The notes under the pieces: model-generated
Seen by the model: the letters and a program-made list of their open reading frames with translations, nothing else
What the model was told of the DNA's origin: nothing
Database searches by the model: none
Shown: positions 1-62,357 of the stretch, in pieces
How positions within the stretch are numbered: position 1 is the first letter of the stretch
Layout of the letters: every line of letters begins with the position of its first letter
Source: Acidimicrobiia bacterium
Lineage (GTDB): Bacteria; Actinomycetota; Acidimicrobiia; Spongiisociales; ZC4RG35
Assembly (NCBI GenBank): GCA_036396655.1
Contig: DASWKK010000095.1
Location: 1-62,357 of the forward strand
Reading direction: 5' to 3'
Length of the DNA: 62,357 bases
Made by a program: the position numbers and the translations under genes

Positions 1-2
1 TC

Positions 3-575
3 GAGAACCGGAAAGCCACTCTCGATGACTACCGAGCACTCCTCTACAACCTGCGCCAGCAGGTCCGGGAGGGTGCTCGGTGGATCACCAGGGCTGCCTC
101 CAACCTCACCGTGGAGTACACCGACCTGCGCGCCGAGTTCATCGAACATGCCGCCGAGGAGCAGAAAGACTTCCGGATGCTGGAAAACGACTACGTCGCC
201 GTCGGCGGGGCCCTCGAGGACATCCAGAGCGGGCGAAAGAACGCGGGTTCGGAGGCGTTGTCGGCCTTCATGTTCAACCAGGCAAGTCGCGAGAACCCCT
301 TCGACCTGCTCGGGGCGATGTACATCATCGAAGGCCTCGGCGCCAACAAGGCGACCCGATGGGTGGAGCTGATCAAAGACCAGCTCGAGCTGAGCTCCGA
401 TCAGGTGACGTTCATCGAATACCACGGTGGTGCCGACGAGGAGCACACGGAGAAGATGTTCGAGATCCTCCGCTCCGACCTGATCACCCCCGAAATCGCA
501 CGATCCATTGTCCACACGGCGCGGGTTGTTGCCCGGCTCTACGCACTGCAGTTGGAGGAGATCGAAGATGTATGA
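3..575 (+). CDS. Heme-oxygenase-like diiron (iron-containing redox enzyme) domain protein, 5'-truncated by the window edge
   Basis: Frame is open from base 3 (ENRKATLDDYRALLYNLRQQVREG...) to TGA 575. All-helical, with HAAEE, YIIEG and HGGADEEH (H-x3-D-x2-H) motifs typical of HDO diiron sites. Confidence 0.7.
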   Translation, partial: ENRKATLDDYRALLYNLRQQVREGARWITRAASNLTVEYTDLRAEFIEHAAEEQKDFRMLENDYVAVGGALEDIQSGRKNAGSEALSAFMFNQASRENPFDLLGAMYIIEGLGANKATRWVELIKDQLELSSDQVTFIEYHGGADEEHTEKMFEILRSDLITPEIARSIVHTARVVARLYALQLEEIEDV

Positions 576-1461
576 CGCCAGACCAAGTCAGATGATCGAT
601 GGTCCAGGACCGGGAATCTGGGACGCCCTGAACGGAGACCCCACGTTTCACTTCGACCGGCGAGCCCTACGTCTGCTCGAGATCGATCAGACCCGATGGT
701 CGCACCGATATGTCAGGCCCCCGGCCCGGATCCTGAGCAGGGTGGTGGTGGCTGTAATCGTGCTGATCAAGCGATTGCTGCCGTTCCAGTTCTCGTCGCA
801 CAATCTGCTCGACAAACTCGGGATCTTCTTCCTCTCACGATGCGTGTCGGAGGAAGGCGGCGAACTGTTGCTGCGCCATTTCGTGCTGGAGACCAACGTG
901 CTGGCGTTCATCGCCAGGAACAGCGGTCTCGACGAGCCGGTGCTGAGACCGGGCCGGCTCGACGAGCTGGACGACAACGCGGTGATCGTGCACGACCTCA
1001 ACCTCTACGAGATCCTGGCCGGTTTGGGGAGACGGCCACTGGCTAGGCCTGAGCAGCGGACCACACCGCTCGACTTCTCGATGTTGCACGTCGACCCGAT
1101 CGATGTCTCCACCAAACGGCGCTGGCTACGGCTCGACCTGGAAACCGGGCTCTGCTTGATGAACATCATCTTCGCCCTGCTCACCACCTCGCACGAGTAC
1201 CGGAGGGCGGTGCACTCACTCCAGCTCGACGAGTCGCTGCTCAGCTGTCTCGCCGAGCTCACCGGGGACGAGCTGTTCCGGAGCTGGAAGCCGACGGGGT
1301 ACGGCCCGATCGTCCGCACCAACCGCGATGTCCCTCGCGACCTGTTGGCCCATGCTGTGATCCACGAGTACGCCCACGCCCGGCTGCTCGATCACGCGGC
1401 CAAGGCCAAGCCCTGTGCAAACTCCTGCCCGGAGCTGGAGGTGGCGCTAGCCGGGCGGTGA
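568..1461 (+). CDS. Uncharacterised protein, DUF6999-like by recollection
   Basis: ATG 568 after GGAGGAG, overlapping the upstream stop by 8 nt. LLRHFVLETNVLAFIARNS segment resembles the family I recall beside HDO/KAS-III genes. Confidence 0.55.
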   Translation: MYDARPSQMIDGPGPGIWDALNGDPTFHFDRRALRLLEIDQTRWSHRYVRPPARILSRVVVAVIVLIKRLLPFQFSSHNLLDKLGIFFLSRCVSEEGGELLLRHFVLETNVLAFIARNSGLDEPVLRPGRLDELDDNAVIVHDLNLYEILAGLGRRPLARPEQRTTPLDFSMLHVDPIDVSTKRRWLRLDLETGLCLMNIIFALLTTSHEYRRAVHSLQLDESLLSCLAELTGDELFRSWKPTGYGPIVRTNRDVPRDLLAHAVIHEYAHARLLDHAAKAKPCANSCPELEVALAGR

Positions 1462-1468
1462 CCCGCGC

Positions 1469-1490
1469 CAAAACGGGTTTCAAAACGGGT
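1469..1490. repeat. 10-nt direct repeat CAAAACGGGT x2 inside a weak hairpin between convergent genes
   Basis: Copies at 1469-1478 and 1481-1490, flanked by CCCGCGCCA / TGGCGGGG. Confidence 0.5.
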
Positions 1491-1500
1491 CTGGCGGGGC

Positions 1501-2142
1501 CTAGATCAGTTCTCGCTTGGCGGCCCAACGGGTCAGCTCATTGCGGTTGGTCAGTTGCAGCTTGCGCAGGACCGAGCCGACATGGGATTCGACCGTCTTC
1601 ACCGAGATGAACAGGGTCTCGCCGGTCTCCCGATATGTGTAGCCACGGGCGATGTGTTGAAGGACCTCCCGCTCGCGTGCTGTCAACGAAGCCCACTCGT
1701 CGTCGACGTCACCAGGATCCAGGGCGGTGAAGGCGTCTAGGACGAATCCGGCCAGCTTCGGGGAGAAGACCACATCGTCGGTGGCCACCTTCTCGATGGC
1801 AGCAATCAACTCGTCGGAGGTGATCGACTTGGTGACATAACCCCTGGCGCCGGCGTGGACCACATCGACCACGTCCTCGGGAGCGTCGGACACCGAGAGT
1901 GCAAGAAACCGGATCTCGGGATGGGTCTCTCTCACAGCGGTGATCACTGCCCGGCCGCCGCCGCCGGGCAAATGCACATCGAGCAGGACGACTTCGGGAA
2001 CCCGCTCGCGGATCAGCTCTATTGCTGTCTCGACCGCATCAGCCTCCCCGACCAGCTCCACGTGCTCGCCGATCTCGGCGCGGACCCCGGCGCGGAACAG
2101 ATCGTGATCGTCCACCAGAAACACCCGCAGTTTGTCACTCAT
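1501..2142 (-). CDS. NarL/LuxR-family response regulator
   Basis: FLVDDH, VLLDV receiver and C-terminal LTAREREVL...ISVKTVESH HTH. ATG at 2142. Confidence 0.95.
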   Translation of the reverse strand: MSDKLRVFLVDDHDLFRAGVRAEIGEHVELVGEADAVETAIELIRERVPEVVLLDVHLPGGGGRAVITAVRETHPEIRFLALSVSDAPEDVVDVVHAGARGYVTKSITSDELIAAIEKVATDDVVFSPKLAGFVLDAFTALDPGDVDDEWASLTAREREVLQHIARGYTYRETGETLFISVKTVESHVGSVLRKLQLTNRNELTRWAAKRELI

Positions 2143-3268
2143 GGCTCGCACCACCCGGATCGCTCGGGGCCGGCATGGTAAGGCGAACCTCGGTCCCGGC
2201 TCCAACGCTGCTCACGATCTCCACCAAGCCCCCGTGACGATCCATGCGCCCTTTCACTGACTGAGCCAAGCCCTGACGGTCCTCGTCGACGGTGGCGGGA
2301 TCGAAACCTACCCCCCGGTCCCTGACGAACACCTTGACAGGGCTGGACGTGGCGTCAGCGAAGACCGACACCTTCTCGACCCCGGCGTGTTTTGCGGCGT
2401 TCATCACCGACTCGCTCGTCGCTCCGACAAGAGCGGCGAGCCTCTCATCGAGGCGACGGTCCCCCACCGACACCAATTCGACCGCTACGCCGTGGCGCTT
2501 CTCGATGTCGGAACAGGTTGCCTCCAGGGCGCCCATCAGGGTGGCTCCGTGTTGACTCGCGCCCAGCAGCCATGTGCGCAGTTCTCTCTCCTGCACCCGG
2601 GCGAGGTTGCGCACCTCGGCAGGATCCGACGAGCCCTTCTGGATCAGCGCCAGGGTCTGCAGCACCGAATCGTGGAGATGCGCGGCGACGTCGGCCCGTT
2701 CCTCGATCCTGATTCGTGCCGCTCGCTCCGCTTCGAGTTCGGCCTCAGCTCTCATTCGACGTTGCTCGCTGGTCCGGATCGACTCGAAAGCCCATGCCGC
2801 CACTCCACCAACCGCCAGGTAGAGAATCGCGGTGACGACGTTGCCGGCGAGGTTGAACACGCCCAGCACGACGAATCCGGCAGCAATGACCGCGGCTGAG
2901 CCGAGACCGCCCGGTATGCGGTAGGCATATCCCCACAACAACACCGAAGACATCGGGTAGCCACCCACGAAACCGCCTTCTGTCGCTCCGTCGAAAGCAT
3001 CTGATGCCACGACTGCGACAGCGACGGCGAGGTCAATCACCAGCCAGATCAGGCTCTCGAAGCGACCGGTCGCAGCAAGCCAGAAGGTGACAACCGACCA
3101 GACCCAGACAGCCGCCACGGCTGCGAAGACCACTACCTGATCCGCGTCCCAGGCAACGACGGCGATGATCCCGAGCACGGTGATCCACACCGCTGACACC
3201 AGTCGAAAACCAACGATGATGCGACGCAGCGTTGCGTCGACGCGGACCTCGGTGGTTCGATTGGGCAC
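2135..3268 (-). CDS. Membrane sensor histidine kinase (HisKA_3 type), cognate of the NarL regulator
   Basis: N-terminal TM helices, AAHLHDSVLQ H-box, ESVMNAAKH N-box, DRGVGF and GAGTEV G-boxes. Overlaps the RR start. Confidence 0.92.
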   Translation of the reverse strand: MPNRTTEVRVDATLRRIIVGFRLVSAVWITVLGIIAVVAWDADQVVVFAAVAAVWVWSVVTFWLAATGRFESLIWLVIDLAVAVAVVASDAFDGATEGGFVGGYPMSSVLLWGYAYRIPGGLGSAAVIAAGFVVLGVFNLAGNVVTAILYLAVGGVAAWAFESIRTSEQRRMRAEAELEAERAARIRIEERADVAAHLHDSVLQTLALIQKGSSDPAEVRNLARVQERELRTWLLGASQHGATLMGALEATCSDIEKRHGVAVELVSVGDRRLDERLAALVGATSESVMNAAKHAGVEKVSVFADATSSPVKVFVRDRGVGFDPATVDEDRQGLAQSVKGRMDRHGGLVEIVSSVGAGTEVRLTMPAPSDPGGASHE

Positions 3269-3328
3269 CCGGTGAGGTTACGAGACCGAGACCCGAGCGG
3301 CTTGCACCGCGCCTAAGTTGCTCGTGAC

Positions 3329-3643
3329 ATGGAACTCCGACACGAACCCGACAACCATCGCTACGTCGCCGAGATCGACGGTGAGATCGTCGGCGTCGCC
3401 GTCTACCACCTGCGCAACGAACGTCACATCTTCGTCCATACCGAAGTCGACCCGGCCCACAAACGAGCTGGTGTGGGCTCGGCTCTGGCCCGCTACGCCC
3501 TCGACGACGTCAAGACCAACGGGGGAACGGTGGTTCCGGTCTGCCCCTTCATCGCCAGCTGGATAAGGCGTCACCCCGAGTACGACACGCTCGTCGATCA
3601 CGAGCTCCTCGACCGAATCAACGGAGTCACCTCGGACCGCTGA
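3329..3643 (+). CDS. Small GNAT acetyltransferase (YjdJ-like)
   Basis: HTEVDP...GVGSALARYAL...VVPVCPFI signature. Confidence 0.9.
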   Translation: MELRHEPDNHRYVAEIDGEIVGVAVYHLRNERHIFVHTEVDPAHKRAGVGSALARYALDDVKTNGGTVVPVCPFIASWIRRHPEYDTLVDHELLDRINGVTSDR

Positions 3644-3698
3644 CCACTTGAAGCGATCCGGCAGCACTTTCCGCGGTCAAACTGCTAGACATCAGCCG

Positions 3699-5081
3699 AT
3701 GCGGGGACTCTTTGCGACGGCTGAGCTGGCACCATTTGTGAAAGTCGGCGGTCTCGGCGACGCGGCATCGGGGCTGGTCAAAGCCCTCCGGCGCCAGGAC
3801 ATCGAGGTCGAGGTGGTATTGCCCGACTATGGCTGGCTTCCACTCGAGCAGACCGACGAGCAATCGCTCGACGTTCCCGACTGGGCGGGTCCGGCCCGTG
3901 TCCGTCGCGGCTCGCTCAACGGCTTTGGCAACGTCTCACTGGTCGTCACCCCGACCATGGCCCGTCCCCATCCCTACAACGACGCCGAAGGCCGGGGCTG
4001 GCCCGGCAACGACACCCGATTCTTCTCCTTCTCCGCAGCGGTGGCGGCTCTCGCCAGAGCCGACGCGCCGGACGTGCTTCATCTCAACGACTGGCACACC
4101 GGCGCCGCCCTCGGCTTTCTCTCCGAGCCGCCGCCAACCGTGCTCACCATTCACAATCTGGCCTATCAAGGAGCAGCCGACGGGGCGTGGTTGGACTTGA
4201 TCGCATACCAAGCCCAGGCCTACGAGTGGTATGGGGGCGCCAACCCGTTGACCGGATCGATTGCCCTGGCCGACCGGGTGGTCACGGTCAGCCCCACATT
4301 CGCGGCCGAGGCCCTACGTCCCGCGACGGGTTTTGGGGCGCACGACGCGCTCGCCGCGCGGGGTGACGACTTCTCGGGGATACTCAACGGGATCGACACC
4401 GAAGTGTGGAACCCGGCCGCCGACCCCTACCTCCCGGTCCAATACGACGTTGCCAACGCCGGCCGCAAACGTGAGATCGGTCGTCATCTGTCCGGCGAGT
4501 TGGGTTGGGAGCCGAGCACCGAGCCAATCATCGGCGTGGTGACCCGGCTGACCGATCAGAAAGGGGTGGATCTCGCCCTGGAAGCCGCCGAAGCACTACC
4601 CGACCTCGGCGCCCGCATGGTTCTGCTCGGGTCCGGAGACAAGGATCTCACCGATGAGGCCACCCAGACGGCGGGGCGACTGGCAGACCGTTTCGCCTTC
4701 GTTGAGGGGTACGACGAAGGAATGTCGCACCGCATCTTCGGGGCCGCCGACCTGTACCTGATGCCCAGTCGGTTCGAGCCGGCCGGGCTCACCCAGATGC
4801 AGGCAATGCGCTATGGGGCGATCCCGGTGGTGACTGACGTCGGAGGGCTCCACGACACGGTGACTGATGCCGACGCTGACGGAGAGTTGGGGAATGGCTT
4901 CGTCGCCGAGACGCCCAGCTCAGATGCCGTGGCCGACGCCCTCGAACGTGCAGTCCGGGCCTGGCGCTGGACCAAGAGACGAGGGGAGATTCGGAGGCGA
5001 GGGATGAGCCACGACTGGTCCTGGGACGGCCCGGCAACCCGATATCGCGAGTTGTACAAGGAGATCACCTCGGCTCGGTGA
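3699..5081 (+). CDS. glgA: Glycogen synthase, GT5 family
   Basis: [13 protein letters not shown] (KxGG), [37 protein letters not shown]. Confidence 0.92.
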
Positions 5082-6315
5082 TCTCGTCCTCTTTCCCAAT
5101 GGCCACCACCCCGGCCGCCGAGACATCGAACCTCGCCAGGTCACGATCGGGGTCAACTCCGATCTGAGCCTGGGGCGGGACCTGCACGTTCTTGTCGACA
5201 ATGGCGTTTCTGACCACTGCGCCGGCCCCGATTCGCACCCCGTCGAGCAGAATCGCATTCTCCACCATGGCCTCTCCTTCGACGTGGACACCCGGAGAGA
5301 GAATCGACCGACGCACCGTCCCCCCGGAGACGATGACCCCGTTGGAGAGAATGGAGTCGACCACCGCCCCCGGATTGCCCATCTCCGAGACGATCTTGGC
5401 CGGAGCCACCGTGCGTCCCGCCGTGTATACCGGCCACTGGTCGTTGTAGAGGTTGAACACCGGCTCGGGGTCCACCAGATCCATGTGGGCATCGAAGTAT
5501 GAGTCGAGGGTCCCCACGTCACGCCAATAGCCCCGGTCCCGGTCCAGCGAGCCGGGGACCGCGTTGTCGGCAAAGTCATAGACATGAGCCTCGCCCAGTT
5601 CCACCGCGCCCGGGATCAGATTGCCCCCGACGTCGTGCTTCGACTCGGCTGACTCCGAGTCGGCCCGTACCAAGTCGAAGAGGAAGTCAGTCTCGAAGAT
5701 GTAGTTGCCCATCGAGGCGAGCACCATGGACGGATCGTCCGGCAGAGGCTTGGGGTCGGTGGGTTTCTCCCGGAAGGCGTCGATTCTGGTGCTGTCACCC
5801 TTCTCGATCACACCGAATTGTGACGCCTCGTTGATCGGGGTTCGGATGGCTGCCACCGTGACCCCTGCCTTGGTGTCCATGTGCTGCTCGAGCATCTGAG
5901 CCGGGTCCATCCGGTAGATGTGGTCGGCGCCGAAGACGAGGACGTGCTGTGGGTTCTCGTCGTGGAGGATGTTGAGGTTCTGGAAGATGGCGTCGGCCGA
6001 ACCGAGAAACCAACGCTCCCCGAGCCGCATCTGGGCCGGGACCGACGTCACGTAGTTGCCGAGCAGTGTCGACATGCGCCAGGTGAGGGACAGGTGGAGG
6101 TTGAGGCTGTGGCTCTTGTATTGGGTGAGGACCACGATCCGCCGGTACCCGGCGTTGACCAGGTTGGAGAGGGCGAAGTCGATCAGCCGATAGTGACCGG
6201 CAAAGGGAACCGCGGGCTTAGCCCGGTCCCGGGTCAGTGGGAGCAGCCGATTCCCCGACCCACCGGCGAGGACCATCGCCATCACATGCGGACGTGCCGA
6301 GCTCACTTCCGCCAA
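5065..6315 (-). CDS. glgC: Glucose-1-phosphate adenylyltransferase (start may be GTG 6306)
   Basis: [45 protein letters not shown] and hexapeptide C-terminus. Confidence 0.97.
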
Positions 6316-6374
6316 CCTTATCCCGTGGGGTCAGCCGGGGACTGGCGACTCTCAGTTGCAGGGGCATTGAGTGT

Positions 6375-6983
6375 TTACGGCACCCACTGCTCACGGATCG
6401 CGGTGATCAGGCCTCCTTCCACCTCGAGCCAAACGCCGAGCTCGTAGCCCCGTTGCGCCACGAGGGCGACCCACTCTTCGTAACTCACCGTGTCTTCGTT
6501 TGTCGGGTCGCCGTCCGGGTAGAAGACAACTTCGACATCTGAGGCCACCGGGACGTCTCTCGTCTCGGGATTGGCGTTGCGGACGTAGTAGTCGTTTGGC
6601 GGCGGAGACTCCTCGCCGTCCTCGGCGGAAGCCAGCACCGCCCCATCCCCGGAAAACCAACAGGCCAGGTCGAACTCGATTGAATCGTCGCCCCGGGAGA
6701 CGACGAAGCCATACCATTCGCCGTCGGGCAAGGAGCCTCCTCCTGGCGTGCATCCCGAGCCCTCAGCGAGGTCATTGGTATCGATCACCGTGACGGTTGT
6801 AGTGGCTGGCCCCGACGTGCTCGTGGTCGATGCACTTGTAGTAGTGGAGGTGGGTGCGGTCGTTGTCGTGGTGACCGGAGCAATGGTCGTGGAAGTAGAC
6901 GTGGTGTCCGACACCTCGCCGTCGCCACAGGCAGCCAACACCAACGTGACACCGGTCAAGAGGACGAAGAAGCGGCGACTCAA
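6375..6983 (-). CDS. Hypothetical lipoprotein with Thr-rich linker
   Basis: TTG start, signal peptide with LAAC lipobox, Thr tract, then a globular domain with two Cys. Confidence 0.75.
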   Translation of the reverse strand: MSRRFFVLLTGVTLVLAACGDGEVSDTTSTSTTIAPVTTTTTAPTSTTTSASTTSTSGPATTTVTVIDTNDLAEGSGCTPGGGSLPDGEWYGFVVSRGDDSIEFDLACWFSGDGAVLASAEDGEESPPPNDYYVRNANPETRDVPVASDVEVVFYPDGDPTNEDTVSYEEWVALVAQRGYELGVWLEVEGGLITAIREQWVP

Positions 6984-7091
6984 CTCGAATTCCTTTCGTT
7001 CAAATGCGGATCACACCATATTGACGTGTGGAAAGGTCTGGATCGTGGATCCAGGCAAGAACAGAAATGAGGGCCTACGCCCGTAGGATGT

Positions 7092-7985
7092 CTAGACCGG
7101 AGCGTCCACCAGGGGCGTCTGGCGGCGCAGGGCGCCGATGTAGACCCCGACGAGGATAAGAGCGCCACCGAAGACCAGCTCGATGCCAACTTCCTCGTCG
7201 AGCAGCCAGTAGGAGAACAACACCGCAATGGGAGGCGTGAGAACGAAGTTGTACGCGGCCCGCGATGCGTCCCACCGCTTCAGTACGTAGACCCAAAGGA
7301 CGAAGAGGATTCCCGACCCGATAACCACCATGTAGGCCATGGCGAGCCAGGTCGCCTCGAGGGTCGGCATCTTCAGGCTGTCGCCGGCGATGAGCGATCC
7401 GATGAAGAGGATCACCGCCCCAACGGTCATCCCCACTGCATTCAGCGTCACGGGGTGCTCCGGCGGGAAGATGCGAACCAGCACGGCGCCCTCGGCAAGG
7501 CACAGCGCTGCGGCCATTGCCACGAGGATCGAAACAATGGAGGTGGCATCTCCAAGCGCGACCCGCGACATGAGGAGGACCCCGATGAAAGCCAGGAGAG
7601 AGCCGATCACTGCCGGCGCCCGCAAACGCTCCTGACGCTGGGCCACCGCCAGGAGAAGGGCCGTCAACGGCACAACCCCGAGCAGCACCTGGAGGAACCC
7701 AGCACCCAGCTCGACGAGTGCATAGAACAGACAGGCAAAAGCCAACCCGAAGTTGACAGTGCCGTAGAGCACCGCGCCCAACAACGCTCTCCCTCGGGGG
7801 AACGGCAGTCTGAGGGCCGCCATCACGGTCAGCATCAGCGCCGCGGCGAGGGCGAATCGGACGGTGGCGCCCCAGAACGGGTCGAGCTCGAGATTGGAGA
7901 ACTTGACACTGATCGGGTTGCCGGCAGCCAGCAGCCCTCCCACGAAGAACGCGACCAGAGCTCCCCTACCGCTGCCGCCATCCAT
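7092..7985 (-). CDS. EamA/DMT-family transporter
   Basis: About 10 TM helices in two EamA repeats, ending LILVGVYIG. Confidence 0.9.
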   Translation of the reverse strand: MDGGSGRGALVAFFVGGLLAAGNPISVKFSNLELDPFWGATVRFALAAALMLTVMAALRLPFPRGRALLGAVLYGTVNFGLAFACLFYALVELGAGFLQVLLGVVPLTALLLAVAQRQERLRAPAVIGSLLAFIGVLLMSRVALGDATSIVSILVAMAAALCLAEGAVLVRIFPPEHPVTLNAVGMTVGAVILFIGSLIAGDSLKMPTLEATWLAMAYMVVIGSGILFVLWVYVLKRWDASRAAYNFVLTPPIAVLFSYWLLDEEVGIELVFGGALILVGVYIGALRRQTPLVDAPV

Positions 7986-8031
7986 TGGCGGCAGGGTATA
8001 TCGGGCTGGCCAGGCCCCCGCCGACACAGGT

Positions 8032-8045
8032 TGAGAGCGCTCTCA
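8032..8045. promoter_or_regulatory. Putative LacI-family operator TGAGAGCGCTCTCA
   Basis: Perfect 14-bp palindrome with central AGCGCT, 66 nt upstream of the GH5 start. Confidence 0.7.
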
Positions 8046-8111
8046 GCCCCGGGCAACTGGCGATAAGGTGGCCAGACACTTCTTCAATCCGTTCAGAGGG
8101 ATGGGAACCCG

Positions 8112-9323
8112 ATGGAGCGATTCCTGACCGGAGTCAATTACTGGCCGAGGCGAAAGGCCATGTATTGGTGGGCGGACTTCGACGCGTCGGAGGTGTCCGA
8201 CGAGTTCGACCTCATCGCGTCGATCGGGATGGACGTCGCACGTATCTTCCTGCTCTGGGACGATTGGCAGCCGAGCGCCAACACCGTCTCATCTGAGCGT
8301 CTCCGCGATCTAGGAGTGGTCTGCGATCTGGCCGCGTCCAAAGGGCTCGGTCTGGATGTGACCTTCTTCACCGGGCACATGAGCGGCCCCAACTGGGCGC
8401 CCCGCTGGCTGCTCGACGGCGACGCTCCCTGGCCTTCGAGATATGTGCGACAGGTCCTGAGCGAGGGCAAGGTGGTCGGCGATTCCTACCGGAACATGTT
8501 CCACGACCCCGATGCGATAGCAGCCGAGCGTCTCCTCCTCGACACGGTGGTCACCGAGTATCGCGATCACGACGGGATATGGATGTGGAACCTGGGCAAT
8601 GAGCCCGACCTGTTCGCCTGGCCCAACACCGCCTCCGATGGCACCGGGTGGGTGTCGCAGATGACAGGGCTGATCAAGGAGCTCGACCCGGTTCATCCGG
8701 TGACCACCGGGCTCCACACCGCCAACCTGTTCGAGGACAACGGCTTTCGGGTCAACGAGGTGTTCGGCGTCTCCGACGTGGCGGTCATGCACGGCTACCC
8801 GATGTACATCCCCTGGGCGAGGAACAACCTCGACCCCGACTTCGTCCCCTACCTCTGTGCCCTGGTCACCGCCCTCAGCGGAAAACCATGTCTGGCCGAG
8901 GAGTGGGGTGGCTGCACTTCTCCCGACACCGCCGAGTCGGTGGTGTGGAGCTGGAACGCCTATGGCGCCGACCGCGACCAGTTCATGGCCGGCGAGCAAG
9001 CCCTCGCCGACTACATCGCGGAGGTATTGCCCAAACTGGTCGAGGTCGGGTCGACCGGGTCGTTTCTGTGGTGCTTCGCCGATTACTCGCCCGAGCTATG
9101 GGACCGTCCCCCATGCGACCCGGGTGGCGCCAAGCACGAACGTCATTTCGGGCTGGTGCGACCCGACGGGTCCCTCAAGCCTCACGCAGACGTGATCCAG
9201 AAGTTCGTTGCGACCGGGCCGACGGTGCAAGCACCGACGAGAAAGGTCACCCTCGATGTCACCCCCGAGGAGTACTACCTCGACCCGGCCGGCCACGCCC
9301 GAAGGCTCTACCAGGACTTCTGA
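8112..9323 (+). CDS. Clan-A glycoside hydrolase (GH5-like), cytoplasmic, possibly beta-mannosidase/glucosidase
   Basis: GVNYWP start, WNLGNEP acid/base, AEEWG nucleophile, WCFADY...ERHFGL. No signal peptide. Confidence 0.85.
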   Translation: MERFLTGVNYWPRRKAMYWWADFDASEVSDEFDLIASIGMDVARIFLLWDDWQPSANTVSSERLRDLGVVCDLAASKGLGLDVTFFTGHMSGPNWAPRWLLDGDAPWPSRYVRQVLSEGKVVGDSYRNMFHDPDAIAAERLLLDTVVTEYRDHDGIWMWNLGNEPDLFAWPNTASDGTGWVSQMTGLIKELDPVHPVTTGLHTANLFEDNGFRVNEVFGVSDVAVMHGYPMYIPWARNNLDPDFVPYLCALVTALSGKPCLAEEWGGCTSPDTAESVVWSWNAYGADRDQFMAGEQALADYIAEVLPKLVEVGSTGSFLWCFADYSPELWDRPPCDPGGAKHERHFGLVRPDGSLKPHADVIQKFVATGPTVQAPTRKVTLDVTPEEYYLDPAGHARRLYQDF

Positions 9324-9565
9324 TGGCTCCCAGGTCGATGATGCCCGGTCTGACCCTCATCCTTCTGATTTCCGCCTGCACCGGTGAGAGCAACACGACT
9401 TCGCCACCACTCTCCACCACTACGACAGTCTCACTGTCGTCCACCTTTCCTCCGGATCTACCCGGGATTCATCTCGGTCGAGCCCACCGCCGTCGGTCGT
9501 TGATCGTGGTCCTGGATGGTGATAGCACCGAACTGTGGACGAGGAGGATCGACAACAGCCGGTGA
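9323..9565 (+). pseudogene. Short or truncated lipoprotein (80 aa)
   Basis: TGATG overlap with the GH5 stop, LLISAC lipobox, Thr/Ser linker, then an early stop with no recognisable domain. Confidence 0.35.
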
Positions 9566-9622
9566 CTCTTGGATCGGAGGTCGAGGAGGCTGGCCTGACC
9601 CGGACACCGCGGTCTCGAACCA

Positions 9623-10912
9623 CTACGAAAAACTGCCGCGCGTGCTCTCGGGTGCATCTGCTTCCGACGGTGGGGCGGATCTGGCGAAGTACATGTCTAT
9701 CTCGCCCTTGCCTTTGACTTCGACCTTTCCCCGATGCTCGAACTGGAATGCAGGGTGATGCTCCACGAGGGCGAACGTGGTTCCGCTCACGTTGACTTCA
9801 CCGACCGACCCAGCAGCCTCCAACCGGGAGGCGGTGTTGACTGTGTCACCCCACACGTCGTACTGGAACTTCGTATCTCCGACCACACCGGCCACGACGG
9901 GCCCGGAATGGACTCCGATCCGCATCTCGAATGCTGGCTTTCCTGCTATCCGGTTGGCGGTGACGTGGCGGTCCATGAACTGCTGCATCTGCAGAGCGGC
10001 TTGGAGTGCGTTCGAAGGCGACGACCCTACGCCCAGGGCCAAGCCGGAAACAGCCATATATGCGTCACCGATGGTCTTGATCTTTTCCAGACCGTGGTCC
10101 CGCATGATGGAGTCGAAGGCGTAGAAGCAGGTGTTCAACTCCTCAACGAGGGTGGTGGGGGTCATATCCGAGCTGATCTCGGTGAAGTTCTGGAAATCGC
10201 TGAACAGGACGGTCACCTCGTCGAACTCCCGGGCTTGGGCGTGACCGGTGGCTTTCAGCTCTTCTGCCACGTCTTCGGGGAGGATGTTGAGAAGCAAGGC
10301 CTGAGTCTTCTCCCTCTCCTCCTCGACTTGGCGGAGCGCAGTCCGCGCAATGGCGTCGAAGTCGCGAACTATTAGGAAGATGATGACCACCAGGCCGAGG
10401 AACGCGGCGAGCTTGAAAGCAGCGTCGACGTCGGCATCGAAAGTCAAAGGGAAGTCCACACCGGCCAGCTCCGCGATGCCCAGGATCAAGACTTCGGCGA
10501 CGACCACGAGAAACCAGATCAGACCCGCTCTGGCCCCGATCAGCATGAGACCCAGCATCGGGATGATGGCGACGTAGGGGCTGGTGATCGACGTGCTCAA
10601 TCCTCCGCTCGTGGTGGTGATCAGGACGGTGTCGAGAAAGATGATCCCGATGTAGACGTTGGCGACCACTGTCCGGCTCATCCCCCTCTTGACGAGGAAA
10701 GGCAACGCTGCCATCGCGAGCCCACTCGCCGCCATCGCGTAGACGCCGACCGGGAAGCCCACCACAACCGAGACCCCGCAGTAGATGAGGGCGAGTGCGC
10801 CGGTCAGGAAACAGACGAAGACCAGGTTGCGGTGCTTCTTGAGCTCGTCGGTCGACGGGGCACTTCCCGGCGGGAGGAAGCGGTCCTCCCAGCCCTCAAA
10901 CCGTGGCTGCAT
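9623..10912 (-). CDS. Class III adenylate cyclase with about 6 N-terminal TM helices
   Basis: VLFSDFQNFT, EKIKTIGDAYM, RIGVHSGPVVAGVVG, YDVWGDTVNTASRLE. Lys/Asp pair indicates ATP specificity. Confidence 0.93.
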   Translation of the reverse strand: MQPRFEGWEDRFLPPGSAPSTDELKKHRNLVFVCFLTGALALIYCGVSVVVGFPVGVYAMAASGLAMAALPFLVKRGMSRTVVANVYIGIIFLDTVLITTTSGGLSTSITSPYVAIIPMLGLMLIGARAGLIWFLVVVAEVLILGIAELAGVDFPLTFDADVDAAFKLAAFLGLVVIIFLIVRDFDAIARTALRQVEEEREKTQALLLNILPEDVAEELKATGHAQAREFDEVTVLFSDFQNFTEISSDMTPTTLVEELNTCFYAFDSIMRDHGLEKIKTIGDAYMAVSGLALGVGSSPSNALQAALQMQQFMDRHVTANRIAGKPAFEMRIGVHSGPVVAGVVGDTKFQYDVWGDTVNTASRLEAAGSVGEVNVSGTTFALVEHHPAFQFEHRGKVEVKGKGEIDMYFARSAPPSEADAPESTRGSFS

Positions 10913-11588
10913 CCTGCACCGATGGCGGTCTGACCTTGTAGAGGAGGCCCAGGTAGTAGATGTCGAGTAGAGCAACTGCCAGATAGAGGCTGGTCAGCGC
11001 ATTGTTCTCGGGATACTTGGTGTAGAACATGACTCCGATGATTCCGGTGCCGAGGAACTTGCACCAGCCGATCGCCTTGGAGCTGGGCTCTGAGGTGGGG
11101 ACGAAGAACAGGTAGATGAACGCGGCGCTCATCACCAGATTGATGATGAACGAGTTGAGGGGCGCCATCGGCAGGTCGTACTGGAGAATGAAGGTGCATT
11201 GGACCAGGAAGAGGAGCGGGATCCAGCCGGCCATCAGCAGTCGGAACCTCTTCCTTAGATACGGTGTCCTCACCTGTTTGTGCCCGTATCGGAACAGACC
11301 GATCACGATGAATACGTCGAGGACCATCCACGCCCAGTAGGCAATGACCAAAACCGACCCCATGTCGGGAACGAAGAAGATCGAGGTCGTGATCTCGGTG
11401 CCGAAATTGAGTGTCACCGCGATGAAGGGGATGGCTAGTTCGCGGACTGTGACCAGCCGGCGGATTGTGATGAGGTAAACGACGATCCAAAAGACGGCTC
11501 CTACGGTGAACATCCCAATCTGCAGCGTGGTGTACGCCTCCGTGTTGAACCAGGGCCCCGGGTCGCGCAGGTACTCCCAGATGGTCAC
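10896..11588 (-). CDS. PaxB/Pyr4-like integral-membrane terpene cyclase homologue
   Basis: 230 aa, about 7 TM. W-x3-Y, IP-x2-A-x3-N-x3-E (E65), W-x2-LD, NLVMS, WCKFLGT and a last-helix Asp (D209). GTG overlaps the upstream TGA. Confidence 0.7.
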   Translation of the reverse strand: MTIWEYLRDPGPWFNTEAYTTLQIGMFTVGAVFWIVVYLITIRRLVTVRELAIPFIAVTLNFGTEITTSIFFVPDMGSVLVIAYWAWMVLDVFIVIGLFRYGHKQVRTPYLRKRFRLLMAGWIPLLFLVQCTFILQYDLPMAPLNSFIINLVMSAAFIYLFFVPTSEPSSKAIGWCKFLGTGIIGVMFYTKYPENNALTSLYLAVALLDIYYLGLLYKVRPPSVQDAATV

Positions 11589-13360
11589 CTGTCGCGTCTC
11601 GCTCCTGGTGTGATGACGTTGAGCAACGATCTGATCGCGAGGATTGCTGTGAAGGCGATGCTCCAGGGCACGATGAAGAGGCTCATCGCCCATGGGACCC
11701 GAGCGCTCCACGCTTGACCCACTGCGAACCGGCGTTTGTCCAGCCACTTGAACGGCGCGAAGAACAAAGGCTCGCTCAGCTGCCAGACCCTGCACAAAGG
11801 GCGGTCGGATCGGTCGGCTGCGAGGATCCCGTTCACTGCCCTTCTCGCCGCCTCGTTGGCACCCTCCATGGTCGCCAGGTCGGTATTGGTGCGGACATAG
11901 TCGGCGGCCAGGAACAGATTGGGGATCCGCGTGACGGCCTCGGGACGCAAGGCCCAACTGTTCACGGTGTTGACGAGGAGGGGCTCCATGTCGTCGTCCC
12001 GTTTCTCGGCAGGGTTCCAGCGGATGTCGCGGTCGAGGTACCAGTGGACGATCATGTCCTTCGACATCAGTGTCTTCCCGCCGACGTTGAGGCTCCTCTC
12101 TATCTGATCCCAGACCAGGTTTTTGACCTGCTCGGCTTGGGCGTCGTCGGCGAGAACGCCGTCGTAGGTGGTGTGCAGCCAGTCGCTTATGTCGACGCTC
12201 AGGATTCCCTTCACCTCGCCGTTGAACCGGTCTTCGAGGGCGTAGTCGTCCCAGAACTGGATCTGGGAGATCCCCGTGATGGCCCACTCGCTGTCACTGA
12301 AGATGATGTGTCCCCTGGTGACCTCGACCTCTTGGTTCAGATAGAACTGGATGCCGTTCATCCAACTGACGCTATCGGCCAGTGTCTTGACGAGGCCGAG
12401 GGTTTGGTCGGCTTCCACGATCGCCTGGTTGAGGAGCGGGGCGGCCCGCTCGACAGGAACGGCGAGGATGAAGTGGTCGCCAGTCACCGCCCCGACGCCG
12501 GTTTCGGGGTGACTGACATCGATGCTGGCGATCTTCCCCTCCTCGAGAGTGATGCTCCTCACCCGGGTCCCGTGGTGGTACTCGACGCCCAGGGAGCGGA
12601 GGTGCTCGAGCCAAGGAGTGAGCCAGACGTCGTTGGTCGGCCCGTTGAGTACCCGGTCTGTCTGGCCACCGGGGGTCATCATCGTGTAGAGGAGTTGGAG
12701 GAGGATGTCGCCACCGGTCTTGGTGCTCGCTGAACGGGCCTGGGCAGCAACGAGAGTCCGGGTAAGGCCGGCCACCAGAAGCGTCTGGTAGGTCTTGCTG
12801 AATCGATCGGCGTCGAGGTAGTCCCACCAACTGAGCCGCTCGTAATCGGTATAGCGTCTCTCCCTACAGCTGGTCATCAGCTGCCACATCCGCTCGGCGA
12901 AGAACTCCTCCTCTTCGGTGGTCAGTCCCACATCGATGCCGCTGTGGAGGTCTTTGACGATGACCTCGAGGTCCGAAAGCGACCGGGGAAAGCTGGCATC
13001 GGTGATGATCGGCTCTTTGTCGTAGCGGGCGATCATCACCCTTTCGGTGCTCACCAGATTGTCGAGACAACCATGCCTGTTCAGGGTCCCATCGGCGCGG
13101 CGAAACGGGATTCGACTCATGGTGTCGGTGACGTGTTTGTAGAAGCCGGGAAAGAAGCGAAAGCCGTGCTCGCCCGGGAGGTAGCGGTCAGGCGCTCGGA
13201 TGTTGGTGCCGGGAACGTCGACCGATCGCGCCTTACCCCCCACATACTGCGGGTTCCGTTCGAAGACCTCCACTGCATACCCGCGTTCTGCCAGCTCTTG
13301 GGCGGCGCTCATACCGGCTACTCCGCCGCCAATGATTATGACCCGCTTCTGCGCATCCAT
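11585..13360 (-). CDS. FAD-dependent oxidoreductase, phytoene desaturase/CrtU/HpnE-like superfamily
   Basis: IIGGGVAGMSAA dinucleotide fold, GGKARS, GEHGFRFFPGFY, NLFLAADYV...ATMEGANEAARRAV. Confidence 0.85.
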   Translation of the reverse strand: MDAQKRVIIIGGGVAGMSAAQELAERGYAVEVFERNPQYVGGKARSVDVPGTNIRAPDRYLPGEHGFRFFPGFYKHVTDTMSRIPFRRADGTLNRHGCLDNLVSTERVMIARYDKEPIITDASFPRSLSDLEVIVKDLHSGIDVGLTTEEEEFFAERMWQLMTSCRERRYTDYERLSWWDYLDADRFSKTYQTLLVAGLTRTLVAAQARSASTKTGGDILLQLLYTMMTPGGQTDRVLNGPTNDVWLTPWLEHLRSLGVEYHHGTRVRSITLEEGKIASIDVSHPETGVGAVTGDHFILAVPVERAAPLLNQAIVEADQTLGLVKTLADSVSWMNGIQFYLNQEVEVTRGHIIFSDSEWAITGISQIQFWDDYALEDRFNGEVKGILSVDISDWLHTTYDGVLADDAQAEQVKNLVWDQIERSLNVGGKTLMSKDMIVHWYLDRDIRWNPAEKRDDDMEPLLVNTVNSWALRPEAVTRIPNLFLAADYVRTNTDLATMEGANEAARRAVNGILAADRSDRPLCRVWQLSEPLFFAPFKWLDKRRFAVGQAWSARVPWAMSLFIVPWSIAFTAILAIRSLLNVITPGARRDR

Positions 13361-13484
13361 TCAGGTGAAGCTAAGCGCGGTAACCCGACCCATGTCGGCC
13401 AGAAATGCCCGGAGAAATCACGTAGACGTGCAAGGAGGGGCGATCCGATGTCGAAGCGGCGGATGGATTCGTCACCATGACTTC

Positions 13485-14114
13485 TCAGAGCCCTGGGGTG
13501 GCTCTGACCATGCCGCCACCGGATCGAGGACCTGGGACGACGATGCCAAGCCAGGCCGGGAAGGGACCGAGCTGTGTCTGGTAGGTGACGGTGTCGAGGC
13601 TTTGAATGAGCCAGCGGGGAGAGGCGAAGGTCGTCCGGATCTCAGCCTCGGATATCTTCGGGTATGGGATGTCGGCCTTGTCGCTGATCTCGAGCAGGAT
13701 GAGCCGACCGTTGGGTTGGATCACGGCGGCGAGTTGGTCGGAATAGCCGGGCTTGTCGTCGATCACGTGAAGCAGGGCTGAGTCCATCACTGTCGGGAAG
13801 CGTCGGCCGAGCACGTCGAGTTTGTGGGCGTCCGCCACGACGAACTCGACGGGAAGCGACCGGTCGGTGGCCTTGGCAGTCGCCAGCTCGATGGCGCGGG
13901 CAGAGGAATCGACAGCCACTACCTCGAGTCCGTGTCGGGCGAGCTCCAGCGCGTTCTCGCCGGTTCCGCAGCCCACATCGAGGACTGGCCCGACAAGCGA
14001 ACCCTCGGCCGCCAACTGGGCAATGACAGGCTGAGCTGCTCCGATCTCCCAAGGCGGCAGCTGCCGATACGCAGACTCGAAATCGACTTCCGGGTTTGGA
14101 GCGCTGGATTCCAT
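13485..14114 (-). CDS. Class I SAM-dependent methyltransferase (Rv0560c-like N-terminus)
   Basis: PPWEIGAAQP and VLDVGCGTGEN motif I. Alternative ATG at 14123. Confidence 0.9.
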   Translation of the reverse strand: MESSAPNPEVDFESAYRQLPPWEIGAAQPVIAQLAAEGSLVGPVLDVGCGTGENALELARHGLEVVAVDSSARAIELATAKATDRSLPVEFVVADAHKLDVLGRRFPTVMDSALLHVIDDKPGYSDQLAAVIQPNGRLILLEISDKADIPYPKISEAEIRTTFASPRWLIQSLDTVTYQTQLGPFPAWLGIVVPGPRSGGGMVRATPGL

Positions 14115-14212
14115 GCCTGCCATGTTGTCCGTATCGGCGCAGCGATGCGACCTGATTATCCGCCATGTCCATGGAGAGCATGTGATGGCGGGCATGGATG
14201 TAAGTTTCTCCG

Positions 14213-14875
14213 ATGGACCTCGAAGACCTTCGTCTAGCTGTGTATCGCTCGTTCGCGACGACCGGAGTGCCGCCGAGCTACGACGAGCTGGCTCCACGTC
14301 TTGGAGGGACCCACGACGATCTCACCCGCGGGATCAGGCGTCTCGCCGAGGAGAGACACGTTGTGGTCGACGAGGCCGGGAGCATCGTCATGGCGCACCC
14401 TTTCGCCTCGATCCCCCTCGGCTTCTCGGTCATGGGCAGGAACACTTTGTGGTGGGGCGGATGCTGCTGGGACTCGTTCGCCATCCCCCACCTGCTCACT
14501 GACGAGCCAGACGTCCTCGTGGCGACGAGGTGCCCCGGCTGCAACCGGCCCCAGGCTTGGGCCGTCGGTCGGGAGGGACCGCCGGGTGGTGACTGGCTTG
14601 CCCACTTCCTGGTCCCTGTGTCCCGGATGTGGGACGACGTGGTCCACACATGTCGCAATCAACGTCTGTTCTGCTCCGAGCGCTGCATCGACGGTTGGCT
14701 GCAGCGGAACAGCTACCAGCAGGGCTTTGTGATGGACGTGGAGACCCTATGGCGTCTCGCCGCCGGCTGGTACCAGGGACGTCTCGAGCGTGGGTACGTG
14801 AGACGGGATCCGGTCGCGGCCGCCGAATATCTGCGCAGCGTCGGTTTGGTTGACCCGTTCTGGGGCACGGCCTGA
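14213..14875 (+). CDS. Organomercurial lyase MerB-like protein
   Basis: N-terminal winged helix, AHPF, GGCCWD (C-x2-D), TRCPGC, HFLVP...WDDVVHTC...FCS. Confidence 0.8.
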   Translation: MDLEDLRLAVYRSFATTGVPPSYDELAPRLGGTHDDLTRGIRRLAEERHVVVDEAGSIVMAHPFASIPLGFSVMGRNTLWWGGCCWDSFAIPHLLTDEPDVLVATRCPGCNRPQAWAVGREGPPGGDWLAHFLVPVSRMWDDVVHTCRNQRLFCSERCIDGWLQRNSYQQGFVMDVETLWRLAAGWYQGRLERGYVRRDPVAAAEYLRSVGLVDPFWGTA

Positions 14876-15054
14876 CTCCGCCGCTGTTCGGTGATGCAGG
14901 CAAGGATCCTAGGGCTTCGAGTCAGTCGATCATCGCAGGGCGGCGCACGACGGTGTCGCGCTCAAGCTGCTCGACGGGTTCGAACCAGCAGAGCGGTTCC
15001 GTTTCGGATTCGATGATCTGAGCTACTTGCGCTGTTGCCCGGCCTGTTTCCGAT

Positions 15055-15633
15055 TCAGCCTCGTGGCTGAAATGCGAGGAAGAGAACGACGCCCAACGCA
15101 ACGACCGCAACGACCAAGAGCACCGTCGTCCAGCGTCTGGTGGATCGAATTGTCTCAAGGTTTAGTGGAGCCAGCGGTTCGACTTCTCGAGCGAACGATG
15201 GGTGGACTCCGTAAAGCCATAGGACATCGCCGTCCAGACGACCAGTCACCCAAACGATGCGGCGAACAACAGCCCCGCTAACCAGTGTCACCAGTGCAAC
15301 GGTGATCCCACCCAATGCCCACCCGCTCTCCTCGGTGAACAAGGCTGCGACCAGCAGTCCGATACCGAGTACAAGACCCGCGCCGGAGCCGAGATCCACG
15401 CGACGTATCCGACGCAGCGTGCCGTCTGAGGCGGGGAGTTCGACGGTCACCTTGCGCCGAGCGAAACCAGCCGCGATCAAGAACGGGATCAAACCCCAGA
15501 AGAAAAGCAGCAATGTCCAGCCGGGAATGTCCCCGAACTCCTGACTCTTTGCCGTCTCTGTCGGCACACCCGTTTTGGCGCACAAACGGGGGAGCTCGTC
15601 CAGAAGTTGGGTATCGATGACTGCACTTGCCAC
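15055..15633 (-). CDS. Hypothetical membrane protein
   Basis: LPRLCAKTG N-terminus and four hydrophobic segments. TAGGAT lies 7 nt before the GTG. Confidence 0.65.
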   Translation of the reverse strand: MASAVIDTQLLDELPRLCAKTGVPTETAKSQEFGDIPGWTLLLFFWGLIPFLIAAGFARRKVTVELPASDGTLRRIRRVDLGSGAGLVLGIGLLVAALFTEESGWALGGITVALVTLVSGAVVRRIVWVTGRLDGDVLWLYGVHPSFAREVEPLAPLNLETIRSTRRWTTVLLVVAVVALGVVLFLAFQPRG

Positions 15634-15773
15634 GGCAGAAATCCTAAGACGATTTCTGACCCGTCACAGAGAATCGCTGGGTGGGCCGAGCACTAGATGC
15701 GACAACCGGGGACGTTGTCCTTGGCGGAGTGGTGTGAATGGTTGAGCCCTCCGCCCAGGTTGGCGTTCAGCCG

Positions 15774-15817
15774 ACGCGGGAAGGGTGGCCTCGGAATGAG
15801 GCCACCCTTTCCCGCGT
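15774..15817 (-). terminator. GC-rich hairpin downstream of the LVIVD gene
   Basis: ACGCGGGAAGGGTGGCCTC / GAGGCCACCCTTTCCCGCGT, 19-bp stem with one bulge. Confidence 0.7.
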
Positions 15818-15838
15818 GACATGTCTGTCACTGGTCGG

Positions 15839-17782
15839 TCAACCGGATCCTCCGCCTTGCTCTTTGAATATGTACAAGCCACCGTTGCGGTCGGATCCGT
15901 AGATCCATGGCGACTTCGGCTCCTTGTACACACCCCAGAAGTCATGGGGGTTGCCCCCATTCGAGGCGAGGAACTCCTCTGAGTTGTCGAAGTATCTGGC
16001 GATCTCGACCGGGTTGTACGGGTCGGTCACATCCAACACCAACATCCCGTCCCAGTACCAGGAGACATAGGCTCTCACCTTGTTGCCTCTGGTCTCGACG
16101 ACCACGTTGTGCACCGAGTAGGTGCCCAGCGGGTCACATTCCGGCAAGGGCTCCGGCGAAGCACTGCACGTGGTGTCGAACAGTGACGCCAACACCGGAT
16201 TCTCAGGATCCGAGTAGTCCCAGATCCGGAGCCCACCCCAAGGGGTGTCGCCGGTCACGTTGTTGCCTATCACGATCCCGATCGCCCCTGCGGCCTGGGC
16301 CGCGCCGAGCTTGCTCGAGAAGGAGCAACCGCCACGACGAACGACCGCGATCTTGCCAGCCGGGTCGTTCAGGTGTGGATCCACGACGCCGGCCGTATCG
16401 GTGCCGGGGACGAAGAAGTTGTCGGTGTCACATCCTTGGCCCACCCAGACGGCCTCGGCCTCGATCGGGCCTGTGTCAGCGAGTTTGGGCTGATTGCCGG
16501 CGAGCTCGCTCGCGGGATATACATTCCCGGCAAGCGGACCCGTGGTCACCTCGATGCTGGATGCGTCGAGTATCACTGTGTTCCCGGTTTGATTGTCTTC
16601 GAAGTCGTCGCCAGCCGACGTGCTGACAGCTACACCTGGAATTGTGTTCCAGGTTTGCTCACCGAACGTGAGGTTGGTGGGAGGCTGCACCGACACCCAT
16701 GCGGCGAAGTCTTCCTCTGTCTCGACGACGATCGACCCATCTTCACTGGGCCAGGCCGCGTGGCTGTTGACTTCCCCGTCACGTGACCCATTGTCCGGGT
16801 CGAGAGCCACGGACACCAACCTGTCGTTGGGCAGGCTGACCGATGACAACGACGCCAGATCACTGATGTCCAACAGCACCAGACCCGCGTCCCAGTTGGA
16901 CAGATAGGCCTGTGTGCCGTCCGCATTGATCGTGATGTCATGCAGGAAGCGGTTCGCCGACGCTCCGAATCCGGTGGTCAGCCAAATTGCTGCATCCAGA
17001 ACTCGGTTCACGTCGACCGTCTCGTCGCCGACACCGGGATCGAAGATCTCCTCCGCTCCCCAGGCAGCCGCCAGGGTCGGGTTGGTCGGGTCGGTGATGT
17101 CGAACACCATGAACGTGTCGAATGCCGTCTCGGCGACGACAGCCACATAGTCGTTGCTTCCCTGGGTGAACAACCACTGGTTGTGGACACCCACGTCCTG
17201 AATCCCACCGAACAGAGCGTCCGAGATCGGGTTGAGCTCGTCGATGGTGATCGAGGCAAGCTTGACCGGATTGGTGGGGTCATTGACGTCGTAGATCTCG
17301 ATTCCACCATCACCATCGGTGCATGCCTCATTGCTCATCACGAGGATGTCGCCCGAATTCATGGTGGCCACCTTGACGTCGTTGGTCCGGTCGCCGGGCT
17401 CAGACTCGATTGTCGTCACGAAGCTGGGTTTGTTCTTGTTGTGAACATCCCACACCCATACACCTGCATCGGGATCCGGCGGGCAAGGGGTGTTGAAGGT
17501 GCCGGTGTACGCGAACCCGTCGTGGGCCCACACATCAGTGGTGGCATCCTGTACCAGCCTCTCCCCGCGACCTCTGAGCTGGAGGTCTTTGATTACCTTG
17601 GCGAACGGGGCGTTACTGACTACGTCTCCCGACTCTGCGGCGTCCATGCTCTCCAACTCCGCATTTGGGTCCGGCCGATCCAGGTGGTCCCCTTCTTCGA
17701 GATGGTCGGCCCCAGCCGCAGGGGCAAGGAGGCTCAACGCAAGCAGCAGAGCCACGATGATCGAGAGGTTTCTTCGCGCCAT
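15839..17782 (-). CDS. Secreted LVIVD-repeat beta-propeller protein with inserted PA domain
   Basis: Signal peptide, repeated (V/I)(W/Y)D(V/I)xxPxxP units, PA motif GKIAVVRRGGCSFSSKLGAAQAAGAIG. SD GGAGGAGG. Confidence 0.8.
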   Translation of the reverse strand: MARRNLSIIVALLLALSLLAPAAGADHLEEGDHLDRPDPNAELESMDAAESGDVVSNAPFAKVIKDLQLRGRGERLVQDATTDVWAHDGFAYTGTFNTPCPPDPDAGVWVWDVHNKNKPSFVTTIESEPGDRTNDVKVATMNSGDILVMSNEACTDGDGGIEIYDVNDPTNPVKLASITIDELNPISDALFGGIQDVGVHNQWLFTQGSNDYVAVVAETAFDTFMVFDITDPTNPTLAAAWGAEEIFDPGVGDETVDVNRVLDAAIWLTTGFGASANRFLHDITINADGTQAYLSNWDAGLVLLDISDLASLSSVSLPNDRLVSVALDPDNGSRDGEVNSHAAWPSEDGSIVVETEEDFAAWVSVQPPTNLTFGEQTWNTIPGVAVSTSAGDDFEDNQTGNTVILDASSIEVTTGPLAGNVYPASELAGNQPKLADTGPIEAEAVWVGQGCDTDNFFVPGTDTAGVVDPHLNDPAGKIAVVRRGGCSFSSKLGAAQAAGAIGIVIGNNVTGDTPWGGLRIWDYSDPENPVLASLFDTTCSASPEPLPECDPLGTYSVHNVVVETRGNKVRAYVSWYWDGMLVLDVTDPYNPVEIARYFDNSEEFLASNGGNPHDFWGVYKEPKSPWIYGSDRNGGLYIFKEQGGGSG

Positions 17783-17835
17783 AAGGACCTCCTCCGTCGA
17801 CAGCGCTCTGGCACCCTACCCGGCCGGTCCGATCG

Positions 17836-18291
17836 CTAAACGAGCGACCCGGGGGCGGTCGAGACGTGGAACACCGGATGGCGGTGTGCTTCGGCAAGGA
17901 AGGCCGCCAGGTCACTGCCGGCGACGGCGGTGAAGGCTGGTGGTACGAAGGGCACCAGCCGAAATCCATGGAAGAAGGTTTGTAGGACCGGTGCTGCGGT
18001 GTCAGGGTCGACTTCGGTCAGATGGACGGCTTGTCTCCTCCGGAGGCGAATCAGGTGGACGTTGGGTTGGGTCCGCACGTTGCGTACCCAGTCGGTGTCA
18101 CCGAACGGCGACACCAGCCAGTCTTCGTCCTGGTGCCTGGTCAGGACGACCGGTGTTGTTCTTGGTTGGCGGCTGATCCGGCCGGTCGTTTCCAGAATGC
18201 GAAGTGGGCCCATGGGGAGTCCCAGGCGAAGCAGTCGTGCTACGAACCGGCCGGTGCGGAGCAAGGCAGGGGTCAGGGCTGCGTTCCTCAT
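17836..18291 (-). CDS. Deazaflavin (F420)-dependent nitroreductase-family protein
   Basis: LETTGRISRQPRTTPV, DWVRNVR, HPVF. ATGA overlap with the SDR. Confidence 0.8.
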   Translation of the reverse strand: MRNAALTPALLRTGRFVARLLRLGLPMGPLRILETTGRISRQPRTTPVVLTRHQDEDWLVSPFGDTDWVRNVRTQPNVHLIRLRRRQAVHLTEVDPDTAAPVLQTFFHGFRLVPFVPPAFTAVAGSDLAAFLAEAHRHPVFHVSTAPGSLV

Positions 18292-19142
18292 TCGCCGTTC
18301 CTCTCGGAGAGGGCGGCGACAGCTTTGCCCAGCATGCGACCGTTCATCTTGATCGAGACCGTACGGGGGGTGAGGCGGGACAAAAGACGCATTGCCCGAC
18401 CGCTCACCAGCGTGGCTCGACCTTTCTGCAGCGCCTTCAGTGTCTCGTCGACACAGTCCTCGACGGACTGTGGCTTGAGTGGCAGGGAGTCGCGGTCGAC
18501 CCCGTACTGGTCGATGATCGGGGTGTCGACCGCGAAGGGGAGAAGGACGGTCACGTCGACACCGGCTGGAGCGAGCTCGTAGTGGAGCCCTTCACCAAGG
18601 TTGAGAACGTAGGCCCTGGAGGCGCTGTCGTTGACCATATGCGGCAACCCGTGGAGCGCGCCGCCCGCGGAGACCAACACAATCCCACCTCTGCCTCGTT
18701 CGACGAGACGCTTGCCGAAGTGATGCGCCAGCTCCAGGTGCGCGGTGCTGTTGAGACGGACGATCCGGTGGAGGTCGGCCAGGTCATGGGTGAGGATGTC
18801 CCCGGGCAGCCCGGTGCCGGCGTTGGACACCAGCAGCCCGACGTCGAGGTCGAGGGTCGCTTGGATCAGCTTGGAGGGTCCGTCCGGCTCAGCGAGGTCG
18901 ACCGTCACCACGCGATGTTCGACCCCGTGGACCGTCGACAGCTCGCTGCCCAGTGCGCTGAGGTCAGCCGTGCGGCGTGCAGCCAAAACGACATCGAAGC
19001 CCGATGAGGCCAGACGGTGTGCGAACCCGCGACCGATTCCCGACGAAGCGCCGGTGACGACTGCCCACGGTCCAGATCGGTCGGCGTCTAGCGATCGGAC
19101 GTCTGCTCTTCTCCTGGCATGGGGGAGGTTTGTCTGGATCAT
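18288..19142 (-). CDS. Short-chain dehydrogenase/reductase with non-canonical active site
   Basis: TGASSGIG and NAG present. Catalytic S and YxxxK positions read A and DSASR. Confidence 0.85.
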   Translation of the reverse strand: MIQTNLPHARRRADVRSLDADRSGPWAVVTGASSGIGRGFAHRLASSGFDVVLAARRTADLSALGSELSTVHGVEHRVVTVDLAEPDGPSKLIQATLDLDVGLLVSNAGTGLPGDILTHDLADLHRIVRLNSTAHLELAHHFGKRLVERGRGGIVLVSAGGALHGLPHMVNDSASRAYVLNLGEGLHYELAPAGVDVTVLLPFAVDTPIIDQYGVDRDSLPLKPQSVEDCVDETLKALQKGRATLVSGRAMRLLSRLTPRTVSIKMNGRMLGKAVAALSERNGE

Positions 19143-19197
19143 GTTCTAGATTGTCATCCAAGCTGAATTCTAGACGCAATTCGAGTACCGTACGGGT

Positions 19198-19776
19198 ATG
19201 AAGACACCTCCCGACCATCTAGCGGCGCGTCTCTACGACGAAAGCGCGCAGATCCTGCGACTGGATGGCGAGGTCAAGCTCGACGAGGTCGCCACCACGA
19301 TCGGGGTGCCCCGGGCAACCCTCTACTACTACTTCTCAGGCCGTGACGATCTGACCGCGTACCTGCTGACCCGACACCTCGAAGCAGGGAGTGAAGTCTT
19401 CGCACCGGTTCTATCCGGCGAGAGCGGCGCCGGTGACAAGCTCCGGGCACTGCTGGAGGCGATGATCGGGTTCCTCGCCGAACACCCCGGCGTGTGCGGT
19501 GGGCTGTTGTCCGCCCTTGGCTCCGGGATCGGAATGCAGGAGGTCATGACTGCCAACGATCGAGTCATCGCTGCTCCGTTACGTGACCTGCTCAGCCAAG
19601 GCCGGGAAAGGGGAGAATTCACCTTCGACGATGCGGGAGACACCGCCAACATCCTGCTCGGCGCCATGCTCATCACGGTCCTGGGCCGAGCCGTGGAAGG
19701 ACGCAGCCTCGACGACGGCGAGTTTCGCGAATCAACCGCCGACCAGCTGCTACGAACCGCGACCACCTCACCCTGA
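19198..19776 (+). CDS. TetR/AcrR-family regulator, divergent from the SDR
   Basis: HTH LDEVATTIGVPRATLYYYF. Confidence 0.92.
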   Translation: MKTPPDHLAARLYDESAQILRLDGEVKLDEVATTIGVPRATLYYYFSGRDDLTAYLLTRHLEAGSEVFAPVLSGESGAGDKLRALLEAMIGFLAEHPGVCGGLLSALGSGIGMQEVMTANDRVIAAPLRDLLSQGRERGEFTFDDAGDTANILLGAMLITVLGRAVEGRSLDDGEFRESTADQLLRTATTSP

Positions 19777-20048
19777 CCGTGCCCCCGTCGCCCTGCCACG
19801 CTGTCGTCGGCCCCGACCGCACACGGTTTCGGAGCGAAGCGACACTCTCACGCGACTGAGGCTTGCGTCAGCCGCTGGTCAACACGCATGCGCGACGTTG
19901 AGTGCGCTCGGGGCAGACACGGTTTTCAACGATCGTGGCATCAAAGCGTTGGAGGTCTAGTTCGCTCCTCTCGGGGAAGTTCATCTGTGGGTGCAGGTGT
20001 AGCCCATGGTCCCTTTGAGCGCCCGCCTCCCGACCGGTAGGTTGCCCC

Positions 20049-20954
20049 ATGGATTCGTCCCAGTCGTCCTCCCACGGCAGAGCGGTGCTGCAGGCATTGT
20101 TCGTGACGTTCCTGTGGTCCACGTCGTTTGTACTGATCATCGTCGGTTTGGAGGACATTCCCCCGCTCACCTTTGCGGGGCTCCGTTATGGGCTGGCTTC
20201 GATCCTGTTGGCCGCGGTTCTCTTGGGACACGCGACAGCGCGGCAGCAGCTTCGCACTCTCGGGCCGGTTGGCTATGGCAGGCTAATGGCCCTGGGGGTG
20301 GTGTTCTACGCGGTCACCCAGGGTGCGCAGTTCGTGGCGTTGCACCACCTCCCGGCGGCCACCTTGAGCCTGGTGCTCAGCTTCACACCGATTCTCGTGA
20401 TCCTCGCCGCGTCGTCACTCCTCGATGAGCGCCAAACGACCCAGCAATGGGCAGGCACCGCGCTATCCGTCGGAGGCGCCGTCGTCTACTTCTGGCCCGC
20501 TGCCACCGCCACCCAGGCGGCGGTAGGGTTTGCTGCTGCCCTGATTGGTCTGGTGGCCAACACGACATCCACTCTTCTCGGGAGATCCGTCAACCGGACA
20601 GGCCACCTCCACCCGTTGGCGGTCACAGTGGTCAGTATGGGTGTCGGCTCGCTCCTGCTCGTCGCCGCCGGGGTGGCAACCGAGCCAACACCGGAGATCC
20701 CGGCATCGGGCTGGCTCATCATCGTCTGGCTGGCGGTGGTCAACACGGCTCTCGCCTTCGTGCTGTGGAACCGATCACTCCAGCGGCTCACCGCCAACGA
20801 GGCCAGCATCATCAACAACACGATGCTGATCCAGGTCGCCATTCTTGCCTGGCTCTTCCTCGACCAGGGTTTGACGCCACTCGAGATTGGCGGTGTCTCC
20901 GTGGTCGCCGTCGGCACAGTCCTCGTCCAACTACGCCAGAGAACCACACGGTGA
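20049..20954 (+). CDS. EamA/DMT-family transporter
   Basis: About 10 TM, PPLTFAGLR, LWNRSL...A EamA pattern. Confidence 0.9.
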   Translation: MDSSQSSSHGRAVLQALFVTFLWSTSFVLIIVGLEDIPPLTFAGLRYGLASILLAAVLLGHATARQQLRTLGPVGYGRLMALGVVFYAVTQGAQFVALHHLPAATLSLVLSFTPILVILAASSLLDERQTTQQWAGTALSVGGAVVYFWPAATATQAAVGFAAALIGLVANTTSTLLGRSVNRTGHLHPLAVTVVSMGVGSLLLVAAGVATEPTPEIPASGWLIIVWLAVVNTALAFVLWNRSLQRLTANEASIINNTMLIQVAILAWLFLDQGLTPLEIGGVSVVAVGTVLVQLRQRTTR

Positions 20955-21065
20955 GAACGGCCCACTTGTGGGTCTCGCGTTTGCCGAGCTTTACACTGTC
21001 TCCCTCACGCCAGAGCAGGCCATCGCAGACGTCGATGGTCTTCACTTTGCCTGAGGGGAGTTGAC

Positions 21066-23018
21066 TTGGATTCCGCAGCCATCAGCGAGGCATTGCGCCG
21101 TCTCGCAGCCAATCATCGTTGGACCTGGACCCCTTCCTGTCAACGGTTGTTGTCATCCTTGCCTGGCGCCGCCCCCAGGCGGCACCACGCCCAGGTGGTT
21201 GGCGAGTTGAGCCTCGAACAGCTGGAGACCCTGGCGGGCGACGACGAGTTCATCGCCCGGTTGTCCGACGAGCTGGCCGATCTGGAGCGGGCACTCGACG
21301 ACCCCGTCGAGCCCGAGGTCGCCTACTGCTCGCCCGAGTTCGGCATCAGCGCCTCGCTCCCCCAGTACTCCGGTGGACTAGGTGTTCTCGCCGGTGATCA
21401 TCTCAAGGCGGCCAGCGACCAACGAGCCCCGCTGGTTGGAGTCGGCGTCTTCTACCGGCACGGCTACTTCACCCAAGCCATCGCCGAAGGCGAGCAGACC
21501 GAGACCTACCCGGTAGTCACCCCGGAAGGGATCGGAGCCCACGACACGGGCACGGTGGTCGAGATCCCCCTTCCCGGCCGGACGGTCGAAGCCCGGGTGT
21601 GGCGCATCGACGTCGGGCGCGTTCCGCTTCTCGTCCTCGACACCGACCTCGACATCAACAGCGACGGGGACCGGTTGATCGGTGACCGTCTCTACGGAGG
21701 CGACCGCCAACACCGTCTCGACCAGGAGATGTTGCTCGGAGTGGGGGGAGCACGAGCACTCGGGGCTCTCGGGTTCCAAATCCCGGTGCATCATCTCAAC
21801 GAAGGTCACGCCGGTTTCATCGCACTCGAGCTGATCGACCGGGTGATCGAAGACGCCGACCTGGATGGCGCCTTGGACCGGATCAGGCGAGGTCTGGTGT
21901 TCACCACTCACACCCCGGTCCCAGCGGGCATCGACCGTTTCGACCGGAACATGATCCTTCCTTATCTCGAACCGTGGGCCGATCGCTGGGGGACGCCGCT
22001 CGACAGTCTGTGGGCCCTGGGTGAGGACCCCGAGTACCCGGATCAGTTCAACATGGCCGCGCTCAGCCTTCGCCTCAGCAGTGCGGCCAACGGTGTCTCA
22101 CGGCTTCACGGTGAGGTGAGCCGCTCGCTGTTCACCGGTGTCGGCATCGGGGAACGAATCACATCGATCACCAACGGCGTCCATGGTCGAACCTGGGTCG
22201 GTGAAGAGACCCAGCATCTCTTCGACGAGGTGCTCGGCTCCACCTGGGACAACGGAGATCCTGATGCATGGGACCACGCCGACGCCATCGACGACGACCG
22301 CTTGGCACAGGTGAGACGCAACGCCTCGCTACGCCTCGCCGACCTTGTCGCCTCCAAAACAGCCCAGTCTCTCGACCCCGATTCGCTCATCGTCGGGTTT
22401 GCCCGGCGGTTCGCCCCCTACAAGAGGGCCACCCTGCTGCTTCACCACCGCGATCGTCTTGGAGAGCTCTTGGACAACGACCAGAGACCATTGTGCTTCG
22501 TCTTCGCCGGGAAGGCTCACCCCGAGGACATGGCAGGAAAGGCAATGCTTGCCGAGATCGTCGATTTCTCGACGTCTGAGGCTGCCAACAACCGACTGGT
22601 ATTCCTTCCCGGATACGACATGGACGTCGCCGCCACCCTGGTCCAGGGATGCGACATCTGGCTCAACAACCCGATTCGGCCCCGAGAAGCGTCGGGGACC
22701 AGCGGGGAGAAAGCCGCCCTGAACGGGGGGTTGAACTGCTCGATCCTCGACGGTTGGTGGGCCGAGATGTTCGACGGGCACAACGGTTGGGCGATCGCTT
22801 CGAGCGACGAGCCCGATCCCGCGCTGAGAGACCAGGTGGAAGCGTCCTCGATGTATGAGACCCTATCCTCGATTCGTGACGAGTACCACGATGACCGACG
22901 CCGATTCAACGACCGGATTCGCCACGCATGGAGGACACTTGGGCCCCAGGTGACCGCGGGACGGATGGTTGGCGACTACGTGGAGAAGGTTTACGGACCG
23001 GCCCTGGAACGGACCTGA
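21066..23018 (+). CDS. glgP: Alpha-glucan phosphorylase
   Basis: YSGGLGVLAGDHLK, HLNEGH, TTHTPVPAG, FARRFAPYKRA, EASGTSGEKAALNG (PLP Lys). Confidence 0.95.
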   Translation: MDSAAISEALRRLAANHRWTWTPSCQRLLSSLPGAAPRRHHAQVVGELSLEQLETLAGDDEFIARLSDELADLERALDDPVEPEVAYCSPEFGISASLPQYSGGLGVLAGDHLKAASDQRAPLVGVGVFYRHGYFTQAIAEGEQTETYPVVTPEGIGAHDTGTVVEIPLPGRTVEARVWRIDVGRVPLLVLDTDLDINSDGDRLIGDRLYGGDRQHRLDQEMLLGVGGARALGALGFQIPVHHLNEGHAGFIALELIDRVIEDADLDGALDRIRRGLVFTTHTPVPAGIDRFDRNMILPYLEPWADRWGTPLDSLWALGEDPEYPDQFNMAALSLRLSSAANGVSRLHGEVSRSLFTGVGIGERITSITNGVHGRTWVGEETQHLFDEVLGSTWDNGDPDAWDHADAIDDDRLAQVRRNASLRLADLVASKTAQSLDPDSLIVGFARRFAPYKRATLLLHHRDRLGELLDNDQRPLCFVFAGKAHPEDMAGKAMLAEIVDFSTSEAANNRLVFLPGYDMDVAATLVQGCDIWLNNPIRPREASGTSGEKAALNGGLNCSILDGWWAEMFDGHNGWAIASSDEPDPALRDQVEASSMYETLSSIRDEYHDDRRRFNDRIRHAWRTLGPQVTAGRMVGDYVEKVYGPALERT

Positions 23019-23136
23019 TCCAACTCACCTGACTCCGAGCCCGGCTAGCGGAGTGACACGAAATCGCGGTCATGTCGTGGCGAATAGGGACTTCTGACCC
23101 TTGCACCACCCTCCCAGCAGGGAACGACAATAGGTC

Positions 23137-23610
23137 ATGACCTACCAGGACGTCGGAATCGAGATCCCCGCCAGGCGACTGGCGTCGGCCAACTCCCGCC
23201 GACGAGTGCTCAACGAGACGATGGTGGAGTTGGAGCACGCAGTCGCCCGCCCCATTTCAGCCCCCGGGTGGCTGGATCGGGTCCAGAACTGCCTGGTGAT
23301 GGTGCACGACGCGCTCAGGGTGCACATCGAGGACGTCGAGGGTGATGACGGGCTGCTGGAGGAGATCCTCAATGAAGCCCCTCGGCTGGCGCCGATGGCC
23401 CAAGACCTCGAGAGGGAGCACATTGCGCTGCTCGATGCTTACACCCGTACCGAGCAGCGGCTGCGAGCCGCCCGTGAGCATGGGCCAGGTGATTATTCGG
23501 CGGTACGCCGCCGGGTGACCTCGCTGCTCGGTCGATTGACTCTGCATCGCCAGCACGGCTCGGATCTCGTCTACGAGGCATACAACGTCGACATCGACGC
23601 TGCCGACTGA
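23137..23610 (+). CDS. Hemerythrin-like domain protein
   Basis: H-x3-E (HIEDVE), EH, and HRQH...LVYEAY helical-bundle pattern. Confidence 0.6.
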   Translation: MTYQDVGIEIPARRLASANSRRRVLNETMVELEHAVARPISAPGWLDRVQNCLVMVHDALRVHIEDVEGDDGLLEEILNEAPRLAPMAQDLEREHIALLDAYTRTEQRLRAAREHGPGDYSAVRRRVTSLLGRLTLHRQHGSDLVYEAYNVDIDAAD

Positions 23611-23621
23611 GGCTTTGTCCT

Positions 23622-23659
23622 AAAAAGGAGCGGGCGACCGGTGGGTCGCCCGCTTTTTT
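23622..23659. terminator. Bidirectional intrinsic terminator
   Basis: AAAAA-GG-AGCGGGCGACC-GGTG-GGTCGCCCGCT-TTTTT between convergent genes. Confidence 0.9.
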
Positions 23660-23690
23660 CATCGCTCCGAGGGGGTTAGGGAGAACCTGG

Positions 23691-24326
23691 TCACTTGTTG
23701 TGACCCGGAGCGGAACCTGAGTTGCCGGGCCCATCGGTGTGGTCGGGCTTGCCGGCAGGGTCGTGCTTACCCGCCGTGTCCGGCTTACCGGCACTTTCGG
23801 GCTTGCCGCTGATGTCGTCGGGAGAGCTCTTGTCGGGATTCAGGCAGCGAGTCTCGACCGTGGTGAGATCCACGACCCCCGGCGCCGTCAAATCGGCGTC
23901 CGAAGTGTCACCAGGCTTGACCTGTTGGTCGTCCTTGCCGAGATCGGACTGAGCGAGATGACGGACCACGCACCCTCGACCCTGGCCCTGCCAGAGGCTG
24001 TTGAAGAGTTTCATGAACATCCCGTGATTCACCTGCCCATTGGGGCCGGAGACCTCGAGACCACTCGTCCCACACTCGGTGTCTGAAGACTCGACACCAG
24101 GGGTCCCTTCCACCAACGGACAGTCGAGGCTGCCATCCAGCGCGGAAAGGTTGAATACGAACATGCGATTGATCAGGTCGTAACCGAAGCTGAACAAGGT
24201 GTCGGCCACCTGACCGAGCTCGACGATCTCATCGGCCTCGTCGTCCGCCGCCCAAGCCACACCCGAGCCGGCCAAGAGCCCAATGACGATGAAAGTGGCA
24301 AAGGCCGATCTCTTCAGTTTTGGCAT
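23691..24326 (-). CDS. Hypothetical secreted protein with C-terminal GKP(D/E) repeats
   Basis: Signal peptide ending AWA, NHGMF core, tail GKPESAGKPDTAGKHDPAGKPDH. GGAG SD before ATG 24326. Confidence 0.7.
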   Translation of the reverse strand: MPKLKRSAFATFIVIGLLAGSGVAWAADDEADEIVELGQVADTLFSFGYDLINRMFVFNLSALDGSLDCPLVEGTPGVESSDTECGTSGLEVSGPNGQVNHGMFMKLFNSLWQGQGRGCVVRHLAQSDLGKDDQQVKPGDTSDADLTAPGVVDLTTVETRCLNPDKSSPDDISGKPESAGKPDTAGKHDPAGKPDHTDGPGNSGSAPGHNK

Positions 24327-24412
24327 GAGTCGCTCCGGTTTGGTCCGAGTTGTCACCTCCTGTAATCGTCATAGCGGTGATTTGGGTTACGGGCGAAGAC
24401 GTCTGATCTTGT

Positions 24413-24456
24413 TCCCACCTGGTTCCCAGCAAACTCACAGGAAGTGGGTCTAGTTT
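24413..24456 (+). promoter_or_regulatory. OmpR-family direct-repeat boxes plus -10 (autoregulatory promoter)
   Basis: TCCCACC 24413, TCCCAGC 24424, TCACAGG 24435 (11-nt period). TAGTTT follows 9 nt later, 7 nt before ATG. Confidence 0.65.
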
Positions 24457-24463
24457 GACCTCG

Positions 24464-25174
24464 ATGCCCACCACCATCGACCGCGATGCGACAGTCCTGG
24501 TCGTCGACGATGAAGAGGCCCTCACCGATCTGGTCTCCAGCGCACTTCGATTTGCCGGCTATGCGGTCAGGACCGCGGCCGATGGGTTCGAGGCACTGCG
24601 CAGCATCAAGGCGGACCCACCCGACCTGATTGTCCTCGACGTCAACATGCCCGAGCTCGACGGGTTCGAGGTGTGCCGGAGGATCAGGCGTGACGGGATT
24701 CAGGTACCGGTGATCTTCCTAACCGCTCGGGATGGCATCGACGACCTCAGGGTCGGGTTCCGCCAGGGCGGTGACGATTACTTGACGAAGCCTTTCAGTC
24801 TCGAAGAGCTTGGCCTGCGCATCGAAGCCCTGCTTCGTCGTTCCGGTGGCATGACCGACTCCCGCCCGAGAATTGCGGTCGGCGAGGTGGTCGTCGATGA
24901 AGACGCGCATCAGGTGTTCCACGGCGACGCCGAAGTTCAGCTCTCCCCGACCGAGTTCCGTCTCCTTCGCTTCCTCCTCCTCAACCGGGGACGGGTCATG
25001 TCCAAGACACAAATCGTCGACCACGTCTGGGAGTACGACTTCGACGGCAATTACGGCATCGTCGAGACCTACGTCTCCTACTTGCGAAAGAAGCTGGGCG
25101 ACTCCGACGGGAGCCTGATCCAGACGGTGCGCGGGGTGGGATACGTGGTTCGCCCCGCCCGGGACGAGGAATGA
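24464..25174 (+). CDS. OmpR/PhoP-family response regulator
   Basis: LVVDDE, IVLDVNMP, GGDDYLTKPF, LSPTEFRLL, IQTVRGVGY. Confidence 0.97.
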   Translation: MPTTIDRDATVLVVDDEEALTDLVSSALRFAGYAVRTAADGFEALRSIKADPPDLIVLDVNMPELDGFEVCRRIRRDGIQVPVIFLTARDGIDDLRVGFRQGGDDYLTKPFSLEELGLRIEALLRRSGGMTDSRPRIAVGEVVVDEDAHQVFHGDAEVQLSPTEFRLLRFLLLNRGRVMSKTQIVDHVWEYDFDGNYGIVETYVSYLRKKLGDSDGSLIQTVRGVGYVVRPARDEE

Positions 25175-26586
25175 GTCTCCGCACCAGACTCGTCATCTCG
25201 TTCACGGTCCTCTTGCTGGTGGTGGTGGTAACGGTCGGCTTTGTTGCCTCCCGCTCCATCGAAGGCATCCTCATCGCACAGATCGATCGACTCCTGGTCG
25301 GTTTCGTCGAGCGGGGCCCGTTCCCCGGCCAGCTCATCCCCGGGCCCGACGAAGTCGAGCGAGGCCCGTTCCATCGCGACGTCGCCGAGGTGGTTCTCAA
25401 CAAAGACGGCGTGGAGATCTTCGCCGCCCCCTCCGGGTTCGCCGACGACCCCGACCCGTTGCCCGACGTCTCCGAGCTCCCCGACCGCACCGAGCCGGTG
25501 TTCCTCGCCGCGGTCGACAACAGCCTTCGGTACCGGGCCGTTGTCATCCGTTTTCCCGACGGCTTCGAGCTACCCGGCGGAGTGAGCATCGCCGAGGGCA
25601 TCACCGTGGTCCGGGCCGCCCCCCTGACCGACGTCGAAGCGGCGGGCAATCGGCTGTTCCAGAGCGTTGCCCTCGCAGGCGCCGGGGTGCTGTTCCTCGG
25701 CGGGGCCGGCACCTGGTGGACGGTGAAACGCTCGATGCGCCCCGTCGAGCAGATGGTGGAGACGGCCGAGGCAATCGCGTCGGGCGATCTATCCCGTCGT
25801 GTCCCTGAGTTGGAGCCGGGAACCGAGCTCGGCAGGCTGGGCGGCTCCCTCAACGTGATGCTGACCCACATCGAGGAAGCGGTCGAGGTGGAGATGGAGG
25901 CCCAAGACCGGCTGCGCCGCTTCGTCGCCGATGCATCCCACGAGCTGCGAACCCCGGTTACCGCCATCTCCGGCTACGCCGAGCTGCGTCGGAGAGGGGG
26001 GCTGACCACCCCCGAGGAGGAGGAAAAGGCCTGGTCCCGTATCGAAAGCGAAGGACGGCGGATGGGGTCCTTGGTCGAGGATCTGCTCACCCTGACCCGA
26101 CTCGGGCAGGGCAAACCGCTCGACCTCGCCCAGGTCGACCTGGCCCGAGTCGCCCGCAACGCCGCCCAGGACCATCAAGTGATCGACCCGGAACGGCCGA
26201 TCACGGTCATCGCGACCGACGCCCTGGTCATCGAGGCCGACGAGGAGCGGCTCCACCAGGTGATCAGCAACCTCTTGAGCAACGTCCGGGTCCACACCCC
26301 ACCGTGGACCAAGGTGGAGATCGCCCTGGTCGAGCGGAACGACGACATCGTGATCGTGGTCGCCGACGATGGGATCGGCTTTCCCGAAGCCGATCTGGAC
26401 CATGTCTTCGACCGCTTTTACCGGGCAGACCCCTCCCGCTCTCGTCGGTCTGGGGGCAGCGGACTGGGCCTCGCCATCGTCGCCGCGATCGTGATCGCAC
26501 ACGGGGGCACGGTCGAGGCTTCCAACGTCGAAGGGGGCGGGGCCAAGATCGGCATCACCCTCCCCCGCCGGTCTCATCTCGACTGA
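25171..26586 (+). CDS. HAMP sensor histidine kinase
   Basis: Two TM, HAMP, ADASHELRTP, NLLSNV, DDGIGF, GSGLGLAIV. ATGA overlap with the RR. Confidence 0.96.
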   Translation: MSLRTRLVISFTVLLLVVVVTVGFVASRSIEGILIAQIDRLLVGFVERGPFPGQLIPGPDEVERGPFHRDVAEVVLNKDGVEIFAAPSGFADDPDPLPDVSELPDRTEPVFLAAVDNSLRYRAVVIRFPDGFELPGGVSIAEGITVVRAAPLTDVEAAGNRLFQSVALAGAGVLFLGGAGTWWTVKRSMRPVEQMVETAEAIASGDLSRRVPELEPGTELGRLGGSLNVMLTHIEEAVEVEMEAQDRLRRFVADASHELRTPVTAISGYAELRRRGGLTTPEEEEKAWSRIESEGRRMGSLVEDLLTLTRLGQGKPLDLAQVDLARVARNAAQDHQVIDPERPITVIATDALVIEADEERLHQVISNLLSNVRVHTPPWTKVEIALVERNDDIVIVVADDGIGFPEADLDHVFDRFYRADPSRSRRSGGSGLGLAIVAAIVIAHGGTVEASNVEGGGAKIGITLPRRSHLD

Positions 26587-26595
26587 TCCTTCGAC

Positions 26596-26650
26596 TCCCA
26601 CCCAATTCGACGTCGGCGCTCAGGATGGTCCCAGCCTTCGCCCGCACGAT
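26596..26650 (+). promoter_or_regulatory. Direct-repeat box array 2 plus -10
   Basis: TCCCACC 26596, TCGACGT 26607, GCTCAGG 26618, TCCCAGC 26629. CACGAT follows 9 nt later. Confidence 0.55.
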
Positions 26651-26683
26651 GGGCAGCGGCATCCCCAAACGAAAGGAGCTGAG

Positions 26684-26956
26684 ATGCCGGCTCAAACCAA
26701 CAAGGTGACACGGCTCACCGGAGCCGTCGCCCTGGTGGGCGCTCTGGGACTGGGTGCGGTCCTCGGGATCCCCAGTGTCGGTCTGGCCCAGACCGAGGAC
26801 ACCACGACCACTGTGGTCGAGGAGAGCTCGGAGACAACCGGGAGCACGGTCGCAGACGAGACCACGGAGACCGAGAAGTCGGGGGCGGAACGTCCCGACC
26901 GTGGCGACAGCGATTGTGAGAAGGACGAGGACACCACCTCGTCCTCCAACACCTGA
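26684..26956 (+). CDS. Small secreted acidic Thr/Glu-rich protein
   Basis: AAGGAG SD, signal peptide ending GLA, low-complexity mature part. Confidence 0.65.
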   Translation: MPAQTNKVTRLTGAVALVGALGLGAVLGIPSVGLAQTEDTTTTVVEESSETTGSTVADETTETEKSGAERPDRGDSDCEKDEDTTSSSNT

Positions 26957-26967
26957 CGACGGCCGAT

Positions 26968-26998
26968 TTCGGGTCCCGGGACAAACCCGGGACCCGAA
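26968..26998 (+). terminator. 13-bp hairpin
   Basis: TTCGGGTCCCGGG-ACAAA-CCCGGGACCCGAA just after stop 26956. Confidence 0.7.
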
Positions 26999-27002
26999 GC
27001 GT

Positions 27003-27057
27003 CTTAAGGAAACTCTCAGCTTGTCCCAAGGCCGGTCACAGCCGGCCCGAGGAGCCT
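27003..27057 (+). promoter_or_regulatory. Direct-repeat box array 3 plus -10
   Basis: CTTAAGG 27003, TCTCAGC 27014, CCCAAGG 27025, TCACAGC 27036. GAGCCT follows 9 nt later. Confidence 0.6.
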
Positions 27058-27097
27058 GGTACCGCCCGTAGCCATCCAGACAGGAGATTTAGAACCG

Positions 27098-27718
27098 ATG
27101 AGATCCAGAGCATTGCTGGCGTTGGCCGTGGTCCTCGCCGCATGCGGCGGCGGGGCCGACGACGACGGAGATGGGGTGGCCAGCCTCGACCAGTCGTCCA
27201 GTACCACCATCAGCGAAGAGATCGAATCCGATCCTGAAGCCGCCACCATCGCCTTCACCGAATGTATGCGAGAGAACGGTATCGAGATGGAGGACCCCAC
27301 CGTCGACGCCGACGGCAACGTGATCCCAGGTCGTCCTACCGACCTCCCCGAGCCCGACGACAACGGACAGGTTCGCGCCGGGAACGGCGAGCTGGGTGAG
27401 GATCTGAGACCCGCCTTTGATGAGTGCGGCGACTTGCTCGATGGAACCGCTTTCGGATTCACTCCCCAGGACCTGACCGAGCTCGAGGACCAACTCCTCG
27501 AACTGGCCGAGTGTCTCCGTGATCAGGGTCTTGATGTCGCCGATCCCGACCTGTCCGATCTGGGCGGTGGTCCCCAGGAGGGAGGGCCGTTCGGGATCGA
27601 CTTCCAGGACCCCGAGGTCCAGGCGGCGATGGACCAGTGCGAGGAGTTCGTACCAAACTTTGCGGGCGAAGGGCCCGGCTCCGGGTTCGGCGCCCCTGGT
27701 GACGGTGACGACCAGTGA
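27098..27718 (+). CDS. Lipoprotein with two Cys-containing internal repeats
   Basis: LAAC lipobox. FTECMRENG..EDP / LAECLRDQG..ADP and AFDEC / AMDQC repeats. Confidence 0.85.
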   Translation: MRSRALLALAVVLAACGGGADDDGDGVASLDQSSSTTISEEIESDPEAATIAFTECMRENGIEMEDPTVDADGNVIPGRPTDLPEPDDNGQVRAGNGELGEDLRPAFDECGDLLDGTAFGFTPQDLTELEDQLLELAECLRDQGLDVADPDLSDLGGGPQEGGPFGIDFQDPEVQAAMDQCEEFVPNFAGEGPGSGFGAPGDGDDQ

Positions 27719-28869
27719 GTCTCGAAGAGAAAGACACACAACCCATGGCCGCACCCGAAACCCGTGAGACGGGCAGTGCGGAGACGTTGAAGGGGGTGTC
27801 GCCCGAGCTGGAGCCGCGACGACGTCGCTGGTGGATCCCGACCCTGATCCTGATCCTGCTCGCCGGTCCCGCCACCTGGTGGTATCTGACGCAATCAGGT
27901 GAGCAGGAAGCCGCCGATACCACCGTCGGGGTCGAACTCGATTTCGCCGAGGTGGTCCTGACCGATCTGGTCGAGAACTCCGAATACGAGGGGACATTGG
28001 GCCGACTCGCCGGCGATCCGGTGAGCGTGCGTGCCGAAGGCACCGTGACCGCATTGCCCGAAGCGGGCACCACGCTGGAACAGGGCGACGTGGTCGCCTG
28101 GGTTGACAACCAGCCCGTTGTCCTCCTCTATGGGGAGCTGCCGATGTGGCGGGAGATGAGAGACGACACCGAGGGGCCCGATGTCCTCCAGCTGGAGACG
28201 GCGCTCACCGCGCTCGGTTACAACGAATCGGAGTCGTTGATGAACGTCGACGAGACCTTCACCGGCGCCACCGCGTCGGTGGTAGAGACATGGCAGGAGG
28301 CGATTGGCGGCGAGGGGGACGGCGTGGTCGGCATCGGCGACGTCGTCTTCGTCTCCGGCCCGGTGACGGTCGACGCCCTGCAGGTGGCGGTCGGCGACCA
28401 GATCGGGGGCAACACCCCGGTCTTCACCACCGCCGGCGAGGAACTCGAGGTCAGCTTCGGCCTCCCCACCTTTGAGCAGGACAACGTGGACGTGGGCGAT
28501 ACGGTGGAGATCACTCTCCCCGACCTGAGCACCGCCACCGGGGCGGTCACCGAGATCGCCACGGTCGCCACCACCCCCGAGGGCGGCGGCGATGTCACCT
28601 TCGAGACGATCGTCGAGCTCGACGACCCTTCCCTTGCCGCTGGCGTCGACGAGGCCCCGGTGATGGTGGCTGTGATCACCGACCGGGCCGATCAGGTGAC
28701 CGCGGTCCCAGTGGAGGCCCTGATCGCCCTGGCCGAGGGTGGGTATGCGGTGGAGGTCGAGGACGGGTCGGGGACAAGGCTGGTCGCCGTCGACCCCGGG
28801 TTCTATGCCGACGGGCTGGTCGAGGTGAACGGGGATGTCGCTCTCGGTGACCGGGTCGTGGTCCCGTGA
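27715..28869 (+). CDS. Membrane-fusion/adaptor-like protein with peptidoglycan-binding domain
   Basis: N-terminal [18 protein letters not shown]...TWQ PG-binding motif, VPVEAL...G adaptor C-terminus. Confidence 0.85.
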
Positions 28870-29564
28870 GCGGCGTGGTGCTCAATCTCGAAGGGGTGCG
28901 GAAGGCCTACCCGGGCACACCCCCTGTGGTCGCGCTCGACGGGGTCGGCTTCAAGATCGAAGCGGGTGAGCTGGTCGGCGTAGTCGGCCCGTCCGGGTCG
29001 GGGAAGTCGACTCTGCTCCACATCATGGGGACATTGGACCGGGCCAGCTCGGGAAGGGTGGAAGTGGTCGGACACGACGTGTCCGCCCTCCCCGATCGGA
29101 AGCTGGCCTCTATCCGCGCCCGGCACATTGGCTTCGTCTTCCAGCAGTTCCATCTCCTCTCCGGCTACACCGCTCTCGACAACGTCGCCGACGGCCTGCT
29201 CTACACCGGGATCCCACTGAGACAGCGTCGGGCGCGGGCACGAGCCGCTTTGGGACGAGTCGGCCTCGATCACCGGCTCGGCCACGTCGCCTCAAAGCTC
29301 TCCGGTGGGGAGCGTCAGCGGGTTGCCATCGCACGTGCGGTAGTGGGAGAGCCCGAGATCCTCCTCGCCGACGAACCGACCGGAAACCTCGATACCCGAA
29401 CGGGGGCCTCCATCGTCGCTCTGCTCGAACATCTCAACCGGACCGGGACCACAGTGGTGGTGATCACCCATGACAGGGAGATCGCCGCGGTGCTGCCTCG
29501 CACGATCGAGATGAGAGACGGCCGAGTGGAAAGCGACCTGCAGGTGGTCGGAGCCCGGTCATGA
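28866..29564 (+). CDS. ABC ATP-binding protein (MacB/LolD-like)
   Basis: [33 protein letters not shown]. Confidence 0.96.
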
Positions 29565-30754
29565 CGGTCACCCTCGAGCCGAGTCGTCTCCATCCCGCCG
29601 ACGTGGGCCGGACCGCATCGGTGGGCCTACGCTCGCGGATGACCCGGGCGGTGCTCTCCGCCCTCGGCATCGCCATCGGCATCGCCTCGATGGTGGCCGT
29701 CCTCGGCCTAAGCGACTCCTCCAAGTCGGAGTTGTTGGCCACCTTGGACCGTCTCGGAACCAACCTGATCACCGTCCAGGCCGGTCAGGGCATCGGGCGC
29801 GGGGCCGGGGAGCTTCCGGAGACGGCGGCGGCGATGATCGCCAGGATCGGGCCGGTCGAGGAGACGGCGGCCGTGGTCAACGTGGATGCCAACGTCTATC
29901 GCACCGACCTGATCCCATCGGACCGAACCAACGGGCTCTCCGTCCAAGCGGTTGACCTCACACTGCTCGACACCCTGGCCGGGACCATGGCCCAAGGGAA
30001 GTGGTTCGACCAGGCCGCCGCGGCGTATCCCACCACGGTGCTCGGTGCGGTGGCGGCGGAACGCCTCGGGGTCAGCGGTCTGCCCGCCCGGGTGTGGCTC
30101 GGTGACCAGTGGTTCACCGTCATCGGCACCCTCGACACCTTCGAGCTCAGCCCCGACCTCGACCGGGCCGCCCTGGTCGGGATGGGCGCCGCCGAGAACC
30201 ACCTCGACTCCGATGTGGTCCCATCGGTGATCCATGTCCGATCTGATCCCGATCACACGGACGATGTGATGGGCGTGCTCGCCGCCACCGCCAACCCGAT
30301 CAACCCCGAGGAGATCGAGGTGAGCCGACCCACCGACGCCCTCGAGGCCAAAGAAGCGGCCAACGACACATTCACCGCATTGTTCCTGGGGCTGGGGGCG
30401 GTGGCCCTGCTAGTGGGCGGGGTGGGTATTGCCAACGTGATGGTGATCTCGGTGTTGGAAAGGAGAGCCGAGATCGGGTTGCGACGTGCATTGGGGGCGA
30501 CCAAGGGCCATGTCGCAGTCCAGTTCCTCGGTGAGGCGCTCCTGCTGTCAGTGATCGGCGGGCTTGCCGGCGTGGCCATCGGATACGGGGTGACCGCCGG
30601 TTGGTCCGCATACAGGGGATGGGATGTGTTGGTGCCCCGGATCGCCCTCCTCGGCGGGTTCGGCGCGGCCCTGATCATCGGGACCCTCGCCGGTTTCTAC
30701 CCAGCGACCAGAGCGGCCCGGATGTCCCCGACCGAGGCCCTCCGCTCGGCCTGA
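29561..30754 (+). CDS. ABC permease (MacB/FtsX type)
   Basis: LGIAIG TM1, large extracytoplasmic loop, [16 protein letters not shown], three C-terminal TM. Confidence 0.95.
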
Positions 30755-30758
30755 CGAT

Positions 30759-30813
30759 TCTCAGTCGGCTCGAACTGCGCTCACAGCCGACTCCCAGCCG
30801 AGAGGGGCAAGGT
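30759..30813 (+). promoter_or_regulatory. Direct-repeat box array 4 plus -10
   Basis: TCTCAGT 30759, TCGAACT 30770, TCACAGC 30781, TCCCAGC 30792. CAAGGT follows 9 nt later. Confidence 0.6.
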
Positions 30814-30847
30814 GGGCACCGCCAACCGAGGCTCTGGCGATCCGCGC

Positions 30848-30895
30848 TTCTGGCGCGGAGATGTCGGCCTATGGGCCGACATCTCCGCGCCAGAA
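30848..30895. repeat. Perfect 22-bp inverted repeat (REP-like hairpin)
   Basis: TTCTGGCGCGGAGATGTCGGCC-TATG-GGCCGACATCTCCGCGCCAGAA. Confidence 0.85.
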
Positions 30896-30957
30896 CGGGT
30901 GTCAGACCGGGTGCCCTCACGCTGCCGACCCAGGCCGTCGCCGGCGGGTCGTCCAGT

Positions 30958-30986
30958 TCTCAGGGTCTCCTCAGGTGACACCCAGG
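30958..30986 (+). promoter_or_regulatory. Direct-repeat box array 5
   Basis: TCTCAGG 30958, CCTCAGG 30969, ACCCAGG 30980, ending 21 nt before ATG 31008. Confidence 0.6.
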
Positions 30987-31007
30987 CAAATCGAGGCGAA
31001 TGGACCG

Positions 31008-31853
31008 ATGATGACGACCATGGAACCGAACACGATCCCAACCACCCCTGATTCTGAGGAGCACCTCGAAGAGCCGAGCAATGAGGAGCTACGCGCCATC
31101 AGCCGTCGCTCCGCCATCAAACTGCTGGGAGGAGCCGGGCTGGCATTGATTGCCGCCTGCGCCGCCGACCCGATAGGTGCAACCACCACCGCGGCTTTGT
31201 CCGGGTCGAGTTCGACCGCCGGCACGGCCGCCACCACCGCTCCCACATTCGGTGGTGATGGCAGCTGTGTCCTGATCCCTGAAGAGACCGAAGGCCCCTA
31301 TCCGCTCGACCTCTCCGGCAGCGAGGAGTTCCTTCGGAGTGACATCGCCGAGGGTCACCCCGGCGTGCCTCTCACCCTCACCCTGTCATTGGTGGATGTC
31401 AACGCCGGATGCGCCCCGATCCCGGGCGCCCGGGTCGACGTCTGGCACTGCGATGCCGACGGGGTCTATTCCGGCTACAGCCAACCCGGGACCGACACCA
31501 CCGCCGAGACCTTCTGCCGGGGAATCCAGGTGAGCGACGACAACGGACAGGTCACTTTCCAGACCATCTACCCGGGGTGGTACCAGGGACGGATCACCCA
31601 CATCCACTTCCAGGTCTTCCTCGAGTCAGGGCTGGCTGCGACCTCTCAAATCGCCTTCCCCGAGGAGATAACCGCCGCTGTCTACGCGGTGGATCCTTAT
31701 GCGGCAAAGGGACCGAACACCTCTGTGACCAGCTTCGCCCAGGACAACGTGTTCAGTGACGGGACCCAGTATCAGATGGCAACCGTCACGGGCGGCGCCG
31801 ACGCCCGGTATGTAGCCACCATGCTGGTCGGCGTGGCCGGTGGGACCAACTGA
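31008..31853 (+). CDS. Tat-exported lipoprotein, intradiol ring-cleavage dioxygenase-like
   Basis: SRRSAIK twin-Arg, LIAAC lipobox, TEGPY, WHCDADGVYS, PGWYQGRITHIHF (Tyr/Tyr/His/His). Confidence 0.88.
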   Translation: MMTTMEPNTIPTTPDSEEHLEEPSNEELRAISRRSAIKLLGGAGLALIAACAADPIGATTTAALSGSSSTAGTAATTAPTFGGDGSCVLIPEETEGPYPLDLSGSEEFLRSDIAEGHPGVPLTLTLSLVDVNAGCAPIPGARVDVWHCDADGVYSGYSQPGTDTTAETFCRGIQVSDDNGQVTFQTIYPGWYQGRITHIHFQVFLESGLAATSQIAFPEEITAAVYAVDPYAAKGPNTSVTSFAQDNVFSDGTQYQMATVTGGADARYVATMLVGVAGGTN

Positions 31854-32115
31854 CGGGTCGACCTGCGCACGGGCCGGTGGGTCGGAATAGGATGACTTGT
31901 TACCGACTCTTGAGGAGGAGGAGGCTTGTGTTCACACCCACTCCGACCCACCAGGCTCGCTCTCTTGCTCGAACAGCCGAAGCTGCTCACTCACGATCCG
32001 GGTGCCGATCGGGAGCCAGACAGCCCTTCTCCGTGAGCACCGCCAAAGTACCGGAGAGTGTGTTTCGGCCCGATCAACGAGGAGTCACATCTTTGTTACG
32101 AGACGCCCGGCCCGG

Positions 32116-33150
32116 TCAAGCATCGGCACCGACGCCGCCACTGTTCTCGAGCGATCCGCTGAATGGCGCCTCGTCTACCCGGGTCAGGAAGCAGAAGAAC
32201 TTCCGGTCTCCGTCCTCCCAGCTCTCAGACGAGGGGTAGAAGTAGGACCAGGTGAGGTTGGGGTCACCCCGGGACGACCCCAAGTACCGGTAGAAGTCAT
32301 CCTCGCATCGCTCGTCGCCGAACTCCAAGAGTGCTGCCTCATCGTATCTTGCCTGCATGCTCGACCGCTCACGAACAACCGAATAGACCTCGACGGTGTG
32401 AGACTCGTCACACGACCGTGGATGGAATCCGAGAAACCTGTCCCGATCTTCCGGTAGGTCGTAACAACCCACCGAGAGCATTCGGGCGTGGATCTGCCCT
32501 TGGCCCTTCATCGACCCGACCAGATCTGACTCATCGAATGCAATCAGGGCGCAATTGATCCCCCTGTCACCTTCGGCCCAGCTGGATCGGGTGGGAGTGA
32601 AGTAGGTGACACCGATCAGCGGCTCGACATCGAAAGAGACGCCAACGTACGGCTGGTACAGCCCCACACAACTCTCATCCGCAAATTCCTCGAGGGTCTC
32701 TCGCCCGGGGAACACGCTGGTGTTTCCCGGATGAGTCACGATCCCGAATATCTCCATGCCGTGGGGCTGTCCACAAGGAACCCCAACAAACTCTGCGACT
32801 TCCTCGGTCCCGATGTCATCGTCAGAAAGGTTGACACAATCCCCCACTCTGACTTCGAACACGCTGACCAGGCCCTGGTCGACGATCGTGCCGCTCTCGT
32901 CACGGCCGGCGTCGGTGAGCAACGCCCAGACCACGCCGCTCAGAGCGAACAGACCCAAAACGATCCACCCGGCGAATGGCGCGGCGAGCTCGAGAACGCC
33001 CCGACGAGCCCGCTTGACAGGGCGCCCGATGGTGCGGTCAGCGGGACTATCGGTTGGCTGAGCGAGATCGACGAGCAGCGCCCCACACTCGGCACAAGAC
33101 GCGGTGTAGGTGGGGTTGTACTTGGTCCGGCACTTCGGGCATCTGTTCAT
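32116..33150 (-). CDS. Septum-formation-family membrane protein with N-terminal zinc ribbon
   Basis: CPKC...CAEC, one TM, two C..H..E...C..Y.G..P...W..GDR..C domains. Confidence 0.8.
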   Translation of the reverse strand: MNRCPKCRTKYNPTYTASCAECGALLVDLAQPTDSPADRTIGRPVKRARRGVLELAAPFAGWIVLGLFALSGVVWALLTDAGRDESGTIVDQGLVSVFEVRVGDCVNLSDDDIGTEEVAEFVGVPCGQPHGMEIFGIVTHPGNTSVFPGRETLEEFADESCVGLYQPYVGVSFDVEPLIGVTYFTPTRSSWAEGDRGINCALIAFDESDLVGSMKGQGQIHARMLSVGCYDLPEDRDRFLGFHPRSCDESHTVEVYSVVRERSSMQARYDEAALLEFGDERCEDDFYRYLGSSRGDPNLTWSYFYPSSESWEDGDRKFFCFLTRVDEAPFSGSLENSGGVGADA

Positions 33151-33344
33151 GCGGCCTCTCGCCGGCGTCCCCCCGGCCCCTCCTGATCGACTAGACAGAG
33201 TTATCGGCGCTACCCGGATTATTCTGAAACCGGCGGAGGGATCGCATGCCGGTCACCGCTCATCGCCATGGGGAAAGGTCCCCAGGCACAAGATGGAACT
33301 CTCGGGTAGGCTCCCCGAGGGAGGCGATCAACGGGGAACGTCAC

Positions 33345-34295
33345 GTGGAGAGACCAGTCCGCCATCTGGTTCGGGTGACCTCAGGGGCGATAACCCTGGT
33401 GGTGATGCTGCTGATGATCCAGATCACCGTGGCATCACCAGCTTTCGCCGCGTCGATCTCGATATCTCCCTCGTCGGGGCTAGCCGGATCATCGGCCACC
33501 ATCAGCGGTACCGACTTCCTTCCACTGTCGGTGGAGCTCTGCTGGGACGGCGAAAACTGCTCCAACCTGGGCACTGCCACTCCTGTTTCCGGGGAGATCA
33601 ACGTCGGCGTCACCATCCCCTCCGGTGCCCTACCAGGTCGACACACGGTGAACGCCTGTCAGCTCGCCGCCGGCTGCACCTCGACCGTCTACGACGTCAC
33701 TGATAGCACGACGGAGACTTCCGCCCCTACCACGTCCCCGCCCACCACCACGTCCACCACGACCACCTCAACGACGACAACAATGCCGTCCACCACTACA
33801 ACGAGACCAAGTTCAGGGACTACCTCACCAACGTCGCCTCCGACCACCGCACCGGTGACCACCTCGAGTGTGCCTACACCGCAAACCACCACGGCCGACA
33901 CCACCCTCGACTCGTCCGTCACATCCACCACGACCGACAACTCGACCACCACGACCGATGGTTCAGCCGTGCTTGCAGCCGCCGCGGGCCAGCCTCCCGC
34001 CGCCGGCTCGGCTCCCTTCTCGCTCGACCTGAGCAAGCTGCGCTTCGGGACAGATCCCGATGCAGTCACTGCCGAGGGTGAGCCCGCTCCCGAAGGCACA
34101 GGCGGCGAGGTCCCGCTGGCCGCGGCGGAGGACGGCGCAACGGTCTCACAACTCAGGTTCGGCAGCGACGCCGCTGCCGCCCCCGGTTTCGCCTTTCCTC
34201 GAATTGGGATATGGCTTGGCTGGCTGGTTCTGGTCGTCGGCTCGTTCGTGGTGATCGTGGGCTTCGAGGAGGTCCAGCGTCGCAAGGAAGGCTGA
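33345..34295 (+). CDS. Surface protein: signal peptide, small Ig-like domain, Thr-rich stalk, C-terminal TM anchor
   Basis: GTG after GGGGAA, AFA cleavage site, long S/T/P tract, IWLGWLVLVVGSFVVIV then RRK. Confidence 0.7.
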   Translation: MERPVRHLVRVTSGAITLVVMLLMIQITVASPAFAASISISPSSGLAGSSATISGTDFLPLSVELCWDGENCSNLGTATPVSGEINVGVTIPSGALPGRHTVNACQLAAGCTSTVYDVTDSTTETSAPTTSPPTTTSTTTTSTTTTMPSTTTTRPSSGTTSPTSPPTTAPVTTSSVPTPQTTTADTTLDSSVTSTTTDNSTTTTDGSAVLAAAAGQPPAAGSAPFSLDLSKLRFGTDPDAVTAEGEPAPEGTGGEVPLAAAEDGATVSQLRFGSDAAAAPGFAFPRIGIWLGWLVLVVGSFVVIVGFEEVQRRKEG

Positions 34296-34319
34296 CCTTC
34301 CCGACGCCGCCCGCCCCGC

Positions 34320-36773
34320 TCAGATCTTTGGAAGCTTGAACCCGGATTTCTCCACGACGTAGTCGCGCGACTCGGACACCATGCGGCGCACCGCGGGCCA
34401 GTCGACGTGGAGAAGCTTGCCCCCACGCTTCATTGCCCGACCGGCGATGAACACGGAGTCGACATTCGAGGTGTCCATCCCCGCCACCACGGCCGCCACC
34501 GGGTCGTTGATCGGGGTGACATTGATCTTGTCGGTGCGGAGCATGATCAGATCGGCCGCCTTCCCCACAGTGAGACTGCCCACCTTGGCCTCCAGCCCGT
34601 TGGCCCGCGCCCCTTCCATCGTGGCGTACCAGAGCACGTCGCGCATGGTGATGGCGGGTCTGCCCGCCTGATCGGCCAGGGCGTGCTGGAGTGAGATCAC
34701 CGAGCGCATCTGGGTGAACATGTCGTTGGGGACGTTGGTCTCGACGTCGATGCTGAGCGACGGGTTGAGGCCACGATCGAGGAACTTCTGGATCGGTGGC
34801 ATCCCGTGGCCCATCATCATCTCCACCGGGGAGGCCAGGGAGACGGTGCCGCCGGTGTCGACGATCATCTGGATCTCGGTGTCGTTGAGGGTGGTGCAAT
34901 GGATGTAGGTAGTGTCGGGACCGAGGAGGCCGGCCTCTCCCATCTCCTGCACCTTCGCATCCTGCCCGTAGGTCCCCACCCCGACATGGGCTGTGATCCG
35001 GGCCCCGGTCTCCCGGGCCAGCTTCCAATGATCGCGGGCCACTTCGAAATCGGTGAACTCGGGGCCGGGCGCGGCCAGGGCCAGCGTCAGCATCTGGTCC
35101 TTCGAAGAGAAATGCTCGGTGGCGGCGCGTACGAACCAGCTGGGCTGACGCTCCTCCCACTTGCCCCACCAGGGGAACCCGTAGGCGAACACTCCCCGCA
35201 GACCCGAGTCGCGCAGCGCCTGGATCACCGCGTCGGTGTGCGCCGGTGAGGCCTGGATGTGGGACCAATCGAGAAGAGTTGTGATCCCGGCGTCGATGGC
35301 GCCGACCGCGGAGACCAGGTTGCCCGCATAGGCGTCCTCTGGTCGGAAGGCGGGGGCCAGAGTGCGGAGCACGAAGGAGATGTAGCTGACTCTTCCCTCG
35401 AGAGGCACATCGGTCCCGATGTTGCGCAGGATCCCCTCCCAGATGTGTCGGTGGCTGTCGACGAAGCCGGGCATGACGATCATTCCCGAGGCGTCGATGA
35501 CCTCGGCGCCGTTGACCGCCAGATTCGGTCCGACCGCGGCGATTCTGTCCCCATCGATCAGGACGTCCGCGTTGGCGAAGTCACCGACCACCGGGTCGAG
35601 GCTGAGCACGATCCCGCCCCTGAACAGTTTGCGCCCGGTGGGGACCACGCCGAAGTCGTTACCCACCGGGTAGAGCGCCGGGAGCTCGGCCGCCTTGGGC
35701 GGCCGGCTGCCGAGGACGATGCGCCGCGCCCGGCGGAAGTTGCGCTTCACCAGCTCCTTGATGTCCCCCACCTGAAACAGGATGATCCCGATCAGGACGA
35801 GCACTCCGATCACCATCGGCCCCACGTCTGGGGGGAGCCCATGGAAGGGGAGCACGGTGATGATCACGGCGAGAAGGATCGAGGAGACCGTGCCGCCGAC
35901 GAACGTGGCCCGACCTCCGGAAAGGGCAGCACCTCCGAGCACGGCGGCGGTAATGCTGTTCAAGGTGTAGCTGGTCCCGATCTGGGCATTGCCCACACCG
36001 GAACGGGTCATTACGAACAGGGCGGCTACTGATGCGAACAGCGCGGAGAGGATCAGCGCTCGCACCCTGACCCAGTTGGTCCGGACTCCGCTCCGCTTTG
36101 CTGACCGCTCGTCGAAACCGACCGCGCTGACCTTGAGCCCGGAGCCGCTGGCATGGAGCCACATGTCGAGCAGACCCGCACCGACCACCACCAGGATGAA
36201 AGCGAGTGGGACAGGCCCGATTCCTCCCCGGAGCAGAGACAAGAACTCGGGGTCGATCGTCCCGCCCGGAGTCGGTCGCAGGGTGAGGGAGATGCCGTCG
36301 AGAATGCTCAGGGTGGCCAGAGTGGCGATGATCGAAGGGATCTTCACTCCCCGCACCAGACCGGCATTGACCAAACCGACTGCCAGTGCGCAGAGAAAAA
36401 TGGTGCCGATACCCGCGAGAAGGGCGCTCGGGGAGGATTCGGGGCGGAGCATGAACGAGGCGATGACGACGGCCAGGCCGATCATGGCGCCGATGGACAG
36501 GTCGAGGTAGCCGACGAGCAGGGCGTGGATCTGACCCATGGTCGCCACGGCGAGAGGAATGGCGATGAGCAGGATATTGACGGTGTTGGTCCGGTTGATG
36601 AACCCCTCGAATTGGGTTTCGGTGTACCAGACCACCCCCAGGATCAACAGGACCTGCAGCGCGACCGGCATCCACAGCCTGACCCTGATCACCTTGCGCC
36701 ACTTGTTCTTGTCCCGAGCATTGCGGAGGACCTTGCGGACCTCCTGACGAGTCCGTTCCAGGAGCCGGCTCAT
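34320..36773 (-). CDS. Fusion: RbsC-type ABC permease + amidohydrolase
   Basis: One frame. Permease (LDLSIGA, GGTALSGG-like NSITAAVLGGAALSGG) is joined by a basic linker to PGFVDSHRH, AHVG, IHC, SIDVE and GSLTVGKAAD. Confidence 0.88.
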   Translation of the reverse strand: MSRLLERTRQEVRKVLRNARDKNKWRKVIRVRLWMPVALQVLLILGVVWYTETQFEGFINRTNTVNILLIAIPLAVATMGQIHALLVGYLDLSIGAMIGLAVVIASFMLRPESSPSALLAGIGTIFLCALAVGLVNAGLVRGVKIPSIIATLATLSILDGISLTLRPTPGGTIDPEFLSLLRGGIGPVPLAFILVVVGAGLLDMWLHASGSGLKVSAVGFDERSAKRSGVRTNWVRVRALILSALFASVAALFVMTRSGVGNAQIGTSYTLNSITAAVLGGAALSGGRATFVGGTVSSILLAVIITVLPFHGLPPDVGPMVIGVLVLIGIILFQVGDIKELVKRNFRRARRIVLGSRPPKAAELPALYPVGNDFGVVPTGRKLFRGGIVLSLDPVVGDFANADVLIDGDRIAAVGPNLAVNGAEVIDASGMIVMPGFVDSHRHIWEGILRNIGTDVPLEGRVSYISFVLRTLAPAFRPEDAYAGNLVSAVGAIDAGITTLLDWSHIQASPAHTDAVIQALRDSGLRGVFAYGFPWWGKWEERQPSWFVRAATEHFSSKDQMLTLALAAPGPEFTDFEVARDHWKLARETGARITAHVGVGTYGQDAKVQEMGEAGLLGPDTTYIHCTTLNDTEIQMIVDTGGTVSLASPVEMMMGHGMPPIQKFLDRGLNPSLSIDVETNVPNDMFTQMRSVISLQHALADQAGRPAITMRDVLWYATMEGARANGLEAKVGSLTVGKAADLIMLRTDKINVTPINDPVAAVVAGMDTSNVDSVFIAGRAMKRGGKLLHVDWPAVRRMVSESRDYVVEKSGFKLPKI

Positions 36774-38365
36774 GGGGTGGGCTCCCTGGTCGGAGCCTTG
36801 GGCATGGCCACCCCGAAGGGGGACCGCCCCGAGCGCGACACCCCGGGACCCCGGACGATGGCTTCGACGATCCGAAGCTCGTTCAGCTCGTCGCCGGGGA
36901 TCTCTTCGACGATGGTCCCTCGTGACATGACCAGCACCCGATCGCACAGCCCGGAGAGCTCGATAGGGTCGCTCGACTTGACCAGAAGGGCGGCACCTGC
37001 GTCTGTCCTCGCTCGCAAAGCCCGGTAGATGTCGAACCTGGAGCCCACGTCCACGCCCTGGGTCGGCTCGTAGGCGAGGATCACCGAGGGCTCACGGAGG
37101 AAGGTCCGGGAAACCGAAACCTTCTGCTGGTTGCCACCGGAAAGGAACTCGACCGGCTGCTCGAGTGACGGAGTACGGATCTCGAGACGCGAGACGAGGT
37201 CCCGAACCGCTTTGCGCTCGGAGCGCCGTCGCAGGAAACCGAAAAGGCTGAACCTGCGGAGGGATTGGATGGTGGAGTTGGCTCGGACCCCGAGCACCGT
37301 GGCGAGGGCTTCGTGCTTGCGATCGCCGGGAAGCAGCATGATCCCGGCGCGGACCGCCTCGTGGGTGGAGATCAGCGTCAGCTCTTTGCCGTCACATACC
37401 ACCCGCCCCGCCCGGGGAGGCGTCCGTCCGGCCAGGGTGTCGAAGAGCTGAGGCTGGCCGTTTCCTTCGGCCCCTGCGATCCCGACCACCTCGCCCGCTT
37501 CCAGCGTGAAGCTGACCGGGCCGAAAGACTGACCCTGGAAGCCATCGACCACCAGCACCTCGCGAGGCTGTTCCGACATCTCCGCCGGGACCGGGAAGGC
37601 GCTCTCGAAGGGACGGCCCACAATCAGCTCGACAAGGTCGTGCTCGGTGGTGGCCCTGGCATCGAAGGTCCCGCGGGTCTTGCCATCGCGGAGCACTGTG
37701 ATCCGATCGGCGATCTCGAGCACCTCGGGAAGACGATGACTGACGTACACCACGCCGACGCCGCGCCTCCTGCACGCTGCCACTGTCCGATGGAGCGATT
37801 CCACTTCGTCCGGCCCGAGTGCCGTTGTCGGCTCGTCGAGCAGGAGCACTTTGGGATCGGAGACCAGGGCCTTGGCCACCTCGAACAACTGGCGTTCAGC
37901 AAGGGTGAGGAACCCAGCCGGGGAATCGGGGAATAGCTCCATATCGAGGTCGAATTCCCCCAACAGCCTCCTGGCCCACTTCTTTCTCCGCCAGAAAGGA
38001 GGTCTGTCCTCGGGTGGCAGCGCCATGTAGAGGTTGTTCTTGACCGGCTGGGCCAGAATCAACGATGTGTCCTGATAGGCCATGGCCAGACCCAGCTTGC
38101 GGGCCAGAGCCGGCGAGTCGGTGCGCAATGTCTTTCCGGCGATGCGCACCGTGCCCCGATCGGGCTCAACGAACCCGCTGGCAATCCCGAGGAGGGTCGA
38201 CTTCCCCGAGCCGTTCTCGCCGACGAGGGCATGGACCTCGCCGGCGCGGCAATCGAAGCTGACGTCGGTCAGCGCCCGGACCGCCCCGAACTGGCGGGAA
38301 ACTCCCGCCAGTTCGAGGACGGTCTCCGCGGTGGTCGACCCCCCTCCGGGACCGCCGTTGGTCAT
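36770..38365 (-). CDS. Sugar-type ABC ATP-binding protein (two NBDs, RbsA-like)
   Basis: GENGSGKST, LDEPT, LSGGNQQKV, EPTQGVDVG. Confidence 0.95.
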   Translation of the reverse strand: MTNGGPGGGSTTAETVLELAGVSRQFGAVRALTDVSFDCRAGEVHALVGENGSGKSTLLGIASGFVEPDRGTVRIAGKTLRTDSPALARKLGLAMAYQDTSLILAQPVKNNLYMALPPEDRPPFWRRKKWARRLLGEFDLDMELFPDSPAGFLTLAERQLFEVAKALVSDPKVLLLDEPTTALGPDEVESLHRTVAACRRRGVGVVYVSHRLPEVLEIADRITVLRDGKTRGTFDARATTEHDLVELIVGRPFESAFPVPAEMSEQPREVLVVDGFQGQSFGPVSFTLEAGEVVGIAGAEGNGQPQLFDTLAGRTPPRAGRVVCDGKELTLISTHEAVRAGIMLLPGDRKHEALATVLGVRANSTIQSLRRFSLFGFLRRRSERKAVRDLVSRLEIRTPSLEQPVEFLSGGNQQKVSVSRTFLREPSVILAYEPTQGVDVGSRFDIYRALRARTDAGAALLVKSSDPIELSGLCDRVLVMSRGTIVEEIPGDELNELRIVEAIVRGPGVSRSGRSPFGVAMPKAPTREPTP

Positions 38366-39711
38366 CCTGCCGGGTACATCAGGGCAAGGACCTCATCAGG
38401 CACCAGGGAGGTGCCGGACACGGTTGGTGTCACCCTGTCCGGGTGGCAGTCGTCCGTCGTGACCTCACGCATCACATGGGGAATCACGATCTCCGAGGGG
38501 ACCGCGTAGCCGGCCAGATTCAACATCTGAGCCGTGACCGCGACCCTCGACTGGAAGTTGCCCCCAGCCGAGTACCAGATGTGGTAGTTCGGGTTGTTGC
38601 GCTCCGCCCAGTCGCAGAACAGTGTCTGCTCGTCGGTGCGGATGGCGATGGTCATCTCGTCGAACTCGACGCCGTCCAACGCCGTGTAGAGACCGTCGGC
38701 GTACTCGTAGCTGAACCCCTTGATGTCGGGATTGGTCGACAGCCATCCGCTGACGACGTCCCGGGCGACATCGTTGGCCCAGAAGGTGTCACCTGTGGTC
38801 GAGTTCGGATCCGCCGGCGGGTTGATCACCTCGATCCCTTCGGCCAGCGTTGGGATGTGGCACTGTTGCCAGCCCAGCGACAGGGCGTTTCCAGGCGTTC
38901 CGCCAAGGACCCCAATCGTGCCCTCGCCAACTCCGTCGTTGATGATCTGGGAGAAGCTCTCACCCAGAGCGCACAGGTCTTCCCCGACGATGGTCAGGTA
39001 GTCGGTGCCGGGAGTGAGTGCCCCATCCTGGCCGGGTAGACCGACCCAACCCGCAGAGTACGGGACGTAGGGGATACCCGCGGCCTCGGCGGCCTTGATG
39101 GCGTCACCGAGTGCCAATCCCCAGTCGGGATAGCCGATGATGAAGGTCACACCACGCTCCACCATGAAGTTGATGTCACCGATCGGCACCGCCGGGTCGG
39201 CTGACCATTGGGCGTCGCGCATCACGATGGTGCCGATCTCGGGATAGGTGAGTGCCTGGAGGATGGCCTCCATGCGGGTCACCTGGCGCCACACGTTGAG
39301 GCCGCCACCGTCTGCGTATCCCATTATCACGTCGCCACCGGTGCCGGTGTCGCACTCGACGGCGTTGGTGTAACACTCGATCGCCTTGTCGATGATGGCC
39401 TGGTCGAGGTCCTGGCTCGCCCGTGCGATTGATGCCAGGACGACGTCCGGCACCTCACCCACCGGGCCGAGAGCCTCCTCCACCAGCGCCGGGTCGGCTG
39501 CCGTCGACTCGCCGAACTCGGCGAGTGGGTCGTCGGAGCCACTAGTGGTCGTGGTCTCCCCAGCAGCCGTGGTGGTGGGCTCGGCGCCCGCCGTAGTCGT
39601 CGGCTCGTCCTCTGTTGCCGTGGTGGTTGGCGCGTCAGCCACGTCGCCCGTACAGGCGGCCATGACGAGTGCCAACACGGCAAGCAGGGCAATAACCCTG
39701 GGTTTCATCAT
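38362..39711 (-). CDS. ABC substrate-binding lipoprotein
   Basis: MAAC lipobox, (E)PTTTA repeats, periplasmic-binding-like domain, GGAGGAGG SD, operon position. Confidence 0.8.
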   Translation of the reverse strand: MMKPRVIALLAVLALVMAACTGDVADAPTTTATEDEPTTTAGAEPTTTAAGETTTTSGSDDPLAEFGESTAADPALVEEALGPVGEVPDVVLASIARASQDLDQAIIDKAIECYTNAVECDTGTGGDVIMGYADGGGLNVWRQVTRMEAILQALTYPEIGTIVMRDAQWSADPAVPIGDINFMVERGVTFIIGYPDWGLALGDAIKAAEAAGIPYVPYSAGWVGLPGQDGALTPGTDYLTIVGEDLCALGESFSQIINDGVGEGTIGVLGGTPGNALSLGWQQCHIPTLAEGIEVINPPADPNSTTGDTFWANDVARDVVSGWLSTNPDIKGFSYEYADGLYTALDGVEFDEMTIAIRTDEQTLFCDWAERNNPNYHIWYSAGGNFQSRVAVTAQMLNLAGYAVPSEIVIPHVMREVTTDDCHPDRVTPTVSGTSLVPDEVLALMYPAG

Positions 39712-39776
39712 CCTCCTCCATTCTCTTTTGGTTGGTCTGACTCCCGATTTCGAAGTTCGATCGTCTTCTCCTTCTC

Positions 39777-40835
39777 TCATGGCTCGCCGCCTTCGACGGC
39801 AAGATTCCCATCCCGGCGCCGCCCCGGCCGAGACCGGTCGCGCAGGACTCTTTCGACGGCCTTGATGATCCGGTCGCCCGAGACCAGCATCCCGCCCACG
39901 ATCACCAGTCCGAACACGACGAACTGCAGGGAGGTGGGCAGACCCATGACCCTCATCATCTGGTTGAGCCCGGCGAGGAAGAACGCCGCGGACCAGGTGG
40001 CGATCGGGCTGGCCAGGCCGCCGGTCAAGGAGGCGCCGCCGATGACCACTGCCGCGATCGGCCCGAGCAGGTAAGGGGCCCCGACCGTCACTCCGGGGGA
40101 ACGCAGGTAGGCGGCGAGGAGCACACCGGCGCTGGCGTAGAGGATGGCGGCCACTACGTAGGCCAGCATCTGGTACAGATTCACCCGCAACCCGAGCACC
40201 ATCGAGGCCGCCGGATTGGCCCCGATCACCTGAAACTTCCGTCCCAAGCCGGTGAATCTGAACACGATCATGAGGACGATGGCCAGGACCGCCCCGATCC
40301 AGAAGATCGGGGTCACACCCAGGAAGGTCCCGTTGGCCCAATCGGAAAGACCGGGCGGAACCGGTTTCTGGATGGCGACGGTGGTGTAGTAGCGATTGGC
40401 CACACCCGACCCGACCTGGCCCACCGCCAGCGTGACGATCAGCGCGTTCAGCTTGAGCCCTCCGATCAGGATCCCGTTGAGCAGCCCGATCACAACCGCC
40501 GCCCCCACCGCAGTCAGATAGGCGATCCAGATCCGGTCGTCCGACTGTTGGCCAACCCCGACCATGAGCAGCCCTCCGAGCAGGAAGGTCCCGGGCACAC
40601 TGAGGTCGATGCCACCGGTCATGATCACCAGCATCTGACCCAAGGCGGCGATGGCGAGAAAGGTCCCGAGAGGAGCGATCTGGTCGAGCCCGGCTTTGCT
40701 GAAGGTGGCCGGCGCCCAGATTGACGCAACAACGAGGAGCACGATCAGCGCCAGATAGACCGGCATATACCGAGACCCGACCACGAACGAGGTTACGAAT
40801 GCGGAAGGAGCCTTGGAGGCACGGGGCGTGGTCAT
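39777..40835 (-). CDS. RbsC-type ABC permease
   Basis: TGGIDLSV, GANPAAS, IAAVVIGGASLTGG. Confidence 0.93.
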   Translation of the reverse strand: MTTPRASKAPSAFVTSFVVGSRYMPVYLALIVLLVVASIWAPATFSKAGLDQIAPLGTFLAIAALGQMLVIMTGGIDLSVPGTFLLGGLLMVGVGQQSDDRIWIAYLTAVGAAVVIGLLNGILIGGLKLNALIVTLAVGQVGSGVANRYYTTVAIQKPVPPGLSDWANGTFLGVTPIFWIGAVLAIVLMIVFRFTGLGRKFQVIGANPAASMVLGLRVNLYQMLAYVVAAILYASAGVLLAAYLRSPGVTVGAPYLLGPIAAVVIGGASLTGGLASPIATWSAAFFLAGLNQMMRVMGLPTSLQFVVFGLVIVGGMLVSGDRIIKAVERVLRDRSRPGRRRDGNLAVEGGEP

Positions 40836-42178
40836 CCGACCGCCTCCAGGGCAGGTGGCTCCAGCCCGGCGCTGCGAGCCACGTGGTCACGAGCGGCGTA
40901 AGCAAGCTCGCTGACCCGGGCCATGTCGACACCGACCAGCTCGCCATCCCGCTTCAGCGGCGTCCCGGCGACGAACACCGAGTCGACGTTCGACGTGTCC
41001 ATCCCCCACACCACGGCTCCGATCGGGTCGTTGATGGGAAAAATGTTGGGGGTGTCCGAACGGAGGACGATCACATCTGCCTGTTTGCCCGGAGTGAGCG
41101 ACCCGGTGACGTCGCCGAGGCCGTTGGCCCTGGCGCCTTCGATGGTGGCGTATTCGATGATTCTCCGTGTCGTGAGCAGGTTGGGGACACCGCCCTTGCC
41201 GGCGAGTTTGAGATCGAAGAGGCTGGCATGCTGAATAGATATCACTGCTCGCATCTGGGTGAACATGTCGGTGGGGACGTTGCTCTCGGCATCGACGCTG
41301 AGGCTGGGGCTGATCTGCCGATCGATCAGTTGCTGGATCGGAGGCATCCCGTAGCCCATCATCATCCCCGCCGCCGCTGACAGGGAGAACGAGCCTCCAC
41401 TGTCTGCGATCATCTCGATCTCCTCGTCGCTGAGGGTGGCACAGTTGACATAGGTGGTGTCAGGGCCGAGCAGCCCGGCTTGCGCCATCTCGGCCAGCTT
41501 TCCCCGCTGCTTCTGGTCCCCCACCCCGACGTGCACCGAGATGCGGGCGCCCAATTCACGGGCGAGGCCCCAATCCTCCCGGGTCGACTCTATGGAGGCG
41601 AACTCGGGGCCGGGTGGGGCCAGGGCGAGGGTGAGCAGCTGACCGCCGGTGACGAAATGGGTCCCGGCCAGCCGACGAATCGAATCTGCCCGGGAGGGGT
41701 CCGGCTCACCCCACCACGGGGCACCGTAGGCGAAGACGGCCCTGACGCCTGCTTCGTGATGGGCGGCGATGGCAGCATCGGTGTGCTCGGGTGTGACCTG
41801 GATGTGAGACCAGTCGAGAACCGTAGTGATCCCAGCGTCGAGGGCGCCGAGGAGCCCGACCAGGTTTCCCGCGTGCACGTCCTCGGGACGGTAGAAAGGC
41901 CCGATCTTGCGGGAGAGAGCGCCTGGATCGGTGCCCGCCGATGGAGCCCGATCTCCAAGATTGCGAAACAAGCCCTCCCACACGTGGCGGTGGGTGTCGA
42001 CGAACCCGGGCATCACGATCGTGTCGGAGGCGTCGATCACCTCGGCATTCCCCGCCCTCAGATCGAGACCGACGGCGCTGATGGTCGTCCCGTCGATCAG
42101 CACATCGGCGCGGTGGAAGTTGCCGATCTTCTTGTCGAGGCTGAGCACACAACCGTCTTTGAGCAGGATCCGGCTCAA
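40832..42178 (-). CDS. Amidohydrolase, paralogue of the fused domain
   Basis: PGFVDTHRH, SVHVG, YVNC, SVDAE, GSLTPGKQAD. TTG 42178 is the inferred start. Confidence 0.88.
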   Translation of the reverse strand: MSRILLKDGCVLSLDKKIGNFHRADVLIDGTTISAVGLDLRAGNAEVIDASDTIVMPGFVDTHRHVWEGLFRNLGDRAPSAGTDPGALSRKIGPFYRPEDVHAGNLVGLLGALDAGITTVLDWSHIQVTPEHTDAAIAAHHEAGVRAVFAYGAPWWGEPDPSRADSIRRLAGTHFVTGGQLLTLALAPPGPEFASIESTREDWGLARELGARISVHVGVGDQKQRGKLAEMAQAGLLGPDTTYVNCATLSDEEIEMIADSGGSFSLSAAAGMMMGYGMPPIQQLIDRQISPSLSVDAESNVPTDMFTQMRAVISIQHASLFDLKLAGKGGVPNLLTTRRIIEYATIEGARANGLGDVTGSLTPGKQADVIVLRSDTPNIFPINDPIGAVVWGMDTSNVDSVFVAGTPLKRDGELVGVDMARVSELAYAARDHVARSAGLEPPALEAVG

Positions 42179-42282
42179 CTCACCCGCCGTTTTCCCAGGT
42201 CCAGTTCCATAGCCAATGAACAGTGACACTACACACTGCGACGACATCTCTTCTTCAGATCGGGCTACATGTTCAGTGTTGC

Positions 42283-42915
42283 TTAGTTATTGCGATCCAC
42301 TTGCGCAGCATCAGTAGACAATGTCGCCCCACCGCCCACGTCGTCGCCGGAGGCTCGCATCGTCTCCAGGCCATACCAGACGAAGGCGACGATAAACATG
42401 ACGCGCTGGACGAGCCCTGGCGCGGAGATGTTGGCCATGACCAGCGGGATCACCAGCGCGGCCACCAGCGCAACGGCGTCGACGGCTCTCAGCCATCCCG
42501 GGGGGTCGGTCCTCCGGACAGCGACGAGAACGAGACCGACGGTGAAGAAGAGGCCCACCCCAAACGATGCCGTGGAGTGAAGCAAGTCTTCGAATTCGTC
42601 GAAGGTCGAGCCGTCCCAGGGCCCATGCGAGAAGACGGCCGCGGCGATCATCGAGACGCCGAAGCCGGCATGGGCCAGCCGGCCCGTCCCATCCCACCTC
42701 GAACCATGACCGACGGCGAGAGACAGGACGGCGAAGCCAAACAGGACGAACCCGAGCCGAGCCAACCATGCGCCGTCGACCCCCTGGGCCGCCGACTCGC
42801 TGACCGAGTGCCTCACCACCGAGTACGAGTCGGGCATGAGGAAGGGAGCCATTGCCAATGCCGTCATTGCCGCCAGGATGAGAGCGATGACACCCGCTGT
42901 CGACCGGCGACTCAA
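42283..42915 (-). CDS. DUF998-like membrane protein
   Basis: YSVVRHSVSE, EDLLH, GLVQR pattern, about 5 TM. TTG overlaps the rhomboid stop. Confidence 0.75.
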   Translation of the reverse strand: MSRRSTAGVIALILAAMTALAMAPFLMPDSYSVVRHSVSESAAQGVDGAWLARLGFVLFGFAVLSLAVGHGSRWDGTGRLAHAGFGVSMIAAAVFSHGPWDGSTFDEFEDLLHSTASFGVGLFFTVGLVLVAVRRTDPPGWLRAVDAVALVAALVIPLVMANISAPGLVQRVMFIVAFVWYGLETMRASGDDVGGGATLSTDAAQVDRNN

Positions 42916-43616
42916 CCGGGAACCCTCCGCATCAGCCGGGAACGGAACAGCAGGCTGACCACGGCTCCGAAGACAAAGCCGCCGGCGTGTGCCTCCCAGG
43001 CCACCCCGGTTCCACCGAGACCGAACTGGGCAATGAACCAGAAGGCGAGGAACAAGGCGGCAGGGACCGGGATCAGGAACCAGCCGACGAAGGAGAGCAC
43101 CCGATGGCCGGGGAAGAGCACCGCGTAGGCCCCCATGGCGACGGCTATCGCACCCGAGGCCCCGACCAGAGGAACCGTGGCCTCGGGGTTCATCACCACA
43201 TAGGCGCCAGTCGCGACGAGGCCACCGAGCAAGTACACCAGGAGGTACCCGAGGTGGCCGTAGGCCTCCTCCACGTTGTTGCCGAAGATCCAGAGAAACC
43301 ACATGTTGAACAGGACATGGCCGATGCTCCCGTGGAGGAACATAGAAGTGACCAGGGCCAGCAACACGTTCTTGTTGGGGAATACCGGGTCCTGGGAGCC
43401 GGAAAGACAGACCCCGGAGGCGATCTCTTCGATACTGAGGGGCGATCCTGTTGTGACCTCGCAGGAGATGGCAGCCCTTTCGTAGACCAGAGCCTGCTGC
43501 TCGTCGGGCGTCCCCCGCCCCTGTATCAAAAAGAACACGACCAGGTTGGCCACCACCAGGATCAAGGTGACGACCGGGGTAATCCGGGTTGGGTTGAGGT
43601 CACGCAACGGGAACAC
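42912..43616 (-). CDS. Rhomboid intramembrane serine protease
   Basis: FLHGSIGH, NMWFLWIFGNNVE, GASG (Ser), AHAGG (His). Confidence 0.95.
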   Translation of the reverse strand: MFPLRDLNPTRITPVVTLILVVANLVVFFLIQGRGTPDEQQALVYERAAISCEVTTGSPLSIEEIASGVCLSGSQDPVFPNKNVLLALVTSMFLHGSIGHVLFNMWFLWIFGNNVEEAYGHLGYLLVYLLGGLVATGAYVVMNPEATVPLVGASGAIAVAMGAYAVLFPGHRVLSFVGWFLIPVPAALFLAFWFIAQFGLGGTGVAWEAHAGGFVFGAVVSLLFRSRLMRRVPG

Positions 43617-43663
43617 GGTCTGGCGATCGTATCCGGTGCCGGGACAACCGGTAGGGTGTGGTG

Positions 43664-45322
43664 ATGGGTGACACGCACGTCGTCCTCAACCAGACGCCTC
43701 CCCTCGTCGATTACGACATGGCATCGGCCGACCCGGTTCTGACCAAAGGCCTGTCCAGAGAGGGTGCCGCTTGGTCCCTCGATTCCGTCGAGGAGTACGG
43801 GCGCCGCATGTCCTCGGCCGAGGTCTATGAATGGGGATTCCTCGCCAATCGCAACGGCCCGATACTCCACACCCACGATCGGTACGGGCATCGGGCCGAC
43901 CAAGTCGAGTTCCATCCTGCTTGGCATTCATTGCTCGGCGTGGCTGTCTCGCACGGGCTCCACTCCCTTCCCTGGGAGCATGAGCCGGGCGACGGCGGCT
44001 ATCCGGCCAGAGCCGCTCTGACCTTTCTCGCCTCCCAAGTCGAAGCCGGTCATTTCTGTCCCATCTCGATGTCCACCTCGGTGATCCCAACCTTGCGCCG
44101 TCAGCCTGAGGTGGCCGCCGAGTGGGAGGCGCTTCAGTTGAGCCGGGTCTATGACTCCTCCTTCCAGCCGAGCTCGAAGAAGACTGGTGTGCTGATGGGA
44201 ATGGGGATGACCGAGAAGCAAGGTGGCTCCGACGTGAGGGCGAACACCACCGTGGCCAACCCGATCAATGGAGGCGGACCGGGAGCGGAGCATCTTCTCA
44301 CCGGGCACAAGTGGTTCATGTCGGCGCCGATGAGCGACGCCTTCGTTGTGCTCGCAAACGCGCCCGGGGGCCTCTCCTGTTTCCTTCTCCCGAGATTCAC
44401 ACCGGACGGCGAGGTAAACCGCATTCACATCCTGCGGCTCAAGGAGAAGCTGGGCAACAGGTCCAATGCGTCGTCGGAAGTGGAGCTGGACCAGGCCTGG
44501 GGACGAATGGTCGGGGACGAGGGCCGGGGAGTTGCCACCATTATCGAGATGGTCGCCGGCACCCGGCTCGACTGCATCACCGGCTCGGCGGCGTTGATGC
44601 GCCAGGCGGTGAGCCAGGCGATCCACCACAGCGCCCACCGCCATGCGTTCGGCTCGTCCCTGATCGAAAAGCCCTTGATGCTCAACGTTCTGGCCGATCT
44701 GGAGATCGAGACGGAGGCGGCGGTGTTGCTGATGATGCGTGTCGCCGGCTCCTTCGATCGAGCACCATTGGAGGAGCATGAGGCCTTGATCAGGCGGGTC
44801 CTGACCCCGGTCGCCAAGTACTGGGTGAGCAAGCGTTGCAGCGAGGTGGTGCGAGAGGCGATCGAGTGTCTCGGGGGCAACGGCTATGTCGAGGACTCGA
44901 TCATGCCCCGTCTCTATCGGGAGTCGCCGGTGAACGCCATCTGGGAGGGGTCGGGCAATGTCATCGCCCTCGACCTGGTCAGGGCAATCGCCCGGGAGCC
45001 GGGTTCGGTCGACGCGCTGCAGAAGGAGCTGGAGGCAGCCAAAGGAACCGATCGCCGTCTAGACGCTGCGATCGACTCGGCGCTCGAGTCGGTGAGGAGC
45101 CCACTCGACGCCGAGTACGAGGCACGACGACTGGTCGAGGCCCTGGCACTGGCAACGAGCGGAGCACTTGTCGCCAGACACGCCAGCCCTGAGGTGTGGG
45201 AGGGGTTCGCCGCCAGTCGCCTCGTTGAGGATTGGGGCCACCTCTATGGGACTCTCCCCGTCGGGATCGACACCAAAACAATCATCGACCCGGCCATGCC
45301 CAGTGGTCTGTCGCTGAAATAG
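43664..45322 (+). CDS. aidB: AidB-like acyl-CoA dehydrogenase
   Basis: THVVLNQTPP, MTEKQGGSDVRAN, GHKWFMSAP, KLGNRSNAS, GGNGYVE, NAIWEGSGN. Confidence 0.9.
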   Translation: MGDTHVVLNQTPPLVDYDMASADPVLTKGLSREGAAWSLDSVEEYGRRMSSAEVYEWGFLANRNGPILHTHDRYGHRADQVEFHPAWHSLLGVAVSHGLHSLPWEHEPGDGGYPARAALTFLASQVEAGHFCPISMSTSVIPTLRRQPEVAAEWEALQLSRVYDSSFQPSSKKTGVLMGMGMTEKQGGSDVRANTTVANPINGGGPGAEHLLTGHKWFMSAPMSDAFVVLANAPGGLSCFLLPRFTPDGEVNRIHILRLKEKLGNRSNASSEVELDQAWGRMVGDEGRGVATIIEMVAGTRLDCITGSAALMRQAVSQAIHHSAHRHAFGSSLIEKPLMLNVLADLEIETEAAVLLMMRVAGSFDRAPLEEHEALIRRVLTPVAKYWVSKRCSEVVREAIECLGGNGYVEDSIMPRLYRESPVNAIWEGSGNVIALDLVRAIAREPGSVDALQKELEAAKGTDRRLDAAIDSALESVRSPLDAEYEARRLVEALALATSGALVARHASPEVWEGFAASRLVEDWGHLYGTLPVGIDTKTIIDPAMPSGLSLK

Positions 45323-45465
45323 GGCGAGGGTATCTCCGAGTCATCGGCGTGATCTGGCAAGGAGAAAAGCGCAGTCGCAGTCGGGGCCTGTGGCGACCAT
45401 TTTGGACGCAGCCAGGCGCGACGAGGGCCGGAGAGACACCGCCAGTATTTCTGCGACGGGCCACT
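45302..45465. mobile_element. 164-bp palindromic MITE/REP-like element
   Basis: Terminal inverted repeats 45302-45321 and 45446-45465 match 17/20, and imperfect symmetry continues inward. Confidence 0.6.
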
Positions 45466-45520
45466 AAGACCTGAGTCATCCTGGCCTGACCCTCCGCAAT
45501 CTGGGGGTGGTTAACTCTCC

Positions 45521-46123
45521 GTGATGGAAGCCATCGGGACTCTCGTCGGATCCGGTTGGGCCTCGGGGATCAATCTCTATCTGGTCACTCTGCTGCTCGG
45601 CCTATCGGGTCGTCTCGGTTGGGCTGACATCCCGGAGGTGCTCACCCGGCTCGATGTGATGATCGTGGCCGGGGTGCTGTTCGCGGTCGAGTTTGTGGTT
45701 GACAAGATCCCATATCTCGACAGTGTCTGGGATGCAATCCATACCGTGATCCGGCCCCTCGGAGCGGCAGCCATCGGTGCGGTGATCGCAGGGGATTCGG
45801 CCAGTATCGGCGCCGCCGTGGGCGCTGTGGTGGCCGGGGCGTTGGCTTTCGACGCCCACGCCGCCAAGGCATCGACCCGGGTGGTGGTCAACACCTCTCC
45901 CGAACCGGTGAGCAATGTCGCCCTCTCTTTTGCCGAGGACATCGGCGTGGCCGGTCTCGTCGTCCTCGCAGTCACCTACCCGGTGGTGACGATCGTTGTC
46001 GTGGCCATCCTGGTGGTTGCGGCGACTGCGCTCACCGTCTGGCTGTGGCGAGTCGCCCGCCGCTCATGGAAGAAGGTCGGTGCCTGGTTGGAGGCGAAGA
46101 CAGGCTCGTCGGCCTCGCCGTAA
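45521..46123 (+). CDS. DUF4126-like membrane protein
   Basis: GWASGINLY, DKIPYLDSVWD, NTSPEP..N...S..ED. Confidence 0.85.
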   Translation: MMEAIGTLVGSGWASGINLYLVTLLLGLSGRLGWADIPEVLTRLDVMIVAGVLFAVEFVVDKIPYLDSVWDAIHTVIRPLGAAAIGAVIAGDSASIGAAVGAVVAGALAFDAHAAKASTRVVVNTSPEPVSNVALSFAEDIGVAGLVVLAVTYPVVTIVVVAILVVAATALTVWLWRVARRSWKKVGAWLEAKTGSSASP

Positions 46124-46215
46124 TTGGGTTGGGTCGGTGCGGATATGACCCGGGCAGGCCCGGGGTGGCCTCGCTTCTATGTCGGTCCAGGAGCTCCCCC
46201 CTCCCCGGCTACGCC

Positions 46216-46409
46216 GGTACTCCCCCCAAGACCCCCCTCCCGGCTTCGGGGTACTCCCCCCAACGCTCACTTCGTTCGCTGGGGGGAGAAACGGCTCACT
46301 TCGTTCACTGGGGGGAGAAACAGCTCACTTCGTTCACTGGGGGGAGAAACGGCTCACTTCGTTCGCTGGGGGGAGAAACGGCTCACTTCGTTCACTGGGG
46401 GGAGAAACA
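46216..46409 (+). repeat. Composite repeat copy L: 49-nt C-rich head + five tandem 29-nt units
   Basis: Head 46216-46264. Units GCTCACTTCGTTC(G/A)CTGGGGGGAGAAAC(G/A) start at 46265, 46294, 46323, 46352, 46381, with no spacers. Confidence 0.92.
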
Positions 46410-46422
46410 AGGGTCTTTACGG

Positions 46423-49400
46423 TCAGACGTAGGGGGTGGACGCCATGAGCAGGCCGCGCAGTGGGATCTCGACCCAGTCGGGTCGGTTGTTCAACTCGTA
46501 ACCGAGCTCATAGGCCGCCTTGTCCAACTGGTATGCGTCGAGCATCCACCTCAGATGGCGTTCGTTCTCCGGCACCAGCAGATGCCCGTCGACCGCGTCG
46601 AGGTATCCCCGCAGGAACGAGGCGGCCAGCCACCGGTTTATGGTGTCGGCCCAGTCCGCCAGCAAGGCGGCATGTTCAGCTTCCTCGACCCCGGTCTCGA
46701 TGGCAGTCCGGAGCGCCATCAATGTCGTGTACTGATAGGACCGGAGCATTCCGGCCACATCTCGAAGCGCGATGCGCTTGATGCGCCGCTCCGACAACGG
46801 CCTCTGCGGTTCGCCTTCAAAATCGATCATCACGAAGTCGTTTCCGGTGAAGAGAACCTGGCCCAAGTGGTAGTCACCATGGATCCGGATTCGCCAGGCT
46901 TCGATCTTCTCGGTGGTGAGCGACCCGAGCTGGTGGAGTAACTCCTGTTCCCGTGCCAGAACCTGATCGGCGAGCTCGCCCACGGCTGGGGTCAATGTGG
47001 AACGCTGACGGCGCAGCAGGTTGAAGCTGGTGCGGATGGATGCCCGTGTCGATTGGTACAACGCTCGCTGATAGAGAGTCGTCATCCGCTCCGGCGCGAA
47101 TACCGGATCGTCCGGCTCCGAGGCGAGTGCGATGTGCATCTCCCCCGTCCTCTGACCGAGCAGCGTCGTCTCGATCAGCGTCACCCCCATGAGGCTGTGG
47201 GCCTCTTCCAACTCCTCGTCGCTGATGTCCAACGGGTGCCTCATCGTTGGAGGAGGGCCGAGCTCGTCGCGTCGCGCCGCCACCTGTTCCAAAATGAGAC
47301 CCATCGAGTCGAGCATGTGCGACCAGGCGTCGCCCTGATTCGGCACGTAGCTCTGAATCAGTGCAAAGGCTGCTTGCTGGCCATCGATGTTGGCGCCGAT
47401 CACACCACGGGTGGATGGCGTGTTGTGGAAGCCGGCCCGTTCCGTCAGGAATTGGCCCACCTCGACGTCCGGGTTCGACCCGGGCTCGACCTTGCGAAAC
47501 AGCTTCATTATCAGCCGCTCGCCGAAGATCACAGAGGTGTTGGATTGCTCGACGGCGCCAACCTTGACCGGCTCGTCAACTATCTCGGCAGGCAGCGTGC
47601 GGCAGCCCGCAATGCGGGCGGGCGCCAGGGTCACGCTGCGCCCCTTCAGTTTCCTCCGGGTAGCAGCCAGTTCGATCAGGGCAGGGGGAAACGAGGGGTC
47701 GAAGGTGGCGTCGTACAAGACGCCGGTCTCCGAGCTCGCATGTACTTCGGCAATGACCGAAGCAGGCTCGTCCTGGACGATGCGCTCGGCATCGACCCCG
47801 GTAGCGAGAGCGATCGGCATCACATAGATGTCTCGGTCCCGTTCCACATACTCCAACTCCAGAAAGGCGACAACGGCGTCGGTGCCAGGTAGCTCCAGCC
47901 GATCCACAAGGTGCCCGCTCCTGATGGTCTCCGTCTTGCTTCGATACCAACGACGACTCTGGATGTCGGCCACGAGAGCTCGTTCCAATTGAACCCGAGC
48001 CCGAAACACACCTCCGATCTCGCCCCGGACGGTGATCCTGGGCAGGCCCGGTGCCTCCTCGGCGGCCGTGCCGCTCTTGGTCAGGCCAAACCAGTAGAAG
48101 TCATGGGGACCGACGGCGAGCAGATAGGGAGTCGACGCGACGACAGGGAACCGGGTCCGACCGAACAACTCCACCGGCTCCGACCCTTCGAAGGCGGTCA
48201 GGTCGATCTCGACCGGCTGAGTGTGACGGGACAGGTTGGCCACCACCAGAACCGAGCGGTCCCCAAGGGTCCTCAGGTAGGTCAACACCTTGGGGTTCTC
48301 GCTGTGAAGGAACTCGATCTCACCCCGGGACAGCTCGGGCATGCTCTTGCGCAACGAAAGGGCTCGCTTCACCCACCACCAAAGCGAGTTGGGGTTGTCC
48401 CGCAGCACCTCGACATTGACCGACTCGTAGTGATACTCGGGGTCGGTGACCACCGGAAAGTAGAGACTCTGAGGGTTGGCGACCGAGAAACCGGCGTTGC
48501 GGTCACCCGACCACTGCATCGGGGTCCTCACCCCGTTGCGGTCACCGAGATAGACGTTGTCTCCCATGCCGATCTCATCCCCGTAGTAAAGGACAGGTGT
48601 GCCGGGCAGCGAGAGAAGGAGGGCGTTCATCAGCTCGATCTCACGGCGGTTATTGCCGAGGAGCGGGGCGAGTCGGCGTCGGATCCCGACGTTGATCCTC
48701 GCCTGAGGATCGCTGGCATACACCCGGTACATGTAGTCACGCTCCTCGTCGGTGACCATCTCCAAGGTGAGCTCGTCGTGATTGCGCAAGAAGATCGCCC
48801 ATGCCGACGACTCGGGAATCGGTGGCGTCTGCTCCAGGATGTCGATGATCGGAAAGCGGTTCTCCATGCGCAGGGCCATGAACAGCCTCGGCATCAGCGG
48901 GAAGTGAAAGCACATATGGCATTCGTCGCCCTGGCCGAAGTACGCCGCGGAATCCTCGGGCCATTGATTGGCCTCCGCAAGCAGCATTCGATCCTGGTAT
49001 TTCGAGTCGACCCGGGCTCGGAGCTTCTTCAGGAACTCGTGGGTCTCGGGCAGGTTCTCACACATGGTCCCCTCCCGCTCGTAGAGGTAAGGAACTGCAT
49101 CGAGACGGAGACCGTCGACACCGGCTTCGAGCCAGAAGTCGAGAGCATCGAACACCGCGTCGTGAACTGCCGGATTATCGAAATTGAGGTCGGGCTGATG
49201 GGAGAAGAAGCGATGCCAGTAGTAGGCGTTCGCCACCGGGTCCCAGGCCCAGTTCGAGGTCTCGGTGTCTTGAAAGATGATCCGGGCGTCCCGGTAGCGC
49301 TCGGGATCGTCAGACCAGACGTAGAAATCTCGCTCGGGGCTGCCGGGGGGTGCTTTCCGCGCCGTCTGAAACCAGGGGTGCTGGTCGGATGTGTGATTGA

Positions 49401-49734
49401 TCACCAACTCGGTGATGACCTTCAAGTCCCTTTTGTGCGCCTCTCTCAGAAACTGGCGAAAGTCGGTCATGGTCCCGTAAGAGGGGTTGATCGCCTTGTA
49501 GTCGGCGATGTCGTAGCCGTCATCGCGGAGAGGCGATGGATAGAAGGGCAGCAACCACAAAGCGGTTACCCCGAGATCCCTCAGATAGTCCAGCTTGGAG
49601 GTGAGGCCCTTGAAGTCACCGATCCCGTCACTGTTGGCGTCGGCAAAGGCCCGGACGTGAACCTCGTAGATAACCGCGTCGTGGTACCAGGCGTCGATAC
49701 CGCCTGGGTCATGGGGGTCAGCGGAAGGAGTCAA
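46423..49734 (-). CDS. treS: Trehalose synthase-maltokinase fusion (TreS-Mak)
   Basis: WYHDAVIYE, DGLRLDAVPYL, FLRNHDELTLE, then VEQSNTS and RIHGDYHLGQVL...DFEGEP kinase domain. TTG 49734 after GAGGAG. Confidence 0.95.
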   Translation of the reverse strand: MTPSADPHDPGGIDAWYHDAVIYEVHVRAFADANSDGIGDFKGLTSKLDYLRDLGVTALWLLPFYPSPLRDDGYDIADYKAINPSYGTMTDFRQFLREAHKRDLKVITELVINHTSDQHPWFQTARKAPPGSPERDFYVWSDDPERYRDARIIFQDTETSNWAWDPVANAYYWHRFFSHQPDLNFDNPAVHDAVFDALDFWLEAGVDGLRLDAVPYLYEREGTMCENLPETHEFLKKLRARVDSKYQDRMLLAEANQWPEDSAAYFGQGDECHMCFHFPLMPRLFMALRMENRFPIIDILEQTPPIPESSAWAIFLRNHDELTLEMVTDEERDYMYRVYASDPQARINVGIRRRLAPLLGNNRREIELMNALLLSLPGTPVLYYGDEIGMGDNVYLGDRNGVRTPMQWSGDRNAGFSVANPQSLYFPVVTDPEYHYESVNVEVLRDNPNSLWWWVKRALSLRKSMPELSRGEIEFLHSENPKVLTYLRTLGDRSVLVVANLSRHTQPVEIDLTAFEGSEPVELFGRTRFPVVASTPYLLAVGPHDFYWFGLTKSGTAAEEAPGLPRITVRGEIGGVFRARVQLERALVADIQSRRWYRSKTETIRSGHLVDRLELPGTDAVVAFLELEYVERDRDIYVMPIALATGVDAERIVQDEPASVIAEVHASSETGVLYDATFDPSFPPALIELAATRRKLKGRSVTLAPARIAGCRTLPAEIVDEPVKVGAVEQSNTSVIFGERLIMKLFRKVEPGSNPDVEVGQFLTERAGFHNTPSTRGVIGANIDGQQAAFALIQSYVPNQGDAWSHMLDSMGLILEQVAARRDELGPPPTMRHPLDISDEELEEAHSLMGVTLIETTLLGQRTGEMHIALASEPDDPVFAPERMTTLYQRALYQSTRASIRTSFNLLRRQRSTLTPAVGELADQVLAREQELLHQLGSLTTEKIEAWRIRIHGDYHLGQVLFTGNDFVMIDFEGEPQRPLSERRIKRIALRDVAGMLRSYQYTTLMALRTAIETGVEEAEHAALLADWADTINRWLAASFLRGYLDAVDGHLLVPENERHLRWMLDAYQLDKAAYELGYELNNRPDWVEIPLRGLLMASTPYV

Positions 49735-51703
49735 GGCTCTCCTCGGAGCGGACCCTTCTCCGCACCGCAAACAGGTGGGCGGGCACTCCTTCTGGGTCGA
49801 GTTGCACGAAATTGCGAACGCCCTCCCACACATAGCGGCGATCGGTGAGGAGGTCGTGCACCTGGAACTGGTGGTTGGGGTCGACGCCGATCGCGCCCGA
49901 GTCGAGATCGACCCACGCCGATTGCACATGGTCGGGGTCGAGATTGACCACGACGAGGACGACGTCGCCCACTGCCCGCTTGGAGTAGCAGAGGATCTTG
50001 TCGTTGTCCGTGGTATGAAAGGTGAGATTGTCGTTGCGTTGGAGAGCGCGGTGGTCATGTCGGGCCTTGTTGACCTGGGTGATCACCGGAGCCAGCGAAT
50101 CGGGGCTGTCGAGGTCCCAGATGCGGATCTGGTACTTCTCCGAGTCTCGGTACTCCTCCGATCCCGGGGTCAGCGGGATGTGGTCCATCATCTCGAAGGC
50201 AGGACCGTATATCCCGCAATTCGAGCTCAGAGTCGCTGCGAGGACATATCGGGCGATGAACATTGGACGCCCACCGGTCTGGAGCTGCTGGGTGAGGATG
50301 TCGGGAGTGTTCGGCCAGAAGCTGGGCCGGAAGAAGCCGTCCTGCCGATCGAGCTCGGTCATGTACTCGATGAGCTCGTGACCCGTGTTGCGCCAGGCAA
50401 AATATGTATACGACTGGGTGAATCCGACCTTGGCCAGCCGGTACATGAGCTTGGGTCTGGTAAACGCCTCGGCAAGGAGGATCACGTCCGGGTGTTCCTT
50501 GCGGATCTCAGCAATGACCCATTCCCAGAAAGGGAAGCTCTTGGTGTGGGGATTGTCGACCCTGAAGATACGGATCTCCTCGTCGATCCAATGGTCGAAG
50601 ACTCCTTTCAGGGCCAACCACAACCCACGCGGATCCGAGGTCTCAAAGTCGAGCGGGAAGATGTCCTGGTACTTCTTGGGAGGGTTCTCGGCGTATTGCA
50701 CCGTGCCGTCGGGGCGAGACCGGAACCACTCGGGATGTTCGGTGACCCAGGGGTGATCGGGTGAGCATTGGAAAGCGATATCCAGAGCGAGCTCCAACCC
50801 CCGCTCCTTGGCGGCGTCACGAAGAACCCTGAAATCCTCGATCGTGCCCAGGTCGGGATTGATCGCGGTGTGCCCGCCAAGCTCGGAGCCGATCGCCCAG
50901 GGCACTCCCGGTTCGTCGGGACCGGCTCGCAACCGGTTGTTGGCGCCTTTGCGAGCGGTGCTGCCGATGGGGTGGATCGGTGGCAGGTAGAGAACGTCGA
51001 AGCCCATGTCGGCGATGTACCCCAGTTGCTTGGCGACATCGACGAAGGTGCCATGCTTGCCGGCATCGATGGACCAGGATCGAGGGAAGAGCTCATACCA
51101 GGTGGAAAATGCAGCCCGCTCCCGGTCGACGATCACTTCGCTTCTCCGCTCGGAGCGAGTAGAGGTGGATCGATCGGGATGCTCGCTCATCGAGGAGCGG
51201 AGCTCGTCGGAGAAAGCGACCTCCAACCGCTCGGTCAAATCGAGGCTGGTGTCAGCGAGTGTCGCGGCATGCTTCCTAAGGGTCCTCGCCGGTTTCCCCC
51301 TGGCCCTGCTCGCGGCGGCGGAGACCAGGGCGGCGCCGATGAGCAGATCGATCGTCACCTCGACCCCGGCGGCCACTTTCTTGTCGAGGCCGTCGGACCA
51401 GGTGGCGAATCGATCCGGCCAGCCTTCTATCTCGAACTGCCAAATGCCCATGTCATCCGGGGTGAAGTCGGCCATCCACCTGTCGTTCCCGATCGCGACC
51501 ATTGGAGTCTCCAGCCACCGTCTGGCACCCGCCCTGCGATATCGGAGCACCGCCGCTATCGCATCGTGCCCATCACAGAAGACATCGGCCTCGACCGCCA
51601 CCGGCTCCCCAACGACGGTCTTGACGGGGAAGCGGCCGCCGTCGATCCGCGGCGATTCCGATTCGATGACCACCCGGCCGGTCGTCGCTGGGATCTTTGC
51701 CAT
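49718..51703 (-). CDS. glgE: Maltose-1-phosphate maltosyltransferase
   Basis: TWYELFPRS, YLPPIHPIG, ENPPKKYQDI, FRVDNPHTK, FWPNTPDIL. Confidence 0.97.
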   Translation of the reverse strand: MAKIPATTGRVVIESESPRIDGGRFPVKTVVGEPVAVEADVFCDGHDAIAAVLRYRRAGARRWLETPMVAIGNDRWMADFTPDDMGIWQFEIEGWPDRFATWSDGLDKKVAAGVEVTIDLLIGAALVSAAASRARGKPARTLRKHAATLADTSLDLTERLEVAFSDELRSSMSEHPDRSTSTRSERRSEVIVDRERAAFSTWYELFPRSWSIDAGKHGTFVDVAKQLGYIADMGFDVLYLPPIHPIGSTARKGANNRLRAGPDEPGVPWAIGSELGGHTAINPDLGTIEDFRVLRDAAKERGLELALDIAFQCSPDHPWVTEHPEWFRSRPDGTVQYAENPPKKYQDIFPLDFETSDPRGLWLALKGVFDHWIDEEIRIFRVDNPHTKSFPFWEWVIAEIRKEHPDVILLAEAFTRPKLMYRLAKVGFTQSYTYFAWRNTGHELIEYMTELDRQDGFFRPSFWPNTPDILTQQLQTGGRPMFIARYVLAATLSSNCGIYGPAFEMMDHIPLTPGSEEYRDSEKYQIRIWDLDSPDSLAPVITQVNKARHDHRALQRNDNLTFHTTDNDKILCYSKRAVGDVVLVVVNLDPDHVQSAWVDLDSGAIGVDPNHQFQVHDLLTDRRYVWEGVRNFVQLDPEGVPAHLFAVRRRVRSEESLDSFR

Positions 51704-51722
51704 GTGCTTCGAATCTAACCGG

Positions 51723-53216
51723 TCACAGGTTTCGCGCCGTCATGAAAGGGCTCACTTCACGCTGGTAGACGTCCCGCCCGGTGATCCCCTCCAAGTTGGA
51801 TGGCACCGACTCGAGTCGGACCAAAAGATCGGGCTCGAGGTCCTTACCCAGCACCTCACGCGCCAACTCGGTGATCCAGCCTGCGTGGCGCAACACGAAC
51901 ACGACCTCCAGGCCCGAGACGTCATCGAAGAACCAGCCGCACGAGGTGTACATCAGCATCGATCGATGCTGCATCTCGAGGAGCCCCATTGCCATGGATC
52001 GTTGCTGAGGAGAGAGCCCGCTTCTGGCGTAGGAACCCAAGAAAGTGTCCTCCGCCCCTCCCAGCACCACGTCTATATAGCCATCCCGTGCCACCCAGGG
52101 ATCGTGGAACAGATCGGCTCCCAGGGCCTCGAAGGGGCCGATCAACTCATCTCGAAGCCAGTCGAGCGTGTCACGTAGCGGCCCGCGCCATCTCTGGTTC
52201 CAGTCCGGGTGCTGCCCGGTGGAACATCCACAGTCGGCGCGCCAACGCTCCACACCATGGGCGCAACTCCATGAGCTGGCCTCGATGATTCGCGCCTTGC
52301 GGACGGCCGGGCTGGTCGACAGGAATTCCGCATAGTTGGTGAGGAGCGCATCGGGCGCCTCGTCAATCATGTCCAGGGCCACCGCGAGCGCCATCTCCCC
52401 GTGTTTGTGATGATGGCCGTAACTCTCCCCATCCGTGGCCACATGGACCAGATGAGGCTCATCGTCGCCCTCACCGCCCGCTTCGATCAAACGCCCTGCC
52501 AGAGCCCTCCCGTCATTGAGGAGACCATTGAAAGCGATCTCTTGTGAGAGCGGCCCGTCGTAGAAGAACACCGAGATCTGGCGCCCTTCCGGCAGGTCGA
52601 TGAGATAGGGGATGCGGGTGTCGATCACACCGCCGTTCACATCGTGCCAGGTGCCATCGTCGCCCTGAACCGATGCCGCCTGGTAGGGCGAAAGGACCGT
52701 GAACACGACGTCTTCGCGGGCAAGCACGTCCAGGGTTTCGGTGTCGGCAGCCGTCTCGGGGAGCCACAACCCTTCGGGACGGCGCCCGAATCGGTGCTCG
52801 AAGTCGGCAATCCCCCACCGCACCTGGGTCAACTTGTCCCGATGGTTGGTCAGGGGAAGGATCGTGTGGTTGTAAGCCTGAGCCATCGCCGATCCGTGAC
52901 CACCGAAACGCAACGAGGAGGCGGCATCGGCCCCGATGATCGCCTGGTACGTCTCGGGGGCGCTGTCTTCGAGCCAGCTGAGCAAGGTAGGGCCAAAGTC
53001 GAAGCTGATTCGCTGGTAGTTGTTGACCGTGCGTATCACCGCGCCGGTGTCATCGAGGATGTGCGCCCTGGTGTTGGCGGCGTAGCACTCCTCTGTGATC
53101 CGCTCATTCCAATCGTGCCACGGAGCAGCAGTGGGTTGTTCGGCCACGATTCCCGTGAACGGGTTCTCCCGTGGCGGCTGATAGAAGTGCCCATGGACAC
53201 AGACGTAGTTGCTCAA
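51723..53216 (-). CDS. GH57-family (DUF3536-type) glycoside hydrolase
   Basis: HGHFYQPPRENP, YNHTILPL, WLPETA nucleophile, ATDGESYGHH, YTSCGWFFDD. Confidence 0.88.
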   Translation of the reverse strand: MSNYVCVHGHFYQPPRENPFTGIVAEQPTAAPWHDWNERITEECYAANTRAHILDDTGAVIRTVNNYQRISFDFGPTLLSWLEDSAPETYQAIIGADAASSLRFGGHGSAMAQAYNHTILPLTNHRDKLTQVRWGIADFEHRFGRRPEGLWLPETAADTETLDVLAREDVVFTVLSPYQAASVQGDDGTWHDVNGGVIDTRIPYLIDLPEGRQISVFFYDGPLSQEIAFNGLLNDGRALAGRLIEAGGEGDDEPHLVHVATDGESYGHHHKHGEMALAVALDMIDEAPDALLTNYAEFLSTSPAVRKARIIEASSWSCAHGVERWRADCGCSTGQHPDWNQRWRGPLRDTLDWLRDELIGPFEALGADLFHDPWVARDGYIDVVLGGAEDTFLGSYARSGLSPQQRSMAMGLLEMQHRSMLMYTSCGWFFDDVSGLEVVFVLRHAGWITELAREVLGKDLEPDLLVRLESVPSNLEGITGRDVYQREVSPFMTARNL

Positions 53217-53246
53217 AGCGGGACAAAGGTAGGCGGAATTATGTTC

Positions 53247-55160
53247 CTATCCGGTCTCTTCGGCCCCCGGCTCGTGTTTGAGGATCACAACGGCGAGAGG
53301 TGGCAGCGTCACATCGATGCTGTGGGGGCGACCGTGATGGGGAACCGCCAGCGGGCCCGTGTCCACCCCCCCGAGGTTGCCCTGGCCGCCGCCGCCGTAG
53401 CTCTCCGAGTCGGTGTTCAGGATCTCTGTCCATCTTCCGGGACCTGGCACCCCGATTCGATACTCATGGCGCGGCACGGGCGTCAGATTGATCGCCACCA
53501 GCGTCGACCCTCCTCTGGCGGACTTACGGAAGTAGGCCATCACGCTGTTCGCCGAGTCATTGGGAACCGCCCACTCGAAGCCACGGGGGTCGCAATCGAG
53601 CTGGTGGAGAGAGGACTCCCGGGCGTAGACCCGGTTGAGATCGGCGGTCAGGAGGCTTATCCCTTGATGAGATCGCTGCTCGCTGAGATACCACTCGAGC
53701 TGGCCGTCGTGGGACCACTCCGAGCGCTGTGCGATCTCGGCCCCCATGAACACCAGCTTCTTCCCGGGTTGGGTGTACATGTAGGCGAGCAGGAGGCGAA
53801 GAGTGGCGAACTTTTGCCAATCGTCGCCTGGGAGCTTCTCGAGCAGTGACCGTTTCCCGTAGACCACCTCGTCATGTGAGAGAGGAAGGATGAAGTTCTC
53901 GCTGAAGGCGTAGACAGCCCGGAAGGTCAGCTCGTGGTGGTGGAAGGCGCGATGGACCGGCTCGCGGGCGAGATGAACCAGCGTGTCATGCATCCAACCC
54001 ATGTCCCATTTCAACCCGAAACCCAAGCCTCCGAGAAAGGTCGGTCGAGACACCATCGGCCAGGAGGTTGACTCTTCCGCCATGGTTTGGGTGTCGGGGA
54101 AGTTCAGATAGACGACCTCGTTGAGCCGTCTGAGAAAAGCGATCGCCTCGAGGTTCTCCCGCCCACCATGGACATTTGGGATCCACTCGCCTACCTGACG
54201 GGAGTAGTCGAGGTAGATCATCGACGCCACCGCGTCCACTCGCAGCCCGTCGACGTGATACCGGTCGAGCCAGAAGACGGCGTTGCTGATCAGGAAAGCG
54301 GGCACTTCGGCTCGCCCGTAGTTGTAGATGTAGGTGTTCCAGTCGGGATGGAACCCGAGTCGAGGGTCTGAATGTTCGTAGAGATGGGTGCCGTCGAAGA
54401 AGCCAAGCCCGTGCTCGTCCTCGGGAAAATGCGAGGGGACCCAATCGAGAATGACCCCGATCCCTTCCTGGTGCAGAGCGTCGATCAGCCCCATGAAATC
54501 TTGTGGTGTGCCAAAGCGGCTGGTCGGAGCGAAGTACCCGGTGGTCTGGTATCCCCAAGAGCCGTAAAAGGGATGTTCCATCACCGGCATGAACTCGGCG
54601 TGGGTGAAACCCAGCCCGCTGAGATAAGGAGGAAGCTGTTCGGCAAGCTCCCGATAGGTCAGGTGGCGATTGTCCTCGCCCCGTCGCCATGAGCCGAGAT
54701 GAACCTCGTAGACACTGATTGGGGCGTCCAGGGCGTTGCGGGCCCCACGGGTCCCCATCCAATCGGCATCACCCCACTCGTAATCGAGGTCCCACACCTT
54801 GGAAGCCGTTTGAGGCGGTGTCTCGTGATGAAAGCCAAACGGGTCGGCTTTCTCCGCGACGAAATCACCGTTGCTGATCCGGTACTTGTAGGTGGCGGCC
54901 GGGCCTACCCCGGCCACAAAGCCCTCCCAGATCCCTGAAACGCCGCGCGGGGTCAGCTGATTGGTGCCCGGGTCCCAGCCGTTCCAGTCGCCGATCACCG
55001 ACACGGTGTCGGCGTTGGGAGCCCAGACCGCAAAGTGGGTGCCGTCTGCGACCGGATGCGCGCCCAGCTTCTCGTACAAGCGGTAGTGGGTGCCCTCGTT
55101 CCACAGATGGAGATCGTCCTCGGTGAGGAGACTTGTTGATTCAGAGGCGCGCCGGGGCAA
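53247..55160 (-). CDS. glgB: 1,4-alpha-glucan branching enzyme (start uncertain: TTG 55160 or 55184)
   Basis: [47 protein letters not shown]. Confidence 0.96.
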
Positions 55161-55199
55161 GCTCTCTTCCTGGCCGATGGCCAACGAGTGTATCTCAAC

Positions 55200-55306
55200 C
55201 GTTTCTCCCCCCAGCAAACGAAGTGAGCCATTTCTCCCCCCAGCGAACGAAGTGAGCGTTGGGGGGAGTACCCGGAAGGGGGGAGGGGGGTCTTGGGGGG
55301 AGTACC
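55200..55306 (-). repeat. Composite repeat copy R, inverted: head + two 29-nt units
   Basis: Reverse complement matches copy L: head 46/49, overall 100/107. Confidence 0.92.
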
Positions 55307-55506
55307 CCGAAGGGGGGTCTTGGCGCGGTTGGGTCGTCCGACCCAGATCGAGCCGGTCGATATGGTCAATGGTCGAAAAGCCCTTGGGTCTATTGACCTA
55401 TTCGATGACTAGTCACTGTGTCGATGCCAAGGACGGTCCTGTCTCGCGCCCCACCGGGGGCCGATGTAATGGGGGACGAACCGACCGACACGAAAGGGTT
55501 CACATC

Positions 55507-56133
55507 ATGGCATACGCCACAGAGACCTCCGACCGGCGACGCAGACGGGCTCTCCGAGCCGGCACCCCACTCGCCGCTCTTCTGGTGGCAGCGCTCCTCA
55601 TCTGGCAGGGCAGCAACGCTGCCTTCAGTGCGACCACGGACAACACCAATGATGCGTGGGCGACCGGCAACCTCGCCCTCACCAACAATGGCGGTGGCAC
55701 CTCCTACTCGGGCACCACTGCAGCCCTCTTCACCGAGGCCACCCTCAAGCCAGGCGATACCGGTGCCAAGTGCATCACAGTTCAGTCGGGAGGCACCCTG
55801 GCAGGAGACCTCAAGCTCTACCGCGGGGCGGTCAGCGGCACCAACGGCGCGGCGCTGGCCGGAGTCCTCGACGTGACAGTCGACGCGGTATCCGTCGCCG
55901 CCACCACCAACGTGCAGGCCAACTGCGTCGGGTATACCGGTGGGACAGCGGGTGCGGTCTACAACGGGACCCTCAACGGCATGCCTTCGACCTACGCAGC
56001 CGCCTCTGGCACTGCGGTGGCAGCAGGCACCCAGCGGGTGGTCTACCGCATCGGCTGGACCGTCAACCCGGCCGCGGACAACAGTGTCCAGAGCTCATCG
56101 GCGCAGGCCGACCTGATCTGGGAGATCAACTGA
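55507..56133 (+). CDS. TasA/CalY-like, SipW-processed fibre subunit
   Basis: GAAAGGG SD, Arg-rich n-region, h-region, SNA|AFSATTDNTNDAWATGNL, two Cys, C-terminal QSSSAQADLIWEIN. Confidence 0.8.
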   Translation: MAYATETSDRRRRRALRAGTPLAALLVAALLIWQGSNAAFSATTDNTNDAWATGNLALTNNGGGTSYSGTTAALFTEATLKPGDTGAKCITVQSGGTLAGDLKLYRGAVSGTNGAALAGVLDVTVDAVSVAATTNVQANCVGYTGGTAGAVYNGTLNGMPSTYAAASGTAVAAGTQRVVYRIGWTVNPAADNSVQSSSAQADLIWEIN

Positions 56134-56157
56134 CAAGCGACCCGCAATAGATCTGAG

Positions 56158-56201
56158 CATGCCGGCCCCGGCACGGGAGTTCTCGGGCCGGGGCCGGCAT
56201 G
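56158..56201 (+). terminator. Intergenic 15-bp GC stem-loop
   Basis: CATGCCGGCCCCGGC ... GCCGGGGCCGGCATG with further inner pairing and no U-tail. Confidence 0.65.
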
Positions 56202-56226
56202 GTTCAGGCCAGCGGAGGCACCCTCA

Positions 56227-57738
56227 ATGACTGCCATCACAGAGCCCATCCGCAGCGAAGTCCACATCCACGAGCCGTATTCACGTTTGCGTCTCGGCGC
56301 TGGAATCATCGGGCGCTCCTGGCTGTGGTTTCTCGGCGCCTGTGTGCTGGTGACCCTTCTCCCGCTCCTGTTTGGGTGGCAGCCCTTCGTGATCATCACC
56401 GGCTCGATGGAGCCAGGAATAGATGCGGGTGACGTGGTCCTGGTATCACCAGATCCTGACCCGGCCACGCTGGTCGGCAGGGTCATCAGCTTCGAGGATC
56501 CCGCGATGAGCGACCACACCCTCACCCACCGAGTGGTATCGATCAACCAGGACGGCAGCTTGGTCACCAAGGGTGACGCCAACCCGACGGTCGACAGTGT
56601 CCCGGTTCCGGCCGAAGCAGTGACCGGGCTGGGACGCCTTCTCATCCAGTTCGTGGGCCTGCCCATTGTCTGGGCGCGAACCGCCAACTGGGTGCCTCTT
56701 CTCCTTCACCTGGCGCTGCTCATCGGGGCGGTCACCGCGACTGTCCTCGACTACGAGCCGGACCGGCGGCCGTCTCGAACCTGGCAGAGCCGTATTCGCC
56801 AACATCAGCCCGCCGACCCGAGGAGGCTTCTCGGGCGCGCCGCTCCGTCGGTCACACCGCTTCTCATCCTTATGCTCGCGGCCGCCCTCGGTTTCCAGTC
56901 CACCGCCATCCCCACTAGCGCCGCAGCTTTCACAGCATCCACCCTGAGCACTTCAGACACCTGGACGGTTCCCAACTGGGCGTACACCGGTGAGCTCAAT
57001 GCCCTTGCCCCGTATCTCTATTGGAAGCTCGACGAGACCGGGTCCGCCGCCATCGCCGCCGACTCATCCGGAAATGGTCGAACCGGCTCATACAACCCCA
57101 ACGGCTCCAGCTCGAACTTCACCCGACTCAGTGACGGAGCCTTGATCAGTGACAGCCCCGACCGGGCGGTGCAGCTGGGCGCCAACGCCTGTATCAACAC
57201 CACATCGACCAGCTCGATCAACGCTCCCCAGGTGTTCACTGTCGTCGCCTGGTTCAGAGCGCCATCCTCTTACACCAACGGGGGAAAACTGATCGGCTTC
57301 GAGAGACCGCAGACCGGTGTGTCCGCCCCCACCACCGGTGCCTACGACCGCCACCTCTACATGGACGGGCAAGGGCGAATCTGGTTCGGCGTCTACAACA
57401 ACGCCCACGTCGCCCTCAGCTCGAACCCTGGCCTGAACGACAACCAGTGGCACATGGCGGTGGGCACCCAGAGCTCGGCTGGGATGCGGTTCTATATCGA
57501 CGGTGTCCAGGTTGGCTCGAATAGCAATACCGTTGCCGAAACCCAGGCCGGGTGGTGGCGAGCAGGCTGTGGCAACCTCGCTGGATGGGGAGCTCAATGG
57601 GGAGGCAACAACAACCCCGGGACGAGCTCGGGGACGAGCCAGAACCGAACCTTCACTGCCTCGCTCGACGAGCTTTCCGTTTTTTCAGGCACGGCTCTAA
57701 GTCCCGAGCAGGTTGCCTGGCTCTACTGGGTGCGCTGA
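56227..57738 (+). CDS. SipW-type signal peptidase (S26B) fused to a LamG/ConA-like domain
   Basis: TGSMEPG (Ser), THRVV (His), TKGDAN..D, then TM pair, internal signal peptide, LYWKLDE, VVAWF, DNQWHMAV, FYIDG, LDELSVF. Confidence 0.88.
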   Translation: MTAITEPIRSEVHIHEPYSRLRLGAGIIGRSWLWFLGACVLVTLLPLLFGWQPFVIITGSMEPGIDAGDVVLVSPDPDPATLVGRVISFEDPAMSDHTLTHRVVSINQDGSLVTKGDANPTVDSVPVPAEAVTGLGRLLIQFVGLPIVWARTANWVPLLLHLALLIGAVTATVLDYEPDRRPSRTWQSRIRQHQPADPRRLLGRAAPSVTPLLILMLAAALGFQSTAIPTSAAAFTASTLSTSDTWTVPNWAYTGELNALAPYLYWKLDETGSAAIAADSSGNGRTGSYNPNGSSSNFTRLSDGALISDSPDRAVQLGANACINTTSTSSINAPQVFTVVAWFRAPSSYTNGGKLIGFERPQTGVSAPTTGAYDRHLYMDGQGRIWFGVYNNAHVALSSNPGLNDNQWHMAVGTQSSAGMRFYIDGVQVGSNSNTVAETQAGWWRAGCGNLAGWGAQWGGNNNPGTSSGTSQNRTFTASLDELSVFSGTALSPEQVAWLYWVR

Positions 57739-57760
57739 GACTCCAGGATGACGCCAATGC

Positions 57761-57793
57761 GACGACCCCGGCCGTGAGCCAGCCGGGGTCGTC
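57761..57793. terminator. Hairpin between convergent genes
   Basis: GACGACCCCGGC-N9-GCCGGGGTCGTC. Confidence 0.7.
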
Positions 57794-57810
57794 ACAATCG
57801 AAACGGCGGA

Positions 57811-59655
57811 TCAACCGGTCTGGAATACCCTGGTATTGACTACGTTCGGGTATTCGGCCTCGGTGATCTGACCCCCGAGCGGCCCGGCCAGAAAGTTGAG
57901 CATGGACTGCTCGTAGGTCACACCGAGCGTGGTGAACGGGAGACCACCGAAGTCGTACCCGTCCCCGCCCCGGGCCAGGAAGTCGATGGTGGCCACGTTG
58001 AACGTGGTGTCCACCGGCACCTGAAATCCGGCAAGAGCCGCGTCATACACCACGGTCGAGCCCACGGTGATCTTCCTCACCCGATCGGCGTTGGGAGCCC
58101 CGGTCGAGTCCCACTCGAACGTCATCCCGGCTACGTGGGCAAACCTGCCATCGACGAACTCCACCCGGGATACGGCATTCTCGAGAATCGCTTTGAGCTG
58201 GGTGACCGGCACGTTCTCCACTATCGAGACGAAGTTGGGGAAGGGGAACAGGTTGTTGATTTCCAACCTGGTCACGTTCGCCGGTGACCCTGGCGTTGCT
58301 TCCGTGAAGAGCAAAGAGTCCGGCAGACGTATGCCTCCACCGTTCTGGAAAGCGACATCGGGAGCTCCCACACCGAAGTCCGCGGCCACCTCCGCTGCCT
58401 GCCACAGCATCGAGTCGGCGGCGAGATTGCCCAGGTTGGTATTGGACACTCTTTCGCCGGGGTTGGTCACCACGATCGGTACTACCGGCGCCGGCGGGTC
58501 ACCGGCCGTCTGCACGGTGCCCCGAGCCGAATTGAGCGGCACCTGGGTCTGAGCCACCACGGTGGTGGCAAGGGCTTCGACATAGTCCTGAACCGGTTCA
58601 ACGACGCGTCTCGTGATCCGTCGATCGGCCTTGACCGCATCGTCAAAGTCTCCGGTGGTGACACGAACCGGGCCGCTGTCGTCACTGACCTCTATCACGT
58701 TGCCCTGCTTGTCGAAACCCACCACGAGTCGACCGACGTAGCGATAGCTGCCGTTCGTGGTGACGACTGGCACTTCGGTCCCATCGACGTCCGTCGCGAT
58801 GATTGGGTAAGGCCCGAACACCGCCGCCAGGTCGCCGGGGACCAGCAGGTCGCCTTCGTTGGCGAGAAGCTCGTCACCACCGCCGGCGACCATGATGTCG
58901 ATGTCGTCGAGCATCGAGGCGAGGTCGAGATCCTCGAGAATGCTCTGAAGATGCGAGATCAGGATGATCTTGTTGACACCTTTGCTCTTCAGCTTCACGA
59001 TTTCGGCCTCAACCGCTGGTAGCACGTCGTTGACGATGACATCGCGCGGGCTGGAGATGATGGGAAGGAAGTCGGTGGTGGCGCCGATAATCCCGAACCT
59101 CTCTCCTTCCTCTTTGACGATCACGCTGGCGGCGATACGCCCACGGCGGGTCAACCTGTCGAAGACCGGCTCGTTGCTGAAATCGAGGTTGGCGCTGAGG
59201 AACGGGGTCTTGGACTTGAAGCTCGAAACGAAGTTGGCGAAGACTTCAGGACCGAAGTCGAATTCGTGATTCCCGATCGCAACCGCGTCGTACCCGATCA
59301 GGTCCATCGCCATTGCGTCGTAGTAAGGCACGCCTTTGTCGAGACTGGCCTGGAATTGGGCGCTGGCCAGGTAATTGTCTCCAGACGAAACGAGCAGAGA
59401 TACCTTGTCCCGGCCTCGGTCTCCCTCCTTGCGCAGCTGACGGACCAGCGTCGCAAACGGTGCGACTCCCCCGAACGGCTGGCCCTCGACCACCGACTCC
59501 AACAGGGCCGACTCGCCGTCGTTGTTGTGGAGCAGAGTCAATTGGACATCGGCCTTGGGCTCGGATTTGTGAGTGGCGTCGGCTGTATCGGCAACTCCCA
59601 AGGTGGCTACCAGCAGGGCGACCACCGTGAGGATCAGGAGATGCGACCTGCGCAA
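57811..59655 (-). CDS. Secreted bifunctional metallophosphatase/5'-nucleotidase
   Basis: Signal peptide, SGDN, IGNHEFDFG, FQNGGGIR, FPFPNF, DFLARGGDGY. TTG after GGAG. Confidence 0.9.
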   Translation of the reverse strand: MRRSHLLILTVVALLVATLGVADTADATHKSEPKADVQLTLLHNNDGESALLESVVEGQPFGGVAPFATLVRQLRKEGDRGRDKVSLLVSSGDNYLASAQFQASLDKGVPYYDAMAMDLIGYDAVAIGNHEFDFGPEVFANFVSSFKSKTPFLSANLDFSNEPVFDRLTRRGRIAASVIVKEEGERFGIIGATTDFLPIISSPRDVIVNDVLPAVEAEIVKLKSKGVNKIILISHLQSILEDLDLASMLDDIDIMVAGGGDELLANEGDLLVPGDLAAVFGPYPIIATDVDGTEVPVVTTNGSYRYVGRLVVGFDKQGNVIEVSDDSGPVRVTTGDFDDAVKADRRITRRVVEPVQDYVEALATTVVAQTQVPLNSARGTVQTAGDPPAPVVPIVVTNPGERVSNTNLGNLAADSMLWQAAEVAADFGVGAPDVAFQNGGGIRLPDSLLFTEATPGSPANVTRLEINNLFPFPNFVSIVENVPVTQLKAILENAVSRVEFVDGRFAHVAGMTFEWDSTGAPNADRVRKITVGSTVVYDAALAGFQVPVDTTFNVATIDFLARGGDGYDFGGLPFTTLGVTYEQSMLNFLAGPLGGQITEAEYPNVVNTRVFQTG

Positions 59656-59895
59656 CGTGTTTTCTCCAACGATCATTGAGGAACCCCTTTGTGGTCTGGT
59701 CGACTTCACGAGCCGTTCGGATGTTTCACCACTCCAACGACACATCGGTTACCGGAAGGTGAAGGTCTGAGGGCGATATCTGGTCCATCGGTAGCGATGC
59801 GTGACACCATTCCCCAACACCCGCGGTTCGAAACCCATACACGCCCGAGCAAAGAGGCGAAGGAGTGATCAGCTGTTTGCCGGGCCGAGCCAGTC

Positions 59896-61404
59896 TCAGC
59901 GATAGAGCTCGGGCTCGAACGGATTGACCCCACCACCGAGAGGTGGGTTACCGCGCAACCCGGAGGGCAGGGTGGCGTCGGGGACAACTAATCCGGAGAG
60001 CTGGATCAGGCTCCTATTACCACCGGTGAACGAACCGGGTTCGCCGGGATGGAACACCGTAACCGTTCCGCCCTTCTTCCACCAGGTGGCCTGAATCCAT
60101 GCCGCCTTGAATTTCTGGACGTGAAGCCACTCGTTTCCTGACCCGAAACTGTCCTCGTGGAAGAGAGGAACGTATCCGAAACGAGGGGAATCCTCGAGGG
60201 TGTCGAGGAACAGTGGTACTGAATGGCCCCCGGCCACGTACTCGGTGAGACAGGCACTGAGATGCTCCCATGAATTGGGCTCATCGTCCGCATCGTCACC
60301 ATCCCAGTCCTGGGGGACATTGGTGCCGACCGTCGGATCGAAGGTCTGCGCTTGGCAGCTGGCAGGGATGTTCTTCGGCGGCGGGGTGGACGCGCTGAGC
60401 GAAGGATTGATGTAGTCCCAGAGCGGCTTGTCGTCCAACGGGTACCCGTGAACATTGCGCTTGGGATTGCTTCCCTTCTGAAGGAGAGGATTGGCGATCC
60501 CACCAGGGATCGGCCCGGTAGCCAGGCCCTCCGGGACACCGCTGGAGAGACCGGTGAATGTGTTCATGGTATCCGGGGTCAATCCGTTGTCCATGTTGGC
60601 GCAGGAATCACGCACTTCGTTCGCCGCCAGCCCGTCGAGGTCGGGGATGATGCGATGGTCGATTCCGAAGGCGATGTTGACCGCGACCAGGTCCTTTTTC
60701 GGGCTCCCAGTGCAATTGCGGCTTGGCCCGTCTGGGTTGGTCCCATAGTGAGGCGACTCCAAGGCCCCGAAGTTGCCGGCGTCGGGGCCGTCGCAGGGCT
60801 CTTCGGCGTGACCTCCGGAGCCGTCGCGAAGACAGGTGTGTTGACCGTCGAATGTCGTGCTCAGGAGAGCGAACGGAAGAATTCCTCCTCCGCCCCGATT
60901 GGCCATTCTCGCCACGGCATCGGCGTTGGTCTCCAACTCGCTCATGCCCATCAATTTCCCGAAGGTCGTCTCGAACTCCAACTGGGGGAGGTTGACCCGC
61001 ACGTAGCCACCGGCGTCGAACGAAATGCAGTCGAGTCTCCCGCTCGGGGTGGTCCACCCGGCCGGGACCGCCGCCGGCTGGAAGTTGAAGCCCTCTCCGT
61101 TGAGGTGGAGACGTTCGGGGTCCTGGCATCCCTCCCAACGCGCCTGCCAGTCGGCACCGGAGTAGGTGGCAATCACGTTGCGGCGGGTGAAGTCCAGGAT
61201 CAGGTCCCGAATCTTGGTGTTGGGTCCCAGGGTCTCGATGGTGCCCGCCATGACTCCGATATCGGCAGCGGTCTGGTCTTGGCGCCGCTCGTTGAATCCG
61301 AGGCCGAGATCGATGGCGAGCGCGGCAAAGCCGCACAGCACAAAGAGCGATATTGCGATGAGCAGAGCGGTCGCTCCTCTCTCGCCACGATCGCGGCTCA
61401 GCAT
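59896..61404 (-). CDS. TadG-like minor pilin with large C-terminal domain
   Basis: ERG|ATALL...LAIDLG...RRQDQTAADIG Tad N-terminus. Confidence 0.8.
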   Translation of the reverse strand: MLSRDRGERGATALLIAISLFVLCGFAALAIDLGLGFNERRQDQTAADIGVMAGTIETLGPNTKIRDLILDFTRRNVIATYSGADWQARWEGCQDPERLHLNGEGFNFQPAAVPAGWTTPSGRLDCISFDAGGYVRVNLPQLEFETTFGKLMGMSELETNADAVARMANRGGGGILPFALLSTTFDGQHTCLRDGSGGHAEEPCDGPDAGNFGALESPHYGTNPDGPSRNCTGSPKKDLVAVNIAFGIDHRIIPDLDGLAANEVRDSCANMDNGLTPDTMNTFTGLSSGVPEGLATGPIPGGIANPLLQKGSNPKRNVHGYPLDDKPLWDYINPSLSASTPPPKNIPASCQAQTFDPTVGTNVPQDWDGDDADDEPNSWEHLSACLTEYVAGGHSVPLFLDTLEDSPRFGYVPLFHEDSFGSGNEWLHVQKFKAAWIQATWWKKGGTVTVFHPGEPGSFTGGNRSLIQLSGLVVPDATLPSGLRGNPPLGGGVNPFEPELYR

Positions 61405-61865
61405 GGGATGGGACCGGCGTCGTTGAACCAGTCGTCGGAGTCTTGCTCGAGGCGGAACTCCACGGTCGATTCCAGGGTGCTCGGCAGGAACACCTCGATC
61501 AGCGCCAGACCGGACAACGACTGGGGACTTGCCACCACTTGGACCGCAGCCGTGTCGCCGAGGCTTCCCGGCGAGCCATCGGTGAACCTGACCGTGACAT
61601 TGGTGGTCAGGTCCATAGCGTGACAAGTCACGTCGTGGAGAAATGCATTATTGCCTGCGTTGACCGCAGCGGCTCTGGCTCCCTCCCGGGCACCATGGCG
61701 GACATCGTTGAATTCACCGAACAGGTAGCCGAACTCGATCACGCCCAGCAAGAGCAGGATCAGAAACGGAGCTATAAGTGCGAATTCGACAAGACTGGCG
61801 CCAGTCTCGCCACGCCCCTTCGAACGCGACCCATTGGCCGTGACCCCAGGAACTAAAGACTTCAT
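61398..61865 (-). CDS. tadE: TadE-like pseudopilin
   Basis: ETG|ASLVEFALIAPFLILLLLGVIEFG...GAREGARAA. Confidence 0.9.
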   Translation of the reverse strand: MKSLVPGVTANGSRSKGRGETGASLVEFALIAPFLILLLLGVIEFGYLFGEFNDVRHGAREGARAAAVNAGNNAFLHDVTCHAMDLTTNVTVRFTDGSPGSLGDTAAVQVVASPQSLSGLALIEVFLPSTLESTVEFRLEQDSDDWFNDAGPIPC

Positions 61866-62054
61866 ATCGGTGTAATCGCCGGCGGGGCCGGCTTGGGTAC
61901 GAAAAGTGATAGGTCCAACGAATCATTGCAGTGACCATGACGCGCCTGCCGATAACACTCTGATGACCATCCTGCTCCTTCTTATCTCACCTCGGAGCTT
62001 GTGGCGGTCTCGCCCGATGACTAAACCGAGGATGCAGTTAAACCAAGGGGTGTC

Positions 62055-62357
62055 ATGCCCTTAGGCCAGAATTTCGACAACGTCCTGGGCGCGGCGAAAG
62101 GTGGTGCAGACTGGGCATGGGAGGCGCTCTACCGGGACCTAGCCGGTGCGGTAACCGGGTACCTGGCGTCGCGGCGCGCACCTAGTCCCGAAGACGTTGC
62201 CGCCGAGACTTTCCTCCAGGTCGCCCGCGGGATCCACAGCTTCGAGGGAAATGAGGCTGCCTTCAGGTCATGGGTCTTCGTGATCGCACATCGACGGCTC
62301 ATCGACACTCGTCGGAAGGCGATGCGAGAGCCCAACCTGGTGGCATTCCCCGTCGAT
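62055..62357 (+). CDS. ECF RNA polymerase sigma factor, 3'-truncated by the window edge
   Basis: My translation: MPLGQNFDNVLGAAKGGADWAWEALYRDL...PEDVAAETFLQV...FRSWVFVIAHRRLIDTRR (region 2). AAGGGG SD. Confidence 0.9.
   Translation, partial: MPLGQNFDNVLGAAKGGADWAWEALYRDLAGAVTGYLASRRAPSPEDVAAETFLQVARGIHSFEGNEAAFRSWVFVIAHRRLIDTRRKAMREPNLVAFPVD

Follow-up and report, generated by a model that had tools for sequence, protein, structure and literature searches.

Lipid signal synthases are paired with receptors in CqsA/CqsS, for CAI-1, and RpfF/RpfC, for DSF, and intramembrane-sensing kinases such as BceS and LiaS depend on membrane proteins as accessories, BceAB and LiaF respectively. Rv1625c/Cya of Mycobacterium tuberculosis and the mammalian adenylate cyclases (ACs) are regulated by lipids through six-helix (6TM) domains (PMC12505454, PMC11606603), and their membrane domains have been proposed as lipid receptors (PMC12505454, PMC11606603, PMC12414865). 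A class III AC can also be driven by a 6TM quorum-sensing receptor, and the 6TM domain of CqsS, when grafted onto such a cyclase, can regulate it (PMC4821796). Membrane terpene cyclases of the Pyr4/PaxB type (fungal Pyr4, PaxB and MacJ; bacterial XiaH/XiaE, DmtA1, TylF, GroF and ZigF) form the family PF25129. DmtA1 protonates an olefin to cyclise a non-epoxidised prenyl chain, and it and MacJ, both olefin-protonating members, carry extra acids (PMC6173783).

Here we describe a conserved three-gene cassette, found in a window of 62,357 nt (the whole stretch of DNA analysed), that apparently wires membrane-lipid chemistry to cell signalling. Its cyclase shares with the Pyr4/PaxB type the family, a length of about 230 residues, seven helices, the glutamate of an N-x3-E motif and a last-helix aspartate; like the olefin-protonating members, it also has extra intramembrane acids (PMC6173783). 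Unlike those enzymes, it lies outside a natural-product cluster, and genes for a prenyltransferase, prenyl synthase, PaxM-type epoxidase or P450 are absent from its vicinity; it is partnered by a PDS-like flavoenzyme, its residue 64 is Thr and not the usual Trp, and it is mostly followed by signal-transduction proteins (39 of 45 loci) and fused to such proteins in relatives. The carriers are Acidimicrobiia and Bacteroidota, as opposed to Streptomyces-type producers. The third protein has, like Rv1625c and the mammalian ACs, a class IIIa domain with six canonical residues behind an N-terminal six-helix domain and a helical linker, but its 6TM domain has no detectable sequence similarity to the Rv1625c anchor and is common to histidine kinases, and the operon encodes candidate ligand-making enzymes as well. 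We know of no linkage to ligand-making enzyme genes for Rv1625c or mammalian ACs.

As in CqsA/CqsS and RpfF/RpfC, a gene for a lipid-modifying enzyme adjoins that of a multi-pass putative receptor with little extramembrane sequence. Those systems are acyl-derived, whereas the chemistry proposed here is isoprenoid oxidation and cyclisation by two membrane-embedded enzymes, the output is mostly cAMP, and the sequence evidence does not imply a signal that leaves the cell. As in the carotenoid pair of PDS/CrtI and membrane lycopene cyclase, a desaturase-like enzyme precedes a membrane cyclase that works by acid catalysis, and a plant phytoene desaturase is the best fold match of the flavoenzyme; however, the flavoenzyme scores under the PDS, CrtI and HpnE equivalog cut-offs, the cyclase family differs from CrtY, CrtYcd and CruA, and no phytoene or squalene synthase is linked to the cassette. 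With BceS-BceAB and LiaS-LiaF it shares a membrane-only input domain genetically coupled to a co-evolving membrane protein, although the partner is an isoprenoid-chemistry enzyme instead of a transporter, six helices instead of two make up the input domain, and the output is often a nucleotide cyclase.

Organization of the locus

Three genes on the minus strand encode, in succession, the flavoenzyme, the Pyr4-family cyclase and the 6TM adenylate cyclase (Table 1). The positions, strand and overlaps of 4 and 17 nt given in a preliminary description of this DNA were confirmed: GTGA at 11585-11588 forms the flavoenzyme/cyclase junction and ATG...TGA at 10896-10912 the cyclase/AC junction, and independent gene calls at an 85%-identical locus (L001) reproduce both. 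Homologues of 413-432 aa that share the same N-terminus back the AC start at 10912. The flavoenzyme ATG is preceded, at a distance of 7 nt, by a TAGCTT hexamer; a consensus sigma-70 scan for the operon promoter gave no match and no Shine-Dalgarno-like sequence was found upstream of that ATG; judged from the sequence, a leaderless start is plausible. No prenyl synthase gene is among the six genes nearest the trio in the window, nor does one occur in the 5-8 kb around the cassette in 11 related neighbourhoods that were annotated with Pfam.

Table 1 Features of the cassette and its upstream region
Feature	Position	Strand	Basis or remark
Intergenic gap, presumed operon promoter	13361..13484	-	124 nt; beyond it an unrelated methyltransferase gene
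Membrane-anchored FAD flavoenzyme, PDS/HpnE/CrtI-like, 591 aa	11585..13360	-	PF01593, PF13450, predicted fold
C-terminal transmembrane anchor helix of flavoenzyme, residues 557-583	11612..11692	-	Long AF2 helix, hydrophobic sequence
Pyr4/PaxB-family 7TM terpene cyclase, 230 aa, GTG start	10896..11588	-	PF25129; start overlaps flavoenzyme stop by 4 nt
N61-x3-E65 motif (NFGTE)	11394..11408	-	E65 presumed Bronsted acid
D91 codon, additional conserved intramembrane acid	11316..11318	-	Residue conservation
D138 codon, another intramembrane acid of the cyclase	11175-11177	-	Residue conservation
D209 codon, conserved Asp of the last helix of the cyclase	10962..10964	-	Residue conservation
6TM sensor fused to class III adenylate cyclase, 429 aa	9623..10912	-	ATG overlaps cyclase-gene stop by 17 nt
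N-terminal six-helix membrane sensor domain, residues 1-195, MASE-like, unclassified	10328..10912	-	Six hydrophobic segments
Class IIIa nucleotide cyclase catalytic domain, residues 226-409	9686..10237	-	PF00211

Flavoenzyme and terpene cyclase

The flavoenzyme matches PF01593 (Amino_oxidase) at 63.8 bits, together with PF13450, and falls far below the cut-offs of the PDS, CrtI and HpnE equivalog models (for HpnE, 93 bits against a cut-off of 283). Its AF2 model (pLDDT 85.8) has rice phytoene desaturase 5mog as the top PDB fold match (E 5e-23, TMt 0.83), a GxGxxG motif occupies residues 11-16, and matches to the PaxM-type FAD_binding_3 are marginal and limited to the Rossmann motif, in agreement with its earlier description as desaturase-like and not PaxM-like. 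Because the PDS-like fold family also holds isomerases, reductases and oxidases, membership in it does not by itself establish desaturase chemistry. In relatives of about 800 aa the C-terminal helix runs on into a membrane domain, DUF6989.

The cyclase scores 39.3 bits against PF25129 (Pyr4-TMTC; gathering score 27) and its AF2 model (pLDDT 92.7) has seven long helices; its assignment to the Pyr4/PaxB family holds, and it keeps the acids of the family. We collected 82 close homologues and, for the wider family, 1090 representative clusters. N61, E65, D91 and D209 are invariant in 58 of 58 close homologues; among 140 representative clusters E65 is kept in 138, D209 in 137, D91 in 131 and N61 in 127, and the position of D138 holds D in 123 and E in 10. 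E65 is the equivalent of DmtA1 E60, which is essential, and D209 matches by position DmtA1 D214, the last-helix Asp of membrane terpene cyclases (PMC6173783). Residue 64 is W in 133 of the 140 representatives and T solely in the clade of the window, as the preliminary description had noticed in finding TE where the family usually has WE. Both enzymes look active, given the near-invariance of E65 and D209 in the one and, in the other, some 150 positions invariant across 44 homologues and the predicted PDS-like fold.

Sensor domain and adenylate cyclase

The catalytic domain of the third protein matches PF00211 (Guanylate_cyc) at 191.7 bits, its closest solved relatives being mammalian AC5, AC9 and AC8 and mycobacterial Cya/Rv1625c. 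The six canonical residues (D239, K279, D283, D356, N359 and R363) are present without exception in all 31 AC-type sensors compared; their roles we take from established class III knowledge, in which the K/D pair specifies ATP. The 6TM domain is nearly without extramembrane loops, is conserved at F12-x-P14, G103-G104, P112 and G173, and gives only sub-threshold matches, to MASE6 and MASE11. The protein had been described as an Rv1625c-type cyclase with a 6TM anchor; this stands for the catalytic domain but not for the anchor, which is MASE-like, unclassified and without detectable sequence similarity to that of Rv1625c.

Conservation of the cassette

We surveyed 48 species-representative genomes with a close cyclase homologue, which belong to Acidimicrobiia and to many Bacteroidota. 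The carriers are heterotrophs of soil and freshwater, and cultured ones include Algoriphagus aestuarii, Aquiflexum lacus and Ilyomonas limi. The flavoenzyme gene lies upstream of the cyclase gene at every locus with upstream sequence, and a sensor gene of the same 6TM family directly follows the cyclase gene in 39 of the 45 loci with downstream room, starting at most a few bases from its stop codon. This junction is the tightest of the operon, ranging between -17 and +2 nt at every called locus. The flanking genes vary from locus to locus, and the trio stays together across two phyla within unrelated surroundings. The six genomes of one clade (L027-L032) have flavoenzyme and cyclase but lack a sensor within 6 kb. 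Genes for a prenyltransferase, prenyl synthase, PKS, NRPS or P450 were found in none of the neighbourhoods examined. The literature searched contained no prior description of the trio, in line with the preliminary description, which knew of none.

Output swapping, co-evolution and fusions

The 6TM domain carries a class III AC at most loci and one of two unrelated types of histidine kinase (HK) at others; one such kinase is followed by a response-regulator::cyclase fusion. It aligns without gaps with the N-terminal domains of the kinases that replace the AC (BLASTP 1e-20 and 7e-19), and HK and AC versions are interleaved whether the tree is that of the cyclase or that of the 6TM domain. The swap between AC and HK on this domain has happened at least twice, and cAMP is one of several outputs of the cassette family.

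Pairwise identity of the 6TM domain correlates with that of the terpene cyclase at r = 0.90, compared with 0.54 for its own catalytic domain. The partial Mantel r(TM,TC given FAD,CAT) is 0.86 (p <= 0.0005), against -0.09 for r(TM,CAT given TC,FAD). The 6TM domain therefore co-evolves with the terpene cyclase and not with the catalytic domain to which it is attached. Since the cyclase and the 6TM-coding segment adjoin in the DNA, their joint recombinational replacement could yield such co-variation without ligand specificity, and two loci (L044 and L050) look like joint exchanges.

Terpene cyclase fusions of the types ::AC, ::HisKA-HATPase, ::GGDEF-EAL and ::PAS-REC were found. In the ::AC, ::HK and ::GGDEF-EAL fusions the cyclase is the sole membrane domain, without a separate membrane receptor domain, and the cyclase fusions hold a soluble domain, conserved, some 250 residues long and with no assigned function. 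Flavoenzyme::DUF6989 fusions, followed by the same 6TM-AC, occur in three unrelated contexts; here an unrelated membrane domain takes the place of the cyclase and the 6TM family is retained. In a parallel design, an MpaB/Lcp-type isoprenoid oxygenase stands in for the flavoenzyme, beside or fused to a Pyr4 cyclase and together with an HK or AC. The MpaB/Lcp family is known to cleave prenyl chains and rubber, and this independent design points to isoprenoid substrates. Because outputs are swapped on a shared 6TM domain, that domain co-evolves with the cyclase and fusions exist, comparative sequence evidence backs a functional coupling of the trio.

Discussion

The preliminary description is supported in its computationally testable parts by family, fold and conservation evidence. 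As the likeliest of the readings considered, though still tentatively, we take the three genes for a self-contained intramembrane lipid-signalling cassette, in which a cyclised lipid is read by the 6TM domain with cAMP as the output. The flavoenzyme, held in the membrane by its C-terminal helix, would oxidise a polyisoprenoid lipid residing there, with desaturation as the probable reaction; its substrate may be a carotenoid or squalene precursor, or else the prenyl tail of menaquinone or a polyprenol. The Pyr4-type 7TM cyclase would then protonate an olefin of this lipid through E65, with D209, D91 and D138, and cyclise it. Inside the membrane, the third protein may bind the cyclised lipid through its six-helix domain, which co-evolves with the cyclase, and binding would alter the activity of the homodimeric class III adenylate cyclase attached to that domain and hence cAMP. 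That a product tunes cAMP, as earlier suggested, is something we infer, as are the substrate, the chemistry, the product as ligand and the direction of the cAMP effect. With an oxidation as its first step, such a cassette would give a reading of redox state, of oxygen or of isoprenoid supply; alternatively, it could serve an autocrine or quorum-type lipid signal. Among the points that count against the lipid-signalling reading are the sensor-less clade, the lack of a linked isoprenoid-supply gene in the neighbourhoods examined, and the joint recombinational replacement that could account for the co-variation.

The fusions without a separate membrane receptor fit the cyclase itself as the sensing element better than a lipid ligand. 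Occupancy or turnover of the Pyr4-type protein with an isoprenoid prepared by the flavoenzyme would then be relayed to the 6TM domain through direct helix contacts within a membrane complex, much as BceS and LiaS work with BceAB and LiaF, and the product need not be a ligand. We regard this account as somewhat doubtful, even though the tight cyclase-sensor junction suggests translational coupling of complex partners, very strong co-evolution with congruent trees is typical of interacting proteins, and extramembrane loops are almost absent from the 6TM domain. The DUF6989 variant swaps the membrane domain yet keeps the 6TM family, which a shared lipid explains more easily than a protein interface; the soluble domain of the fusions could bind a product, and a pure receptor would not need the catalytic acids that are retained.

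Both enzymes might instead process an environmental isoprenoid taken into the membrane (a plant, fungal or algal terpenoid, a carotenoid, a sterol precursor or a polyisoprene fragment), with the receptor reporting its presence and, for example, inducing catabolism or a behaviour. The unlinked isoprenoid biosynthesis genes, the MpaB/Lcp-type parallel and the soil and freshwater habitats of the carriers speak for such a sensor, but transporter and catabolic genes are likewise unlinked, and the evidence, silent on the source of the substrate, is equally consistent with a universal endogenous lipid; we think a sensor of an exogenous terpenoid unlikely. An ordinary biosynthetic operon, with its two enzymes producing a pigment, membrane lipid or meroterpenoid and its AC or HK regulating expression or co-transcribed without relation, appears quite improbable to us. 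It would follow carotenoid pathway logic, desaturase then cyclase, it would account for the sensor-less clade, and characterised Pyr4-family enzymes are biosynthetic (PMC13307353, PMC11109268, PMC6173783). However, the neighbourhoods hold none of the biosynthetic genes listed above, and of 1107 Pyr4-like proteins from bacteria just 264 pass a published terpenoid-neighbour genome-mining filter (PMC13307353). A merely nearby regulator would also not explain why different outputs share one 6TM domain, why that domain co-evolves with the cyclase, or why cyclase and output domains are covalently fused.

Results

Sequence, predicted structure and genome context together are best read as describing an enzyme-coupled intramembrane sensing module, in which the flavoenzyme and the Pyr4-type terpene cyclase would transform a membrane isoprenoid, the six-transmembrane (6TM) domain of the adenylate cyclase (AC; residues 1-195) would read the outcome, and cAMP synthesis by the AC would be set by it in turn. 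The three overlapping minus-strand genes of the preliminary description stand, and both overlaps recur in the gene calls of an 85%-identical contig. The flavoenzyme and middle genes share 4 nt at a GTGA (...AGG TGA / GTG ACC...), and the ATG of the AC lies inside the end of the middle gene (...GAT GCA GCC ACG GTT TGA), giving an overlap of 17 nt. A scan for a consensus sigma-70 promoter upstream of the operon found none. A TAGCTT hexamer 7 nt 5' of the flavoenzyme ATG, together with the absence of a ribosome-binding sequence there, makes a leaderless transcript plausible. On its upstream side the operon is flanked by a SAM methyltransferase gene and a MerB-like one; downstream come a convergent gene without family assignment and an EamA transporter gene. 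None of these neighbours is related to the cassette. Among genomes, the closest match is a soil MAG of the Acidimicrobiia, whose middle protein is 95% identical. No cNMP-binding/Crp gene was found in the window by tblastn, a weak search with just two query examples from related loci.

Coordinates of the cassette genes and of features in the window and in related loci
Locus	Feature	Coordinates	Strand	Remarks
Window	Flavoenzyme, 591 aa	13360..11585	minus	Membrane-anchored, PF01593
Window	Membrane protein, 230 aa	11588..10896	minus	PF25129, Pyr4-type
Window	Membrane adenylate cyclase, 429 aa	10912..9623	minus	PF00211
Window	SAM methyltransferase and MerB-like alkylmercury lyase genes	13485-14875	minus; divergent	Overlapping each other, adjoining the operon
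Window	Histidine kinase catalytic domain	25912-26571	plus	Unrelated to the cassette
L026	Cassette with two sensor-AC genes	2208-7948
L027	Flavoenzyme and cyclase	3051-6684
L031	Flavoenzyme and cyclase	3590-6699
L044, L050	Apparent mosaic region	6001-7955
L054	Cassette with extra AC catalytic domain	3650-8048
L060	Oxygenase, Pyr4 cyclase, 7TMR-DISM kinase	4724-8798		Genes overlap
L062	Oxygenase and cyclase	4356-6387		Myxococcales
L063	Flavoenzyme::DUF6989, AC	7001-10680
L064	Kinase-type cassette	6607-12289
L066	Oxygenase, Pyr4 cyclase::AC fusion	4702-8154
L067	Flavoenzyme::DUF6989, AC	5001-8663
L070	Flavoenzyme::DUF6989, AC	5001-8734

The middle protein matches PF25129 (Pyr4-TMTC) over residues 19-193 at 39.3 bits against a gathering score of 27, its close homologues have the same precomputed match, and its AF2 model consists of seven long helices (pLDDT 92.7, pTM 0.87). 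It is thus predicted from sequence to be a Pyr4/PaxB-type transmembrane terpene cyclase. Neither Foldseek of the model against the PDB nor a sequence search of the PDB gave a significant match, and the PaxB fold was checked via the Pfam profile only, because the PDB has no Pyr4-family structure. The top Foldseek matches are SWEET, PQ-loop and KDEL-receptor 7TM folds (probability ~1.0, E 0.03-0.3, TM 0.5-0.6), a non-significant likeness of the model that may hint at the origin of the Pyr4 fold.

Residues N61, E65, D91 and D209 of the cyclase are invariant in 58/58 close homologues, and across the wider family, sampled as 140 representative clusters, 138 retain E65, 137 D209, 131 D91 and 123 D138. 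Judged by position and family-wide invariance, not by direct alignment, E65 and D209 would be the counterparts of E63/D218 in Pyr4 and E60/D214 in DmtA1. In DmtA1 the Glu equivalent to E65 is essential, and family members that protonate a plain olefin, not an epoxide, have extra acids (PMC6173783). By analogy, extra acids in the window's cyclase would suit a non-epoxidase partner and are a lead in that direction. The preliminary description had also noted TE in place of the usual WE, and this holds: residue 64 is Thr in the window and Trp in 133/140 representatives, with Thr confined to the window's clade. Within the trio clade the position is T, C, F, W, N or S, Trp being typical of the family and not defining.

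The flavoenzyme matches PF01593 (Amino_oxidase; 63.8 bits) and PF13450 (46 bits) and has an FAD Rossmann motif, and it falls below the equivalog cut-offs for HpnE (93 vs 283 bits) and PDS (41.9 vs 569 bits), with other models (ZDS, CrtI, CrtD) scoring lower. Its AF2 model (pLDDT 85.8) has an amine-oxidase fold and a hydrophobic helix at the C-terminus (residues 557-583). In fold it comes closest to rice phytoene desaturase 5mog (E 5e-23, TMt 0.83), with an E-value roughly a thousand-fold better than those of the next matches, which are amine oxidases, oleate hydratases and one desaturase of CrtI-like type. From the 5mog-like fold and the terminal helix of the model, the protein belongs to the branch of long-chain-isoprenoid desaturases and is anchored in the membrane, and it is a candidate desaturase only. 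The PF01593 match and 5mog as closest fold agree with its earlier description as desaturase-like and not PaxM-like.

The catalytic domain of the AC is of class IIIa (PF00211, 191.7 bits), and its top PDB relatives are mammalian AC5, AC9 and AC8 and mycobacterial Cya. All six canonical residues (D239, K279, D283, D356, N359 and R363) are invariant in 31/31 orthologues; they comprise the Lys/Asp pair that specifies ATP, two metal-binding Asp, and the transition-state Asn and Arg. The N-terminus has six hydrophobic segments between residues 28 and 193 that are conserved in the alignment. Other conserved features are F-x-P at the N-terminal end, GG around the third helix (invariant), one Pro, and one Gly in the last helix. 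No Pfam family scores above threshold for the 6TM domain. Against MASE6 (PF20966; gathering score 27.4) the window's domain reaches 12.7-14.5 bits, and among 28 6TM domains of the family there are weak matches to MASE6 in 8 (best E 5e-5), to MASE11 in 6 and to MASE7 in 1, which suggests a domain of a MASE6-related kind that lies outside the MASE6 family. A word-indexed search with the 6TM domain alone gave two matches. The preliminary description had invoked Rv1625c-type cyclases and their 6TM anchors, and at the sequence level an anchor of that type has to be given up: a profile of the 28 sensor domains searched against PDB sequences (E <= 10) found no match to 7yzi/Cya or any other AC membrane domain, mammalian ones included. 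The likeness to Rv1625c and the mammalian membrane ACs thus lies in the class IIIa catalytic domain and in the layout with a six-helix N-terminal domain, whereas the anchor sequence differs.

In a collection of 5.8 billion proteins, the middle protein has 82 close relatives, from Acidimicrobiia and Bacteroidota. Six neighbourhoods chosen for diversity (85% to 47% identity) have flavoenzyme, cyclase and signalling protein in this order in 6/6 cases, and the surroundings differ each time. A one-genome-per-species scan gave 48 loci with a close cyclase homologue, from taxa that include Chitinophagaceae, Cytophagales, Flavobacteriales, Saprospiraceae and Kapaibacterium; three carriers are cultured, namely Algoriphagus aestuarii (KCTC 42199), Aquiflexum lacus and Ilyomonas limi. 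By tblastn, the flavoenzyme is found 5' of the cyclase in all loci having upstream sequence, and the sensor gene starts directly 3' of the cyclase in 39/45 loci with downstream room, so that the trio is indeed conserved together. Six Chitinophagaceae/Bacteroidota genomes (L027-L032) have flavoenzyme and cyclase (53% identity) with spacers of 150-560 nt, and no sensor gene within 6 kb.

The cyclase resembles known Pyr4/PaxB-type enzymes in its PF25129 match, its size (~230-250 aa), its seven helices, its catalytic Glu and its last-helix Asp. However, those enzymes usually lie in (mero)terpenoid clusters that also encode an epoxidase and a prenyl synthase or transferase, and the trio does not. 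Prenyl synthase, prenyltransferase and epoxidase genes are absent within 5-8 kb in 11 Pfam-annotated neighbourhoods and among the window's nearest genes, and the annotated neighbourhoods have no phytoene/squalene synthase, P450 or PKS/NRPS genes. Because scaffold and prenyl-supply genes are absent from every neighbourhood, we rejected the reading as a natural-product cluster.

In several lineages the third gene encodes a histidine kinase (HK) in place of the AC, and the two kinase types are ~24% identical to each other. The 195-residue N-terminal membrane domains of the HKs align without gaps to those of the ACs (BLASTP 1e-20 and 7e-19). HK and AC versions are intermixed in neighbour-joining trees of the cyclase and of the 6TM domain alike (L056_HK and L053_AC, for example, are sisters), indicating that the output has been exchanged at least twice. 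One kinase-type cassette (L064) is followed by a free-standing response regulator and by a fusion of a response regulator to a nucleotide cyclase, and by this gene content the phosphorelay version may also end in a cyclic nucleotide.

Across 27 AC-type loci, pairwise identities of the 6TM domain correlate with those of the cyclase at r = 0.90, compared with 0.54 for the catalytic domain to which it is covalently attached. Partial Mantel tests on these loci give r = 0.86 (p <= 0.0005) for 6TM domain and cyclase when flavoenzyme and catalytic domain are controlled, and r = -0.09 for 6TM domain and catalytic domain when cyclase and flavoenzyme are controlled; the cyclase and 6TM trees are largely congruent. 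As the two coding segments adjoin, recombination that replaced both at once would produce this co-variation too. Whether by co-evolution or by joint recombination, the cyclase and the 6TM domain behave in these comparisons as one evolutionary unit. Two loci (L044, L050) look like mosaics when compared with the window: the flavoenzyme (66-68%) and AC catalytic domain (59-62%) are window-like, and the cyclase (45-48% to the window) and 6TM domain (28-29%) cluster with Chitinophagaceae L026 and L041, which suggests exchange of the cyclase and 6TM segment between lineages.

An exhaustive profile search of the cyclase family gave 1090 representative clusters, and the best 150 of these include fusions of the Pyr4 domain to Guanylate_cyc (P0265), HisKA-HATPase (P0287), GGDEF-EAL (P0242) and PAS-REC (P0336) domains. 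These four proteins and P0268 have in common a conserved soluble region of ~250 aa between cyclase and output (residues ~225-500), with recurring motifs that include VLEGNI and DDPF..VF.AL. No Pfam or NCBIfam family was found for this linker, which could be a transducer or a lipid-binding domain.

Two parallel designs replace parts of the cassette. Many close flavoenzyme homologues are ~800 aa long and end in the membrane domain DUF6989 (PF22497), in which intramembrane Glu and Asp residues are conserved. In three loci (L063, L067, L070) such fusions are 54-62% identical to the window flavoenzyme, and in 3/3 contexts, which are unrelated to one another, an AC with the same 6TM family follows with a 0-3 nt gap or a 4-nt overlap. 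Profile-profile comparison detected no relation of DUF6989 to the terpene cyclase or to the 6TM domain, nor of these two to each other, and on this ground we rejected DUF6989 as a divergent cyclase; it appears to be a non-homologous substitute for the Pyr4 cyclase. Pfam and NCBIfam gave no match for DUF6989 beyond its own model. In the second design, distant Pyr4 homologues (27-28% identity) have an MpaB/Lcp-type oxygenase (PF09995) upstream that replaces the flavoenzyme. The oxygenase-paired cyclase is followed by a 7TMR-DISM HK in L060 and is fused to an AC in L066, the protein P0238 is a Pyr4 cyclase::oxygenase fusion, and the Myxococcales locus L062 has oxygenase and cyclase with no visible sensor. 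MpaB/Lcp-type oxygenases are a family known to cleave prenyl chains and polyisoprene, and two unrelated oxidative enzyme families in one slot point to oxidised isoprenoids as the common currency.

Discussion

Within the sensing-module reading, we tentatively favour the cyclase product as the ligand of the 6TM domain, since one and the same 6TM family works alongside two membrane enzymes that are not homologous, the catalytic acids have been kept, and lipid regulation via 6TM anchors has been shown experimentally (PMC12505454, PMC11606603, PMC4821796). By reasoning only, menaquinone, polyprenols, carotenoid precursors and squalene are candidate lipids. In the main rival reading, the cyclase would itself serve as the sensing subunit and pass the signal on by contact. 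The cyclase::output fusions and the tight translational coupling both speak for this rival; we consider it somewhat unlikely. That the substrate comes from an exogenous source is a weaker reading and an improbable one, and a plain biosynthetic operon with a regulator, also weaker, is very improbable. Beyond the cassette, it is quite possible, though less likely than not, that the Pyr4-type fold serves widely in bacteria as a sensory input module. It would then act as an enzyme-receptor, converting an oxidised isoprenoid of the membrane and feeding cAMP, two-component and c-di-GMP outputs through a dedicated, co-evolving 6TM partner or by direct fusion.

A synthase next to its receptor is a known arrangement, and the cassette resembles the CqsA/CqsS and RpfF/RpfC pairs in that enzyme and receptor genes are conserved side by side. 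The parts come from known families, and what appears new is their combination. In the literature searched we found no Pyr4-type cyclase and isoprenoid oxidoreductase tied to a membrane domain of their own with cAMP or phosphorelay output, or fused to outputs, and nothing relevant on DUF6989, MASE6, or Pyr4/terpene cyclases with AC, GGDEF or HK. A recent survey of bacterial Pyr4-like cyclases, in which signalling partners are not mentioned, retained only the 264/1107 that have terpenoid genes as neighbours; roughly three quarters have no terpenoid-cluster neighbours (PMC13307353). Our finding would give such cyclases a physiological, non-antibiotic role, and suggests a recruitment of isoprenoid cyclisation chemistry into signalling, in part by fusion to HKs and c-di-GMP enzymes.

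Which signal is read by the six-helix anchors of class III ACs is a decades-old question, and lipids have been implicated only recently, via screening of extracts. Two lipid-modifying enzymes that share an operon with a 6TM AC anchor, and are held together with it across phyla, offer a direct experimental handle that makes the ligand question directly testable; the tests are feasible because cultured carriers exist. If the enzyme-receptor reading is true, this would be the first cassette with genetically defined ligand-producing enzymes for a 6TM AC anchor.

Several loci show further variation. L026 has two sensor-AC genes, one between flavoenzyme and cyclase and one 3' of the cyclase, and L054 has an extra AC catalytic domain just 5' of the flavoenzyme besides its downstream kinase-type sensor. 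A truncated HATPase/SnoaL-like ORF precedes the flavoenzyme in L064. The sensor-less loci L027 and L031, the two checked, have a 97-aa soluble ORF 5' of the flavoenzyme that is 96% identical between them, and the downstream genes in L027-L032 look mobile (AAA_25, Dam methylase). Two proteins, P0261 and P0312, have a Pyr4-type domain fused to a TonB-dependent receptor (Plug and barrel) and to a prolipoprotein diacylglyceryl transferase (LGT) domain, and these fusions may be real or may be gene-calling or assembly artefacts. The window itself also has an HK catalytic domain, unrelated to the cassette, at about 25.9-26.6 kb.

Follow-up and report, generated by a model that had tools for sequence, protein, structure and literature searches.

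The stretch of DNA analysed here, 62,357 nucleotides (62 kb) from an uncultured Acidimicrobiia bacterium and referred to below as the window, carries a two-component system followed on the + strand by further genes. The first gene of the system (24464..25174) encodes an OmpR/PhoB-family response regulator with Pfam Response_reg and Trans_reg_C domains, and its stop codon is overlapped by the start of the gene for a sensor histidine kinase with HAMP, HisKA and HATPase_c domains (25171..26586). Next comes a gene for a small, lineage-specific Thr/Glu-rich protein of 90 amino acids that has a signal peptide and no family match (26684..26956). It is followed by an operon with overlapping start and stop codons (27098..30754), whose products, as assigned by Pfam and NCBIfam, are a lipoprotein (27098-27718), an adaptor-like protein with a peptidoglycan-binding domain (27715-28869), an ABC ATPase (28866-29564) and a MacB/FtsX-type permease (29561-30754). 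Finally, the gene at 31011..31853 encodes a Tat-signal intradiol ring-cleavage dioxygenase-like protein (Pfam Dioxygenase_C), the best solved relatives of which are the secreted intradiol dioxygenases 5VG2/6BDJ and 4ILV; an identical 280-residue product is predicted in three other assemblies.

Five arrays of short direct repeats lie between these reading frames, all on the + strand. Array 1 (24413..24441), 5′ of the regulator-kinase operon, consists of three boxes (24413 TCCCACC, 24424 TCCCAGC and 24435 TCACAGG). Array 2 (26596..26635), 5′ of the small secreted protein gene, has four, of which two are strong and two weak (26596 TCCCACC, 26607 TCGACGT, 26618 GCTCAGG and 26629 TCCCAGC). Four boxes also make up array 3 (27003..27042; 27003 CTTAAGG, 27014 TCTCAGC, 27025 CCCAAGG and 27036 TCACAGC), 5′ of the lipoprotein/ABC operon and parted from the upstream unit by a terminator-like hairpin read from the sequence, CGGGTCCCGGG-ACAAA-CCCGGGACCCG (26970..26996, + strand), and array 4 (30759..30798; 30759 TCTCAGT, 30770 TCGAACT, 30781 TCACAGC and 30792 TCCCAGC), which begins 5 nt past the permease stop codon. 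Array 5 (30958..30986) places three boxes 5′ of the dioxygenase gene (30958 TCTCAGG, 30969 CCTCAGG and 30980 ACCCAGG). A preliminary description of this DNA had reported the five arrays as intergenic + strand elements accompanied by four NANNNT hexamers, and all of these are present at the positions it gave. Its box pattern, TC[ACT]CAG[CG], is matched strictly by 8 of the 18 boxes, while the other 10 deviate, with one to three mismatches against the five specified bases of TCNCAG. The consensus of the 18 boxes is T (13/18), C (17), N, C (14), A (17), G (15) and C/G (15), position 3 being variable. Every box in the window keeps the exact 11-nt register on one strand, with a spacer of 4 bp throughout, and the same register is found in 51 arrays across related genomes.

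Both the repeats and the adjacent regulator resemble the PhoP system of Mycobacterium tuberculosis. Ranked by sequence among proteins of solved structure, the closest relative of the regulator is M. tuberculosis PhoP (Rv0757; 238 bits, 50% identity), followed by PrrA (171 bits), RegX3 (137 bits) and MtrA (134 bits); the regulator falls below the NCBIfam cut-offs for PhoB (199 versus 296), RpaB (198 versus 330), MtrA (179 versus 300) and CseB (176 versus 350). The DNA-contacting residues of PhoP are partly shared. Glu215, Tyr217 and Tyr220 are the same, as are Ser219, Arg222 and Arg237 of the wing, and two changes in the recognition helix, V213I and S216T, are conservative. The position of PhoP Asn212 is occupied by Gly in this regulator and by Gly, Ala, Ser or Arg across the clade. 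Since Asn212 makes the central-base contact in M. tuberculosis PhoP, the details of recognition would differ here. The crystal structure of the PhoP complex defines a 7-bp TCACAGC site with a strict 4-bp spacer (PMC4832192), so that the preliminary account of PhoP boxes as hexamers spaced by 5 nt had the right 11-nt period and a different division of it. The boxes of the window share with those of PhoP this period, the core TCACAG(C) and the arrangement in arrays of two to three or more, and differ at position 3, which is A in PhoP and free here (T, C or A). The loss of Asn212 may have co-evolved with this relaxation. No other OmpR-type regulator is encoded in the 62-kb window; in the rest of the genome, a paralogue that recognises these boxes too could exist. 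The reading of the arrays as OmpR-family tandem sites for the adjacent regulator, already put forward in the preliminary description, agrees with the 11-nt repeats, with their conservation and with the PhoP-like character of the protein, and it is very likely that the five arrays are real binding sites for it. By contrast, the proposed connection of export with the sensing of aromatics or metals finds no support, the sensor domain of the kinase matching no family.

A scoring matrix was derived from the boxes that precede the regulator's orthologues in other genomes of Acidimicrobiia, with the window left out. When both strands of the whole window were scanned (~124,700 positions), ranks 1 to 7 all fell inside the five arrays and took in every one of them. 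The dimer score of array 1, 27.5, is the maximum of the window, and arrays 2, 4 and 5 score 12.3, 12.8 and 14.0. Pairs of TC.CAG on the same strand spaced 11 or 22 nt apart are likewise confined, within the window, to the array cluster. Dinucleotide shuffles give 2.1 matrix hits of at least 10 per whole window, which corresponds to an expectation of ~0.01 in the ~600 nt of intergenic DNA in the cluster, where four arrays are observed besides the regulator's own. Scores of 12-20 are reached about once per window by shuffled sequence, so that the weaker arrays are supported by where they lie and how they cluster and not solely by how they score. The preliminary description had raised the prospect that such a matrix might match random intergenic DNA equally often, and in the window this is not so, since the best score is 4.8 or less in each of the other 29 non-coding gaps.

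Comparison with related genomes revealed that the arrays stay at orthologous positions while the flanking intergenic sequence has diverged. The array 5′ of the regulator is kept in at least 18 orthologue loci, at regulator identities of 65-94%, and is present at every orthologue examined. Synteny of the ABC operon extends to L001-3, L014-16 and L244, with arrays at the place of array 3 in L014-16 and the four-box layout itself in L244 and in L001-3 (TCTAAG, TCACAG, CCCCAG and TCACAG). The dioxygenase gene is preceded by three boxes in L001-3, L081, L161 and L162; in L163 two were scored. The link between array and dioxygenase also holds where the ABC module is missing, with regulator-kinase-dioxygenase in L081 and L162, a YceI-dioxygenase operon in L082, and L131, a Thermoleophilia genome. 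Array 2 was seen only in L241, where it is sequence-identical, and is absent in L244 and L001-3, and hence has no independent conservation. Array 2 and the small protein gene make up a ~380-nt insertion when compared with L244, where the kinase gene is followed by a near-identical hairpin differing at a few bases. Of the targets proposed earlier, the regulator operon, the ABC operon and the dioxygenase gene have strong comparative evidence, and the small secreted protein gene is a likely target whose array is known otherwise only from the identical L241 sequence.

The arrays stand in a fixed relation to candidate −10 elements. The hexamer TAGTTT (24451..24456, + strand) begins 9 nt past box 3 of array 1 and lies 7 nt 5′ of the regulator ATG. 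The −10-like hexamers CACGAT (26645..26650), GAGCCT (27052..27057) and CAAGGT (30808..30813), all on the + strand, follow arrays 2, 3 and 4 at the same 9-nt distance, and GAGCCT is succeeded by a leader of ~35 nt with an AGGAG. At the corresponding position 3′ of array 5, GCGAAT (30996..31001, + strand) lacks the position-2 A. Three of the five hexamers (GAGCCT, CAAGGT and GCGAAT) are poor −10 sequences; L001-3 has CAGAGT at the array 3 site and GGCCTT, at the same offset, at the array 5 site, and the CANGNT class to which CACGAT belongs reappears at further box-driven promoters in relatives. In 26 of the 51 arrays an NANNNT hexamer (TANNNT in 20) begins exactly 16 nt downstream of the first base of the last box, compared with 0-4 at other offsets from 9 to 24, and all 13 orthologue regulator promoters extracted have TANNNT at this offset. 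The regulator ATG lies within a few nucleotides of the hexamer in the orthologue loci and the TAGTTT promoter has no Shine-Dalgarno sequence; the regulator-kinase mRNA is predicted to be leaderless. ATG codons at 31008 and 31011 come 6 nt after GCGAAT, and a leaderless start is possible for the dioxygenase as well. A search of positions 24200-31200 for promoter-like sites with a recognisable −35 element found none. As the proximal box ends 9 nt 5′ of the −10 hexamer, a regulator bound to it would occupy the place of the −35 element.

We propose, with a probability of roughly 80%, that the five arrays are operators of the adjacent PhoP-like regulator and that it activates transcription from them without a −35 element; from the DNA we infer the binding by this protein, activation as its direction and the transcription start sites. 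The partner kinase would phosphorylate the regulator, which would then assemble head-to-tail on two to four boxes, each a 7-bp TCNCAG(G/C) unit with a 4-bp spacer, and from the −35 place would recruit RNA polymerase in the manner of PhoB at the pho box or of M. tuberculosis PhoP. The predicted outputs are positive feedback on the leaderless regulator-kinase mRNA itself, the small secreted protein, the operon for the lipoprotein, peptidoglycan-binding adaptor and MacB-type ABC exporter, the Tat-exported intradiol dioxygenase and, from array 4, a transcript that would be either short and structured or a long leader of the dioxygenase. The E. coli pho box, CTGTCAT, similarly consists of tandem 7+4-bp repeats ~10 nt 5′ of the −10 element that replace the −35; the present system differs in its box sequence, and no phosphate genes lie near the regulator. 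PhoB at the pho box contacts sigma region 4 (PMC3413638, PMC11825685), and in cryo-EM structures tandem PhoP dimers displace sigma region 4 from its −35 contact (PMC11825685).

It is improbable that the adjacent regulator binds the boxes and instead represses by occluding RNA polymerase. Some members of the OmpR family are reported to autoregulate negatively, and the boxes do overlap the core promoter region, yet they lie 5′ of the −10 hexamer and cover neither it nor +1, and there is no −35 element able to drive the regulator-free transcription that a repressor would block. M. tuberculosis PhoP can repress too, as seen in PhoP-TRC (PMC11825685), but the constant distance of 9 nt between box and −10 fits the activating pho-box geometry (PMC3413638; PMC11825685). 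That the heptamers are a product of chance or of the composition of GC-rich intergenic DNA, with no regulatory role, might be argued from boxes so short and degenerate and from the dimer hit of at least 12 that shuffling yields about once per window, and is effectively refuted by the confinement of the top matrix hits to one strand of four adjacent gaps, the low scores in the other gaps, the conservation between genomes and the constant spacing to the −10.

Array 4 was found only in near-identical strains (L246-248) and is absent in L001-3 and L163. It is followed on the + strand by a structured non-coding stretch (30815..30915), an inverted repeat with a perfect 22-bp hairpin (30848-30895) and a fold energy of −96.3 kcal/mol (z = −7.0), which could be a short RNA, a 5′ leader or a terminator. 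Rfam contains no family matching this stretch; the sub-threshold hits were to plant microRNA precursors (MIR1432 and MIR1151, 28 bits versus a gathering threshold of 90). Arrays 4 and 5 had previously been taken as one control region of the dioxygenase gene; of the two, only array 5 is conserved, array 4 and its hairpin being restricted to near-identical strains. It is possible, though we hold this tentatively, that array 4 does not act as a separate promoter and comprises accessory upstream sites or a by-product of duplication of the array 2 promoter, and that the hairpin terminates the ABC operon. The hairpin lies 94 nt past the permease stop codon, and downstream of the small gene there is a terminator-like hairpin that is likewise U-poor (26970-26996). 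The resemblance of the two promoters spans the last box, the −10 and the +1 region, with 11 of 14 bases matching after the hexamer, and all relatives other than the near-identical strains lack both array and hairpin. However, array 4 has four boxes, the 9-nt gap and a CANGNT hexamer, as at other promoters of the regulon. L248 carries a 43-nt deletion in this stretch and L247 a compensatory change from G-C to A-T in the hairpin; the latter argues for selection on the structure, which would also be compatible with a terminator.

The transcript from array 4 may be non-coding. By analogy, array 4 might be a regulator-dependent promoter of a structured RNA of ~80-100 nt ending at the 22-bp hairpin, with the RNA or an attenuator hairpin adding post-transcriptional control of the dioxygenase, although we consider such a recent analogue of Mcr7 rather unlikely. 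Mcr7 is a PhoP-dependent small RNA of M. tuberculosis that modulates Tat secretion (PMC4038636). The common feature is a PhoP-type box promoter followed by non-coding structured sequence and adjoining a Tat-substrate gene, whereas the putative array 4 RNA has no sequence or Rfam similarity and is restricted to near-identical strains.

Among other actinobacterial OmpR-family systems, MprAB shares an association with the cell envelope and positive autoregulation. In the features compared, the present system does not match it: the Corynebacterium glutamicum MprA motif, TKTTAAGAAM (PMC12113857), differs from TCNCAG, and no HtrA/PepD protease gene adjoins the system in the window. The arrangement described here has in common with M. 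tuberculosis PhoP both sites at the regulator's own promoter, indicative of autoregulation, and sites overlapping the −35 region (PMC4832192, PMC3413638, PMC11825685), and is a clear yet ordinary instance of an already known mechanism. The regulons differ in content. The one predicted here comprises YceI, the exported dioxygenase, the ABC exporter of MacB type and CotH/VTC/DUF4956 genes, whereas that of M. tuberculosis PhoP includes lipid and ESX-1 genes.

These data provide a sequence-level regulon, open to testing, for a two-component system of uncultured Acidimicrobiia, organisms that lack genetics. They indicate that Acidimicrobiia conserve the box and promoter geometry of M. tuberculosis PhoP, which also occurs in one Thermoleophilia genome; similar arrays are also found in Streptomyces, Frankia and Actinopolymorpha. 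One sensor would thereby be tied to a widespread and functionally obscure exported set, namely the Tat intradiol dioxygenase, a YceI-like protein, the MacB-type exporter with its peptidoglycan-binding adaptor and the CotH/DUF4956/VTC genes. Finally, the variants at the Asn212 position, paired with differing base preferences at box position 3, form a natural series for how this regulator family reads DNA.

Reading positions 24000–31500 and printing them in 11-nt register bore out all of the coordinates in the preliminary description for five arrays of tandem 7-bp boxes, which lie, as it had also claimed, on the + strand and between genes. The arrays are A1 at 24413 (TCCCACC, TCCCAGC, TCACAGG), A2 at 26596 (TCCCACC, TCGACGT, GCTCAGG, TCCCAGC), A3 at 27003 (CTTAAGG, TCTCAGC, CCCAAGG, TCACAGC), A4 at 30759 (TCTCAGT, TCGAACT, TCACAGC, TCCCAGC) and A5 at 30958 (TCTCAGG, CCTCAGG, ACCCAGG). 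The strict pattern TC(A/C/T)CAG(C/G) is matched by 8 of the 18 boxes, and the other 10 show one to three mismatches to the five specified bases of TCNCAG. The -10-like hexamers TAGTTT (24451), CACGAT (26645), GAGCCT (27052) and CAAGGT (30808) each start exactly 9 nt past the last 7-mer, also as first described, and the hexamer at this position in A5 is GCGAAT. Gene calls by Pfam and NCBIfam place here, in order, an OmpR-type response regulator (24464–25174), a HAMP/HisKA kinase (25171–26586), a secreted Thr/Glu-rich protein of 90 aa, a lipoprotein, an adaptor-like protein with a peptidoglycan-binding domain, an ABC ATPase, a MacB/FtsX permease and a Tat-signal intradiol dioxygenase-like protein, the best solved relatives of which are secreted intradiol dioxygenases. 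The kinase's relatives assign the window to uncultured Acidimicrobiia. An exact look-up of the permease protein returned no record, and neither a YceI homologue nor a second OmpR-type regulator was found in the window. At 30969, the second box of A5, the window reads CCTCAGG and the consensus TCTCAGG is found in three other assemblies whose dioxygenase protein is identical, a natural operator polymorphism.

Arrays of this kind could arise by chance or from base composition. We trained an 11-mer matrix on the pair of promoter-proximal boxes that precedes the orthologous regulator gene in each of 13 other genomes, with the window excluded, and scored tandem dimers on both strands throughout the window. 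The top seven matches, at 24424 (27.5), 24413, 30958, 30781, 26618, 30969 and 27003, all fall inside the five arrays. Dinucleotide shuffles gave ~2.1 matches of at least 10 per window, an expectation of ~0.01 for the cluster's intergenic DNA (~600 nt) versus four arrays beyond the regulator's own, which is a very large excess. Gap by gap, the four cluster gaps scored 10.3–27.5, whereas the other non-coding gaps (29/29) scored 4.8 or less; A5, with a dimer score of 14.0, lay outside the scanned gaps because it is inside an over-extended ORF call. Together, the matrix trained on orthologues, the shuffled controls and the scan of individual gaps rule out chance or composition as the source of the arrays, and the comparison with random intergenic DNA proposed in the preliminary description favored the arrays, such DNA not being equally matched. 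The eighth-best match, at 53844 (−), is inside a glycogen-branching-type coding sequence and was treated as chance.

The arrays recur at orthologous positions in relatives. Two to three boxes precede the regulator gene in every orthologue examined (65–94% regulator identity), though the surrounding intergenic sequence has diverged. The lipoprotein/ABC operon is preceded by a four-box array with the strong/weak pattern of A3 in four related loci (L001-3 and L244), and by arrays at the position matching A3 in three others (L014-16). Upstream of the dioxygenase gene there is a three-box A5-like array in L001-3 and a three-box array in L081 and L162, two loci with the order regulator-kinase-dioxygenase and without the ABC module. 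Arrays are also found 5′ of the dioxygenase gene in L161 (three boxes) and L163 (two as scored), both metagenome contigs, and in the Thermoleophilia genome L131. In a further locus, L082, the array precedes a YceI-like gene with the dioxygenase gene immediately behind it. Thus, the dioxygenase link is the best conserved among the "unexpected" targets. In relatives, boxes also precede YceI-like, CotH, Cthe_2159, DUF4956(-VTC), NAGPA, ApbE and DUF2271 genes; a signal peptide or membrane segment is present in all except ApbE, where none was evident, and hence the set consists largely of exported or membrane proteins. Within L241, a contig near-identical to the window in part, positions 8236–10780, aligned with window positions 24300–26860, show a single mismatch between ~24690, within the regulator gene, and the end of the contig. 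On the 5′ side of this point the identity is only 47–87% per 100 nt, the promoter differs from that of the window, and a divergent DUF4956-VTC operon carries its own box array. Either a chimeric metagenome assembly or recombination between lineages, with its breakpoint in the regulator gene, accounts for this break.

The solved structure nearest to the regulator in sequence is that of M. tuberculosis PhoP (238 bits versus 171 for PrrA; 50% identity), and the regulator scores under the cut-off of each of the NCBIfam equivalogs PhoB, MtrA, CseB and RpaB. MprA was set aside as a model for the boxes, as the C. glutamicum MprA motif, TKTTAAGAAM, is different from them; a full-text literature search for another MprA motif yielded nothing relevant. 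According to the PhoP-DNA crystal structure paper, the protein recognizes TCACAGC, a 7-bp motif, as direct repeats separated by a strict 4-bp spacer, and its contacts with the bases are made by N212, V213, E215, S216, Y217 and Y220 together with R237 in the wing (PMC4832192). The window regulator retains E215, Y217, Y220, S219, R222, K195, W203, F207, R237 and Y241 and carries the conservative changes V213I, S216T and R223K. N212, which in PhoP touches the central bases and is bonded through a water molecule to the A of box position 3, is replaced by Gly, and by G, A, S or R across the clade. Position 3 is free in the window (C in 7, T in 6, A in 3 and G in 2 of 18 boxes). The more distant loci L029 and L033 encode regulators with Asn at the N212 position and have the boxes TCACAG, GCACAG and CCACAC, with A at position 3; this correlation between Asn at the N212 position and A in the box is suggestive only. 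TC(A/T/C)CA(G/C/T) tandem boxes of 11-nt period also occur in Streptomyces (L019, L022, L026, L035) and Frankia (L021, L024, L028, L032) loci as well as in L029 and L033, all with regulators only ~50% identical, the boxes being directly 5′ of the regulator gene in several. At these loci the residue at the N212 position varies by group (S, T, N) together with the preferred box variant.

Canonical sigma-70 promoters were discarded as drivers of these genes, as no promoter with a recognizable -35 was found in 24200–31200. We measured the offset from the start of the last box to the hexamer for 51 arrays from the window and 19 relatives. At 16 nt, NANNNT is present in 26/51 arrays and TANNNT in 20/51, against 0–4 at other offsets in the range 9–24; several of the misses arose because the automatic rule trimmed weak terminal boxes. 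This geometry matches that of activator-dependent promoters at which the regulator stands in for the -35 contact. In cryo-EM structures of PhoP activation complexes, tandem dimers occupying one to three box pairs displace the sigma region 4/-35 interaction (PMC11825685), and class II activation was proposed from PhoP footprinting at lipF and pks2 (PMC3413638). At regulator promoters the ATG lies within a few nt of the -10 (7 nt in the window) without a Shine-Dalgarno sequence, so these mRNAs are predicted to be leaderless. In-frame ATGs at 31008 and 31011 (within 31002–31013) are 6 nt past the A5 hexamer, and the dioxygenase mRNA may likewise be leaderless in this strain, unlike L001-3, where the gene has a ~40-nt leader with GGAG. 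The regulator's own promoters always have TA(C/T/G)NNT, whereas a CANGNT hexamer (CACGAT, CAAGGT, CATGAT, CATGCT, CAGAGT) recurs at target genes, for example at 26645 and 30808 in the window, 471 in L163, 51 in L161 and 5521 in the relative's locus L043; the two types may differ in basal strength. CotH-gene promoters in four further loci (L006 8345(−), L007 8041(−), L008 5449(−) and L009 8507(−)) have two strong boxes and a weak third, with the -10-like hexamer (CACGTT or AACCTT in L006-L008) 25 nt after the second box and 14 after the third, versus the usual 16, and form a separate spacing class.

A2 and the small gene are a ~380-nt insertion relative to L244 (86% regulator identity), lying after the stop codon of the kinase gene and before a terminator-like hairpin (26970–26996) that is conserved. 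The only other copy of A2, in L241, is sequence-identical, and A2 thus has no independent conservation. A4 and the structure following it are present in three near-identical assemblies and missing in L001-3 and L163, where one array alone separates the permease gene from that of the dioxygenase; metagenome and genome scans found no relative beyond the near-identical strains that retains A4. The two promoters (26590–26700 and 30755–30870) are alike, each having four boxes with a weak second box TCGAnnT (TCGACGT and TCGAACT), the same last box (TCCCAGC), a CANGNT hexamer (CACGAT and CAAGGT) and 11/14 identical bases after it (GGGCAGCGGCATCC in A2 versus GGGCACCGCCAACC in A4), which suggests that they are duplicates. 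Downstream of A4, 30815–30915 is built around a perfect 22-bp hairpin, has a fold energy of -96.3 kcal/mol (z = -7.0) and matches no Rfam family. The stem has a compensatory G-C to A-T change in the near-identical L247, and in L248, also near-identical, 43 nt between two TCCGCGC repeats are missing and a 7-bp stem is kept. An ORF from GTG 30812 was rejected since it starts inside the -10 hexamer, as was a long dioxygenase ORF from ATG 30861, which would cross the hairpin and A5 and is contradicted by other assemblies, where a 280-aa product is called from 31011. The hairpin is not a dispersed repeat, there being only one extra, single-arm copy: 42417–42436 matches one arm of the hairpin 30848–30895 (CTGGCGCGGAGATGTTGGCC) at 19/20 bases, inside a reading frame and without a partner arm (chance expectation 0.07 per window). 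A4 may make a short RNA, may be a distal promoter giving the dioxygenase a long structured leader, or may be an evolutionary by-product 5′ of the ABC operon terminator.

The regulon first proposed has arrays conserved in relatives for the regulator's own operon, the ABC module and the dioxygenase, and has less support where the small protein gene is concerned; nothing supports the aromatic or metal sensing that it was proposed to link to export. Comparative and literature evidence lends good support to the reading that the regulator would act, by way of 11-bp tandem boxes, on its own expression, the ABC module and the dioxygenase. The mechanism would be the one already known for PhoB and M. 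tuberculosis PhoP, making this system one more case of it and not a new mechanism.

Follow-up and report, generated by a model that had tools for sequence, protein, structure and literature searches.

The second permease of a CUT2-type ABC importer in this Acidimicrobiia genome carries an intact amidohydrolase on its C-terminus. The permease-2::amidohydrolase fusion gene occupies positions 34320..36773 on the minus strand (817 aa plus stop) of the window, by which we denote the whole 62,357-nt stretch of DNA analysed. We assign a probability of about 55% to the reading that the protein forms a covalently tethered transporter–enzyme unit that hydrolyses the imported substrate beside the importer, possibly with AH1, a free amidohydrolase of the same operon, as its partner.

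Counted from the ATG, the fusion reading frame comprises 817 aa; its maximal form, starting from a GTG at 36947, comprises 875 aa. ORF and Pfam analysis agree with the original prediction of one 817-aa frame in which a basic linker connects an RbsC-type permease to a complete amidohydrolase: BPD_transp_2 matches residues 64–328 (E = 1.9e-19) and Amidohydro_1 matches residues 432–780 (E = 3.6e-30), the latter over model positions 1–344 of 345 and thus over the whole model. Residues 1–34 (36672..36773, minus strand) are predicted to form basic cytoplasmic helices, with 12 K/R among residues 1–30. They precede the membrane domain (residues 35–336; 35766..36671, minus strand), which is delimited by the Pfam match, by hydropathy and by AlphaFold2 helices of low to moderate confidence, and which contains 10 predicted helices, a coupling loop at about residues 204–236 and a mean column identity of 0.80 (n = 81 sequences). 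In the linker (residues 337–380; 35634..35765, minus strand), which includes the basic stretch KELVKRNFRRARRIVLG (residues 339–355), the last membrane helix is prolonged by the basic helix DIKELVKRNFRRARRIVLG. AlphaFold2 places the end of this helical extension at about residue 354, followed by some 26 residues of low confidence, among which a YPxGxDF motif is partly conserved. Residues 381–817 (34323..35633, minus strand) constitute the complete amidohydrolase domain, AH2, delimited by NF006056, AlphaFold2 and Foldseek and composed of an N-terminal beta-sandwich and a (beta/alpha)8 barrel.

Both halves reside in a single stop-free frame at 80/80 species-representative genome loci, which derive from independent species-level assemblies from short reads and include three closed chromosomes. 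More than 120 protein clusters of 806–823 aa and 75–98% identity hold both domains, and there is no homopolymer run at the fusion junction. The linker shows a pN/pS of 0.33 compared to 0.34 for the membrane domain; since these values are equal, the linker is translated in the fusion frame and is under constraint. The original prediction had named a stop at the junction, or homologues that are always split, as findings that would speak against the fusion. The 80 genomes contain no such stop, and the sole apparently split database entries (P0122, P0124 and P0133) resemble frameshifted sequences, with Arg/Ser/Pro-rich tails like those of out-of-frame translation. That the fusion is an assembly or sequencing artefact, in which adjacent genes are joined through a lost stop or a frameshift, has nothing beyond these few database fragments in its favour and is refuted by the frame kept in 80/80 assemblies, by the >120 full-length clusters and by purifying selection on the linker; its probability is negligible. 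As candidate split homologues, these three entries and P0268 were dismissed as fragments.

At 50% clustering, we obtained a single full-length fused cluster, with every other hydrolase relative stand-alone, which points to a single origin of the fusion. Its carriers are an uncultured soil group of Acidimicrobiia; the fusion is also present in metagenome-assembled genomes labelled Jiangellaceae and Egicoccus.

The fusion closes a five-gene importer operon on the minus strand, as originally proposed. The order AH1, permease-1, binding protein, ATPase, fusion is retained wherever the flank permits (80 genomes), and 4-nt ATGA overlaps link AH1 to permease-1, the binding protein to the ATPase and the ATPase to the fusion, making the operon translationally coupled. 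Permease-1 (352 aa; 39777..40835, minus strand; BPD_transp_2, E = 2.7e-26) is of the RbsC/AraH type without an extra domain and has weak NCBIfam matches to AraH and RbsC. The ATPase (531 aa; 36770..38365, minus strand) contains two nucleotide-binding domains per chain as in RbsA/AraG (Pfam ABC_tran in two stretches, E = 1.1e-44), and its best NCBIfam matches (AraG, XylG and RbsA) all fall below cutoff. The substrate-binding lipoprotein (448 aa; 38362..39708, minus strand; Peripla_BP_4, E = 1.8e-13), whose start was set from identical 448-aa entries in the database, has a signal peptide bearing a Cys lipobox, which a Thr-rich tether at about residues 20–57 connects to an RbsB-like two-lobe domain. 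With PF02653 permeases, a double-NBD ATPase and a Peripla_BP_4/RbsB-fold receptor in one operon, the importer is of the CUT2 type (TCDB 3.A.1.2). It shares this type of permease, the single-chain double-NBD ATPase and the RbsB-fold receptor with RbsABC, AraFGH and XylFGH. It differs from them in that (i) it has two distinct permeases, one bearing a 437-residue enzyme, (ii) its NCBIfam matches to named sugar systems lie far below cutoffs and (iii) its receptor is about 100 residues longer, has conserved cysteines and is only 12–20% identical to solved receptors.

The AlphaFold2 model of the binding protein (pLDDT 83, pTM 0.83) retrieves ribose, galactofuranose, arabinose and 5-methylthioribose receptors in Foldseek with TMt values of up to 0.83 at this same level of identity. 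No NCBIfam model matched the binding protein, and PDB sequence searches with the binding protein and the permease gave no useful match. The predicted receptor fold suggests a substrate with a polar, sugar- or polyol-like part.

From sequence and structure prediction we infer that AH2 faces the cytoplasm, in line with the original prediction. Besides the ten helices and the basic N-terminus, four predicted helices separate the cytoplasmic coupling loop from the C-terminus, and 8 K/R residues follow directly after the last helix. The membrane-domain model has a pLDDT of 30–80 and is weak, so that it is chiefly the positive-inside rule that supports the topology. Both AH1 and AH2 are devoid of a signal peptide, unlike some of their relatives: the stand-alone proteins P0129, P0130 and P0136 carry TAT-type signal peptides, and P0277 carries PF10518, which indicates that the family is able to work outside the cytoplasm. 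An extracellular AH2 that processes a precursor ahead of uptake is nevertheless highly improbable in light of the helix count and charge distribution of the fusion, and the C-terminal tail of permease-1 is similarly basic.

The predicted structure of the linker suggests a flexible tether that would provide proximity rather than a sealed channel. Since the tether is of low confidence and may be flexible, and since the ATPase fills the space beneath the permeases, direct hand-over of the substrate is not indicated. A vectorial machine, in which AH1 and AH2 are docked as a pair next to the ATPase below the permease dimer, take over the cargo directly from the translocation pathway and, through their occupancy, feed back on the ATPase cycle in obligatory coupling of uptake and hydrolysis, is for us an unlikely extension of the tethered unit; if true, it would represent an ABC-type counterpart of group translocation via non-deamination metallohydrolase chemistry. 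A predicted disordered tether is also potentially accessible to proteases, and in-frame GTG codons occur within the linker (V369, V375 and V376). Internal initiation or proteolysis could then release a soluble amidohydrolase, and the fusion would be genetic rather than physical, its mature products being a permease and an enzyme of the usual kind. We consider this decidedly improbable, as inspection by eye reveals no evident ribosome-binding sequence before the linker GTGs, the linker is constrained to the same extent as the membrane domain, and a re-split gene is found in none of the 80 species.

AH2 belongs to the amidohydrolase superfamily by its full-length PF01979 match, its (beta/alpha)8 fold and its set of metal ligands, and is probably of the mononuclear-metal type. 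With 514 bits against a cutoff of 391 it is a member of NF006056 (PRK08204), a family named 'hypothetical protein' by NCBI that is without a solved or characterised member and for which literature searches returned no paper; a third paralogue, at locus L047, scores 606 bits against the same model. The AH2 block of the AlphaFold2 model has a pLDDT of mostly 85–98 and aligns in Foldseek with AtzA, MTA/SAH deaminases, Vcz, TrzN, 8-oxoguanine deaminase and NatAM at TMt values of 0.72–0.90.

Each of the active-site motifs named in the original prediction could be located, all on the minus strand. The HxH metal-ligand motif of strand beta1 is H441-R-H443 (35445..35453), with H441 present in 128/129 and H443 in 129/129 family representatives. 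The alignment places the beta5 His, together with Val at the HxxE Glu position, at H596-V-G-V599 (34977..34988), the beta6 His at H625 (34899..34901; 127/129 in the PRK08204 family) and the beta8 Asp at D676 (34746..34748; 126/129). Between beta6 and beta8 lies the acidic residue E651 (34821..34823), which is E in 102/129 and D in 20/129 family representatives. H441, H443, H596, H625 and D676 are invariant in 81/81 fused sequences, which likewise all keep the 19 family-conserved residues. AH2 is moreover the slowest-evolving part of the protein (pN/pS 0.19, mean pairwise identity 0.84) and, judged by these patterns, looks catalytically competent. 

The sequence HVGV aligns with the H-x-x-E of AtzA and of the solved deaminases 4f0r and 4dyk. 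It had been put forward as a peculiarity of the fusion protein, a view that does not hold: position 599 is V, G, F, A, D or C among the 129 PRK08204 representatives, and loss of HxxE is therefore a trait of the family. All three deaminase motifs (HxxE, PHAPY and HCPxSN) are replaced in AH2, with Gly570 at the PHAPY His. In the absence of the HxxE Glu a different proton-shuttle arrangement is expected, and E651, which takes the position of the Asn of the deaminase 'SN' motif in the alignment to 4f0r, is a candidate replacement acid/base. A chemistry that differs from classical deamination is thus plausible on sequence grounds, and the enzyme family suggests by analogy that a C–N or C–O bond on a nitrogen-containing group may be cleaved. 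AH2 reaches none of the named equivalog cutoffs (best 162 bits against 522; MTA/SAH, 5'-deoxyadenosine, 8-oxoguanine and guanine deaminases and chlorohydrolases). It does not carry the HxxE of the ATZ/TRZ mononuclear group. Binuclear amidohydrolases of the urease, dihydroorotase and hydantoinase type have a carboxylated Lys or a bridging Glu on strand beta4; in PRK08204, Lys is not common in any family column from 560 to 576, and E572 is invariant in the fusions and is Glu in just 47/129 family representatives.

AH2 shares the fold (TMt ~0.8–0.9), HxH, the beta5 and beta6 His and the beta8 Asp with AtzA, TrzN, MTA/SAH deaminase, 8-oxoguanine deaminase and the isocytosine deaminase Vcz. It differs from these ATZ/TRZ-like enzymes in its low identity (19–25%) and in having Val599, Gly570 and Glu651 instead of the HxxE Glu, the PHAPY His and the SN Asn, and we therefore do not file it as a deaminase or dechlorinase. 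A further structural neighbour is NatAM (6SJ0-6SJ2; Foldseek E = 7e-22, ~21% identity), the benzoxazole-forming amidohydrolase of nataxazole biosynthesis. NatAM is a dimer with non-deaminase chemistry that binds zinc through the HxH pair, the beta5 His and the beta8 Asp and has Ala256 at the position of the HxxE Glu (PMC7204872). Between its beta6 His and beta8 Asp it has Glu321, which precedes the Asp by 24 residues (PMC7204872). In AH2, E651 precedes D676 by 25 residues and is a putative equivalent of Glu321. NatAM differs from AH2 as a biosynthetic cyclase of a natural-product cluster without a link to a transporter.

The operon is headed by a second member of the family. AH1 (471 aa; 40832..42247, minus strand), a free amidohydrolase paralogous to the fused domain, is 56% identical to fusion residues 381–817 and scores 497 bits against NF006056/PRK08204 (cutoff 391). 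The original prediction had overlooked this paralogous and often degenerate enzyme. In the window, AH1 has N, G and Y at the positions of H625 (the beta6 His), E651 and H656 of the fused domain. In 19/56 AH1 orthologues the beta6 His, the beta8 Asp or both are missing, and one further orthologue is truncated before HxH; all five core residues are present in the other 36. The beta8 Asp is changed to Gly, Ala or Glu in 14 orthologues, and the beta6 His is lost in several. AH1 evolves about threefold faster than the fused domain (dN 0.34 vs 0.11), with purifying selection persisting at a pN/pS of 0.48. As the relatives AtzA (a hexamer according to the title of PDB 4v1x) and NatAM (dimeric) are oligomeric, it is plausible that AH2, tethered singly, requires a partner. 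AH1 would then pair with the single tethered AH2 as partner subunit, and in about a third of species this partner would be catalytically degenerate. Repeated loss of catalytic residues makes AH1 a candidate natural pseudoenzyme partner within the amidohydrolase superfamily. Given the 36 intact orthologues, AH1 may also simply catalyse a second step.

The different fates of the two paralogues also bear on a regulatory role, in which AH2 would act as a ligand sensor that slows the pump upon binding of cytoplasmic substrate or product, as MetN and ModC do with their C-terminal regulatory domains. ABC importers with fused regulatory domains are known, and the helix that joins AH2 to the transporter is an uninterrupted prolongation of the last membrane helix. 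To our knowledge, however, regulatory domains reside on the ATPase and not on the permease, and all 81 fused sequences retain every metal ligand as well as the catalytic His and Asp, with degeneration occurring in the free paralogue instead. An invariant AH2 next to a degenerating AH1 fits a working enzyme, and we regard the sensor function as quite unlikely. More generally, soluble extra domains on core subunits of ABC importers have precedents: in OpuA and GlnPQ the receptor is fused to the permease, and in MetN, ModC and MalK a regulatory domain is fused to the ATPase. These domains act in extracellular substrate binding or in regulation via the ATPase, whereas here an enzyme is attached to the permease. 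We know of no ABC importer whose permease bears a catalytic enzyme at its cytoplasmic end, and literature searches for permease–amidohydrolase fusions and for enzyme-fused ABC importers yielded no direct match.

In the tethered unit that we favour, the cargo of the binding protein would enter the cytoplasm next to the tethered hydrolase and be hydrolysed at once. Hydrolysis would trap the cargo in the cell and hold its free concentration low, and the fusion would set the enzyme:transporter ratio at 1:1. We infer that the cargo is the substrate of AH2 and that the arrangement provides a kinetic benefit. The fusion might alternatively serve assembly, stability or stoichiometry only, with the enzyme anchoring to or protecting the permease and the cargo mixing with the cytoplasm before hydrolysis, free of any kinetic coupling. 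A long, low-confidence tether and an enzyme family whose other members work as free proteins are consistent with this. So is the E. coli allantoinase AllB, which binds and stabilises the allantoin transporter AllW and chiefly shields it from degradation (PMC10163214). On the other hand, at least 80 species keep the fusion with a constrained linker, beyond the needs of operon co-expression, which would not require a fusion because translational coupling already fixes the stoichiometry. We therefore rate a purely structural role as rather unlikely. The AllB–AllW pair, which ranks with the 'membrane transport metabolons', is equally a precedent for the tethered unit and resembles the fusion in that an amidohydrolase-superfamily enzyme is physically tied to the importer of its substrate, with the transporter depending on the enzyme (PMC10163214). 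It differs in being non-covalent and in combining a secondary carrier, not an ABC system, with a dihydroorotase/hydantoinase-type enzyme.

Whether bacterial importers pass their cargo directly on to the enzyme that begins its catabolism has long been asked but is difficult to test, since such complexes are usually weak and transient. A covalent link kept in at least 80 species offers a defined, expressible construct for testing the coupling of uptake and breakdown. The fusion further opens up NF006056/PRK08204, an uncharacterised family with thousands of members, some of them exported, whose altered active site suggests new chemistry. Should the substrate prove to be a nitrogen compound abundant in soil, the system would bear on the nutrition of uncultured Acidimicrobiia.

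The neighbouring genes in the window provide no substrate clue. The rhomboid, DUF998 and septum-formation flanks are housekeeping genes, and the neighbourhood also encodes an AidB-like acyl-CoA dehydrogenase, DUF4126 and a Thr-rich secreted protein devoid of annotation. No Rfam riboswitch or leader RNA family reaches threshold in the window, a chance match to SpR20 upstream of AH1 being weak (21.6 bits against a cutoff of 45), and a scan for promoters and terminators gave nothing exceeding shuffled expectation. No common substrate emerged from the contexts of five stand-alone relatives (57–66% identity). These contexts are heterogeneous, which counts against the tethered unit: one is a pterin/pABA/4-HFC-P synthase cluster, another an aromatic-catabolism-like cluster and a third contains FAD oxidoreductases, with nothing informative in the remaining two. 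In favour of the tethered unit, NF006056 enzymes are encoded, unfused, beside CUT2-type ABC genes at loci L093 and L087.

The fusion gene is an open reading frame on the minus strand from 36773 to 34320, encoding 817 residues counted from the ATG. The original prediction described a single 817-aa frame with an RbsC-like permease, a basic linker and a complete amidohydrolase, and both the reading frame and Pfam agree: residues 64–328 match the permease domain BPD_transp_2, residues 339–355 form a basic stretch (KELVKRNFRRARRIVLG), and residues 432–780 match Amidohydro_1 in full (model positions 1–344 of 345). The gene order likewise places the fusion last in a five-gene importer operon, as predicted, with all genes on the minus strand: (i) the stand-alone amidohydrolase AH1 (42247..40832), (ii) permease-1, which has no enzyme domain (40835..39777), (iii) a lipoprotein binding protein (39708..38362), (iv) a double-headed ATPase (38365..36770), and (v) the fusion of permease-2 and amidohydrolase (36773..34320). 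The ATG of the fusion and the stop codon of the gene upstream form an ATGA overlap, and two further gene pairs in the operon are joined by identical 4-nt overlaps. In its architecture, the transporter is a CUT2 ABC importer. The gene convergent with the fusion (33246–34295, plus strand) encodes a 349-aa protein without a Pfam match, with a long Thr/Ser/Pro-rich region and a membrane anchor at its C-terminus.

The fusion architecture is real and robust. Among 5.8 billion proteins searched, more than 120 clusters of 806–823 residues matched at 75–98% identity, all with both domains and derived from JGI, ENA, NCBI and Logan assemblies; product names in the automated JGI annotation mention both halves. 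With each species represented by one genome, at least 80 fusion loci were located, all in MAGs of uncultured Acidimicrobiia/Actinomycetota; most come from soil, and three are closed chromosomes. MAGs labelled Jiangellaceae and Egicoccus carry the same operon, with a fusion of 815–817 aa. The original prediction stood to fall if homologues always carried the two halves as separate genes; in 80 of 80 loci, the halves share one frame with no intervening stop. There is no homopolymer run in the DNA of the junction, and pN/pS of the linker (residues 336–380) equals that of the membrane domain (0.33 vs 0.34; 600 random gene pairs), so the linker is translated in the same frame and under constraint.

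When 1.84 billion cluster representatives (50% identity) were searched exhaustively with HMMER, the best 150 matches included a single full-length fused cluster (P0121; 822 aa, 73% identity). Among those listed, the remaining junction-spanning matches were fragments, and all other relatives of the hydrolase half stood alone at ≤59% identity. In a later search with a profile, stand-alone proteins reached up to 66% identity. Within these searches, the distribution of the fusion is narrow and its origin single. Three candidate split homologues (P0122, P0124 and P0133) were rejected because their Arg/Ser/Pro-rich tails resemble out-of-frame translation. One genome (L073:2514–13452) has a tandem second operon copy, in which the upstream copy is fragmented by numerous frame shifts and precedes an intact permease-2::hydrolase gene; the fragmentation reflects either decay of a duplicate or errors in long reads.

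Hydropathy and the structural model concur on ten membrane helices in permease-2. The N-terminus is strongly basic (12 K/R within the first 30 residues), loop 204–236 has the character of an ATPase-coupling helix, and the last membrane helix continues as far as residue ~354, with 8 K/R immediately beyond the membrane. The positive-inside rule predicts a cytoplasmic C-terminus and hence a cytoplasmic hydrolase, the model of the membrane part being of low to moderate confidence. Residues 355–380, which contain a partly conserved YPxGxDF, are modelled with low confidence. With such a tether, and with the ATPase beneath the permeases, transporter and enzyme are more likely to be kept close to each other than to be joined by a sealed channel.

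The fused domain (residues 381–817) belongs to the amidohydrolase superfamily and to the NCBIfam subfamily NF006056 (PRK08204; 514 bits, cutoff 391), which carries only the NCBI name 'hypothetical protein'; it scores far below the cutoff in every named deaminase or chlorohydrolase model of NCBIfam. With a profile from 129 family representatives, we found no solved member of NF006056. The nearest structures were AtzA, MTA/SAH deaminases, 8-oxoguanine deaminase, 7ww2 (a chain named 8-oxoguanine deaminase/hydroxydechloroatrazine ethylaminohydrolase by its depositors, in an entry titled isocytosine deaminase Vcz) and TrzN. The AlphaFold2 model of the fused domain (pLDDT mostly 85–98) matches the same group in Foldseek, with TM-scores of 0.72–0.90 at 19–25% identity. 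Some family members (P0129, P0130, P0136 and P0277, the last at L086:8001–9539) bear twin-arginine (TAT) signal peptides, and their export is probable.

All motifs of the original prediction (H441-R-H443, H596-V-G-V599, H625 and D676) are borne out. Among the 129 representatives, several positions are widely kept: H441 in 128 and H443 in 129 (the HxH pair), D502 in 126, H512 in 119, the beta5 His in 104, the beta6 His in 127 and D676 in 126, while position 651 (Glu in the fusion) is acidic in 122. HVGV aligns exactly to the H-x-x-E of MTA/SAH deaminases and AtzA, confirming the predicted substitution; as a trait of the fusion it does not hold, since the Glu position is occupied by V, G, F, A, D or C across the representatives, and its absence is therefore a property of the whole family. 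Further, the deaminase motif 'PHAPY' reads PGPEF, and 'HCPxSN' has lost its His and carries Glu651 at the Asn position. The domain lacks the HxxE that defines the deaminase/triazine-hydrolase group, and we do not file it as a deaminase. In the solved structural neighbour NatAM (6SJ0), Ala replaces the HxxE Glu, a position likewise without Glu in the fused domain, and the substrate-binding Glu precedes the beta8 Asp by 24 residues, compared with 25 here. NatAM catalyses ring closure, not deamination (PMC7204872). By analogy, a non-deaminase mechanism is plausible for the fused domain.

AH1 belongs to the same family (56% identity to the fused domain). The copy in the window carries Asn at the beta6 His position, Gly at the position of E651 and Tyr at that of H656. 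Among 56 AH1 sequences (55 loci and this window), the beta6 His and/or beta8 Asp are missing in 19, in several different combinations, and one additional sequence is truncated before HxH; the alignments are gap-free around the degenerate positions. In the fused domain, none of the 19 tracked residues varies in any of the 81 sequences. The evolutionary rate of AH1 is roughly threefold higher (dN 0.34 vs 0.11; mean pairwise identity 0.58 vs 0.84), although purifying selection still acts on it (pN/pS 0.48). The operon encodes two different permeases but only one tethered hydrolase, and solved relatives are oligomeric (AtzA hexamer, NatAM dimer); on these grounds, we propose that AH1 would be a partner subunit of the tethered domain, often non-catalytic. 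AH1 may instead carry out a second hydrolytic step, an alternative kept in play by the 36 of 56 orthologues that retain the five core residues. In the best-supported mechanism, to which we assign a probability of roughly 0.55, the imported compound is hydrolysed by the permease-tethered hydrolase, probably paired with AH1.

Accessory-domain fusions known in ABC importers involve extracellular receptors or regulatory domains on the ATPase; our literature search, covering 8 million papers, found no description of a permease–amidohydrolase fusion and none of PRK08204. A precedent is E. coli AllB–AllW, where an amidohydrolase-superfamily enzyme binds the importer of its substrate (PMC10163214); that association is non-covalent, whereas the permease–hydrolase link here is covalent. 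For an old question, the fusion offers a natural construct that is clean, conserved and amenable to experiment; it also opens a way into an enzyme family that is still uncharacterised.

Clues to the substrate are weak. The binding protein model (pLDDT 83) has the RbsB-type fold of ribose, arabinose, galactofuranose, fructose and 5-methylthioribose receptors at only 12–20% identity, and the protein has no NCBIfam match. Besides the lipobox Cys19, six of its cysteines (C112, C119, C246, C283, C365 and C421) are invariant in 56 orthologues, which suggests three disulfides, unusual for RbsB-type receptors. No riboswitch was found in the window, and the flanking genes are unrelated to the operon. 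In 37 of 80 loci, an accessory cluster absent from this 62-kb window adjoins the operon (for example L034:1–4383, minus strand, and 12503–13117; L047:12635–17312 and 3626–4237). It encodes an M24 metallohydrolase, distantly DddP/DoeA/prolidase-like (best but far sub-threshold matches DddP, PepQ and DoeA), pyruvate-dehydrogenase-type E1 alpha and beta, and a third PRK08204 paralogue, accompanied in 27 loci by a PuuR-like HTH-cupin regulator. This gene content suggests that a small nitrogen-containing compound is catabolised.

Stand-alone family members adjoin other CUT2-type ABC genes in two loci (L093 and L087); the remaining contexts are heterogeneous. In L087:8001–10395, L088:7763–10157 and L093:2334–4688, which represent two unrelated contexts, a gene for a two-domain glyoxalase/VOC protein (~295–298 aa) comes directly after that of the family member, and this gene pair seems recurrent; at L093, genes for a GntR regulator and for a binding protein and ATPase of CUT2 type are also present. 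At L082:7258–9356 (also L083 and L084), a relative 62% identical to the fused domain lies directly 3′ of 4-HFC-P synthase (MfnB-type). The surrounding genes (pABA synthesis, pterin-binding/DHPS-like, pterin-4a-carbinolamine dehydratase, DUF447 and hydantoinase_A/AA_kinase) form a methanopterin/methanofuran-type cofactor neighbourhood.

Elsewhere in the window, three overlapping plus-strand genes (27715–30754) resemble, by eye, a MacAB-type exporter, with a membrane-fusion-like protein (384 aa), an ABC ATPase (232 aa) and an FtsX/MacB-type permease (397 aa). By eye, a 1211-aa ORF (46423–50058, minus strand) appears to join a trehalose synthase to a maltokinase-like C-terminal domain, a kind of fusion that is common in Actinomycetota. 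Between the start of this ORF and a DUF4126 gene lie two tandem repeats (46196–46408), a 34-bp unit repeated 1.9 times (46196–46263) and a 29-bp unit repeated 5.0 times with 95% matches (46265–46408).
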